Shown here piece by piece: positions 1 to 44,647 of a stretch of 44,647 nt of DNA. The position numbers were made by a program, and so were the translations under genes. The stretch's first letter is position 1, and every line of letters starts with the position of its first letter. Where the stretch lies: sequence record SRR20825006_1977; one strand, 5' to 3'. The notes under the pieces were generated by a model. The model did no database searches. It saw only the letters and a program-made list of their open reading frames with translations, and had not been told where the DNA came from.

Positions 1-21
1 CACAAATCAAAGCTTCGTCGT

Positions 22-42
22 GGGCTGAGGCTCTCGAAGCCC
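22..42. repeat. REP-like short palindromic element
   Basis: GGGCT-GAGGCTCTCGA-AGCCC; resembles CTGAG...TCGAAG intergenic repeats I recall from Bacteroidota; only one copy seen in this window. Confidence 0.4.
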
Positions 43-130
43 GCGTAGGAAAGGCATATTATTCTACACTTTAGCTCTCTATCTTTAAATTTCAATTAAA
101 GGAATCGTAGGAAGCCTTACCTTTACTTCT

Positions 131-859
131 ATGAAGACAGTCGTTTTTCTCATGTTTTTCCTTCCCATGCAAATTTTGGCAGGTAGAAATTACACTATTG
201 AGTTAGTCATAAAAGATGACTTCTCAGATCTCCCTTTAGCAGATGTGAAAATAGAGGTTGAAGACCTAGGAGTTGAATTAACAACAGATGCTGCCGGGAA
301 TGCAAGAATTACGGCGTGCCAATTGAAAGAGTTTAGTGCGGTCATTAGTCATCCGAATTACGATTCAATTGTGATTCAAATTGAGCGAAAGAGAGGAAGA
401 GATATTATCCGAACAGTTAGGTTAAAACCGAATTCAAAGCAAATCTTGAAGCATTTTGAGGAATTGTACGAAGAGGAAATGAAACGCTTCGCGCAAAGAA
501 TAGCGTCGATAGATACCGCTTTTATTCCACCTTGCGATTCAGTAAAACATCCTGAAGATTTAAATTGGGACGCCGAATTCCCTGGTGGAACGGCCAACTT
601 ACAGCGTTTTGTTAACTACACGATCAACTATCCGCTAGAAGCTCGAGAGTTGGGGGAGCAGGGAATCGTCTATGTTTCAGCCGTGATTGATTTGGATGGT
701 TCAGTAATAGATGTGATGGTAATGAGAGGTGTTTCAAGTTCTCTTGACCGAGAAGCAAAACGGATTATCAATGAAATGCCAAAATGGATTCCCGCATACT
801 GTAATGGGCGACCGACCCGAACTAGATTTTCGATGCCAATTAGGTTTCTAATGGACTGA
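131..859 (+). CDS. TonB C-terminal domain protein with N-terminal signal peptide and carboxypeptidase-regulatory-like beta domain
   Basis: C-terminal AEFPGG...INYPLEARELGEQGIVYVSAVIDLDGSV...LDREAKRIINEMPKWIPA...MPIRF is typical TonB_C; N-terminal LPLADVKIEV...TTDAAGN is CarboxypepD_reg-like. Confidence 0.85.
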   Translation: MKTVVFLMFFLPMQILAGRNYTIELVIKDDFSDLPLADVKIEVEDLGVELTTDAAGNARITACQLKEFSAVISHPNYDSIVIQIERKRGRDIIRTVRLKPNSKQILKHFEELYEEEMKRFAQRIASIDTAFIPPCDSVKHPEDLNWDAEFPGGTANLQRFVNYTINYPLEARELGEQGIVYVSAVIDLDGSVIDVMVMRGVSSSLDREAKRIINEMPKWIPAYCNGRPTRTRFSMPIRFLMD

Positions 860-891
860 AGGATATATCAAATCATCGAATGATTTTTTAC

Positions 892-927
892 AGTTAGTCG
901 GAGTGCAATAGTCTACTCCGACTAACT
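892..927. terminator. Perfect 13-bp hairpin between convergent genes (probable bidirectional terminator)
   Basis: AGTTAGTCGGAGT-N10-ACTCCGACTAACT. Confidence 0.7.
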
Positions 928-935
928 ATAAATTA

Positions 936-1124
936 CTACTTCTTCCAAAATTGCCACCATTTGCGGTTGGAAGTTACTTCTAAATGAGTTTCCTCGATAT
1001 TAACTTCCGTCATATCTACCCATTTTTTGGTTGGTGACCAGACCCATTTCTTGTCGATTCCTAGTAGTTCAAGGACAATTTTTTCCTTACTACTTACGAC
1101 TTCATTTGTTAGTTGTTGTCCCAT
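936..1124 (-). CDS. Small Trp-rich hypothetical protein (62 aa) ending in RKWWQFWKK
   Basis: Fills the intergenic gap, A-rich region before the ATG, ends just before the 892-927 hairpin; KWWQFW is a recurrent C-terminal amphipathic motif. Confidence 0.65.
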   Translation of the reverse strand: MGQQLTNEVVSSKEKIVLELLGIDKKWVWSPTKKWVDMTEVNIEETHLEVTSNRKWWQFWKK

Positions 1125-1360
1125 AACATTTAGGTTTATTTCGTTATAGCGATAATGAATAGGTGTTCAAAAACACCTATGAAATGTAAATTACAACATA
1201 ATCAATTGTAAAACAAGTTGTTGTGTTGTTTTCTTGTTGATGTGAATTCTTAATTTGCTGTTATTTGAATTATTATCATTTTAGTGATAAAGGTCATGTT
1301 TTTAATGAGTTACAATGACGTACTTTATACAAAGCACTATTGCAACATAAAATGAACTCT

Positions 1361-2188
1361 ATGAACAATTTAAAAACAGTACTTATTCCAACTGACTTTT
1401 CAGAAAATGCGCGGCATGCGATGAAATTAGCAGTTGCAAATTTTGCATCACCTGAAACGAAGTTTATTCTTCTTCATTCCTATAAGTTGCGGCATTATGG
1501 AGCAATTATTAGTACAGACCTTGATGAAATCCTCAGGGAAGACAGCGAACGAGATATGAAGAATGAAGTAGAGTGGGTGAAAGAGAATTATCCTGATATC
1601 AAGTTGGATGATTACTTATATCAAGGAATGATTGTAGAAGTTATCTCTGCTTTTGTCAAGAAAAATTCAGTCGATCTGATTGTGATGGGAACACAAGGAT
1701 CAACGGGAGCTTTAGGAGGATTGTTGGGAAGTAATGCGGCGAATGCTATTAAGTTCGTTCAAACTCCGTTAATTATAGTTCCAGCTTCTGCCAGCCTCAG
1801 TTCATTCAAAAAAGTTCTCTTCGCAACCGACGCTCAAGGTAGTCCATCCATAGAATCACTTGAGCCATTGCGAAATTTGATAAAAAAGTCGGATGCTCAA
1901 CTAGATGTTCTTCATGTAATGGAGTCTCTTGACAGCGAACGGATCTTGGTTCGAGAGGAAATGAGAATAGAAGTTTTGTTTTCAGATATTGATCATGAGT
2001 TTCATTTTTCTGAGCAAGGAAATATAGAAGAAGAGATTCTCGCTTTTGCCGATAAGCACGAGATCGATTTAGTTACAGTTTTAGCTAGGAATTATGGATT
2101 TCTTGAAGGACTTTTTCATAAAAGTACTACAAGAAGATTGAGCTTACATACTAAAACACCATTGCTCATTTTACGCGAAATGGAATAA
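1361..2188 (+). CDS. Universal stress protein, tandem Usp domains
   Basis: KTVLIPTDFSENARHA, DLIVMGTQG...LLGSNA, second domain KKVLFATD, C-terminal TKTPLLIL; start could also be ATG 1352. Confidence 0.93.
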   Translation: MNNLKTVLIPTDFSENARHAMKLAVANFASPETKFILLHSYKLRHYGAIISTDLDEILREDSERDMKNEVEWVKENYPDIKLDDYLYQGMIVEVISAFVKKNSVDLIVMGTQGSTGALGGLLGSNAANAIKFVQTPLIIVPASASLSSFKKVLFATDAQGSPSIESLEPLRNLIKKSDAQLDVLHVMESLDSERILVREEMRIEVLFSDIDHEFHFSEQGNIEEEILAFADKHEIDLVTVLARNYGFLEGLFHKSTTRRLSLHTKTPLLILREME

Positions 2189-2198
2189 CCTACTCGAT

Positions 2199-2588
2199 TT
2201 AGCCCTTCTCTTGATACTCAAGAATGATTGGAATCAATTGCGCTTTGGTTAAGATTAGTTTAGTTGCAAGGGATCCTACTAATTTGAGTAAATCCTCTTT
2301 AGCCAATTGATGATAAATCTCAGACTCGATGCTATATACATGATCAAGTGAAGTGTTCAACGAGAACATTTTTAAACTTGGTTTTAATTTATGAACTGTG
2401 ATTGGCAGATGTAAAACATCTTTTGAATCAATGATTGAGTTCAATTGCTCAATAAAATCGGATAATGCGGCATCAAAGGTTTGAAGTAAGTCAACAATAA
2501 AATCGGGGGAATCTCCGACCTGATTAATTACAAAATCCAGGCTGATTTTGTCGGGGTGAGCGGTATGAGATTGATTATTTTCCTGCAT
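2199..2588 (-). CDS. Stand-alone Hpt (histidine phosphotransfer) domain protein
   Basis: Helical protein with VHKLKPSLKMF, the Bacteroidota HKxKxS Hpt motif; overlaps the response regulator 3' end by 14 nt. Confidence 0.8.
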   Translation of the reverse strand: MQENNQSHTAHPDKISLDFVINQVGDSPDFIVDLLQTFDAALSDFIEQLNSIIDSKDVLHLPITVHKLKPSLKMFSLNTSLDHVYSIESEIYHQLAKEDLLKLVGSLATKLILTKAQLIPIILEYQEKG

Positions 2589-3273
2589 CGTTTTTAAAAA
2601 GTTGTATCAAGGCCGATCGATATGTTCTACTAACAGGAATTCTATGATCGTCAATGTAAACCTCATGATCGATAATCTTGTCAATTTTCTTAAGGTGAAC
2701 AATATATGAGCGATGTATCCGCATAAAATCAAATTCTGCAAGCTGTTCCTCCATAGCTTTTATTGTTGATAGAACCGTTACTTTCTTTCCAAGTGTAAGC
2801 ACTACATTCACATAGTCACCAAAGCCTTCTATGTACAAAATGTCCTCTGTTGCAATATTAATATAGCCTGAGCGTTGCTTAATTGCAATCGATTTGTATT
2901 GATCTCGCTTTACTTTTTCAAATACTCTTCTCTCAAATACTTTGTCAATGGCAAGCCCAAACCTCTCATAGGTTACGGGTTTAGCTAAGTAGTCTGTTAC
3001 GTTGTGCGTGAACCCCTCTACAGCGTATTCTTTGTGAGCCGAAACAATGATAATTTGCGGGAGCTTGGGAAAAGATGCCATAAAATCAATTCCGGTAATA
3101 TTGGGCATTACAACATCTAGGAAAATTAATTCCACTTCCTCTTCCTCTATAATTGGCAGTGCCGTTTCAACACCTTCAAATTCACCAATCAATCTGAGTT
3201 CAGGTCTTTTGAGAATATAACTTCTCAACATTTTGCGTGTAACGCTATCGTCGTCTATTATAATACACTTCAT
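2575..3273 (-). CDS. LytR/AlgR family response regulator
   Basis: REC domain (IIDDD, IFLDVVMP, YLAKP) plus LytTR domain (ILYIEGFGDYV, FMRIHRSYIV, IPVSRTYR). Confidence 0.95.
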   Translation of the reverse strand: MKCIIIDDDSVTRKMLRSYILKRPELRLIGEFEGVETALPIIEEEEVELIFLDVVMPNITGIDFMASFPKLPQIIIVSAHKEYAVEGFTHNVTDYLAKPVTYERFGLAIDKVFERRVFEKVKRDQYKSIAIKQRSGYINIATEDILYIEGFGDYVNVVLTLGKKVTVLSTIKAMEEQLAEFDFMRIHRSYIVHLKKIDKIIDHEVYIDDHRIPVSRTYRSALIQLFKNDAGK

Positions 3274-3470
3274 CTTTTCACAAGTTGAATATGGTTAGGC
3301 ACCTTGACTTCCTAAACTACGATTATTGCAACAGTAAACCTAGAAAATTGAATTATTTATTCAATAATAATTCATTCTTGGATTTACGTCCTGACTATGA
3401 GGAAGTAAATTTATTTTGATAGTTCAATTAGTAATCCGTAATTTTATGGTTCGAACGAAAATCAAATCTT

Positions 3471-5300
3471 ATGAATAAAATTTATTTTAGTGTTATTGCC
3501 CTCTCCATGGCATTCAGTTCTGCAGCGCAGAAAAATGGAGTATTGAACTCTAAATTTGACTACAGTGTTGGGCAGACTTCTGCAAAACCAAAACCTGTAG
3601 AAGCAACAAACAGAGCAACAATTTTATGGTCAGACAACTTTTCCGCTGCTGGAAACTGGACAATGACAAACACAAGTACTCCATCAATTGATTGGACTAT
3701 CGAAACTAACCCAAGTAGTATTCCGAATGCCGCTCCTTCGTTATTCCCATTTAACAGTGCAACGGCTACAAACGGTTTTGCTTTAATTAATTCGGATGGT
3801 GCACCAGGAAATGGTGATGGTGATGGTGCGATTATCGCTGAAATCACTACGACAAATTCTATGGATTTATCGGCAACACCAAACTTGATTTTGAGATTTT
3901 CACACAGCTACAGATGGTGGCATGAAGAGCGTGGAGTAAGAATTTCTGGTGACAATGGTGTTACTTGGACTGAATTCCCAATTACTTCTGAAACTGGTGG
4001 AGCAATTGCAACTGGATATCCAAATGATCAGAACTCAGGAAATCCTGAAATTACTGAAATCGATATTTCTGGAGCTGCTGGAGCTCAAACGTTAGTTCAA
4101 TTCTATTACAACGATAACGATTTCTGGGCTTGGTACTGGGTTGTTGATGATGTAGAGATTTTGGAAAAACCAGACAACGATGTTCAATTAGTGAACGCTT
4201 GGTTCTCTGGAACTACAAATGATGGAATTGAGTACGGAAGAACTCCACTTAATCACCTTGATGCATCGTATGCTGCAGGTGCAGAAGTGTTGAACTTTGG
4301 TGTTCTTGATCAAACTAGCATCGTAATGGACGCTGATTATCTTTCATTCACGGCGCAAGCTACTTTAGCATTAATCGAAGCTGATTCTACAGAATTCATG
4401 GAGGAAATAGTTACTCCAGCTCTTGCATTGGGAGTTTATACTGGAACTTACACAGTTGAGTCTAATGGTGACCAACCAGGTGGACCAGAGTACGGAGATA
4501 ATACGTACCCACGTGTATTTGAAGTAACAAACGATATTTACAGTATGGATAATATCGGAAACAATCCTGCATCTACTGTGAATCTTGGTACAATTGGTAC
4601 TGCTTCTTTCACAGGTGCAGCTGATGGACTTGTTGTAGCGGCTGAATACCGATTTAAGCAATCTGATATGGTTTCTGGATTCCGTGTATTCTTGGATCCA
4701 GCATCTCAAGTAGGTGGTGAGCTTGTAGCTTCAGTTAAAGATACTGGAACTTTCAGATTGTTAGACATGAGTTCTATCGTTGAATCTGGATTACATTCTC
4801 TTACAGCTGCAGAAATTGCTCAAGGTTATGTAGATATCTTGTTCGATAACGTTACTACACTTGGAGCTGGTTCTTACTATGCTGCAGTAGATTTATTTAG
4901 TTCAGGAAATACTGCTAACGTAGTAATCGTTGACGACAGAACAGTTCCACAACCTGGATTGGCTTCTGCTATCTTCATTCCTGGAGACAACGTATTTAGT
5001 AACGGAGAGGCTATTGGTATCCGTATGCTAATGGGAGATAACTGGGGTGTAGGACTTGCTGAAAACGCTTTAACTGGTGTGAAAGTATATCCAAATCCTT
5101 CTGAAGGAGTTATCACTGTTACAAACGCAGCGAAAACAGATAACACTGTTAAAGTATTCGATATGCTTGGAAAAGAAATTTACTCAAACACAGCAACTGC
5201 TGATTTGTCAATTGATCTTTCTAAAAACTTATCAGGTATTTACCTTGTTAAAGTTTCAAACGAAAATGGAACAATCACAGAAAGAGTTGTGATTAAATAA
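3471..5300 (+). CDS. Secreted T9SS type A sorting-domain protein of unknown function
   Basis: Sec signal peptide; C-terminal VKVYPNPSEG...VFDMLGK...IDLSKNLSGIYLVKV...TERVVIK. Confidence 0.92.
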   Translation: MNKIYFSVIALSMAFSSAAQKNGVLNSKFDYSVGQTSAKPKPVEATNRATILWSDNFSAAGNWTMTNTSTPSIDWTIETNPSSIPNAAPSLFPFNSATATNGFALINSDGAPGNGDGDGAIIAEITTTNSMDLSATPNLILRFSHSYRWWHEERGVRISGDNGVTWTEFPITSETGGAIATGYPNDQNSGNPEITEIDISGAAGAQTLVQFYYNDNDFWAWYWVVDDVEILEKPDNDVQLVNAWFSGTTNDGIEYGRTPLNHLDASYAAGAEVLNFGVLDQTSIVMDADYLSFTAQATLALIEADSTEFMEEIVTPALALGVYTGTYTVESNGDQPGGPEYGDNTYPRVFEVTNDIYSMDNIGNNPASTVNLGTIGTASFTGAADGLVVAAEYRFKQSDMVSGFRVFLDPASQVGGELVASVKDTGTFRLLDMSSIVESGLHSLTAAEIAQGYVDILFDNVTTLGAGSYYAAVDLFSSGNTANVVIVDDRTVPQPGLASAIFIPGDNVFSNGEAIGIRMLMGDNWGVGLAENALTGVKVYPNPSEGVITVTNAAKTDNTVKVFDMLGKEIYSNTATADLSIDLSKNLSGIYLVKVSNENGTITERVVIK

Positions 5301-5324
5301 GATTAAAAAATCTTTAAAAGTAAG

Positions 5325-5361
5325 AGCCGGTTTCCTTCGTGGAAATCGGCTTTTATTTTTT
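5325..5361 (+). terminator. Intrinsic terminator
   Basis: AGCCGGTTTCC-TTCGT-GGAAATCGGCT followed by a T-rich tract. Confidence 0.8.
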
Positions 5362-5368
5362 CTTTCAC

Positions 5369-5376
5369 TACATTTG
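5369..5376 (+). promoter_or_regulatory. Bacteroidota housekeeping -7 box for fabD
   Basis: TACATTTG matches TAnnTTTG, 17 nt before the ATG. Confidence 0.6.
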
Positions 5377-5393
5377 TCCCAAATAATACAACT

Positions 5394-6281
5394 ATGAAAG
5401 CTTACGTTTTTCCTGGTCAAGGAGCCCAATTCTCAGGAATGGGAAAAGAGTTATATGATAATTCTGATTTAGCAAAAGAAATGTTCGATAAGGCGAACGC
5501 AATTCTTGGCTTTGAAATCACTAAAATTATGTTCTCTGGTTCGGATGAAGAATTAAAACAAACCAAAGTTACTCAACCTGCGATTTTTTTACATTCAACA
5601 ATTCTGGCAGCAACATTAGGAGATAAGTTTCAACCTGATATGGTCGCAGGACATTCTCTTGGAGAGTTATCCGCACTTGTAGCAAATAAGACTCTATCTT
5701 TTGAAGATGGTTTGAAACTTGTTTACAAACGTGCCTTGGCAATGCAAGCTGCCTGCGAGAAAGAACCGTCAACAATGGCGGCTATTTTAGGATTAGAGGA
5801 TGAGGTTGTAGAAAAAGTATGCGCAGATGTTGACGGTGTCGTAGTTGCGGCAAATTACAACTGCCCAGGTCAATTGGTAATCTCTGGCTCTATTCCAGCA
5901 GTTGAAAAGGCATGTGCGTTGGCAACAGAAGCTGGTGCAAAAAGAGCATTATTGTTACCAGTTGGAGGAGCATTTCACTCACCACTCATGGAACCTGCGC
6001 GCGAAGAATTGGCGGCAGCTATTGAAGCAACTCATTTTTCAACACCTAGTTGCCCAGTTTACCAAAATGTGGTAGCTGCGGCAGTAACAGATCCAGCAGA
6101 AATTCAAAAAAACTTAGTAGCACAACTTACTGCACCTGTTAAATGGACGCAAACAATGCAACAAATGATTGCCGACGGAGCAACTGAAGTGATTGAAGTT
6201 GGTCCAGGTAAAGTATTGCAGGGACTTTTCAAAAAAGTAGATCGCGCATTCCCATGTTCTAGCGCTGAGCTTGAAGCATAA
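5394..6281 (+). CDS. fabD: Malonyl-CoA:ACP transacylase
   Basis: VFPGQGAQ, TQPAI, catalytic GHSLGE, NYNCPGQLVISG, GAFHSPLM, EVGPGKVL. Confidence 0.98.
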   Translation: MKAYVFPGQGAQFSGMGKELYDNSDLAKEMFDKANAILGFEITKIMFSGSDEELKQTKVTQPAIFLHSTILAATLGDKFQPDMVAGHSLGELSALVANKTLSFEDGLKLVYKRALAMQAACEKEPSTMAAILGLEDEVVEKVCADVDGVVVAANYNCPGQLVISGSIPAVEKACALATEAGAKRALLLPVGGAFHSPLMEPAREELAAAIEATHFSTPSCPVYQNVVAAAVTDPAEIQKNLVAQLTAPVKWTQTMQQMIADGATEVIEVGPGKVLQGLFKKVDRAFPCSSAELEA

Positions 6282-6323
6282 CGAAATAATTGAGCTGATC
6301 TTATAGGTCAATTCAACCCAATG

Positions 6324-6357
6324 AATCCTGTTTTCTTTTGAAAGCAGGATTTTTTTT
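6324..6357 (+). terminator. Intrinsic terminator after fabD
   Basis: AATCCTGTTTTC-TTTT-GAAAGCAGGATT plus T run. Confidence 0.8.
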
Positions 6358-6421
6358 GTGACCATTTATGGAATTTGAAAAGTAGTTGCATCTCACTAGA
6401 GAACGAATTAAAATAAAGGTT

Positions 6422-7147
6422 ATGAAAAAAATACTAATGATTGCGGCTTTGTTACTCGGGACAGGAACATTCGCACAACAAACACTTGGAGAAGTGATTG
6501 GAGAGGTTGTTAAATTGGGCACTGTTGAGCCTATTGTTGGAGCGACTGTTTACATCAACGATAATGATAGAGTGTATAGAGCAAAGACCGATATTGAAGG
6601 TCGTTTTAGAATCAGTGCGGTGCCATCAGGAACTTATTTGGTGAATGTGAAGTACTTCGATGATACACTCAAAAATCAAGTTGCAAATGTCCCAATGGAT
6701 GGATTTGCAAACATGGGAAGACTAGAGTTTGGAAGAGTTCAAGAGCACGGTCCAATAACAATCTCTGCTAATAAAGGACTTATTCTAATTGACGGAAACC
6801 TTCCTGTAGCAACCTTAACATCAAAGGAAATCGACAAATCTCCAGCAAAATTCAACATCAATGACCTAGTAACTTCTATGTCTAGTGAAGTGCGCAAAGC
6901 AGACGACGGAGAACTAATTTTCAGAGGGGCGAGAAAAGGAGATATGATTTACCTCATTGATGGTGTAAAAACGAGAGATGCAGGAAGTTTGCCAGGTGTT
7001 TCTATCGGAAGAATGCAAGTCTACACAGGTGGTTTGCCAGCAAAATATGGTGACACACTTGGAGGAGTAGTAGTAATTGAATCTAAGAGTTACTTCGATT
7101 TATACAGATCATGGGAAGCGGATCAAATCCGTAAGGGATTACGTTAA
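6422..7147 (+). CDS. TonB-dependent-receptor-like N-terminal extension plus plug domain, without beta-barrel
   Basis: Signal peptide MKKILMIAALLLGTGTFA; EPIVGATVYI/TDIEGRFRI; plug motifs FRGAR, YLIDGVK, VYTGGLPAKYGDTLGGVVVIESK; stop follows 17 aa later. Confidence 0.8.
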   Translation: MKKILMIAALLLGTGTFAQQTLGEVIGEVVKLGTVEPIVGATVYINDNDRVYRAKTDIEGRFRISAVPSGTYLVNVKYFDDTLKNQVANVPMDGFANMGRLEFGRVQEHGPITISANKGLILIDGNLPVATLTSKEIDKSPAKFNINDLVTSMSSEVRKADDGELIFRGARKGDMIYLIDGVKTRDAGSLPGVSIGRMQVYTGGLPAKYGDTLGGVVVIESKSYFDLYRSWEADQIRKGLR

Positions 7148-7174
7148 TACCCGCCAGACATCTGTAAAGGCTAG

Positions 7175-7214
7175 AAAGCCACCTTGATCTCGCTCGGCGG
7201 GACGGGGTGGCTTT
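7175..7214. terminator. Long hairpin between convergent genes (probable bidirectional terminator)
   Basis: AAAGCCACCTTGATCTCGC-TCG-GCGGGACGGGGTGGCTTT, pairing with several G-U pairs and one bulge. Confidence 0.7.
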
Positions 7215-7228
7215 GTTGTTTCAATGAA

Positions 7229-8299
7229 TTACTTCAAACCTCTCTCAACCGCAGCAACGTATTGTTTCAACGCTTGTTCGTTTTCCTTTCGTAAGATCAT
7301 TAATTTGTCATCCGCCTGAATTACAATGTAGCCTTCTAATCCATCTATTAAAGCTGTTTTTCCACTAGGAATATTAATGATGCAGTCCTTTGTGTCAAAC
7401 GTGAAGACCTGATTGCCAACAATGGCATTATTCGCCGAGTCTTTCGGTAAGTGTGTGTCCAAACTTCCCCATGTTCCCAGATCCGACCAGTCGAAGTTAG
7501 AGAGAACAACGTCGATATTTGTGGCATGCTCCATGACAGCAAAATCAATAGAGATATCTTCACAAACAGCAAAACAATGGTTTACTTTCTCTTGTTCTTG
7601 CGGAGTATTGTAGAAACTCAAATCTGCAGAAAACAAGTTGAAAAGTGCAGGTTGAAATTGCTCCAAAGCACTTAAAACAGTACCCGACTTCCAAATGAAA
7701 ATCCCAGAATTCCAATAAAAATTCCCAGCAGCTAAAAAGGACTCAGCAGTTGCTAAATCTGGTTTTTCTCTAAATTGTTTTACAGGAATAATTTGATTTG
7801 GTGTTGGGCCTCCCTCAGTTTCAAATTCTATATAACCATAGCCAGTATCAGGACGTGTTGGTTGAATTCCAATAGTCGCAATTCTTGACTTCTCTGACGA
7901 TTCCAGTGCAGCCTGAATGGTTGATGCAAAGTTCTCAGTGTTTACAATCAAATGATCTGCAGGTGAAATAATCAAGTGCGCATTCGGATTGAGCGCGTGG
8001 ATTTTTGATGCCGCATACGCAATGCACGGAGCCGTATTCTTGCGCTGTGGTTCCGTCAATACTTGATCAGGTTTCAACGCTGGAAGTTGTTCTAAGACAA
8101 TGTTCTTGTAATCGGTATTCGTAACGATATAAATATTCTCGGCGGGTGAAACTTTAAGCAAGCGCTCAAAGGTCATTTGAATAAGTGTTTTTCCGATTCC
8201 CAAGACGTCTAAAAACTGTTTCGGCTTTTCTGCAGTTGACATTGGCCAGAATCGACTCCCGATTCCTCCTGCCATTATAATGCTGTAATTATTATTCAT
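7229..8299 (-). CDS. manC: Mannose-1-phosphate guanylyltransferase
   Basis: IIMAGGIGSRFWPMS...PKQFL, EPQRKNTAPCI, PDTGYGYI, FREKPD, WNSGIF, ISIDFAVME, WSDLGTW; no cupin isomerase domain. Confidence 0.93.
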   Translation of the reverse strand: MNNNYSIIMAGGIGSRFWPMSTAEKPKQFLDVLGIGKTLIQMTFERLLKVSPAENIYIVTNTDYKNIVLEQLPALKPDQVLTEPQRKNTAPCIAYAASKIHALNPNAHLIISPADHLIVNTENFASTIQAALESSEKSRIATIGIQPTRPDTGYGYIEFETEGGPTPNQIIPVKQFREKPDLATAESFLAAGNFYWNSGIFIWKSGTVLSALEQFQPALFNLFSADLSFYNTPQEQEKVNHCFAVCEDISIDFAVMEHATNIDVVLSNFDWSDLGTWGSLDTHLPKDSANNAIVGNQVFTFDTKDCIINIPSGKTALIDGLEGYIVIQADDKLMILRKENEQALKQYVAAVERGLK

Positions 8300-8918
8300 A
8301 AATTATTCTTTCTACAAATGCCAAGGCATTAACTAAGTATTCTTTGTCCGTTTTAAGTTCTTTACACAGGTAGCGCGTGCGGCGTAATTTGCCTTTTTTA
8401 AACAGTCTCCCGTTGAGGATAAAAGTACTGTTTTTCTCCAATTGCTCAAGAGTAATCTGATTACCCTTAGGTGAATCAAATGTTAATAGTGTTCTGTAAA
8501 GTTGCTGATCTGTACACGAAGATGCTTTGGTGTTTCCAAGCGATTTTCTTAAGGCAATTTCTAAGGCCTCAGGGAGCTTTCCCGAGGTGATTACTGGCAT
8601 GAGCAATTCTTGATAAGTATTTTTCCATTCTTTACCATGCGGAGCAACTCGCCTCCCAAAACGTTCAAAAGTGACCAAATGAGCGAACTCGTGAATCGTT
8701 GTAATTAAAAAGGCGAAAGGATTAAGGTTTCCATTTACAGTAATCTGTGGTTTTTCCATCCCTGTGGCAATCCTAAAATCACCGAGTTTTGTTTTTCGAG
8801 GCTTAACAATTTTAAATCTAACAGGATACTTAACGAACAATTCAACGGCGTAATCCAAGAAGTCTTCGGGAAGATACTTGGCGAGAAAACTGCGGTATTT
8901 TTGAGCGTGTATTGACAT
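8292..8918 (-). CDS. SprT-like zinc metalloprotease domain protein
   Basis: RKTKLGDF, TIHEFAHL (HExxH), PHGKEWK. Confidence 0.9.
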   Translation of the reverse strand: MSIHAQKYRSFLAKYLPEDFLDYAVELFVKYPVRFKIVKPRKTKLGDFRIATGMEKPQITVNGNLNPFAFLITTIHEFAHLVTFERFGRRVAPHGKEWKNTYQELLMPVITSGKLPEALEIALRKSLGNTKASSCTDQQLYRTLLTFDSPKGNQITLEQLEKNSTFILNGRLFKKGKLRRTRYLCKELKTDKEYLVNALAFVERIIYE

Positions 8919-9014
8919 TAAATCTAGCCTAAAATTAGGGATTATTTTATGCGTCGAAAGGAAATCGGAAAGAATAAGTTGCGGTCAAGAAAAATACCCT
9001 TAATTTAGTAGCTT

Positions 9015-9758
9015 GTGATAGGAGCGTTAAAAAATATTGGGAAATACATGATGATGCTTTGGGTGGTGTTTTCACGACCTGAAAAATGGAAAGTATTCCG
9101 ACAACGACTGTTCCACGAAATTCACTTTATTGGAATTAACTCAATTCCGATTGTTGCACTTATGTCAACTTTCATGGGGGGAGTTATTGCTCTGCAAACA
9201 GCTTCCAACATGGATTCACCATTTTTACCGGAGTACACGATTGGATATATAACTCGATCAAGTACCATTTTGGAGTTCTCACCAACGATCATTTCACTGA
9301 TCTTAGCTGGAAAAGTGGGTTCAAATGTGGCCTCGGAAATTGGAACAATGAAAACTACTGAGCAAATTGATGCTCTAGAAATAATGGGAGTGAACAGTTT
9401 GACCTTCCTAGTGCTTCCCAAAATTATGGGGGCAGTTTTGTTTTTTCCTGTGCTCATCGTTTTTTCAATGGCATTGAGTTTAGTTGGAGGATGGCTTTCT
9501 CTAACGCTTTCTGGTCTTGCTTCTACCGAAACATACATAGTGGGTATTCGTTCGTTTTTTGAAATAGGAAACATCGTTTACGCACTTGTAAAAACAGTTG
9601 TGTTTGCATTTTTGATCGTTTCGATTTCTTCATTTTACGGATATTATACCAAAGGTGGAGCGCTTGATGTTGGAAAATCTGCGACACGAGCTGTGGTAAG
9701 TGCAAGTATTGGGATTTTGATCGCAAACTTCTTATTAACTCAAATGCTTCTATTATGA
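9015..9758 (+). CDS. mlaE: MlaE-family ABC transporter permease
   Basis: GKVGSNVASEIGTMKTTEQIDALEIMGVN, GGALDVGKSATRAVV; GTG start. Confidence 0.92.
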   Translation: MIGALKNIGKYMMMLWVVFSRPEKWKVFRQRLFHEIHFIGINSIPIVALMSTFMGGVIALQTASNMDSPFLPEYTIGYITRSSTILEFSPTIISLILAGKVGSNVASEIGTMKTTEQIDALEIMGVNSLTFLVLPKIMGAVLFFPVLIVFSMALSLVGGWLSLTLSGLASTETYIVGIRSFFEIGNIVYALVKTVVFAFLIVSISSFYGYYTKGGALDVGKSATRAVVSASIGILIANFLLTQMLLL

Positions 9759-10522
9759 TTGAGGTGATTAATGTAAATAAGTCGTTCGGAGATATTCAAG
9801 TACTTCACGATATCAATGTGCAGTTTGAAAAAGGGAAAGTAAACCTGATAATCGGACAGTCTGGACAAGGAAAATCGGTACTCACAAAATGCATCGTTGG
9901 ATTGCATCAGCCTGATACTGGAGTGATAATGTATGACGGACGTGATTTTACTGCGATGGATCGAAATGAGAAAAGATCAATTCGACAAGAAATTGGGATG
10001 TTATTCCAAGGATCGGCTCTTTTCGACTCGATGACGGTAGAAGAGAACATTATGTTCCCGCTTACGATGTTCACCAAGATGACGAAAAAGGAGAAACTTG
10101 ATCGTGCGAACTTTTGTTTGGAACGCGTAAATCTATCTGGAAAGAACAAGCTTTTACCTGCAGAATGCTCAGGCGGAATGCAAAAGAGGATTGCAATTGC
10201 GAGAGCCATCTCGATGAATCCAAAATACTTGTTTTGTGATGAACCGAATTCTGGATTAGATCCAAAAACGGCTATTGTGATCGATAATTTGATCCGAGAG
10301 ATTACGTATGAATACGACATGACGACGGTTGTAATCACACACGATATGAACTCAGTAATCGAAATTGGAGATACCGTTTTGTTTATTCACGAAGGAAAAA
10401 ACTGGTGGCAAGGTGATCGTGAATCAATTATCACAACAGATGATGAAGAAGTGGTTAGCTTCGTTTACGCATCTGATTTTATGAAGGAAATTCGTTCTTC
10501 CATGCAAGAAAAACGGAAGTAA
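9755..10522 (+). CDS. mlaF: MlaF/Mkl-family ABC transporter ATP-binding protein
   Basis: Walker A GQSGQGKS, LFQGSALFDSMTV, signature CSGGMQKR, Walker B LFCDEPNSGLDP; ATGA overlap with mlaE. Confidence 0.92.
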   Translation: MIEVINVNKSFGDIQVLHDINVQFEKGKVNLIIGQSGQGKSVLTKCIVGLHQPDTGVIMYDGRDFTAMDRNEKRSIRQEIGMLFQGSALFDSMTVEENIMFPLTMFTKMTKKEKLDRANFCLERVNLSGKNKLLPAECSGGMQKRIAIARAISMNPKYLFCDEPNSGLDPKTAIVIDNLIREITYEYDMTTVVITHDMNSVIEIGDTVLFIHEGKNWWQGDRESIITTDDEEVVSFVYASDFMKEIRSSMQEKRK

Positions 10523-10527
10523 GATAT

Positions 10528-11844
10528 TTACTCCGAACGATCAATCAATCTATTGTCAATATTCTTCGAAGGATTTACGCCAAGTTCTTTCAATCGTTCT
10601 GTTTTTCGAACTAAATTATCTTTTCCTTCGGATAGCTTTTTCATTGATTCTTTGTAGGTAACATTGGCCGTGTCTAGTTGATTTCCCAACTTTACCAAGT
10701 CACCTGAAAAACTTACGAACTTATCATATAAACTGGCAGCTTGTCGTGCAATTTCTTCGGCATTTTTATTCTGTAAATCTTGTTTCCAGATGTACGAAAT
10801 CGTTCTGAGCGTTGCCAATAGAGTGGAAGTAGAGACCAACACAATGTTTTTTTCCAACGCTTTTTCAAATAGTGCCTGATCTTCGCGCAATGCTAGTGTC
10901 AATGCTGGCTCATTCGCAACAAACATTAAAACGTAATCGGGCGAATTTATTCCATGAAGTTTCTGATAATCTTTGCTTCCAAGCAATTTGATATGTGCAT
11001 TTACACTCGTGAGATGATTAATTAAGTATCGGTCTTTTTCATGCTGATCGTCTGTGCCGTAAAAGTTGCTGTATGCTGTTAGCGAAACTTTCGAATCGAG
11101 AATAAGCTTTTTTCCGTCAGGTAGATTAATGATATAATCTAGGCGTTGATTAGCACCATCTTCTGTTTTTAGATTGGTTTCCTTCGAGTAATGAACGTCT
11201 TTTTGAAGTCCCGCTTTTTCTAGTATGGTTTCCAGGTGCATTTCTCCCCAGTTTCCTTGGGTTTTGGAATCTCCGCGAAGTGCCTGTGTTAAACTTTTCG
11301 TCTCTTGGGTGATTTCTTGATTTAACGAATGCAACATTTTTAGATGCTGATCCAAATGTGCTGAACGTTCAATATGCTTCTCGTTCGAGTCTTCTACTTT
11401 CTTCTGAAACTCAGAAATCCGTTCTTTCAAAGGATTCAAAATCTCATCAATGTTCTTCTTGTTTTGATCTGTAAACCGGGTGCTCTTCTCTTCCAGAATT
11501 TTGTTGGCAACCAATTCAAACTCTTTAGTGAATTTTGTTTGAAGGGATTCTAATTCTTCTTTCTGAGTAAGCATTTTTTCTTCGAGAGATTCGAATTTAC
11601 TTCTCCATTCCGTAGCAGCTCGAAGCTCAGTCTGATGTTTCTCTCTGGAGACTTCAACTTCTGTTTTTAGCGAAGAAATGTCTTCACTCAATCGCTGATT
11701 TACACTCGCTAGTGTTGCTTTTTCAATAGAAATTTGTGCGTGTTCTTCTTGAAGAGAATTATCTCCTTTTCCTTGCAGTTTCGCGATTAAATAACCCAAA
11801 AATGCCCCAATAATGAGTCCGATAATTAAAAGGATGTAGTCCAT
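10528..11844 (-). CDS. rmuC: DNA recombination protein RmuC
   Basis: N-terminal TM, coiled coil, KTQGNWGE, LILDSKVSL, DYVLMFVANE, LVSTSTLLATLRTI, LYDKF. Confidence 0.95.
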   Translation of the reverse strand: MDYILLIIGLIIGAFLGYLIAKLQGKGDNSLQEEHAQISIEKATLASVNQRLSEDISSLKTEVEVSREKHQTELRAATEWRSKFESLEEKMLTQKEELESLQTKFTKEFELVANKILEEKSTRFTDQNKKNIDEILNPLKERISEFQKKVEDSNEKHIERSAHLDQHLKMLHSLNQEITQETKSLTQALRGDSKTQGNWGEMHLETILEKAGLQKDVHYSKETNLKTEDGANQRLDYIINLPDGKKLILDSKVSLTAYSNFYGTDDQHEKDRYLINHLTSVNAHIKLLGSKDYQKLHGINSPDYVLMFVANEPALTLALREDQALFEKALEKNIVLVSTSTLLATLRTISYIWKQDLQNKNAEEIARQAASLYDKFVSFSGDLVKLGNQLDTANVTYKESMKKLSEGKDNLVRKTERLKELGVNPSKNIDNRLIDRSE

Positions 11845-11847
11845 GAA

Positions 11848-13542
11848 CTAAAAGTAAGCAATATATCCAAAATGGACCTTGCTATTGCTTATCAGAACGG
11901 GATTGTCGAATTGTTTTCCGAGTGCATAAGAGATCGAGAACACGCCTAAGTTAGTGCTGAAGGAAAATCCTGCGCCCATCCCAAAAGGAAAATCATTGTA
12001 GTACGCCGCAGAATTGTTTTCATACCATGTTTGATCGAAAAACGCGAATACATGCGAGTTTCTATCGAGTAAAAAGCGATACTCCAAAGTTCCTGTTGCT
12101 CGTGAAGTTGAGAACAACTCATCCTCATTAAATCCGCGTTGAGAACTTAGACCACCAAAGCGATATAACTCGTTCTCAAATACATTGTCGGCAACGTAAA
12201 ATTCGGATTGAAGCCCCAATCTAAGCACGTGCCGTCGGGCGACTGGAATGAAATAACTAAAGTCTAAACTGGAGCGATAAATCAACGATTTTGTAACTTG
12301 TGATGTATCCGATAATTTGACATTTCGACTTCCTGCGCTTCCAGAGAAAAAGATAGTTGTTCCTTTTGATGGATTTTGTATGTAATCCAACTGCTGACGG
12401 GAATAGGCAAGTCCGTAGCTATTCGACGAGGTACTCCCAAGCTTTGAAAATTGTGGATTGTTTTTTCCACCTGAAAGCACACTTGAACTAATCCGTTGAT
12501 AAAATGCTTTTAGGTAACTTCCTTTATTTAAAAAGTATTGCACACCCGCTGTACTACTCAATTCGAGAAAGGAAGTATCTCTCTTGTACAAATTAAAGTT
12601 CCCGTCTATGCCGAAAGGTGTTTTAAACAGAAAAGGATAATTAATGCGGGATTTGAGGGATTGAGTTTGATCTCTAATACTCTGCCATTTAACGTCCAAT
12701 AACTCGCCTCTGTTCAGTACATTGAGTAATTTGAGGTGAACTTCTCCTGTAAATGCTACCTTCTGTGTGGTAGGATTTGGTTGAAACCCAATTATTCCGT
12801 TGACAGAACTAATAGGAACGCTTCGAATATAAATGAACAATTCAGCTCCATCTGGGGTGAAAAGAATTTCGTGAGGTTTAACTTCTTCAAGAAACGCGAT
12901 TTGATTAATTCGCTGGGTTATTTTTCTCAGACTTGCTTCGTTGTAGACGTCTTTCGCATGAATTTGAATGATGTTTGAAACAAAAACGGAAGAAATGGAG
13001 GAGTCGCCTCGAACATTGATTTCTTTCCATATAAAGAGGGGGCCACGAACTATTGTCAGTTGTGCACTCAATTGAGAACCGTTAATGGAAATTTTATCGA
13101 GTGAAATTTGGGCAAATGGATATCCATTGTTTACGTATACATTGAATATTCTTTCTAAATCGCGCGCGAGCTCTGAGGGAGAAATGGGGAGATGTGCAAT
13201 TGTTTTTTCATTCAATGTTGAGTATCGTGTAATGAAATCGAGCTCAACAGGATCAATTTCAATCTCGGCGTCCGAAAACTTTGGGCCGACATTTATCGTG
13301 GCGGTGGAACTATTTTTTGTGAATTCGATGGAATCAATCGACATGAGAAGAAATCCATCTTGAATAGCCGTATTTCTGAACTGTTGCAAATATTTTGCGG
13401 CTGTAATACTATCCTTGAAAGATGTCTTCGGATGTTTAATAAACTCACGACAATCATCTCCTTTGAGGATTAACTCATAGTTCGTTTGTCCATGAGCAAG
13501 TTGGCAAAAGAGAATAAAAAAAAGAGAATATAATTGGCGCAT
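11848..13542 (-). CDS. Omp85 (BamA/TamA-like) outer-membrane protein with POTRA region
   Basis: Signal peptide, POTRA-like YVNNGYPFAQI, barrel motif ELYRFGGLSSQRGFNE, C-terminal KVHFGYIAYF; start moved from TTG 13563 to ATG 13542. Confidence 0.85.
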   Translation of the reverse strand: MRQLYSLFFILFCQLAHGQTNYELILKGDDCREFIKHPKTSFKDSITAAKYLQQFRNTAIQDGFLLMSIDSIEFTKNSSTATINVGPKFSDAEIEIDPVELDFITRYSTLNEKTIAHLPISPSELARDLERIFNVYVNNGYPFAQISLDKISINGSQLSAQLTIVRGPLFIWKEINVRGDSSISSVFVSNIIQIHAKDVYNEASLRKITQRINQIAFLEEVKPHEILFTPDGAELFIYIRSVPISSVNGIIGFQPNPTTQKVAFTGEVHLKLLNVLNRGELLDVKWQSIRDQTQSLKSRINYPFLFKTPFGIDGNFNLYKRDTSFLELSSTAGVQYFLNKGSYLKAFYQRISSSVLSGGKNNPQFSKLGSTSSNSYGLAYSRQQLDYIQNPSKGTTIFFSGSAGSRNVKLSDTSQVTKSLIYRSSLDFSYFIPVARRHVLRLGLQSEFYVADNVFENELYRFGGLSSQRGFNEDELFSTSRATGTLEYRFLLDRNSHVFAFFDQTWYENNSAAYYNDFPFGMGAGFSFSTNLGVFSISYALGKQFDNPVLISNSKVHFGYIAYF

Positions 13543-13633
13543 CAATGGGATTAACGAAGACAAATTAAGGTTATTTCATGTTATCTCACTCTTATTGTGG
13601 ATAATATTTTTTCGAGAATTATGCAATTTATTG

Positions 13634-13641
13634 TAGCTTTG
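13634..13641 (+). promoter_or_regulatory. Bacteroidota -7 box for the small lipoprotein gene
   Basis: TAGCTTTG matches TAnnTTTG. Confidence 0.55.
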
Positions 13642-13702
13642 TCGTTATCTTAGAGACACAACAACGGAAATTAAACCTAGTATTAAATTAAATCAGAGAA
13701 CT

Positions 13703-13831
13703 ATGAAACGTATTTTGGCCTTGACACTAATGGGATTGATGTTCACAGTAGTCCTTGCGTCTTGCGGGTCTTCACAAGGTGGACACTGCGATGCATACGG
13801 AAGTGCAACTACTGTAGACGTTAGCGAATAA
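13703..13831 (+). CDS. Small lipoprotein, 42 aa (absent from ORF track)
   Basis: MKRILALTLMGLMFTVVLAS-CGSSQGGHCDAYGSATTVDVSE; lipobox LASC; has its own -7 box and terminator. Confidence 0.85.
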   Translation: MKRILALTLMGLMFTVVLASCGSSQGGHCDAYGSATTVDVSE

Positions 13832-13856
13832 GCTCACTGTCTAACACCATGAAATC

Positions 13857-13884
13857 AAGGTCATTCGATAGAATGGCCTTTTTT
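13857..13884 (+). terminator. Intrinsic terminator of the small lipoprotein gene
   Basis: AAGGTCATTC-GATA-GAATGGCCTT then TTTT. Confidence 0.8.
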
Positions 13885-13922
13885 ATGCTCAATACTTTTG
13901 AACAATTGTGAAAATTATAAAT

Positions 13923-13952
13923 AAAAAAACCGCCTCGAATTTCAAGACGGTT
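13923..13952 (-). terminator. Intrinsic terminator for minus-strand genes
   Basis: Minus strand AACCGTCTTGA-AAT-TCGAGGCGGTT followed by a T run. Confidence 0.75.
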
Positions 13953-13972
13953 CATAAATAAATGTTGTTCGA

Positions 13973-14467
13973 TTAAATTTTTTCTCTCTTTACAATGTAC
14001 TCAACTGAGTAAGATGTTGGAAAAGTAGGAATAAGAACATAATTTTCAATCGTTCTTGTTTCATTGCATTTTTGACTAGTACATTCGTAAACGTTGATTG
14101 AATACCTCACCAAAGAAAGTGAATCAATGATTTCTACTGAGCGCTCAAAGGAAGCGTCACAAGTAACGTTCATCGGGTAAGCGATAATGTTATACAAAGA
14201 ATAATTTACATTCGTTTTTTCTGATGTAATTGAATAACGTACTTGGAAAGCATCTGCATAAGGAGAATTACCATCAATAACATAATCACCATCCAAAGAA
14301 GCAGTAATACCTCCCGAGTTTGGATAAATAATTACGTCTTGAATGATTTCACCGCTGTCGACATTGTCGGGAAAATTACATGCTTTTTTACAAGATGTAA
14401 AGGTGACAAATAAGATAAGTGCGCTGAATATAGAGATGAACGCCACTGTCTTTTTTCTTGTCTTCAT
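13973..14467 (-). CDS. Hypothetical lipoprotein
   Basis: MKTRKKTVAFISIFSALILFVTFTS-CKK; TACATTTG box at 14496-14503 (minus) supports the ATG 14467 start. Confidence 0.8.
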   Translation of the reverse strand: MKTRKKTVAFISIFSALILFVTFTSCKKACNFPDNVDSGEIIQDVIIYPNSGGITASLDGDYVIDGNSPYADAFQVRYSITSEKTNVNYSLYNIIAYPMNVTCDASFERSVEIIDSLSLVRYSINVYECTSQKCNETRTIENYVLIPTFPTSYSVEYIVKREKI

Positions 14468-14526
14468 AGTTAAGTGTTTAAATAGTAATGTGTAACAAAT
14501 GTATTCTTTTTTCTTTTGAAATCCCA

Positions 14527-15255
14527 CTAGTTCTTTCTAAGAACAAAATTTTGCCCTAAATAAACCCGTCTCACATGCTCATCTGCGGCTAATTCTTCTG
14601 CCGTTCCAGACTTTAGTATTTTGCCTTCAAAAAGCAAATAAGCTCTGTCGGTTATAGAGAGTGTTTCTTGCACATTGTGATCAGTGATCAGAATTCCAAT
14701 ATTTCGATTTTTTAGCTCGGAGACAATACTTTGAATATCTTCAACCGCAATTGGGTCAACTCCTGCAAATGGTTCGTCGAGTAGAACAAACTTTGGATCA
14801 GTTGCTAAGGCTCGCGCTATTTCAGTTCTTCGTTTTTCTCCTCCAGACAAACGGTTACCGAGTGTTTTTCGCACGTGGCCCAAACTGAATTCTGAAATCA
14901 ATCGCTCCAATTTTTCGTGGCGCTCGTCTTTTGTAAGATCGGTCATTTCTAAAATGGCCATAATATTGTCTTCAACGCTGAGTTTTCTGAAAACAGAAAC
15001 CTCTTGCGGTAAATATCCTATTCCAAGTTGAGAACGACGATACATCGGAAAACTAGTGATGTCTTTACCGTCTACATAAACTTTTCCGCTATCGGGCTTC
15101 ACAAGTCCTACAATCATATAAAAGGAAGTCGTTTTACCAGCACCGTTCGGACCGAGTAGTCCAACAATTTCTCCCTGATTCACTTCTACGGAGACACCTT
15201 TTACAACATCTCGTCCTTTGTATGACTTCTTTATTTCGTCAGTATATAATTTCAT
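14527..15255 (-). CDS. lptB: LPS export ABC transporter ATP-binding protein
   Basis: [72 protein letters not shown]. Confidence 0.97.
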
Positions 15256-15264
15256 TTCTTCCTC

Positions 15265-17739
15265 TTAGAAGTTAATTGAATAGCGCGCTCGAACACCAAA
15301 GTTACTAAGATCCGTCACTGGTAAGTTAGGATCTGTATGTGTTAATCTCCAAAAAACATCTACTCTAAAGAGTTTTGCAATATTTTCGATTCCTGCACCT
15401 ACTTCTACATAAGGGATGTTGCCGAATGATTTGGTAAATGAGGGTAAAAGCATTTCTTGCTGATGCCTTTTGTCAATTGACCCGAATGCAGCGCGTCCTG
15501 TTGTTACCAAACGGAGTTTAAGCTTGCGCACACCAGGAATTCGATCAAAAAATAAACCGTCCCAATGGTTTTCTACTAGACCAGTAACGTATTGATCCGA
15601 AATAAATTCGAAAAAGTTCATTTTATTAAATGCATTGGTATAAAGCCAATAGGATTGATTTCCTTCATGCACCTTTAAGAATGGATATGCGGCGGTACCA
15701 AACATGTAACCTGCATTTACACCGTAACGGATTCTTCCAAGAAAACCGATGCGAGTAGTGTGTTCAATAAAAAGATCAATTTTTTGGTAATTGTATTCAC
15801 TTCCTAGAAGTCCTTTTACACCAAAAATTCCTTGGATAGCAAACACGGGATAACGCGATCTAACCGAAGTTCTATCGAAAGATCCAGAAATGAATTCCTC
15901 ATTTTTAGCCCATCGGTATCTCAACGTAATTTCACTAGTTCGAATGCTCGTTATAGTATCGTTGAGCCCAGTAAGAGAATTTGGACGAAGGTAATTTGCA
16001 ACTCCCAAAGGAACGTATTCTTTCCATTCAAATCCTCCGTAAAGAATAATGTCTTTTTTAATGTCCTTTTCGAGCGTAATTCCCATTTTCTCAACAAAGG
16101 TGAGCTTGTCTAGCGGACCAGTTCGAAGCAATGTTCCAAACGTTGAACCAACAGATGCAGCTGTTGAAGATTGTCCAATTTGTTCGATATCATAATTATA
16201 ATAGAGCGATAACATTCCTCGCTTTTTCGGAGTTAAGTTCGATCTAAAAGTCAAACCGTACTTAAATCGTTCATCTCCAAATCCATAAGCCAATCTTCCA
16301 CCAAGTTCAATTCTTCGGCTAAATTCATTTGATGTACGGATCGCAATTGCAGTGCGGAATTTTTCTACAGGGTTTACGCTTACGAGTGAAAATGCACTTC
16401 CAACTTCAATCTTTTTTAGAGGGTAGTAACCTGTTGTAGCCAAGTATAGAACTTTCTTCATTACCTTGAAAAAGCGAAGGTTCTCCAAAGAATCAACCAT
16501 CTCGTCAATTCCTAACTCTTTCTCTGTGAGAGGTTCATGCCTTACTTTAGCCCAATACTCATTGTTCCTATAGGCGGCGTCTTCTTGTATTTCCACAGTA
16601 TTATCGGAGCGATAGAAATCGGGTGATTTAGGTTTATTGATCACAAAATCTTTTCGACTTGAAGATCGCCTCCCGTAGAAACCATAAACATCGGTTTTCT
16701 TAGTGATTTTAAGATCGGCGAGCATGCGTTCTTCAGTAAGCATCCAAACTTCTGGTGCAACCATGTCAAATTTGTGCTCTAAGTATAAATCTTGTACGTA
16801 GTTAATATTCGCCCAAGGAGAAATGGACGCTTTGAATAACTTAACGGCGTAGGTAGTGTCGTGAATCCACATTTCTCCATTAAAGGTCATGTCTCCTTCG
16901 CGTTTTGGCTTGAAGGTTAATTTGTAACACCACTGATTATCAATGAATGTAGAGTCTTCTAAATAAAATTTGTAGAAGTTCCTCGCGAAATTTGAAACAG
17001 GACTAATAAAACTCTTATTGAAAAGATCAATAGTATTGTCGTAAATGTTCACGTCGAGATACATGTCTCCCAAGAACTGATTGACCTGAACATTTTCTAC
17101 ACCACTAATCCGAGTTGCTTTCACAACTTCCATCTTTTTCTTGGGGCTGTTCTTAAAATAAAAGTCAGAGACATTCTCACTCAGAATCATTGGAAGGAAG
17201 TTTTTTCCATTCTCCGCTGAATCGAGATAATTCATGACTAAATCAAGTCGTTGTACAATTCCTCTTTCTTTAAATTGGTCGCCAATGTTATTCAAGTCGA
17301 TTTGTACTTTATTGTACACTTCGTACTGGTACGATTCGAGCTTTTCTTTATCGTTAATTGGCTTATTTGCAATTACTTTCTTGTGAAGAATGGTAGAAGG
17401 AAATTCATCAGGCGGGCGAATTACAACCTCTTCGAATTCAGAAGTTGGGTATGTCATTACAACATTAATTACTTGTACAACGTCCTTTTCTACAAACTTA
17501 ACTTGTCGAACAAATCCGGGGGACGAGAATACGAGAGAATCTGTCGCATAATACGTCTCAAGCATAAAATTCCCAAGGGTATCTGTGAGCGTTCCGATTT
17601 TCGAATCTAGAAAGCGAACCGTAACGAATGCGAGTGGCACTCCAGATTCACCATCTGTAACAGTTCCTTCAACTTTCGTTTTCTGCGAAATTGCCACTGA
17701 AGAAAGGAAAATGAATAAAAGTAGGAGTTTAGTACGCAT
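15265..17739 (-). CDS. DUF5686-type outer-membrane protein with carboxypeptidase-like regulatory domain
   Basis: Signal peptide, GTVTDGESGVPLAFVTV, YQYEVYNKVQID, FISPVSN, GEMWIHDTTYAV, PYVEVGAGIENI, terminal aromatic YSINF. Confidence 0.85.
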   Translation of the reverse strand: MRTKLLLLFIFLSSVAISQKTKVEGTVTDGESGVPLAFVTVRFLDSKIGTLTDTLGNFMLETYYATDSLVFSSPGFVRQVKFVEKDVVQVINVVMTYPTSEFEEVVIRPPDEFPSTILHKKVIANKPINDKEKLESYQYEVYNKVQIDLNNIGDQFKERGIVQRLDLVMNYLDSAENGKNFLPMILSENVSDFYFKNSPKKKMEVVKATRISGVENVQVNQFLGDMYLDVNIYDNTIDLFNKSFISPVSNFARNFYKFYLEDSTFIDNQWCYKLTFKPKREGDMTFNGEMWIHDTTYAVKLFKASISPWANINYVQDLYLEHKFDMVAPEVWMLTEERMLADLKITKKTDVYGFYGRRSSSRKDFVINKPKSPDFYRSDNTVEIQEDAAYRNNEYWAKVRHEPLTEKELGIDEMVDSLENLRFFKVMKKVLYLATTGYYPLKKIEVGSAFSLVSVNPVEKFRTAIAIRTSNEFSRRIELGGRLAYGFGDERFKYGLTFRSNLTPKKRGMLSLYYNYDIEQIGQSSTAASVGSTFGTLLRTGPLDKLTFVEKMGITLEKDIKKDIILYGGFEWKEYVPLGVANYLRPNSLTGLNDTITSIRTSEITLRYRWAKNEEFISGSFDRTSVRSRYPVFAIQGIFGVKGLLGSEYNYQKIDLFIEHTTRIGFLGRIRYGVNAGYMFGTAAYPFLKVHEGNQSYWLYTNAFNKMNFFEFISDQYVTGLVENHWDGLFFDRIPGVRKLKLRLVTTGRAAFGSIDKRHQQEMLLPSFTKSFGNIPYVEVGAGIENIAKLFRVDVFWRLTHTDPNLPVTDLSNFGVRARYSINF

Positions 17740-17785
17740 TGAAGATTTGTATGGGTTCAAGATAGGCAAAATGTCGATATGTTGT

Positions 17786-18574
17786 TTAGGTGAGGTCTTG
17801 TTTTACCCTTTTTTCAACCCGTTTGACAATAAGAACTCCAATTTCGTATAAAAGCACAATCGGAATCCCGACAATTACTTGACTTATCAAGTCAGGCGGG
17901 GTGATTAGCGCACTTAGAATCAAAATTCCAACGATTGCATGTTTTCGGTATTTCTTTAAGAACGAGGAATTTACGATTCCCAATTTGGCGAAGATATAAG
18001 TTACCACAGGGAGAAGAAAAAGTAGTCCAGAGTAAAAGACTGTTGAAAGTACAGTACTCATATATGAATTGATCGTAAATATATTGTTAATGTCCTTGCT
18101 GATTTGAAAATTTCCAAAGAATTGAACACAAAGAGGAGCAACGATAAAATACCCAAATAAGATTCCAATAAAGAATAAGATACTGACATATAAGACGATT
18201 CCTTTTGCCACTCCTTTTTCATTCTGTTTCAGTCCAGGTTTAACAAACGACCAAATCTGATAAAAGATGAAGGGAAATGAAACAACCATTCCCCCCATTA
18301 TGCTCATCATAATTGCGTAAGAAAACTGCCCAGTGAGCGTAGTGCTTTGCATTTCAATGGGAATTGATTCAACGCATACACCCAAATAGTTACATAGAAT
18401 GCGAAAAGTTGGGAATTCGGGACTTCTCATGGAGAGAAATACGTTATCTAGAATCCATTCCATAAAAAACCAGATGGCTACGGCTACTACAACAATAGCA
18501 ATCGCGGAGCGAACCAATCTCCATCGTAGCTCTTCTAAATGATCCAAAAAGGACATGTTTCTCTCTTTTTCCAT
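17786..18574 (-). CDS. tatC: Twin-arginine translocase subunit TatC
   Basis: MSFLDHLEELRWRL, YQIWSFVKPGL, RKHAIV, ITPPDLISQ, LLYEIG; TATTTTTG box at 18584-18591 supports the ATG 18574 start. Confidence 0.97.
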   Translation of the reverse strand: MEKERNMSFLDHLEELRWRLVRSAIAIVVVAVAIWFFMEWILDNVFLSMRSPEFPTFRILCNYLGVCVESIPIEMQSTTLTGQFSYAIMMSIMGGMVVSFPFIFYQIWSFVKPGLKQNEKGVAKGIVLYVSILFFIGILFGYFIVAPLCVQFFGNFQISKDINNIFTINSYMSTVLSTVFYSGLLFLLPVVTYIFAKLGIVNSSFLKKYRKHAIVGILILSALITPPDLISQVIVGIPIVLLYEIGVLIVKRVEKRVKQDLT

Positions 18575-18664
18575 AATCGTACACAAAAATAGCAAACCTC
18601 GTCATTCATGATTCATAGATATTTCGTATTTTGTATAGATGAACAAATGTGAAGAAATAATTAA

Positions 18665-20854
18665 ATGAGGTACCCTGATACTATTAATTTAAAAGAAGCA
18701 CTAAAAACCAATTTCGGGTTTAGCAATTTCAAAGGCGATCAAGAAGCTATTATTGAGAATGTATTGAGTGGAAATAATACATTTGTTATTATGCCAACTG
18801 GAGGCGGAAAGTCCATGTGTTACCAACTTCCTGCATTGCTCTCGGAAGGAACAGCAGTTGTGGTTTCACCGCTAATTGCACTGATGAAGAACCAAGTAGA
18901 TGCCATAAGAAGCGTCTCCAATAATGAGTCAGTTGCCCACTTTCTAAATTCTTCCTTATCCAAGGGAGAAATAGTTCGTGTAAAAAATGATGTAGAGTCA
19001 GGAGTGACAAAACTTCTGTATGTTGCACCTGAATCTCTCACGAAAGCAGAGAATATTGCGTTTTTAACTTCTGTAGATATTTCATTCTTTGCAATTGACG
19101 AAGCTCACTGTATCTCCGAGTGGGGACATGATTTTCGTCCAGAGTATAGAAGATTGAGAGAAATTTTTGAAAAAATCTCAAATGTGCCGATTATTGCTTT
19201 GACGGCAACTGCTACACCAAAAGTTCAAGGAGATATCCAAAAGAATTTAAATATGCTCGATGCGAAGGTGTTTAAATCTTCGTTCAACAGAGATAACTTA
19301 TATTATCATATTCTTCCTAAAAAGGATGTAGAGAAACAAATCATTCGCTACATAAGGACCAAAGAAGGGAAAAGTGGGATTATCTATTGTTTGAGTAGGA
19401 AAAAAGTGGAAGAGCTTGCTGAACTGTTGCAAGTAAACGGGATTAACGCACTTCCATATCATGCAGGACTTGACGCTACAACGCGTGCGAGACATCAAGA
19501 CATGTTCTTGATGGAGGAGATGGACGTGATTGTTGCGACAATTGCATTTGGAATGGGAATCGATAAACCAGATGTTCGGTTTGTGATTCATCATGATATC
19601 CCTAAATCATTAGAAAGCTATTATCAAGAAACGGGCCGTGCAGGTAGAGACGGTGGAGATGGAGAATGCATCGCTTTCTATCGTTATAAAGACATTGAAA
19701 AACTGGAGAAGTTCCTCCAGGGAAAACCTGTTGCAGAACAAGAAATAGGTCGTCAGCTGTTAAGTGAAATAGTCGCGTATGCGGAGACGTCAGTTTGTAG
19801 ACGGAAAATGATTTTGCATTACTTCGGTGAAGAGTTTGATGAAACAGGCTGCACGGAAATGTGTGATAACTGCCGTCATCCTAAAGAGAAATCTGAGGGG
19901 ATGGATTATGTGCTTAACCTTCTTAAAGTGGTCGATGCCATGAAGGAAACACAAAAGGCAAAACACTGTTGTGCTTTTCTCTCCGGAAAAATCAATCCAG
20001 ATGTAAGAGCGTACAAACATGATCTTCATCCTGATTTTGGAATAGGAAAAGAAAGGGACGAGCATTTTTGGAATGCTGTAATCCGTCAATCAACAGTGAA
20101 AGGATTACTTTCTAAAGACATTGAAACGTACGGAGTATTAAAAATAACTCCCGAGGGACGTGCCTTCATGAACAATCCGTCGTCATTTATGCTTATTAAA
20201 GAACATGATTATTTGGTTACAGAGGAAGACGAAGATCTTACTGTAAACGGAAAAGGAGCTGTGATCGATGAACAATTATATTCTGAGCTAGTTACGCTAA
20301 GAAAGAAAATTTCAAAAGATAAATCGATTCCACCATTCGTGATATTCCAAGAACCATCTTTGAGAGATATGTGCTTTCAATATCCAATCACGATAGAGGA
20401 GCTCACAAACATCCAAGGTGTTGGAAATGGAAAGGCAACAAGATACGGAGCGCCATTCGTTCGACTTATTAAAGAGTATGTAGATCAGAATGAAATTGAG
20501 CGTCCGCAAGATTTAGTGGTAAGGTCATTGGTGAATAAATCAGGATTAAAAGTTCAAATGATTCAAAATATTGATCGTAAACTTCCTTTAGAAGAAATCG
20601 GAAGAGCGCAAGGAAAGTCTCTTGAAGAAGTAATTGATGAAATTGAGTCCATCGTGCTTTCTGGAACTAAAGTGAACATCGATTATTACATCGATGACGT
20701 GATTGACGATGACGTTCAAGATGAAATTTATGACTACTTCTCTGAGGCTGAGACAGATGATTTACAAGATGCTTACAATGAGTTTGACGGCGATTATTCT
20801 GAGGAAGAGCTAAGGCTCATGAGAATCAAATTTCTCAGCGAAATGGCAAATTAG
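18665..20854 (+). CDS. recQ: ATP-dependent DNA helicase RecQ
   Basis: MPTGGGKS, AIDEAHCISEWGHDFRPEY, ATIAFGMGIDK, QETGRAGRDG, Zn-binding CRR...CDNC, RQC and HRDC regions. Confidence 0.98.
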   Translation: MRYPDTINLKEALKTNFGFSNFKGDQEAIIENVLSGNNTFVIMPTGGGKSMCYQLPALLSEGTAVVVSPLIALMKNQVDAIRSVSNNESVAHFLNSSLSKGEIVRVKNDVESGVTKLLYVAPESLTKAENIAFLTSVDISFFAIDEAHCISEWGHDFRPEYRRLREIFEKISNVPIIALTATATPKVQGDIQKNLNMLDAKVFKSSFNRDNLYYHILPKKDVEKQIIRYIRTKEGKSGIIYCLSRKKVEELAELLQVNGINALPYHAGLDATTRARHQDMFLMEEMDVIVATIAFGMGIDKPDVRFVIHHDIPKSLESYYQETGRAGRDGGDGECIAFYRYKDIEKLEKFLQGKPVAEQEIGRQLLSEIVAYAETSVCRRKMILHYFGEEFDETGCTEMCDNCRHPKEKSEGMDYVLNLLKVVDAMKETQKAKHCCAFLSGKINPDVRAYKHDLHPDFGIGKERDEHFWNAVIRQSTVKGLLSKDIETYGVLKITPEGRAFMNNPSSFMLIKEHDYLVTEEDEDLTVNGKGAVIDEQLYSELVTLRKKISKDKSIPPFVIFQEPSLRDMCFQYPITIEELTNIQGVGNGKATRYGAPFVRLIKEYVDQNEIERPQDLVVRSLVNKSGLKVQMIQNIDRKLPLEEIGRAQGKSLEEVIDEIESIVLSGTKVNIDYYIDDVIDDDVQDEIYDYFSEAETDDLQDAYNEFDGDYSEEELRLMRIKFLSEMAN

Positions 20855-20958
20855 AGAGCATAATGGGAGTATAGGCGATCAATCGTGCGCAATGTTAATT
20901 CACTGTTAGATTTTGATCACCTTTATGTACGAATCGAGCTAGGAAAACGTCTATATAG

Positions 20959-20966
20959 TACCTTTG
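20959..20966 (+). promoter_or_regulatory. Bacteroidota -7 box for the PKD protein gene
   Basis: TACCTTTG 20 nt before ATG 20987. Confidence 0.6.
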
Positions 20967-20986
20967 TTAAACAACTTTACGATACT

Positions 20987-23900
20987 ATGCGTTACTACCT
21001 TTTCGTGCTCGCAATTGTCATGGGACAATTGGCTTTCTCTCAGGCTCCAATAGCAAACTTTACTGCTTCACCGTTGGTGGTCTGCATAGGAAGTCCAATA
21101 AATTTCACAAATACATCAACAGCTGGTGGTTCACCAATCGTTAGTAGAACATGGGATTTTGGAGATGGAAACTCTTCAACAGCAATTAATCCAAGTCACA
21201 CATACACTGCACCCGGAACCTATACAGTCACACTAGTGGTTACTGCACAAAACGGGCAGGCAGATGCGGAAGTAAAACCTGCTTATGTGGTTGTGAATCC
21301 TCTACCTACAGTTGGTTTCACTCTGTCAGGAAGTGGATGTACAGTTCCGTTTAACGTTACGTTTACCAATACTTCCTCTTCTGGAGCAAATATCTCCAAT
21401 AATTGGAACTTCGGAAATGGACAAACATCAACGGCTGCTAATCCGCCAGCGGTAACATATTCTACCGCAGGTAATTATACGGTTACTTTAACAGTAACAA
21501 ATACAACAACAGGGTGCGTGAATACGATGTCTCAGCCCATTACGGTATCGAACTTTTCTGCAGGAATTAGTGCGCCAACGTCGGCATGTGTTGGGCAATC
21601 AGTGAGTTTAACCGATGTATCGACAGTAGGAGCCAACAGCTGGAATTGGAATTTTGGTGACGGTCAAACATCAACTTCGCAAAATCCTAATCATACATAT
21701 TCAACTCCTGGAACCTATACAATTACACTGGCGTCGCAAAATACTGGCTCTGGATGTAGCGGTAACGCCACCCAAACTATTACAATTAATCCATTACCTA
21801 CGCCGTCATTTACAGCGAATGTAACTACAGGATGTGCGCCATTATCTGTCAACTTTACAAATACTTCTGGCGCAGGGACGTTTAACTGGGATTTTGGAAA
21901 TGGAAATACGTTTACTGGGCAAAATCCTCCAGCTCAAGTATATACAACAAACGGAAGTTATAACGTGACGCTCACCATGACGAACGCGAATGGATGTGTT
22001 GCAACAATCACAAATACAGCGATGATTAATGTGGTTGCGCCAGTAGTTCAGTTTTCAATGAACAACTACAACGGTTGTGCGCCAGTTTCGGTTCAATTTA
22101 CAGATGGATCTGTTTCACCCAACCCAGGTGCTGATCCACTCGTTTCTTGGGTCTGGGATTTTGGAGATGGAACTCCTGTTTTTAATGGACAAGTTCCGCC
22201 AGTGCATTTATATAATAATGTTGGATTGTATTCTCCAACTCTTACGGTTACAACACAAAATGGATGCGTTGCAAGCATGACTTATCCTGATACTATCCAA
22301 GTTGGGTCTATCAATAATGTTGCTTTTACGGTTAGTCCAATTTCTGATTGTGCAAAAAGCCCATTTGATTTTGTAGATCAAACGACGTTCAACGGAACTC
22401 CAAATCCAGGAGAAGTAATTTATAGTTGGAATTTTGGAGATGGAGGTCAGAGCACACAGCAAAGCCCTACGTATAATTATCCTATCGATACAGGTTATTT
22501 CGACGTAACACTTATTGTTGACTGGAGAGGATGTCTTGATACATTTGTAATGACCAATGCGGTTTATATTCTTGCTCCAATTTCTTCGTTTTCACTTTCA
22601 AGTTCTTTGTTTTGTAACCCCGCTTCGTTTCCAGTGACTTTAGATGTTTCTGATTTAGCGATTGTAGGTTCCGTTCCTGATGATATTTTAATGGTTTGGG
22701 AATGGGGTGATGGAACAACAACCGTATTGGATGATCCAGACGTTGACGATTTAGACGCAGGGAATAGCTCACATGACTACTCAAATTATGGAACTTATAC
22801 GGTAGAACAGGTGATCTACAATTATACAACGGGTTGTGAGGATAGTACTACCCAAACAATTCATATTTCTCAGACTATTGCGGGATTTGCGCTTTCAAAT
22901 GATTCTGTTTGCGTTGGAAGTCCGCTTACATTAACAAGTACTTCAACTTCTACTCACCCATTTGGAACATTCTCATACAATATGGGGAATGGAGGAACAA
23001 CAAGTGGGACTCCAGCGTCATATACGTATCCAACTTCTGGAGCATATAATATTACACTAACCGCAACAAACAGTGTTGGGTGTTCAGGAACATCAATCTT
23101 CAATGGGTTAGATGCGCTTGCACGACCAATTGCAGCAATTACTCCTTCCGCAGTGGCTGGTTGTGCCCCGATAACGGTGAACTATACAAATGCATCTTCT
23201 TCAACGGGGAATGGAGTTCCTCTGGCAAGTTTCTTGTGGACGTTCCCAAATCAAACGACACAAACAACTACAAGCGTTGGAACACCAACATCGTTTACAT
23301 TTAATAACCAAGGATCTTTCACAACTTCGTTAGTCGCGACAGATCAGTTTGGGTGTGTTTCAGATCCAACTTCAGTGAATATGACGATCACAAAACCAAC
23401 AGCTGATTTCACACTTGATTCTGTGGTATGTGATGAAGAAGTATTTACAGCTGTAAATGGCAGTGTTGGCGGTACAAGCTATCAATGGCTTTTGGATGGA
23501 CAAAATGTTTCTGTGAATACCGATTATACGTCGTCGATTAATGATCAAGGAGGACCTGGGATAAATTCTCAAACTCACTTGGTTCAATTGGTGGTAACAG
23601 ATGTGAATGGATGCCAAGATTCAGAGACGCAATCTTTGATCGTTTCGCTTCCTTTTGCAGATATTGATTATACGCTTACAGGGGCAAGCACAAATGCACA
23701 AGGAGAATTTACATGTCCACCAGTTTTTGCTTCTTTCACAGACAATAGTAATACCTACGGAGGAATATCTAGTTGGGCATGGGATTTTGGAGACGGTAAG
23801 TTCTCTACTTTGCAAGATCCAAACAATACGTATGTGTTTGCTGGCACTTACACACTCAATTTTTCAATTGTAGATGAGTTTGGCTGTACGGCCGATACAA

Positions 23901-24727
23901 TACTTCCTGATTTCTTGACCATTTTAGGGCCGAGTGGAAATGTAGCGTGGAATTCAGTTGCTGGGGTTTGCGGTCAAACATTCGACTTCATTCCTTCGAA
24001 CTTAAATGATGTTGCGAATATTATTTGGAATTTGGGGGATGGAACAATTGTGAATGACACGAACTCGTTCCTCTACGGTTACGAATCAAATGATGTCTTT
24101 AATCCTTCTGCGATTTTGGTTGATACAACTGGATGCGAAGTGTTAATCCCTTTACCGCAAATAGTAATTACGGGAAGTGGGTTAGACGCATTCTTTCAAG
24201 CGTCACCTACATCTGGGCCAATTGGAACTCAATTTGTGTTCGATGAATCTTCAACGAGTGTAAATGCGCCAATTGTAATTTGGGATTGGAATTTAAATGG
24301 AACTCTTATTTCAAATAATAGTGGTCAGGATGTTTCTTCGGCATTCGCTGGAATTCCAGGGACATATAATGTTGAGTTGAAAATAACAGATGCCGATGGT
24401 TGTAAAGACAAATATGCATTAGCTGTGACTATCAACGATGAGTTTCACTTGCCGAACATTATCACAATGAATGGAGACGGGATTAATGATTTATTTACAT
24501 TCCCACTTCCAATTTTCAAGTCGTTCGACATGGTGATTTTGAATCGTTGGGGAAATGTGGTACATAAAGAATTGGGTGGGGTTGGAACCTTCTCTTGGGA
24601 TGGAACTGCGCCAGATGGAACTCCAGTGAACGATGGTGTTTACTTTTACCAACTAACGGGAATCATTTCCAGTGGAACAGAAATTGTTAAACACGGAAAT
24701 GTAACGGTGGTGAGCACAACGAATTAA
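20987..24727 (+). CDS. Multi-PKD-domain surface protein with T9SS type B (gliding-motility-associated) C-terminal domain
   Basis: Signal peptide MRYYLFVLAIVMGQLAFS; about 13 WxFGDG-type or degenerate repeats; C-terminal PNIITMNGDGINDLF...NRWG...WDGT...DGVYFY...GNVTVV. Confidence 0.93.
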   Translation: MRYYLFVLAIVMGQLAFSQAPIANFTASPLVVCIGSPINFTNTSTAGGSPIVSRTWDFGDGNSSTAINPSHTYTAPGTYTVTLVVTAQNGQADAEVKPAYVVVNPLPTVGFTLSGSGCTVPFNVTFTNTSSSGANISNNWNFGNGQTSTAANPPAVTYSTAGNYTVTLTVTNTTTGCVNTMSQPITVSNFSAGISAPTSACVGQSVSLTDVSTVGANSWNWNFGDGQTSTSQNPNHTYSTPGTYTITLASQNTGSGCSGNATQTITINPLPTPSFTANVTTGCAPLSVNFTNTSGAGTFNWDFGNGNTFTGQNPPAQVYTTNGSYNVTLTMTNANGCVATITNTAMINVVAPVVQFSMNNYNGCAPVSVQFTDGSVSPNPGADPLVSWVWDFGDGTPVFNGQVPPVHLYNNVGLYSPTLTVTTQNGCVASMTYPDTIQVGSINNVAFTVSPISDCAKSPFDFVDQTTFNGTPNPGEVIYSWNFGDGGQSTQQSPTYNYPIDTGYFDVTLIVDWRGCLDTFVMTNAVYILAPISSFSLSSSLFCNPASFPVTLDVSDLAIVGSVPDDILMVWEWGDGTTTVLDDPDVDDLDAGNSSHDYSNYGTYTVEQVIYNYTTGCEDSTTQTIHISQTIAGFALSNDSVCVGSPLTLTSTSTSTHPFGTFSYNMGNGGTTSGTPASYTYPTSGAYNITLTATNSVGCSGTSIFNGLDALARPIAAITPSAVAGCAPITVNYTNASSSTGNGVPLASFLWTFPNQTTQTTTSVGTPTSFTFNNQGSFTTSLVATDQFGCVSDPTSVNMTITKPTADFTLDSVVCDEEVFTAVNGSVGGTSYQWLLDGQNVSVNTDYTSSINDQGGPGINSQTHLVQLVVTDVNGCQDSETQSLIVSLPFADIDYTLTGASTNAQGEFTCPPVFASFTDNSNTYGGISSWAWDFGDGKFSTLQDPNNTYVFAGTYTLNFSIVDEFGCTADTILPDFLTILGPSGNVAWNSVAGVCGQTFDFIPSNLNDVANIIWNLGDGTIVNDTNSFLYGYESNDVFNPSAILVDTTGCEVLIPLPQIVITGSGLDAFFQASPTSGPIGTQFVFDESSTSVNAPIVIWDWNLNGTLISNNSGQDVSSAFAGIPGTYNVELKITDADGCKDKYALAVTINDEFHLPNIITMNGDGINDLFTFPLPIFKSFDMVILNRWGNVVHKELGGVGTFSWDGTAPDGTPVNDGVYFYQLTGIISSGTEIVKHGNVTVVSTTN

Positions 24728-24731
24728 GGGA

Positions 24732-25151
24732 TCACTTTTCGAGGGTGAGTGTATGGACACAGTTTAAGCTGTCGACAAAGAGAATTTTAAGGTCGGACTT
24801 TGAAATAAACAAAATCTCATAGTTGAGATGAGGTGTCGTTGTCCCATTTCCATTGGTTTCATGGAGATCGAATTTAACAATATCCCTTACCTTATAGGTT
24901 CCTGTCTCAACGCGCGTTAGGTTTATTTTTGGGTGCGTAAGTGTTAAGCCAATAGAATAGGTAGCTGAAGTTGAATTGTTTTCAAAGAAAAATTTCCCTT
25001 CAAATTCTGGGTAATAGTTGAAGCCTTGGTTGTCAGTGAACTTGTAGTATACAATTTTCCACGTGCCGGGTAAATTCTTTTGAATAGATTTTTCCTTAGT
25101 ACAACTCGCAAGAAGAATCGCGATAAAAGCTATGTGAACAAGCTTATTCAA
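24732..25151 (-). CDS. Hypothetical lipoprotein, lipocalin-like fold likely
   Basis: Lipobox LLASC; LPGTWK and ETGTY motifs typical of Bacteroidota lipocalin-like lipoproteins. Confidence 0.7.
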   Translation of the reverse strand: MNKLVHIAFIAILLASCTKEKSIQKNLPGTWKIVYYKFTDNQGFNYYPEFEGKFFFENNSTSATYSIGLTLTHPKINLTRVETGTYKVRDIVKFDLHETNGNGTTTPHLNYEILFISKSDLKILFVDSLNCVHTLTLEK

Positions 25152-25758
25152 ATTTAATAATGAGTTTTTTCTCGGTCGGCATCATCTTTCGAAATATTTT
25201 CTCAGCGTTTTTCTCCGCTCTCTCGTCCAGTTTGAGCACTTTGGAATCATTTTTTAATGCCAATTTCGCTTTCATTTCAAGACGCTTTCGTGTGCCATCT
25301 GGCCACGTTCCAATCTCTTCGAAGATTTCAGTTTTAGAGGGTGTCACTTCGATGTCCAGAATTTCAGCTTTAGGCAAGGTAAGCCAGATAGAATCCTGAT
25401 TGCTTTCAATAAAATAGTTCCCCGAAGTTAAATCAAGTCCGTATCGAACATTTCCATGAACAATGAGTGTTAGTCGTCGCTTGATGTTTCGGTAATACGC
25501 AGCAAAGGGCTGTTCGAGTACACTCGGAGAATCACTGTAATATTCGACAGTATCCATTACCACTTCATCGGAATAAATAATTGTACTAATCTCAGCGATG
25601 GTTTTTATCGCTTCAATGCGCATTCCTGTGTCTTCGATTAGCAATTCTTCCTCACCGCTGCCAGAAAACCATCGGTAGATAAAATAACCAGCTGTTGCTA
25701 TCAGGGCAATAATCAAGAGGTTTTTCAACAAGCGAATAAACTCAGCGGATTTCTTCAT
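25144..25758 (-). CDS. DUF4230-like protein with N-terminal TM anchor
   Basis: IKTIAEIST, LIVHGNVRYGLDL, LTLPKAEIL, AEKNAEK. Confidence 0.8.
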   Translation of the reverse strand: MKKSAEFIRLLKNLLIIALIATAGYFIYRWFSGSGEEELLIEDTGMRIEAIKTIAEISTIIYSDEVVMDTVEYYSDSPSVLEQPFAAYYRNIKRRLTLIVHGNVRYGLDLTSGNYFIESNQDSIWLTLPKAEILDIEVTPSKTEIFEEIGTWPDGTRKRLEMKAKLALKNDSKVLKLDERAEKNAEKIFRKMMPTEKKLIIKFE

Positions 25759-26311
25759 TCTTCTTGTGTTTTACGATTACTTCCTCGAATCCCATGCTGC
25801 TGTAAAACTCTTTCAAGTATTTTCGAGCATCTCGTTCCGCGTCTTTTAGAATATTCGTTTCCTTTAAATCTTCGCGAATTGCTTTTTCTCCTTGTCTCAG
25901 GAAATTGTTTTTGTCCTTTTGTGTAAAACGGTCTCGAAATCCAGTAATACTTTCCATTTCGGTGCGGACCATTTTGGGATCCATGGTAAATGTGGTAATC
26001 TCAGCTGGTGGTAACGTGATTTCGATGGAGTTTCCGCTGACAACAATATCACCATCGGATAATTTTGATAAATCGACACCTGCTTTCACTTTTGCTTTGC
26101 AGCTAATGAGGATTTTTCGTTCACCATATTTATACCATTCTTCGGGTGGGTCATCGAGCTTGACGATTTTACCAATCGTATATTCAGTAGTAGAAAGAAC
26201 GCCAATATCTCTGATTTCGTAGAGGTCTAGTTTGGGTAGTTCTTTTTCATCACTTCCGCAACTCGCAAGAAGCACGCTGACAACTAAAAAGAAGAATGCA
26301 TGTTTGAGCAT
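25742..26311 (-). CDS. DUF4230-like lipoprotein
   Basis: Lipobox LLASC; IGVLSTTEY, KAKVKAGVDLSKL, ITLPPAEI, ILKDAERDA, MGFEEV. Confidence 0.85.
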   Translation of the reverse strand: MLKHAFFFLVVSVLLASCGSDEKELPKLDLYEIRDIGVLSTTEYTIGKIVKLDDPPEEWYKYGERKILISCKAKVKAGVDLSKLSDGDIVVSGNSIEITLPPAEITTFTMDPKMVRTEMESITGFRDRFTQKDKNNFLRQGEKAIREDLKETNILKDAERDARKYLKEFYSSMGFEEVIVKHKKNEEIR

Positions 26312-26319
26312 AGTTAAAA

Positions 26320-27510
26320 TTACGAAAATGGAGCCAAGCTCATCATTTGTATACCAATTTTTAACGATTCAGGATCAATGTCAAAATTAGGGTGATGTAC
26401 TCCGTACACAATTCCTTTCTCCTCGTTGCGAACTCCAAGTCGGAAGAAACAAACGGGTACTTCTTGTGAGTAATAAGAGAAATCTTCAGCAGTGAGGCGA
26501 ATCGGAAGTTCCTCTACCTTTTGTTCTCCGAGAAATTCTGTTGAGATAATTCTCATTCGTTGAGTAGTAAGAGGGTCATTTTCTAAATATGGATATCCCT
26601 TACTAATTTCAACGTCCACAGATCCTCCTGAGGCCGCAGCAATTTGTTCTGAAGTCTCTTTAATAAGTCTGAGTGCTTCCGCTCTCCACGGCTCATTCAT
26701 CGTTCTGAATGTTCCTTTTAAAAATGCTTTTGAAGGAATCACATTTGTTGCTCCTAAAGCTTCGAAGTGACCAAAAGAGAGTACACATGGAATCTTAGGA
26801 TCGCATTTCCGGCTCACGATTTGTTGAAGCGTAGTTAAAATATTCGCTCCAATCATAATGGGATCAATGCAGTTATGCGGAGTTGCTCCGTGACCGCCTT
26901 TTCCGTTTATTGTCAAGTAAATTTCATCGCAGGAAGCCATATAAATTCCTTCTTTGAATCCAACATTTCCTACGTTCATATCAGGAAAGACGTGAAGCGC
27001 AAACATCCGTTCAACGCTAGGGTTCGTCAAAACCCCATCTCGAATCATATAGGTTGCTCCCCCTGGATTTTTTTCTTCTCCGGGCTGAAAAACCAACTTT
27101 ACAGGCTGTGGAAGTTGATTTCTTATTTCATATAAAAGTTCCGCCGCGCCAAGTAATACCGAAGTATGTACGTCATGTCCGCAAGCGTGCATAATTCCTT
27201 CGTTCGTAGACTTATATGGAACGTCATTTTCTTCTTGAATGGGAAGTGCATCTAGATCTGCTCTGAGTCCAATACACGGTTGATTTTCGGTGTGATGATC
27301 TCCTCGAATAATCCCTACAACACCCGTTCCTCCAACGCCCGTTTCGTGAGGAATTCCAATTTCTTCAAGGGTATTTGAAACAAATTTCATCGTTTCAAAT
27401 TCTTGGTACGAAAGCTCTGGATGTGCATGAAGGTGTTCCCTATAAGCTTGAACTTTTCCCTGCAATTCTTCTGAACGCTTTGAGATATGTTCTTTTAAAT
27501 CGCTATTCAT
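26320..27510 (-). CDS. M20D-family amidohydrolase
   Basis: HLHAHPELSYQE, LRADLDALPI, MHACGHDVH, FQPGEE, GKGGHGA, AEDFSYY, HHPNFDID. Confidence 0.95.
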   Translation of the reverse strand: MNSDLKEHISKRSEELQGKVQAYREHLHAHPELSYQEFETMKFVSNTLEEIGIPHETGVGGTGVVGIIRGDHHTENQPCIGLRADLDALPIQEENDVPYKSTNEGIMHACGHDVHTSVLLGAAELLYEIRNQLPQPVKLVFQPGEEKNPGGATYMIRDGVLTNPSVERMFALHVFPDMNVGNVGFKEGIYMASCDEIYLTINGKGGHGATPHNCIDPIMIGANILTTLQQIVSRKCDPKIPCVLSFGHFEALGATNVIPSKAFLKGTFRTMNEPWRAEALRLIKETSEQIAAASGGSVDVEISKGYPYLENDPLTTQRMRIISTEFLGEQKVEELPIRLTAEDFSYYSQEVPVCFFRLGVRNEEKGIVYGVHHPNFDIDPESLKIGIQMMSLAPFS

Positions 27511-27892
27511 TGGGAAGAGAATTAAATCCTGAAATAACCATTCGAACAGAGACGTACGCCATGATTACACCAAAAATGATCTTCACAATAGATGGAGAAA
27601 TCTTAAGAGCAAGTTTAGAGCCGATATAGCCACCGGCCACAAAGGTAAGCGCCACGACCAATCCGAATTGCCAATTTATATGGCCAGATTTGTAGTAATT
27701 CATTACCGCAAGAATTCCAACAGGAAGTAAGAGGATAAATAAACTTGTTCCTTGTGCTTCGTATTGTGACATACTTAAAGCGTACATCAGCGCGGGGACA
27801 ATCACTACACCGCCGCCCACTCCAACAAAACCACTAAGAATACCGGCTAGAATTCCGATAAGCGCTAATATGAGAATGGTTTGAATTGTCAT
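27503..27892 (-). CDS. TauE/SafE (TSUP) family membrane protein, half-size
   Basis: GILSGFVGVGGGVVIVPAL, AQGTSL, GGYIGSKLA; TACCTTTG box at 27900-27907 supports ATG 27892. Confidence 0.88.
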   Translation of the reverse strand: MTIQTILILALIGILAGILSGFVGVGGGVVIVPALMYALSMSQYEAQGTSLFILLLPVGILAVMNYYKSGHINWQFGLVVALTFVAGGYIGSKLALKISPSIVKIIFGVIMAYVSVRMVISGFNSLPNE

Positions 27893-27919
27893 TGTACTCC
27901 AAAGGTAATAAATGTAGAG

Positions 27920-27962
27920 AATAAAAGAAGGTGAAGACGCGTTTTCGAAGGGCTTCACCTTC
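27920..27962 (-). terminator. Intrinsic terminator closing the MscS/CCC operon
   Basis: GAAGGTGAAG (27927-27936) / CTTCACCTTC (27953-27962), followed by TTTTATT on the minus strand. Confidence 0.75.
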
Positions 27963-27992
27963 AAGCTCATTTTACTCAGTAATTGTTTCCTA

Positions 27993-30218
27993 CTAATCTA
28001 TCCCGAAATTTTTAACTGTTGTACTGTTTACATAGAGTACACTTGCTAAGTTGACAAAGTCTGAGGCGTTGGACATTAATTCTGCTTCAACATTACGTTC
28101 ATCGAAACCAATCATTAACAAATCAGCATCTTTCGAATGAAGTTGAATGAGCGCATTTCGATCATCTCGCTTGCTGTATTTCAGGTACTTAACATTTGTT
28201 TTTGAAATTGGAATCCGCCCTGTGAAAATGAGTTCATCAAAGACCGCTTTTTCTTCCTCGTACTGATCTTCGTCCAATGTAACGTAAACCTTTGCTTCTC
28301 CTCGTTTCCAATCGTTATTTCCAAGAATGATGTAACTGAGTACGATCATCATTTGAGCATTATTTAACTGATCAGGATCGATCCAAATGTGAATGTCGTT
28401 CATTATCCCAAATCCTTTTGCAGATGTTGAGAGAACACAAATGTCGTGCTCATCTGAGCGCATCAAAGGATAATTTTCTACGATTTTCGCGGGTTGTTCC
28501 TCGTTTCCTCGCTCAAAATCCAGAAGAATCATGTTGTTGTCTTTTCCAGAAACTCCAGGGAGTTGAAGAACCTGAACGAGCGATCCAGTATAACTAGGGG
28601 CAATAATTGTATCAAGATAAAAATTGCTTTTGGAGACATTTGCAATTCGAATCATGCGTTTTAATGTTTCTTTGGCTTCCGTTGCGGTTTTCACATTAAA
28701 TTCATCTTTGGTCCAGTGGACATAACTTCCAAAACCATGCTTTCGCGTGATCCATTTCATCATTTGAAAACTGGAATTCTGTTTGAAAGTTTGGTCAGAG
28801 AATGCAACGAGTGAAGGTCGCCACGTTTCGTTGATTTGATCCTTTTCTGTTTTCTGAAGGAAGACCTGAATGGATCGGCTAAATTGGAAAATAACTCCTT
28901 GGAAAATTCCTGCAATTCCTTGTTTTTCTCCCTTCGTTTTTGAACTTAGATAATAATAAATGGCAACCATTAATGACAGGGCGAGAATTGCATACATGGT
29001 GTTCATTTTAAACATCATGTAAAAACACATGATTCCACCAAATAATGAAATATACCAGCGCGATCGGAAGGTTGGGCGATAAGAAGGGTCTCCAGAAAAA
29101 TGTTGGAAGAAGGAAATTAAACAGAGCGATCCGTACGTCACCATAAAGAACATGGAAATGATTTCAGCCACAAAGTTTACGTCTCCGATTCCCACGAAAA
29201 TAATCGCAATTACCATCGTTACTAAACTTGCGGAGAACGGTTCGTTATTTTTGCCTTTTCCTTTGGATAGGAAACGATTCATTTTTGCATTCGGAAATAC
29301 TTTGTCTTTTCCAAGTGCTTGAAGGGTTCTTGGAGCAACCAAATAGGAGCCGAGCGCGCTAGAAAATGTTGCAGCAGCCAGTCCTATAGGAATTATTGGT
29401 CCCCATGAAGCGATGTTACTCATCACAAGTTCATTCCCAACAAGATCACCTGTACCAGCAGAAACAGCCAGTTTTAGTGCAATAAATACGTAGATAATCA
29501 TCCCAGCGATAGTAGCGATCAACGTTCCTTTTGGAATAGAAACACTTGGGTCTTTGAGATCGCCTGACAAGCCTACACCAGCTGTCATACCCGTAAAAGC
29601 AGGAAAACAAATGGCGAAAACGAGAAAGAAAGACTCTCCATCTGGTGTTACGCGTGTAAGTGTTTCATACGTCATTCCTTGCCAGTCACCTTGTCCAGTG
29701 AAAAACATCACTAGGGAGATAAAAAGAATAACGACAACGACATACAAGGCTTTCATTCCCACATTTGCTCCTTTGGTAAGAATAAGAAGAGTGAGAAGCC
29801 CAAGACACGGTAGAGTGACCAAGCGCGTATCGGGAAGGACGAATTGATAAGTTACTTCGAGCCATTCGAGGAGAGGTTCAAATGAAACTCCCATTGCTAC
29901 AATGTAGAACGCGACTGAAATGGCTTGTGAGAGGTAAAGAGAGATTCCAATTGCTGATCCTATGGTAAGGCCGAACGAGCGACTAATGATGAAATATTCT
30001 CCACCGCCTTCCACTTTTTGATTGGTAGAGATTTCGGCGATTGCCATTGCGGTTGGTATAGTCACTAAATGCCCAAGTACAATAATTCCAAGAGTTCCTA
30101 AAAATCCAACATTCCCAACAGCATAGCCAAAACGGAGGAACATGATTGCTCCAAGAATCGTTGAAATGGCCGTTAGGAACACGGGCATTGTACCAAATTT
30201 TTTAATCGCGGTAGACAT
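27993..30218 (-). CDS. SLC12/cation-chloride cotransporter (CCC) family transporter, APC superfamily
   Basis: ILGAIMFLRFG, ISTNQKVEGGGEYFIISRSFG, FPAFTGMTAGVGLSGDLKDPSVSIPKGT, YRPTFR, WRPSL and a large cytoplasmic C-terminal domain parallel NKCC/KCC motifs. Confidence 0.88.
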   Translation of the reverse strand: MSTAIKKFGTMPVFLTAISTILGAIMFLRFGYAVGNVGFLGTLGIIVLGHLVTIPTAMAIAEISTNQKVEGGGEYFIISRSFGLTIGSAIGISLYLSQAISVAFYIVAMGVSFEPLLEWLEVTYQFVLPDTRLVTLPCLGLLTLLILTKGANVGMKALYVVVVILFISLVMFFTGQGDWQGMTYETLTRVTPDGESFFLVFAICFPAFTGMTAGVGLSGDLKDPSVSIPKGTLIATIAGMIIYVFIALKLAVSAGTGDLVGNELVMSNIASWGPIIPIGLAAATFSSALGSYLVAPRTLQALGKDKVFPNAKMNRFLSKGKGKNNEPFSASLVTMVIAIIFVGIGDVNFVAEIISMFFMVTYGSLCLISFFQHFSGDPSYRPTFRSRWYISLFGGIMCFYMMFKMNTMYAILALSLMVAIYYYLSSKTKGEKQGIAGIFQGVIFQFSRSIQVFLQKTEKDQINETWRPSLVAFSDQTFKQNSSFQMMKWITRKHGFGSYVHWTKDEFNVKTATEAKETLKRMIRIANVSKSNFYLDTIIAPSYTGSLVQVLQLPGVSGKDNNMILLDFERGNEEQPAKIVENYPLMRSDEHDICVLSTSAKGFGIMNDIHIWIDPDQLNNAQMMIVLSYIILGNNDWKRGEAKVYVTLDEDQYEEEKAVFDELIFTGRIPISKTNVKYLKYSKRDDRNALIQLHSKDADLLMIGFDERNVEAELMSNASDFVNLASVLYVNSTTVKNFGID

Positions 30219-30224
30219 ATTTAA

Positions 30225-31046
30225 TTACGAGTTTTTAATATGGATATCTCGTTGAGGAAATGGAATCGAAATCCCATTTTCTTTTAGGCTGTCGTAAATT
30301 CTAAAGCGAAGATCACTTTTGATATTGTCAATTCGGAACGACTGCTGTGACCAGAAAATAAGTTCAAAATTGATTGAAGAATCACCAAACTCTTTGAATC
30401 GAACGAATGGTTTAGGTTCATTTTCGATCGGTTCCATGCCTTGCATGCATCTTTGTAGAATACTTTCTACGACTCGTGCATCTGAACCGTAGGCTACACC
30501 TATGTCGAGAAAAAATCTTACGCTGTCGTGATTCGCGCTCCAGTTCACCACTTTTTCAGAGACGAATTTCGAGTTAGGTACTATCACTACTACATTGTCG
30601 CGAGTGAGAATTTGACTGTTTCTAAGGTTGATTTCTTCCACGCGTCCTATAATTCCATCCACCTCGATAATTTCGCCAACCTTAATTGTTCCTTCAACGA
30701 GTAAGAAAATTCCAGACATGAAATCGGAGAAAATGTTTTGAAGACCTAGTCCAATTCCCACTAACAAAGCGGCTGAACCAGCTAGCAGAATTTGGACTTT
30801 AAATCCAAGAACTTCAATGGCTGCAATAACAGAGATGACGAGAATGAAATACTTAATGAGCAAAAAGATTGAATGTCTTCGTCTTTCTTCCGTTTTGTCT
30901 CCGCGAAATCTAGGTTGTTCTATAAGTCGCTTAAAAACGGCAATCACAACAATTGTTGCTAGGACCACTATTGAAAGCGCAATAACATTGGAAACTTTTA
31001 AACTGTACTTTCCAAAGTGAAAAATTTCCCAATCAATCCATTCCAT
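30225..31046 (-). CDS. Small-conductance mechanosensitive channel (MscS family)
   Basis: LLVGIGLGLQNIFSDFMSGIFLL, IKVGEIIEV, VIVPNSKF, IGVAYGSD, FGDSSINF, ISIPFPQRDIHI. Confidence 0.95.
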   Translation of the reverse strand: MEWIDWEIFHFGKYSLKVSNVIALSIVVLATIVVIAVFKRLIEQPRFRGDKTEERRRHSIFLLIKYFILVISVIAAIEVLGFKVQILLAGSAALLVGIGLGLQNIFSDFMSGIFLLVEGTIKVGEIIEVDGIIGRVEEINLRNSQILTRDNVVVIVPNSKFVSEKVVNWSANHDSVRFFLDIGVAYGSDARVVESILQRCMQGMEPIENEPKPFVRFKEFGDSSINFELIFWSQQSFRIDNIKSDLRFRIYDSLKENGISIPFPQRDIHIKNS

Positions 31047-31058
31047 AATGCTTTCTTT

Positions 31059-31886
31059 TTATGATTCTTTGTGTTTCACAATTTTGTATGACGCAGCGTA
31101 AAATTCACTCGCAGGGATAACATGGAATTCATTTTCTGATTGAATGACCACAGACGTTTTTGAGATCCTCTCGATTACCCCTGAGATTTCACCATAAAAA
31201 ACATGATCTCCTTGCTGAAGTATACCGCGATTATAGTAATTTTTAAGCAGATCACCCACAACTTCTTTAGCTCCCCACCCAAATGAGATCGCAAAAGTAA
31301 GGGCTAACGCACCGATTATTATGTAGAGTTGTGTGCTGATTACTGAAATGTTTACACCAGCTTGAGAAATAGCTGTTAACGAAACAATAAGAAGTAAAAA
31401 GTAGAATAGAACATCACCTAAAATACGTCCGATACCAATTTTCATAGTCTTGGTGACCTGTTTTATCGCGTCTCTAATGAATGCAGCGATCGTATATCCA
31501 AGGGCAAAAATGAGCATTGCGCTTAGAATTCTTGGGATGTAGTGAATGAATACAGAGATTTCTTTTGATACATTGTGCCAACCGAACGTTTCAGACGCCG
31601 CAACGATGGCAAAAAGGAAGATTAGCCAATAAACAATCTTGGAGATAATTAATGGGAGATTGATATCGTATGCATATTTTTCTGAAATCGAGCTCAAGGA
31701 GAAAGCCTTTGAAATCTTACTGCTTTTTGAGCGTTCAAGGAGTCTGTAAATTAATTTAGAAACAAGTTTGGCGATCAACCAACCTCCAATTAAAATTAAT
31801 AAACCGATTAGTAACGTTGGTAGAATCTCAACTGATTCATTCCATAATGCATCAAATGCATGTTTTAAATCTTCACGGGTTCTCAT
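31059..31886 (-). CDS. TM-helix-repeat MscS-superfamily protein (CmpX-like)
   Basis: Repeated LPTLLIGLLILIGGWLIAK / IPRILSAMLIFALGYTIA, FAISFGWGAKEVV, short MscS beta domain GDHV...GVIERI, no C-terminal cage domain. Confidence 0.82.
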   Translation of the reverse strand: MRTREDLKHAFDALWNESVEILPTLLIGLLILIGGWLIAKLVSKLIYRLLERSKSSKISKAFSLSSISEKYAYDINLPLIISKIVYWLIFLFAIVAASETFGWHNVSKEISVFIHYIPRILSAMLIFALGYTIAAFIRDAIKQVTKTMKIGIGRILGDVLFYFLLLIVSLTAISQAGVNISVISTQLYIIIGALALTFAISFGWGAKEVVGDLLKNYYNRGILQQGDHVFYGEISGVIERISKTSVVIQSENEFHVIPASEFYAASYKIVKHKES

Positions 31887-32083
31887 TCTTCTTTGTTTTT
31901 AGAATTAGTGGAATTCTTGGAGAGTGTTTGCCCTAGGTCTTTTGATACTAAAGGAATTTTTTTTCCGAAAAGATCACCAAATTCTTTGGCAAGCAAATAA
32001 AGATTCGCTGCATTGAGTAACTTGTCTTTACTCTGTGCAGGAACTTCACGTTCATTTAGCTTTTTGGAAAAAAAATCTTTCAT
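31883..32083 (-). CDS. Small hypothetical protein (66 aa)
   Basis: ATGA overlap with the next gene; ATG 21 nt downstream of the ECF-type promoter motif. Confidence 0.75.
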   Translation of the reverse strand: MKDFFSKKLNEREVPAQSKDKLLNAANLYLLAKEFGDLFGKKIPLVSKDLGQTLSKNSTNSKNKEE

Positions 32084-32104
32084 CAAACACTATTCTGTGT
32101 TTCT

Positions 32105-32132
32105 ATGACGCCACAATTTAAATGTAGTCACA
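32105..32132 (-). promoter_or_regulatory. Putative ECF-sigma promoter, copy 1
   Basis: Minus strand TGTGAC-tacatttaaattgtg-GCGTCAT; same boxes and 15-nt spacing as copy 2. Confidence 0.75.
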
Positions 32133-32732
32133 TTAAATAAGGTATAAAATAAGAAACACTGATATTTCCAAGTAGTGGTCGAAGCCTTTATTGTTTAAAG
32201 ATTCTTTCATTTTGTCTCTTGTTCTTACGAGTTTCATTTTAACAGCGCTCAGACCAAGGTCTAATTGATCCGAAATTTCTTGAACTGAGAGTCCTTCCCA
32301 GTAGTGCATCACCAATATCATACGTTCAATTTCACTGAGTTCATCTATGACTCTTTGCAACTGCTTTTTAAGCTCTTCCGACTCGTTAAGTTGGTCGATA
32401 CTTGCGAGTAAATCTTCTGCGTCACCAGAATATTGTTCGGTAAATTCTTCTTTGCGGTGTTTACTTTTCGCACGAAGTATATCCATGCAGTGATTGTAAC
32501 AAATTGTATTTAGCCAAGGTTCAACTTTACTATGCTCCTTGATCGATTGAATTCGGGTAAAGGCCTTCATGAAAATATCTTGAAGAGCATCAGAAGCTAC
32601 GGCTTCGTTCTTCAAGATAAATACACAACGGTTATAGATCTTTTTGCCAAGAATATCATAGAGCTCACCAAGCGCTGAGATGTCTTCGTTGATTAACCGT
32701 TTTGTGAGAGATTCAGAGAGCTCATTCTCCAT
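32133..32732 (-). CDS. ECF-subfamily RNA polymerase sigma factor
   Basis: Region 2 ASDALQDIFMKAF...WLNTICYNHCMDILR; region 4 LSEIERMILVMHYWEGLSVQEIS...SAVKMKLVRTRDKMK. Confidence 0.93.
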   Translation of the reverse strand: MENELSESLTKRLINEDISALGELYDILGKKIYNRCVFILKNEAVASDALQDIFMKAFTRIQSIKEHSKVEPWLNTICYNHCMDILRAKSKHRKEEFTEQYSGDAEDLLASIDQLNESEELKKQLQRVIDELSEIERMILVMHYWEGLSVQEISDQLDLGLSAVKMKLVRTRDKMKESLNNKGFDHYLEISVFLILYLI

Positions 32733-32774
32733 ATTCAGAGACTTATGTTGAATTTATAACGACCTTTTGAGAAT

Positions 32775-32782
32775 CAAATGTA
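32775..32782 (-). promoter_or_regulatory. Housekeeping -7 box upstream of the ECF sigma gene
   Basis: Minus strand TACATTTG. Confidence 0.5.
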
Positions 32783-32816
32783 CAAATTCCTTTTGTCAAT
32801 GAATAGAACAGATTTT

Positions 32817-33638
32817 CTATCGTTGAGTGTTTAACTGGCTCATTTTCTGGCGGTAATTTTTTATCTCCGCTGCCTCAGATGAACGTTGAGATTCGAGTGT
32901 CTCTATTTTTTGAATTTCTTCCTTGAGTTCCAAGGAGTTTTTTTCAATCTCAGTTAGATATTCTTTTTCTTTCTGCTCTTCTTCGGCTATTTCTTCCTGA
33001 AGTTCTTTAAGTTTCTCAAGAAGTGAAGCCTGTTTTTCTTTAGAGCGATCTACCTTTGTAGTGTACTTGGACTCTGTTTTAATGAGCTTAGCCTTTGAAT
33101 CATTCAGTTTGCCGAGTGATTTAGTGGTCTTTTTTAGATCACTTTCTTTTTGATCAATCATCTCAACGTAGTAAATGTTGCAGTAATCTACAACGAAACC
33201 TTTTAAATAAGATGTCACGTTATCCGATTCTTTCTGATAATTAGTCGAATTAACGAAAACATCTGTCCCGAAACTCATCCAAAGTCGTAATCGCTGCCCT
33301 TCCGAAGCTTCAACAAGTTCTATGTAAATGCTAAAGTGCTTATCGCTCAAGGAGGTATTGAGTTCTTCAGATGCTGATAGTTGGTTTCCTCTTGAACTTA
33401 GTTTGATGGCGTATTTAGCTTTAAAATCTTTTCGAAGCTTTTTTAGAATCTCTTTCGTGTCGCCTTCGATTGGAGCGTCATAACCGTTGCGCATTACACT
33501 TTCTAAAGGGTACATTCCCTCAGAAACAGTGATAGTTGTTTGGCTATATGCAGACTGGCTTGAAATTACGAGTGGTAAGATCAAAATAATCATCGTGCGA
33601 TAAACGATGTTTACAAGATAGTGTAGAGATGTGTTCAT
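32817..33638 (-). CDS. Exported hypothetical protein with long C-terminal coiled coil
   Basis: Signal-like segment ending SQSAYS-Q, alpha/beta N-terminal part, E/K-rich heptad C-terminal half; ATG 33638 chosen because the track's GTG 33692 lies inside the promoter motif (ATG 33593 also possible). Confidence 0.8.
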   Translation of the reverse strand: MNTSLHYLVNIVYRTMIILILPLVISSQSAYSQTTITVSEGMYPLESVMRNGYDAPIEGDTKEILKKLRKDFKAKYAIKLSSRGNQLSASEELNTSLSDKHFSIYIELVEASEGQRLRLWMSFGTDVFVNSTNYQKESDNVTSYLKGFVVDYCNIYYVEMIDQKESDLKKTTKSLGKLNDSKAKLIKTESKYTTKVDRSKEKQASLLEKLKELQEEIAEEEQKEKEYLTEIEKNSLELKEEIQKIETLESQRSSEAAEIKNYRQKMSQLNTQR

Positions 33639-33665
33639 TTTGTCAATATTATATGTTTCACTAAA

Positions 33666-33693
33666 ATGACGCTGAGAAATCAACTTGGTCACA
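33666..33693 (-). promoter_or_regulatory. Putative ECF-sigma promoter, copy 2
   Basis: Minus strand TGTGAC-caagttgatttctca-GCGTCAT. Confidence 0.75.
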
Positions 33694-33755
33694 AATTATT
33701 TGAGTTTTATTCTGACTAAAGTCGATTTTTGAGATCAATTAGGTTGGATGATTCG

Positions 33756-34985
33756 CTATCTTTTAGAAATCTGCTGGAGAGTTTTATCTATGGAATTTTT
33801 TGAAGTTGCCGTTACTCCCTCATTTTCTGCGTATGAACTCCAATTACTGATCACGGATTTTGTTTCCTGAATTATTTGACTCGCTGAACTTATCGAAAAG
33901 TGTTCGGCGAGTTCCATAAGTTCTCTAGTGCCTGGATTGTCATAATTTTGCGAGCATGATGTGCTGTGCATTCCCTGAGAGGAAGAGGAAAACGTAAGGT
34001 CGTATGCTGGAGCGAAAGTCCATTCACCGTCTGAATTCATTAGAAAGGCAAAATTCTTGGAATGATCATCTCGGTTATGCGCAAAGACATTAAAAACCGC
34101 TCTTCTGAAGAGTTGTTCGGTAACTTTTGCATGATTGAAGAGTTCGGATCCTTGATTGATGAGGTGTCCATAATCAAGTTGACTGTGTTCATAATCATCG
34201 TGAAAATATCCAGCTGCTGAAATCATGTGAATGCGATTGTTTCCTACCCTGTCAAAGCGTTTTGTTCCGAAGTATTGTTTCCCAGATTCACCTGTAAATA
34301 ATTTGGACGGAGAGACTTCAAGTCCTGCATCTTGCGCCATTTTCCAATACGCCATTTCGATATTTGCGATATCTAGGTTGTCAACATTCGCTGCAAATTT
34401 CACAATCCAATGCTCGAAGCCTTCTGGCAACTCACTTTGATCGGTAATTAGGGCATTGGTTGTGGGATTGTATCCTGCATATACCTTTGGGCGTGCACCT
34501 CCAGGACTTCCTCCTTGGATGAACAAATTATCTACGACTTCAGTGCTTTCTCCTGAAAAGATTTCTTGAATGTGATCTTCAAAGAGGTCTAAGTTTATCT
34601 CACTGCTTTCGTATTCTTCATCAACGCTCGGGCGGTACTTGAGTGCGCCCAAACCATTGCTGTTCACATAGGAAAGTAGATCTAACGCATTTAAGGATTC
34701 GATAGCAGTTCCTTGATGGCTCAAATGTCGCTTCATTACAAGTCGCCCCCATGCGTCGGGAAGTGAATCTGCGAATACTCCAAAAAGTCCACGGAAAGCA
34801 TAGTTCGCAGGACCTTTTTGAATACTATCATCGAATCTCAATTTTATTGGAGAAAGGTTGTGACCTGTTTTGAGATAATCTTCGCTGTATTTAAAAAGAA
34901 TCTCCTTGCCGTCCAAAACAAGTTGTCCAACTAGCTGTTCTTCTTTCGAGAAACAAATAAATATGTTCACCTTCGAGATTCCCAT
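33756..34985 (-). CDS. hipA: HipA-family kinase toxin (type II TA)
   Basis: FADSLPDAWG, P-loop GGSPGGARPK, WIVKF, KRFDR, catalytic HNRDDHSKNF, FAPAYDL. Confidence 0.93.
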   Translation of the reverse strand: MGISKVNIFICFSKEEQLVGQLVLDGKEILFKYSEDYLKTGHNLSPIKLRFDDSIQKGPANYAFRGLFGVFADSLPDAWGRLVMKRHLSHQGTAIESLNALDLLSYVNSNGLGALKYRPSVDEEYESSEINLDLFEDHIQEIFSGESTEVVDNLFIQGGSPGGARPKVYAGYNPTTNALITDQSELPEGFEHWIVKFAANVDNLDIANIEMAYWKMAQDAGLEVSPSKLFTGESGKQYFGTKRFDRVGNNRIHMISAAGYFHDDYEHSQLDYGHLINQGSELFNHAKVTEQLFRRAVFNVFAHNRDDHSKNFAFLMNSDGEWTFAPAYDLTFSSSSQGMHSTSCSQNYDNPGTRELMELAEHFSISSASQIIQETKSVISNWSSYAENEGVTATSKNSIDKTLQQISKR

Positions 34986-34987
34986 TG

Positions 34988-35257
34988 TTATACGTCAAAA
35001 AGTGTTTGTTTGTCATTAAGGTCAGGTGGACGCAGTAGGTGTTCGAAATCTTCCAATCGATTCAGTACTTGAGCTAATTTAAGTAAAGATTCTAAGGAGA
35101 TTTTTCCGGTAGATTCGAATTTTCGGATACTGGAATAGGAAACACCAGATCGTTCTGCGAGTTCTTCGCGAGACAATTTCAATTGCTTTCTGAGTTGCCG
35201 AGTGTTTTCAGCGATCAGCAGGATTGTTTCTTTTGGTGTAAACTTGGCTCCGTACAT
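34988..35257 (-). CDS. XRE-family HTH regulator, probable HipB-like antitoxin
   Basis: RQLRKQLKLSREELAERSGVSYSSIRKFESTGKISLESLLKLA; 2 nt upstream of hipA. Confidence 0.9.
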   Translation of the reverse strand: MYGAKFTPKETILLIAENTRQLRKQLKLSREELAERSGVSYSSIRKFESTGKISLESLLKLAQVLNRLEDFEHLLRPPDLNDKQTLFDV

Positions 35258-35320
35258 AATTGCTACTATAGTGACAAAAGTACGTAAATTTTACCGATAA
35301 TTGTCATTATAATGACAAAA
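35256..35320. promoter_or_regulatory. Two 18-bp palindromic operators flanking the hipBA promoter
   Basis: TTGTCATTATAATGACAA (35301-35318, perfect) and TTGCTACTATAGTGACAA (35260-35277, imperfect); minus-strand TACTTTTG at 35275-35282. Confidence 0.8.
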
Positions 35321-35331
35321 ATGATTTTTGG

Positions 35332-36300
35332 TTATTGGATGAGAAGATTGCATCCTCGAAGGTCAGAATGATCGAATCGGCCCATTATTTCAAACGAATT
35401 TCCAGACTTTTTCCCTAAGTCTTGAGTTGCAATAAATGAACAGCTGTATAGATTGGCAAGATCTATAACGTTTATTCCTCCCGTTTTACCTTCGTCCACA
35501 TAAGAAAATGGGTCGTTGGTTTCTCGGATCAAGATTTCCATCCAAGGACAGGTATCAAAACTACCATCGGTTTTGCTATACGCTTGAGAGAGAAGCTCCG
35601 TCATTCCGTATTCAGAGGCTATTCTTGGTTGGTTAAATGCTTTTTTTAATTCTGAATGGAGTTCAAACTTGGTAAGCTCTTTTCTTCGACCTTTCATTCC
35701 GCCAGTTTCAATAATAAGTGCTTCGCGAAGGTCTGGTAAATGATCTGCAAGATCCAAAAGAGCATAGGAGACACCGAAAATAATCACCTTTTTGCCTAAA
35801 GCGATTCCCTTTTTGTAGTGTTCAATTATCTTGGTTGGATCATTTAAGAGAAAAGCGGAAAGCTCATTGTTGGAACGCTTGATTAAGTGATCGACCATGT
35901 AAACAAGACTTGACTCTCCTTGTTCAATGTAGTTGGGTAGAAGAGCAAGAATTACCTGGTTTTCTGGTTCTCCAATGAATTGACGGTAGATTTTGTCAAA
36001 AGCTCTTTCGTAAATAGAAGGTTTTACAACGAAGTGATTTGATCGATCTCCGCCAGTTCCGCTGCTCTTAAATATAAGTTCGGAAGATTGATTTTGATCG
36101 ATAATCGTGTGCGATTTAAAAAAGGAAATAGGCAAAAAAGGAATTTGATCTAACCGTTTCGGTTCGTCCCAATTTAGATAGTCCAAATATTCGCGGTAAA
36201 CGATGCAATTGCTTCGTTGGTATGCATACACTTCCAAAGCAAGCAATTCGAAATCGCGCGCGTTTGAACAGTTAAATATTCGATCTTCTAACTCTTTCAC
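35332..36300 (-). CDS. LuxE-like acyl-protein synthetase / acyl transferase
   Basis: IPFLPISFFK, FKSSGTGG, ETGGMKGRRKE, SEYGMTELLSQAY, IDLANLYSCSFIATQDLG, GRFDHSDLRGC; GTG start. Confidence 0.9.
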   Translation of the reverse strand: MKELEDRIFNCSNARDFELLALEVYAYQRSNCIVYREYLDYLNWDEPKRLDQIPFLPISFFKSHTIIDQNQSSELIFKSSGTGGDRSNHFVVKPSIYERAFDKIYRQFIGEPENQVILALLPNYIEQGESSLVYMVDHLIKRSNNELSAFLLNDPTKIIEHYKKGIALGKKVIIFGVSYALLDLADHLPDLREALIIETGGMKGRRKELTKFELHSELKKAFNQPRIASEYGMTELLSQAYSKTDGSFDTCPWMEILIRETNDPFSYVDEGKTGGINVIDLANLYSCSFIATQDLGKKSGNSFEIMGRFDHSDLRGCNLLIQ

Positions 36301-36324
36301 TTCGCAAAGATAAGATTGTGCTTA

Positions 36325-37965
36325 TTAAAAGAGCATCCCCGCAATTACTGCCGTAGACATACATGCGAGTGTTCCTGCAAGCAGTGCCTTCATTCCAAAT
36401 TTTGCCAAAGTCGATTTTACCTCAGGGGCAAGAGCGCCAATACCACCAACTTGAATCCCGATGGAGGCAAAGTTCGCAAATCCACAAAGAACGTAAGTAC
36501 ACATTAAAGACGCTTTGTCGGACATGGAGTGTTGTAGGTTTCCGAGATTGATGTATGCTACGAACTCATTGAGAATCGTTTTTTCTCCAAGAAGTTGACC
36601 TACGGTCATTGCATCTTCCCAAGGAACTCCCATAATCCAGGCGAAAGGAGAAAGTATATATCCTAAAATTGCTTGAAAGGAAAGAGCAGGGTAGTGGCCC
36701 CAACCGGCAATAACGTCATTCAGGGTGGTAATATCTCCAAATTTGAATAGGATGTAGTTCGCTAATTGAACAAGTGAAATAAAGACAATTAGCATTGCTC
36801 CAACGTTTACGGCAAGTTTCAAACCATCTGTTGTTCCGTTGGCGATTGCTTCGAGTGCATTTCCTCCAAGTTTCTCTTTTGATACAGCAAGATCTTCGTT
36901 GATTTTTTCCTTTTCGGGGAATAAGAGTTTTGCAAAAACAATCGCAGCAGGTGCGCTCATCAAAGATGCCGTGAGAAGGTGCTTCGCGAAGTAAACTTTC
37001 TGAGTGTCATCCTCTCCTCCTAAAAATCCGATATAGGAAGCTAGTACACCTCCAGCGATAGTGGCCATTCCTCCTGCCATCAGGCATAGGATTTCCGATT
37101 TTGTCATTTTGCCTAAGTATGGCTTAACGAGCAACGGGGCTTCTGTCTGTCCTAAAAAAACATTTCCTGCAACAGAAACACTTTCTGCTCCGGATAGTCC
37201 AAGTATACGTTTCATTAGCCATGCCATTCCATGCACGACGCGTTGAAGAATTCCCCAATAATAAAGTAAGCTAGTGAGCGCTGAGAAGAAAATAACCGAA
37301 GGAAGGATCCATGTTGCGAAATTACGTACGTAGCCATTAACTTCTCCTGTTAGGAAATCGCCAAAAACAAACTCCGCACCGTAGTGCGCCATGTCTACTA
37401 CCTTTACGAAAGCTTTCGACAGAAAGTCAAATACTCCTTCTACGAAGGGAACTTTGAGGATTAATAAAGCGAGTACCACTTGAAGAAGCATTCCCTTAAC
37501 TACCAAAGACCAGTTGATCGATTTTCGGTCGGCGCTGAATAGATAGCCGATAAATATTAACGCAGCCATCCCCAGAAGTCCTCGTGAAATGCCTGAAAAA
37601 ATATAATATTCTTCCTTTTCACTATTTCTAAAGGTTACTGACTTTGCGGCTCCTTTAAAAGAAACTCTGTGAGTATTGGAGTAAATGACGTGAAGGGTGT
37701 CTGTCTTTTGGATGGAATCTTGAATGATTCCAGATATAATAATCGATTTGCCTTTTTGTTTCCATGTACCTGTTTTTAGTGGGGTCAGTATGGAGTCGTT
37801 GATAACGAAATGATTATTCTTTTGGAAGAGAACAGTGGATTTTCCGTTGGATAACGTTTTGCCCGTTGCAATTCCTGCAAATGAATGATTAGAAAAAGTA
37901 AGGCTTAGAAGAATACTAAGCGCTACGACGATTGATTTCGTCCCTGATTTTTGAAGCAAGTTCAT
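36325..37965 (-). CDS. NupC/CNT-family nucleoside transporter with N-terminal soluble extension
   Basis: GNVFLGQTEAPL, GGMATIAGGV, MSAPAA, LGEKTILNEFVAY, LCGFANFASIGIQVGG; start uncertain (ATG 37965 or 37974, TTG 38004), all overlapping the upstream gene. Confidence 0.92.
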   Translation of the reverse strand: MNLLQKSGTKSIVVALSILLSLTFSNHSFAGIATGKTLSNGKSTVLFQKNNHFVINDSILTPLKTGTWKQKGKSIIISGIIQDSIQKTDTLHVIYSNTHRVSFKGAAKSVTFRNSEKEEYYIFSGISRGLLGMAALIFIGYLFSADRKSINWSLVVKGMLLQVVLALLILKVPFVEGVFDFLSKAFVKVVDMAHYGAEFVFGDFLTGEVNGYVRNFATWILPSVIFFSALTSLLYYWGILQRVVHGMAWLMKRILGLSGAESVSVAGNVFLGQTEAPLLVKPYLGKMTKSEILCLMAGGMATIAGGVLASYIGFLGGEDDTQKVYFAKHLLTASLMSAPAAIVFAKLLFPEKEKINEDLAVSKEKLGGNALEAIANGTTDGLKLAVNVGAMLIVFISLVQLANYILFKFGDITTLNDVIAGWGHYPALSFQAILGYILSPFAWIMGVPWEDAMTVGQLLGEKTILNEFVAYINLGNLQHSMSDKASLMCTYVLCGFANFASIGIQVGGIGALAPEVKSTLAKFGMKALLAGTLACMSTAVIAGMLF

Positions 37966-38500
37966 AGTCTTCATTAGCAATAGCTTGGTTGAGTTGATTT
38001 TCAAGATCGTCGATAGAAACAGAATCTAATGTTTCTTTTTCAGGCTCAGATTCTGTCTCCGCAAAGAAATCTTCTTCCTCTGTGTGCGTTTCATCTAGCA
38101 TTATCCCTGCACTTGAAAGTATGTTCTCATAGGTGAAAACTGGGCAATTAAACCGAACACCAATTGCGATGGCATCCGACGTTCTAGCGTCTATTTCCCG
38201 TACCTCTCCATCCTGAACACAAATAAGTTTAGAATAAAAGATACCTTCTACGAGATTGTAAATAATGACTTCTTGAACTTCAATGTTGAATGTAGTAGCG
38301 AAATTCTTGAAGAGATCATGAGTTAAAGGGCGAGTTGGAACCATTTTCTCTAATTCGATGGCTATTGCTTGAGCTTCAAACCCTCCAATAATAATTGGAA
38401 GTCTTCTATTCCCATCCACTTCAGACAATACAAGTGCATACGCCCCTGATTGAGTCTGACTGTATGATAGGCCTACGATTTCGAGTTTAATTTTATCCAT
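37916..38500 (-). CDS. Bifunctional nuclease (DUF151) family protein with C-terminal UVR domain
   Basis: RRLPIIIGGFEAQAIA, RPLTHDL, IDARTSDAIAI; AIANEDYELASKIRDEI. Confidence 0.95.
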   Translation of the reverse strand: MDKIKLEIVGLSYSQTQSGAYALVLSEVDGNRRLPIIIGGFEAQAIAIELEKMVPTRPLTHDLFKNFATTFNIEVQEVIIYNLVEGIFYSKLICVQDGEVREIDARTSDAIAIGVRFNCPVFTYENILSSAGIMLDETHTEEEDFFAETESEPEKETLDSVSIDDLENQLNQAIANEDYELASKIRDEINRRSA

Positions 38501-38525
38501 GTTTTACTACTATTCCCGGTTTTCC

Positions 38526-38560
38526 GAAAATAATTAGGGAAGCTTATGGGCTTCCCTAAT
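38526..38560 (-). terminator. Hairpin after etfA
   Basis: ATTAGGGAAGC-N6-GCTTCCCTAAT, followed by TATTTT on the minus strand. Confidence 0.7.
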
Positions 38561-38600
38561 ACCTTTTACCTCCGTAAAAATACTATTTCTTATCAAAGAA

Positions 38601-39539
38601 TTAATTCGAAGCTTTGAATTTTTTAACAGCCTCTGTTAATCTTGGCAATACTTCGAAAGCGTCACCAATGATTCCGTAATCGGCTGCCTTGAAAAATGGA
38701 GCTTCTGCGTCGGTGTTAATAACCACAATGACTTTTGAACCATTCACACCAGCAAGGTGTTGAATTGCTCCAGAAATTCCAGCAGCAATATATAAGTTTG
38801 GACGAATTGCAACACCTGTTTGCCCAACGTGCTCGTGGTGAGGACGCCATCCAATATCTGCTACAGGTCTAGAACATGCCGTAGCCGCTCCTAATGCTGT
38901 TGCCAAGTCTTCAACAATTCCCCAGTTCTCTGGACCTTTCAATCCGCGACCAGCTGAAACAACTAGCTCAGCTTCTGGCAATGGAATCTCCCCTTCTGGT
39001 TTTTTCGTATTAAGTACTTTAATGTTCGCTTCTCCACCATTTCCGTTAAATGATTCTACTGAACAGTCGCTCCCAGTAATTTCTGGTTGAATGCTATTCG
39101 GAAGAAGAGAAATAATTTTTTTCTCAGAAGAGATAGAAACGTGTCCAAATGCCTTTCCAGAGAACACATTTACTTTTACTGTATTCCCGTTTGGAATATC
39201 AATCGCTCCTGAAACCAATCCTGCTTTTAATCTTACAGAAAGTCTCGGCGCAACCGCTTTTGCAGTTAAGTCATGCGAAAAAATGATGGTGTTTGCTCCA
39301 ACAGATTCAACCGCAGATGCAATTACACGTGTTAATACCTGTGGATCTTGTGAAGAAACTGAATTATCTACAAGAACTTTTGACGCTCCATATTGACCAA
39401 GTACAGCCAACGTAGAATTATCTGCATTTCCCGTTGTAATTGCAACAACTTCTTCTCCTAATTTCTTTGCGTACGTTACTGTTTCAAGCGCACTTTTCGA
39501 AATCCCGTTACTACTATTTATATATACTAATGTTGACAT
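38601..39539 (-). CDS. etfA: Electron transfer flavoprotein alpha subunit
   Basis: EAELVVSAGRGL, ACSRPVAD, VGQTG, LYIAAGISGAIQHLAG, INTDAEAPFF. Confidence 0.97.
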   Translation of the reverse strand: MSTLVYINSSNGISKSALETVTYAKKLGEEVVAITTGNADNSTLAVLGQYGASKVLVDNSVSSQDPQVLTRVIASAVESVGANTIIFSHDLTAKAVAPRLSVRLKAGLVSGAIDIPNGNTVKVNVFSGKAFGHVSISSEKKIISLLPNSIQPEITGSDCSVESFNGNGGEANIKVLNTKKPEGEIPLPEAELVVSAGRGLKGPENWGIVEDLATALGAATACSRPVADIGWRPHHEHVGQTGVAIRPNLYIAAGISGAIQHLAGVNGSKVIVVINTDAEAPFFKAADYGIIGDAFEVLPRLTEAVKKFKASN

Positions 39540-39552
39540 AATTCAAAAAGTT

Positions 39553-40293
39553 TTAAATGACTTTCGCCTCGTTGTGTAACAATGCTACCAATTCATCCAT
39601 ATTTTCAGGATCGATCATCTTACAAGCAGATTTTGCGTTTGGCAAATCGTAGTTTTGGAAAGAAGTAAGTTGAGCTACTTCAACAGGAGCAACAACCGTA
39701 AGAGGTTTTGTTCGTGCAGCCATAATTCCACGCATGTTTGGAATCCGTTGCTCAGCCATTCCTTTAGCACACGAAATTACCGCTGGAATCGAAACTTCAC
39801 AAACTTGAAGTCCGCCAGGGATTTCCGCTTCAACGGTTGCAGTGGATCCGTTAATGTCTAACTTTGAAGCAAGAGAAACAAATGGTAAATCCATCGCTTC
39901 CGCTATCATTCCTCCAACTTGAGAACCATTGTAGTTAATTGTTTCTTTTCCTGTTAAAACAAGATCAAAACCATTCGCTTTAGCATATTCTGCAATTTGC
40001 ATCGCTGTAAAGTAAGCATCTGTTGGTTCTGCATCGATGCGAACCGCTTCGTCTGCTCCAATGGCAAGCGCCTTTCTGATGATCGCATCATCATTCGCTG
40101 TTCCAACAGTACAAATGGTTACTGAACCTGATCCAGCTTCCTTAATTTCTAATGCGCGAACTAACGCGTACCATTCATCATAAGGGTTTACAATATATTG
40201 CACTCCATTTTCATCAAATTTCGAGTTTCCATCTGTAAACGCAATTTTTGATGTAGTATCAGGAGACTTACTAATACATACTAATATTTTCAT
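39553..40293 (-). CDS. etfB: Electron transfer flavoprotein beta subunit
   Basis: MKILVCISKSPD, NPYDEW, ALAIGADEA, DLVLTGKE, RIPNMRGIMAA; TAAATTTG box at 40321-40328. Confidence 0.97.
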   Translation of the reverse strand: MKILVCISKSPDTTSKIAFTDGNSKFDENGVQYIVNPYDEWYALVRALEIKEAGSGSVTICTVGTANDDAIIRKALAIGADEAVRIDAEPTDAYFTAMQIAEYAKANGFDLVLTGKETINYNGSQVGGMIAEAMDLPFVSLASKLDINGSTATVEAEIPGGLQVCEVSIPAVISCAKGMAEQRIPNMRGIMAARTKPLTVVAPVEVAQLTSFQNYDLPNAKSACKMIDPENMDELVALLHNEAKVI

Positions 40294-40528
40294 TTGGATG
40301 TTTTTTCGTTAAATCGATAACAAATTTAACAATTAAATCTGCGAAATTTAAGCTCACTTTAATAAACTTTATGCGTACATAGTAATTTTTGAATTCAAGT
40401 TGTTTTTTATGTACATTTTTTGGTGGTTGGATTTAGAGCATTTTGATCGCTGTTGAAGAAGAAAAAGAGGAATCAAAAAAAAACTTGGGTGCAATATTTT
40501 AATAATCTCCCACGTTTATTTTGACATC

Positions 40529-40813
40529 ATGAAAGGACTTTTATTAAGAGTTTCTGCTCTGGTGAGCGTTACGTTGCTGTTTTCTAGGTGCTCAATTATT
40601 CTTGCGTTGGCAGGCGTTAGTAGCGACCAATGTGAAAGGTATTCAATCTATAAATCGACACTTTTTGGTGATGATGATTTATTGTGGGAAGAAACTGCAT
40701 GTGATTATGGAACGACAGATCTTGAGGCGCGAAGCAATGAGAAAATGGAGTATTACACTAAATTGTATTCGCGCAGTTATGTGTACAAAGAACATGTGAC
40801 ATACAATCAATAA
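40529..40813 (+). CDS. Hypothetical small exported protein, possible lipoprotein
   Basis: Basic N-terminus, hydrophobic stretch, LFSR-C (imperfect lipobox), two further Cys. Confidence 0.6.
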   Translation: MKGLLLRVSALVSVTLLFSRCSIILALAGVSSDQCERYSIYKSTLFGDDDLLWEETACDYGTTDLEARSNEKMEYYTKLYSRSYVYKEHVTYNQ

Positions 40814-40902
40814 TTAATAGGAAAAACAAGCACTTTCGAAGGTCAAATTTTAACTTTCCTACTTTGGTGATGTTTTTCTTTTTTGAAAACTTCGAAATTT
40901 GT

Positions 40903-40910
40903 TACATTTG
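40903..40910 (+). promoter_or_regulatory. Bacteroidota -7 box for pdhB
   Basis: TACATTTG with TTTG at 40882-40885. Confidence 0.6.
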
Positions 40911-40941
40911 GCGACCCTTTTGGGATAAAATTGAATAGGAT

Positions 40942-41922
40942 ATGAAAACTGTACAATTCAGAGAAGCGCTAAGAGAAGCCATGTCAGAGGAAATGCGTAG
41001 AGATAAGAGCGTATTTTTGATGGGTGAAGAGGTAGCCGAATATAATGGAGCTTATAAAGTTTCTCAAGGTATGTTGGACGAATTCGGTCCAAAACGTGTC
41101 ATAGACACTCCAATTGCTGAACTAGGTTTTGCCGGTATTGGTGTAGGTGCTTCGATGAATGGTCTTCGTCCTATCGTTGAGTTTATGACTTGGAACTTTG
41201 CCATTTTAGCGGCAGATCAAATCATAAACAGTGCTGCGAAAATGTTGCAAATGTCGGGTGGACAATACTCTTGTCCGATTGTTTTCCGTGGTGGAAACGG
41301 TCCTGCAGGACAACTTGGAGCGACGCACTCTCAAAGTTTTGAAGCGTTTTATGCGCACGTACCAGGTCTTAAAGTTGTGACTCCTTCGAATCCTTATGAT
41401 GCGAAAGGTCTATTGAAAGCGGCTATTCGCGATAATGACCCAGTTGTATTCTTGGAATCGGAAAAGATGTATGGCGATAAAGGTGAAATTCCTGAAGGAG
41501 ATTACATCATTCCAATCGGAGTGGCTGACGTAAAAAGAAAAGGAGATCACGTAACAATCGTTACGTTTGGTAAAATTATAAAAGTAGCTTTCGAAGCAGC
41601 TGAACTTTTGGAGAAAGAAGGGATTTCATGTGAAGTTATCGATCTTCGTTCAGTGCGTCCTATCGATTACGGTACGGTTGTGGAATCGGTAAAGAAAACA
41701 AACAGATGTGTTGTTTTGGAAGAAGCTTGGCCGTTGGCATCTATTAGTTCTGAGATCGCTTACCATATTCAGCGTTATGCTTTTGATCATCTTGATGCAC
41801 CAGTTATGCGTGTAACTCAAACGGATACTCCATTTGCATTTTCACCAACTCTCATCGAGGAAGCATTGCCAAATGTTGATCGATTGATTAAGGCTGTGAA
41901 AGCAACAATGTATAGAAATTAG
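40942..41922 (+). CDS. pdhB: Pyruvate dehydrogenase E1 beta subunit
   Basis: MGEEVAEYNGAYKVSQG, DTPIAELGFAG, EFMTWNFA...DQIINSAAK, EVIDLRS. Confidence 0.97.
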   Translation: MKTVQFREALREAMSEEMRRDKSVFLMGEEVAEYNGAYKVSQGMLDEFGPKRVIDTPIAELGFAGIGVGASMNGLRPIVEFMTWNFAILAADQIINSAAKMLQMSGGQYSCPIVFRGGNGPAGQLGATHSQSFEAFYAHVPGLKVVTPSNPYDAKGLLKAAIRDNDPVVFLESEKMYGDKGEIPEGDYIIPIGVADVKRKGDHVTIVTFGKIIKVAFEAAELLEKEGISCEVIDLRSVRPIDYGTVVESVKKTNRCVVLEEAWPLASISSEIAYHIQRYAFDHLDAPVMRVTQTDTPFAFSPTLIEEALPNVDRLIKAVKATMYRN

Positions 41923-42232
41923 TAGTGATCATAGACCTCTGGATTTCGGATTGAAATCCTTTGTAAATCTATAGTTTTCAACTCTTAATGAGGATCTCGT
42001 AATGTCGAAATAGTTGACATTAACCCAAGTCTTTTGAATTATTCCTGACTGTTTCTTGGAAAAGAAGTTGTGCTGTTCTATTAATTCAGTTTGTCTGGTG
42101 CTTTACTAAGTTTGAATTAGTCCAGGTAAGGGAGTTTATCATTTAAAGATTCGGTGCGATATATTTAACATTTAGATCGTGTACATGATTCGGTTAATTA
42201 TTTATATTCGCAAAAAACTAACATTATTTAAA

Positions 42233-42442
42233 ATGAAAAAAGCATTAATCGTAGGAGTAGTAGGAATGTTCGCATTGGCATCATGTAAAAAAGATTATAC
42301 ATGCAGCTGCACATTCTCTAACAATGGATCATTGAAGATCAATTACACAGACGTTAAGAAGAAAACAGCAGAAAGTTCTTGTGAGTCAGCAGAAGCTACT
42401 TACAAGCAAGGAGATGCAGCAGCTAAGTGTACTTTAGACTAA
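42233..42442 (+). CDS. Small Cys-rich lipoprotein (69 aa)
   Basis: MKKALIVGVVGMFALAS-CKKDYTCSC...C...C; start moved to ATG 42233. Confidence 0.88.
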   Translation: MKKALIVGVVGMFALASCKKDYTCSCTFSNNGSLKINYTDVKKKTAESSCESAEATYKQGDAAAKCTLD

Positions 42443-42464
42443 GAATTGCAATTCTTTTAGAATT

Positions 42465-42491
42465 AAGGGAGGCGCAAGTTTCCCTTTTTTT
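42465..42491 (+). terminator. Intrinsic terminator
   Basis: AAGGGAGGC-GCAA-GTTTCCCTT plus T run. Confidence 0.8.
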
Positions 42492-42531
42492 ATGCAATTT
42501 TGAATCGATCTAACACTGATATGATGTAATT

Positions 42532-43131
42532 ATGGAAGATATTTTTCTCGACCTTGGATTTAGTTGGACACTGAGTAAGCTCTTGCCTCATCTTATTTGC
42601 TTGATCATTGGCTTTTTGATTTTTCCTTTAATCAAAAAGAAAATGAAGCCTGGATTGATCCGAAAGTTGATGACGATTGTGATAATCATTCCTTTTGGAA
42701 TCTACTTTGTGTTCAATCCGATTTATGAAGGCGACTTTTCTAATGATTACAATCAGATCTCGGTTGTTCCAGATTCTTTGAATCTAAAGGAAAACACGTT
42801 AACCGTTATTGCAATACCGAATTGTCCTTACTGTGCTGAAGCTATGGAGCGATTGAATAAAATTTTGGATCGTACAGGCAAGAAGTCGTTTAGTTTTATT
42901 GTTCTAAGTTCAGATCCTTCATCTACCGATACCTATAAGAATATTAGTTCTGGTCCAGTTGCAGTTTCGAATGATCCAGATTTTGGAAAGTATGAAACGA
43001 TAACGCAAGGAAGGTTCCCGACGTACATCTATCGAAATAGCGAAGGAATTAATGTTTGGAGTAACGATGTCTTTGGTGTTAGAGCAGCAGATTGGGTTGA
43101 AGAGCAGTTGAGGCTCGTGAGTAGTTTGTAG
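42532..43131 (+). CDS. Membrane-anchored thioredoxin-fold protein
   Basis: Two N-terminal TM segments, CPYC motif, GRFPTY cis-Pro loop. Confidence 0.75.
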   Translation: MEDIFLDLGFSWTLSKLLPHLICLIIGFLIFPLIKKKMKPGLIRKLMTIVIIIPFGIYFVFNPIYEGDFSNDYNQISVVPDSLNLKENTLTVIAIPNCPYCAEAMERLNKILDRTGKKSFSFIVLSSDPSSTDTYKNISSGPVAVSNDPDFGKYETITQGRFPTYIYRNSEGINVWSNDVFGVRAADWVEEQLRLVSSL

Positions 43132-43515
43132 TCTTGAATTCTCTTGAAGTTGAATCAGAATAGCGATCTAACACACTTTTAACGCTCTGTAATGAGAGCT
43201 TTTCCCTTTTCCTTCTAACTGTTAATATTTCTCCATTCGTTCGGTTTAATGTCTCGAAAGTCACTTTTCTATAGAGTATCCGCTTTTTTTTGATTTTCAC
43301 TTTGAATACATGTTTCCCCAAAATTCATGAACGAAAATTGAGTGTAGTTCGGTGAAGGATAATTTCAAGAAATAAAGATCCGAGAGTCGTCTTTCTTTGG
43401 GTGTAGAATAATTATCTTTGCGAAAGACAAATCCTGTCGAATGAGGACAGAAAAGTGTAAAAAAAAGATGTTAACACCGCTCGGTGAAAAAAACGATCTT
43501 TTTTATTGATTATCC

Positions 43516-43545
43516 TTGCTTTACAAATTTAATCTCCTATCTTTG
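43516..43545 (+). promoter_or_regulatory. Housekeeping promoter of the str operon
   Basis: TTG (43516-43518), 19-nt spacer, TATCTTTG (43538-43545). Confidence 0.75.
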
Positions 43546-43602
43546 CACCCCTCAAAAGTGTTTTGGGGCGTAATTTTTATTAACTAAAGTGAAAGTATTT
43601 TT

Positions 43603-43980
43603 ATGCCAACTATCCAACAATTAGTTCGCAAAGGGAGAACAGCGGTGGTAAAGAAAAGCAAGTCTGCAGCACTTGATTCTTGCCCACAACGTAAAGGAGT
43701 ATGTGTAAGAGTTTACACCACTACACCTAAGAAACCAAACTCTGCAATGCGTAAAGTAGCCAGAGTGCGCTTGACAAACGGTAAGGAAGTCAATGCTTAC
43801 ATCGGTGGTGAAGGACACAACCTACAAGAACACTCGTTAGTACTCGTAAGAGGAGGAAGAGTTAAAGACCTTCCAGGGGTTCGTTACCACATCGTTCGTG
43901 GAGCCGAAGATACTGCTGGAGTAGAGGGAAGAACTCAGCGCCGTTCGAAGTACGGAACTAAACGTCCTAAAGCAAAATAA
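43603..43980 (+). CDS. rpsL: 30S ribosomal protein S12
   Basis: [34 protein letters not shown]. Confidence 0.99.
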
Positions 43981-44000
43981 CCTTATTAAAGAGTTAAACG

Positions 44001-44647
<647 letters not shown>

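Follow-up and report, generated by a model that had tools for sequence, protein, structure and literature searches.

Six genes lie on the minus strand between positions 27993 and 33692 of the window, the 44,647-nt stretch of DNA analysed here. In order of transcription they encode an exported coiled-coil protein (ORF 32817-33692, open from a GTG at 33692, with a likelier start at ATG 33638; 273 aa), an ECF sigma factor (32133-32732; 199 aa), a small soluble protein (ORF 31883-32086, or 31883-32083 from ATG 32083; 66 aa), a CmpX-like truncated MscS paralogue (31059-31886; 275 aa), a canonical MscS (30225-31046; 273 aa) and an SLC12-like transporter (27993-30218; 741 aa). The coiled-coil gene is separated from the sigma gene by 84 nt and the sigma gene from the small gene by 49 nt; the last four genes are spaced by -4, +12 and +6 nt, the stop of the small gene overlapping the start of the CmpX-like gene. 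A predicted Rho-independent terminator on the minus strand (27920-27962; 10-bp perfect stem GAAGGTGAAG/CTTCACCTTC, 16-nt loop, TTTTATT tail) closes the operon, and its stem appears in the MFE as well as the centroid fold. A generic scanner, which allows loops of 3-8 nt, overlooked it, probably on account of the 16-nt loop. The short gaps and the single terminator argue for one transcript covering the small, CmpX-like, MscS and SLC12-like genes.

Two putative ECF-type promoters were found on the minus strand: P1 (33666-33694; TTGTGACC-N14-GCGTCAT) before the coiled-coil gene and P2 (32105-32133; ATGTGACT-N14-GCGTCAT) directly after the sigma stop codon. The core TGTGAC-N16-CGTC was matched at 33693-33668 (P1) and 32132-32107 (P2), two matches against 0.10 expected, and none of 100 shuffles reached two. 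Together with the two close genomes recovered, L001 and L002, the window yielded five instances of the motif (two in the window, two in L001, one in L002), all on the coding strand and 22-110 nt upstream of the start of a module gene. In L001 the motif precedes the coiled-coil orthologue (10870-10895) and the small gene (9751-9776), and in L002 the sigma gene (9043-9068). P1 has no mismatch to the five-site consensus, and P1 and P2 were the only sites in a window search allowing up to three mismatches. Judged by motif and position, the four-gene operon is driven by the putative promoter P2, and transcription from P1 probably reads through into the sigma gene. An earlier note on this DNA had listed the six co-oriented genes, the tight coupling of the last four, the single terminator and the two matching promoters, all of which were borne out by the ORF calls, the measured spacings, the hairpin at 27962-27920 and the motif counts.

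The 199-aa protein matches Sigma70_r2, Sigma70_r4_2 and TIGR02937 (85.5 bits; cut-off 42.9) and ends in a short hydrophobic tail (residues 187-199). None of the finer NCBIfam models reached its cut-off: the top one, NF058625, describes a different Bacteroidota family and scored 103.3 bits (cut-off 130), and PRK09640, the only SigX model compared, ranked fifth with 85.8 bits (cut-off 194). Family models place the orthologues of L001 and L002 no more clearly; these are 52% and 46% identical to the window sigma by BLASTP, and 52% and 44% in alignment A4.

No FecR, zf-HC2 or RskA-type anti-sigma domain was detected by domain search in the six module proteins and four neighbours. The 66-aa protein matches no Pfam or NCBIfam family and carries no hydrophobic or transmembrane segment, and it is kept in L001, L002 and 16 library representatives (E <= 0.001). 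In models built without alignments, its complex with the sigma factor scored 0.69 in three of three runs, compared to 0.02 for the best control, with at least 87% of contacts shared between runs and a partner pLDDT of at least 59. Of 78 solved complexes, 51 reach this score mark, as do 2 of 108 mismatched pairs; in the tool's own test on neighbouring genes, 7 of 44 blind pairs passed as well. Because solved sigma/anti-sigma complexes exist for other families, part of the 0.69 may reflect likeness to them. The predicted interface joins sigma residues 16-59, in region 2, to residues 8-30 of the small protein. The first part of region 2 is a usual target surface of anti-sigma factors. This predicted binding suggests that the 66-aa protein is the likely anti-sigma factor, an analogue of CfrX, which the earlier note had thought missing: a gene of the classical membrane or FecR type is indeed absent, but a soluble candidate is present. 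Within the small-protein family, a conserved helix (P15, A26) falls in the predicted sigma interface, and a second conserved motif, G36-x-L38-F39, lies outside it, suggesting a second partner.

The adjoining 275-aa protein matches PF05552 with 63.7 bits (cut-off 22) and PF00924 weakly with 17.1 bits (cut-off 20.2). Positions 111-259 of its family profile align with residues 22-167 of E. coli MscS (best E 1.1e-7 against solved MscS chains), and E. coli MscS also provides the top Foldseek matches of its AF2 model (pLDDT 75.3; E near 1e-5 across some 160 columns). The TM1-TM3 core and beta domain are common to this protein, E. coli MscS and the MscS-like YnaI, YbiO and MscK, whereas the N-terminal helices with the PF05552 repeat are an addition. 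Since the beta strands at 228-270 are the last element of the modelled chain, the protein would be without the alpha/beta vestibule domain and the C-terminal barrel. The earlier note's idea that this TM-repeat protein may serve as a tension sensor is a reasonable one.

A core of this kind has a published counterpart. In the available excerpts of the Pseudomonas work, CfrX is described as a small soluble putative anti-sigma factor, CmpX as an MscS homologue and cfrX-cmpX as a SigX-dependent unit (PMC8999054, PMC7641640). The P. aeruginosa SigX-CfrX-CmpX system, of group ECF102, thus comprises a sigma factor, a small soluble protein and an MscS-family protein of roughly 275 aa, as here (PMC8999054, PMC7641640, PMC10965496, PMC7826278). 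As far as these excerpts describe it, in both systems the small gene is transcribed together with the channel gene under control of the sigma factor (in the window by prediction), neither has a membrane-spanning anti-sigma factor, and the small protein of both is without a known anti-sigma domain (66 aa here, 84 aa for CfrX). Differences are also evident. The sigma gene comes first in the window trio, whereas the Pseudomonas order is given as cmaX-cfrX-cmpX-sigX-oprF, with sigma after the small and channel genes; OprF and CorA-like neighbours accompany the Pseudomonas module, but the locus described here has neither beside it. The promoter motif is clear and conserved here, whereas the same excerpts describe that of SigX as not precisely defined (PMC8999054, PMC7641640), and the window operon carries MscS and SLC12 genes in addition. 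The available text of the 2021 ECF reclassification gives ECF102 as 66% Bacteroidetes, with a mechanosensitive channel conserved beside the Bacteroidetes subgroups s2 and s5 (s3 is also named), as beside the window sigma, and its supplement reads this channel as SigX-like regulation (PMC7826278). The parts of that source at hand mention no small partner, promoter motif, MscS/SLC12 cargo or coiled-coil protein for these subgroups, the comparison being one of descriptions. The core parallels SigX-CfrX-CmpX in layout and published description. We consider it slightly more likely than not that the locus is an envelope-stress switch of the SigX/CfrX/CmpX type, in a member of the Flavobacteriales.

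The MscS-type pore helix and beta domain retained in the CmpX-like protein would also suit a protein acting as output only, a second mechanosensitive channel, with the small protein alone controlling the sigma factor via some cytoplasmic cue; the predicted sigma-binding surface indeed requires the small protein alone. In Pseudomonas, too, CmpX is only proposed to act as a sensor, and overexpression of cmpX left sigX and cfrX expression unchanged according to the available portion of that study (PMC10965496). We nevertheless regard this as unlikely, since the small and CmpX-like genes are adjacent and overlapping in every case (by 4 nt in the window; at 10017/9956 in L002 and 9998/10001 in L001), the second conserved motif of the small protein lies outside the sigma interface, and the CmpX-like protein has no C-terminal vestibule of the kind that working MscS channels possess.

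The 273-aa protein (PF00924, 75.3 bits; PF21082, 59.9 bits) is a standard MscS when compared with the E. coli MscS-type channels, and L002 has a 64% identical orthologue at the corresponding place, immediately behind the CmpX-like gene. The coiled-coil protein, with a single N-terminal hydrophobic segment (residues 5-27) and no Pfam family match, shares 30% identity over 201 aa with the product of L001 ORF 10918-11712. Its weak AF2 model (pLDDT 64.3) forms a single helix over residues 131-272, and its look-alikes in the Atlas are Bacteroidota clusters without names.

The 741-aa protein matches AA_permease (E = 2.4e-41), the K-Cl cotransporter model TIGR00930 with 305 bits, below the cut-off of 953, and, in a phmmer search of the PDB, NKCC1 chain 6npl (E = 2.9e-55); MaCCC was absent from its PDB sequence matches at E <= 0.001. 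As in SLC12 proteins (NKCC1, NCC, KCC1-4) and archaeal MaCCC, a LeuT-fold core is followed by a cytoplasmic C-terminal domain, but a long N-terminal regulatory region is absent. Aligned with human NKCC1, Y105 corresponds to Y383, P206 to P496, T209 to T499, A283/S286/S287 to A610/S613/S614 and Y362 to Y686, residues whose ion-ligand roles are described in the accessible parts of two papers (PMC9713717, PMC7200160). The K+ tyrosine, the TM6 P-x-x-T-G, the two TM8 Na+-site serines and the TM10 Cl2-site tyrosine are all kept, and across 121 aligned bacterial homologues each of the NKCC-type ion-site residues is identical in 120 or in all 121. The TM1 lysine K289, conserved in Na+-dependent CCCs, is replaced by proline. 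By alignment, the residues that act as Na+, K+ and Cl- ligands in NKCC1 are retained in the SLC12-like protein; our literature search found no transport data for bacterial SLC12-like members.

The earlier note had put forward all six genes as a candidate undescribed system. That they form a dedicated, conserved regulon for cell volume and ion homeostasis, new in kind, would agree with their common orientation, tight packing, two matching promoters and one terminator in the window, and with the position of MscS after the CmpX-like gene in L002. Circumstantially, the CmpX-like match P0006 (61%) and the SLC12 match P0036 (81%) each come from a single 10,058-bp contig, and the longest contig is 333,173 bp for both the small-protein match P0034 and the SLC12 match P0035 (94%), but equal contig sizes are no proof of adjacency. 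The novelty claim does not hold for the core, whose layout is that of Pseudomonas SigX-CfrX-CmpX; a mechanosensitive channel beside Bacteroidetes ECF102 sigmas has already been published (PMC7826278). As a six-gene module the locus is not conserved. In the two close genomes, the trio of sigma, small protein (64-68 aa) and CmpX-like protein is present in the same order in both, but MscS and the coiled-coil gene are each retained in one of the two, and the SLC12-like gene in neither (judged within 10 kb). The closest loci belong to Putridiphycobacter and Lishizhenia; one SLC12 homologue, 70% identical, carries the source label Crocinitomicaceae. On this gene-order evidence, conservation as a unit extends only to the ECF sigma, the small soluble protein and the truncated MscS paralogue. 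In database searches, at least 7957 SLC12-like proteins were found at E <= 1e-20 (8000 candidates scored) versus 32 CmpX-like matches and 16 small-protein representatives, indicating that most transporter copies lie outside the module and that, as far as homologue counts tell, the family is common across Bacteroidota irrespective of the module. We therefore find the six-gene regulon quite improbable.

That the 66-aa protein is instead a subunit of the CmpX-like channel, with an assembly or accessory role, and that the sigma factor is regulated transcriptionally only, would fit the translational coupling of the small gene to the channel gene, the small protein's lack of a known anti-sigma domain and what we take to be a possible housekeeping-type box upstream of the sigma gene, but is very improbable given the wide margin of the complex model over its controls and an interface predicted in the first part of sigma region 2.

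The SigX/CfrX/CmpX-type switch that we favour builds on the observed gene order, coupling, motif conservation, family assignments and ion-site residues, and on the predicted sigma/small-protein binding. The ECF sigma would be kept inactive by the 66-aa protein covering part of region 2, and the truncated MscS paralogue, translationally coupled to the small gene, would most likely sense the membrane state, presumably tension or lipid packing, and control release of the sigma factor. Once released, the sigma factor would read the TTGTGACC-N14-GCGTCAT promoters, one serving the small, CmpX-like, MscS and SLC12-like genes and the other the coiled-coil gene and, probably by read-through, the sigma gene itself. 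In this lineage, the operon appears to have acquired two effectors, a standard MscS as a solute-release valve and a cotransporter of the Na+/K+/Cl- type, whose transport direction and substrates we infer, so that the output of the switch here would be adjusted ion and solute fluxes.

The six genes of the module lie on the minus strand in the order coiled-coil protein (32817-33692, 291 aa as listed), ECF sigma factor (32133-32732, 199 aa), small ORF (31883-32086, 67 aa as listed), TM-repeat MscS-like protein, hereafter CmpX-like (31059-31886, 275 aa), MscS (30225-31046, 273 aa) and SLC12-like transporter (27993-30218, 741 aa). The first two gaps measure 84 and 49 nt; the small ORF then overlaps the CmpX-like gene by 4 nt, and gaps of 12 and 6 nt follow. 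Directly 3' of the transporter gene and on the same strand, a perfect stem of 10 bp followed by a T-run forms a terminator hairpin (27962-27920). The gene list, tight coupling, terminator and two matching promoters described in the earlier note were borne out in every particular. The next ORF, a TauE/SafE-like gene (27503-27970, minus), matches only the second half of its Pfam model (positions 123-237 of 237); since its listed start overlaps the hairpin, it likely begins at ATG 27892 and encodes a half-size membrane protein of 129 aa, which places the hairpin in intergenic DNA. Generic scans of the window were near chance for terminators (7 found, 5.2 expected) and at chance level for sigma-70 promoters (19 found, 17.8 expected), and neither a riboswitch or other RNA family (Rfam) nor a tRNA was found in it.

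Directly upstream of the module and co-oriented with it lies a type II toxin-antitoxin pair (33756-35257, minus), made up of a 409-aa kinase of the HipA type (HipA_C E = 2.9e-45) and an 89-aa HipB-like antitoxin with an HTH_3 domain. The pair is absent from two close related loci, L001 from a Putridiphycobacter MAG and L002 from Lishizhenia tianjinensis. Further away, two tandem and overlapping DUF4230 paralogues (204 and 189 aa; 25144-26311, minus) lie downstream of an M20 amidohydrolase gene, and the NupC-type nucleoside transporter ORF (36325-38004, minus) carries an N-terminal extension of ~140 aa, with its Pfam domains beginning at residue 144, and overlaps the upstream bifunctional-nuclease/UVR ORF (37916-38500) by ~90 nt, so that the ORF may in fact begin further downstream. 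Two plus-strand genes probably encode type IX secretion cargo, which fits a Bacteroidota chromosome: a 609-aa protein with a Por_Secre_tail (3471-5300) and a 1280-aa protein that combines eight PKD repeats with a CHU_C sorting domain (20885-24727).

The motif TGTGAC-N16-CGTC occurs twice in the window on the coding strand, before the coiled-coil gene (P1, 33693-33668) and directly after the sigma stop codon, before the small gene (P2, 32132-32107), against 0.10 occurrences expected; none of 100 shuffled sequences reached two. The motif was also found in the Putridiphycobacter locus before the small gene (L001 9751-9776) and before the coiled-coil gene (L001 10870-10895), and in the Lishizhenia locus before the sigma gene (L002 9043-9068). 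These five sites from three genomes yield the consensus TTGTGACC-N14-GCGTCAT, and a search of the window with up to 3 mismatches returned P1 and P2 only. A first-guess promoter upstream of the sigma gene (GGAAT...TCGTT), which has a 23-nt spacer, was not among the sites returned and was rejected. The position of P1 indicates ATG 33638, not the GTG upstream of it, as the start of the coiled-coil gene. Read from there, the protein has a single N-terminal hydrophobic segment; its AF2 model is weak (pLDDT 64.3, mostly below 60 in the N-terminal domain). Because the motif also precedes the coiled-coil gene in the Putridiphycobacter locus, the coiled-coil protein is a genuine conserved target, despite its different place there.

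The promoter sites also bear on how the sigma gene itself is expressed. In L. tianjinensis, the sigma factor is, judging from the motif ahead of its gene, directly autoregulated, while no motif was found ahead of the sigma gene in the Putridiphycobacter locus, and autoregulation in the window would need read-through from P1 across the 84-nt gap. The sequence TACATTTG is present at 32775-32782 (minus), 42 nt upstream of the sigma start, and fits TAnnTTTG, which we take to be the -7 box of the Bacteroidetes housekeeping promoter consensus; it would supply the sigma gene with a basal promoter independent of P1.

The sigma factor contains PF04542 and PF08281 (regions 2 and 4 only) and scores 85.5 bits with TIGR02937 (cut-off 42.9), which identifies it as an ECF sigma-70 (group IV). 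Its best NCBIfam model, NF058625, gives 103.3 bits with a cut-off of 130, and NCBIfam models assign an ECF group to none of the three sigma factors from the window, L001 and L002. With the SigX model PRK09640, it scored 85.8 bits at rank 5, falling short of the cut-off of 194 and thus of SigX equivalence; such a shortfall is expected for a different subgroup and does not speak against ECF102, the group of Pseudomonas SigX, as a whole. In all three genomes, the CmpX-like gene lies two genes after the sigma gene, fitting the published description of ECF102 subgroups s1, s2 and s5, and no OmpA/OprF or CorA domain, as in the s1 context, was detected in the window ORFs scanned. The three orthologous sigma factors (L001 9145-9744; L002 9179-9802) all end in a short hydrophobic tail of ~12-14 residues, of which LEISVFLILYLI is an example; in the window it covers residues 187-199 (32133-32171). 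A normal TM helix would need to be longer, and the tail might instead serve for docking to the membrane or to a channel.

A small soluble protein of 64-68 aa, predicted to bind the sigma factor, is encoded in all three genomes. In the window it lacks any hydrophobic or TM segment, matches no Pfam or NCBIfam family at E <= 0.01 and has no recognisable classical anti-sigma domain (zf-HC2, RskA, FecR). Only 2 matches were found in a collection of 5.8 billion proteins and 16 representatives at E <= 0.001 among 1.84 billion, and its look-alikes in the Atlas are unnamed Bacteroidota proteins of 64-70 aa. A complex model of the sigma factor with the small protein, built without the alignments, gave 0.69 every time in three runs versus 0.02 for the best control, a score that may partly reflect likeness to solved sigma/anti-sigma complexes of other families. 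Of 78 solved complexes, 51 attained this mark, as did 2 of 108 mismatched pairs; 7 of 44 pairs of neighbouring genes, taken blind, also passed when the tool itself was tested. At least 87% of contacts agreed between runs, with a partner pLDDT of at least 59. The predicted interface joins sigma residues 16-59, in a protein whose region 2 spans residues 25-90 (Pfam), to small-protein residues 8-30, and the hydrophobic sigma tail lies outside it. The complex model suggests that the small protein is likely an anti-sigma factor. Furthermore, P15, A26, G36, L38 and F39 are near-invariant across the 16 small-protein members; G36, L38 and F39 fall outside the predicted sigma interface, and their region could possibly form a second binding surface.

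The CmpX-like protein scores 63.7 bits with the TM-helix repeat PF05552 and is sub-threshold for the beta domain PF00924 (17.1 bits, cut-off 20.2). Its family profile matches solved MscS chains with E = 1.1e-7 to 3e-5; in the best match (E 1.1e-7), profile positions 111-259 align to E. coli MscS residues 22-167. Its AF2 model (pLDDT 75.3) consists of long helices followed by a small beta domain (228-270) and ends at residue 275, and a Foldseek search with this model returned E. coli MscS first (E = 1.3e-5, ~160 columns). The pore-lining TM3 and beta domain of the MscS family are present, while the C-terminal alpha/beta domain and barrel that form the cytoplasmic vestibule are absent, the protein ending after the beta strands without a PF21082 match. 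The profile and model evidence together indicate that the CmpX-like protein consists of an MscS core preceded by additional helices and lacks the vestibule domain at its C-terminus. The 273-aa protein encoded next to it is a standard MscS, with PF00924 (75.3 bits) and PF21082 (59.9 bits) both above cut-off and PF21088 below it (19.8 bits, cut-off 23.1).

Matches to the CmpX-like protein numbered 32 in the 5.8-billion-protein collection, 30 of them metagenomic and 26 of 50-85% identity. A tblastn search of a plasmid collection turned up 10 matches, all of them distant and all covering less than 80% of the query. The best-covered one (L009 4746-7772) lies on a 1.2-Mb replicon of Pseudoalteromonas sp. 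NC201, where a 285-aa CmpX-like ORF directly precedes two ORFs that, on reading their sequences, we judged MgtE-like; no sigma gene is nearby. These neighbours echo the CorA-like Mg2+ transporter CmaX, located beside cfrX-cmpX in Pseudomonas.

The 741-aa protein is an APC-fold permease, for which the best specific model is the K-Cl cotransporter TIGR00930, at 305 bits under the trusted cut-off of 953. All 32 of its PDB sequence matches are SLC12 members, with NKCC1 the best (E = 2.9e-55). We read the ion-site residues from an alignment to full-length human NKCC1, taking their roles from the available excerpts of PMC9713717 and PMC7200160. The K+ site is kept in the TM3 tyrosine (Y105, human NKCC1 Y383) and in TM6 (P206 and T209 with G210; human P496 and T499 with G500), the Na+ site in TM8 (A283, S286 and S287; human A610, S613 and S614) and the Cl2 site in the TM10 tyrosine (Y362; human Y686), and these residues are identical in 120-121 of 121 aligned bacterial sequences. 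In KCCs, glycine and alanine replace both TM8 serines, which is held to explain their Na+-independence (PMC7200160, in excerpt). The kept residues make the site pattern of the SLC12-like protein NKCC-like. At the position of K289, a lysine that according to the excerpts of PMC9713717 is conserved among Na+-dependent CCCs, the protein has a proline. The SLC12-like family is large in Bacteroidota, with at least 7957 proteins at E <= 1e-20 among 8000 candidates scored; named carriers include Flavobacterium, Mariniflexile, Lutibacter, Polaribacter, Reichenbachiella and Capnocytophaga. An inward Na+ gradient is expected across the bacterial membrane, and we infer from the site residues that it would favour Na+-driven uptake of K+ and Cl-. 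Full-text literature searches found no transport data or functional study for any bacterial SLC12 member, and nothing relevant on cation-chloride transporters with sigma factors or MscS or on SLC12 with Flavobacteria and osmoregulation.

A genome scan with an alignment of CmpX-like proteins (the 21 closer of 26 sequences) confirmed at least 8 loci. Among those listed, two are close, L001 (54% identity) and L002 (49%), and six are distant (L003-L008), with CmpX-like proteins 21-28% identical. We compared 12 window proteins with all ORFs of these 8 loci by BLASTP and also inspected the ORFs directly. In the Putridiphycobacter locus, the order is sigma, small protein, CmpX-like and coiled-coil protein, with MscS and SLC12 missing within 10 kb; in the Lishizhenia locus, it is sigma, small protein, CmpX-like and MscS, with SLC12 and the coiled-coil protein missing within 10 kb. 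None of the six distant loci contains a homologue of the ECF sigma, MscS, SLC12 or coiled-coil protein (BLASTP E <= 1e-3), and they are therefore uninformative on the module. The flanking HipA, HipB, TauE-like, M20 amidohydrolase, LuxE-like and NupC-like genes recur in none of the eight loci listed. The gene orders of the two close loci indicate that the conserved unit is the trio of sigma, small protein and CmpX-like protein, to which MscS, the coiled-coil protein and SLC12 are variable additions. The synteny search proposed in the earlier note for all six genes thus recovered the trio in both close loci listed, MscS and the coiled-coil protein in one each, and SLC12 in neither. One CmpX-like match and one SLC12 match are each known from a single contig, 10,058 bp long in both cases, and a small-protein match and a 94%-identical SLC12 match agree in the length of their longest contig, 333,173 bp; circumstantially and weakly, these contigs suggest that SLC12 is linked to the module in some closer uncultured relatives.

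The P. aeruginosa gene for SigX (ECF102) adjoins cfrX-cmpX, a unit that depends on SigX and encodes CfrX, a small soluble putative anti-sigma factor of 84 aa, and the MscS homologue CmpX; a complex for mechanosensing has been put forward (PMC8999054, PMC7641640 and PMC10965496, all in excerpt). According to the excerpts of PMC7641640, CfrX and CmpX are proposed regulators there, and the SigX promoter consensus is neither precisely defined nor agreed upon; none was found in PMC3832394. In the ECF reclassification of 2021 (PMC7826278, in excerpt), 66% of ECF102 is from Bacteroidetes (subgroups s2, s3 and s5), subgroups s2 and s5 keep a mechanosensitive channel, 'which indicates a similar regulation', and ECF102 promoter motifs are not conserved. 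These statements already put on record, as a database observation, that in Bacteroidetes ECF sigma genes are associated with mechanosensitive channels. A full-text search for this association gave that paper as the only relevant match. For Bacteroidetes ECF102, its available text differs from our results in making no mention of a small partner, a defined promoter, a coiled-coil target or MscS/SLC12 cargo.

The best reading of these data is that the module is a membrane-stress switch of the SigX/CfrX/CmpX type with a sharply defined promoter, its operon extended in this lineage by MscS and an NKCC-type transporter. It would then be a variant of the SigX-type class, itself a known but poorly understood kind. 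The dedicated volume and ion-homeostasis regulon envisaged in the earlier note is supported in part, the conserved unit being the trio rather than all six genes.

We also consider a more specific proposal, which as a whole we regard as rather improbable: the truncated MscS paralogue, no longer a valve, would be the tension receptor of a partner-switching mini anti-sigma, whose N-terminal helix would bind sigma region 2 and whose G-x-L-F motif would bind the channel, and the released sigma would directly activate the Na-K-Cl cotransporter and MscS. If true, this proposal would offer a first point of entry to the regulation and physiology of prokaryotic SLC12 proteins and would supply the SigX-type class with a defined promoter and an anti-sigma mechanism.

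Under the best reading, a membrane-stress switch with added ion-transport cargo, the Flavobacteriales version is simpler to work with, having three core genes, a sharp promoter motif common to three genomes and a small partner whose interface with sigma region 2 is predicted with confidence; all of these lend themselves to concrete constructs and point mutants. That the SLC12-like gene is co-transcribed with MscS under a putative membrane-stress sigma, and that its product keeps the NKCC-type Na+, K+ and Cl- ligands, suggests that it helps to adjust salt and turgor and points to conditions worth testing. The module deserves attention mainly as a tractable system in which to study SigX-type regulation and for the first lead it offers to the function of bacterial SLC12 proteins.
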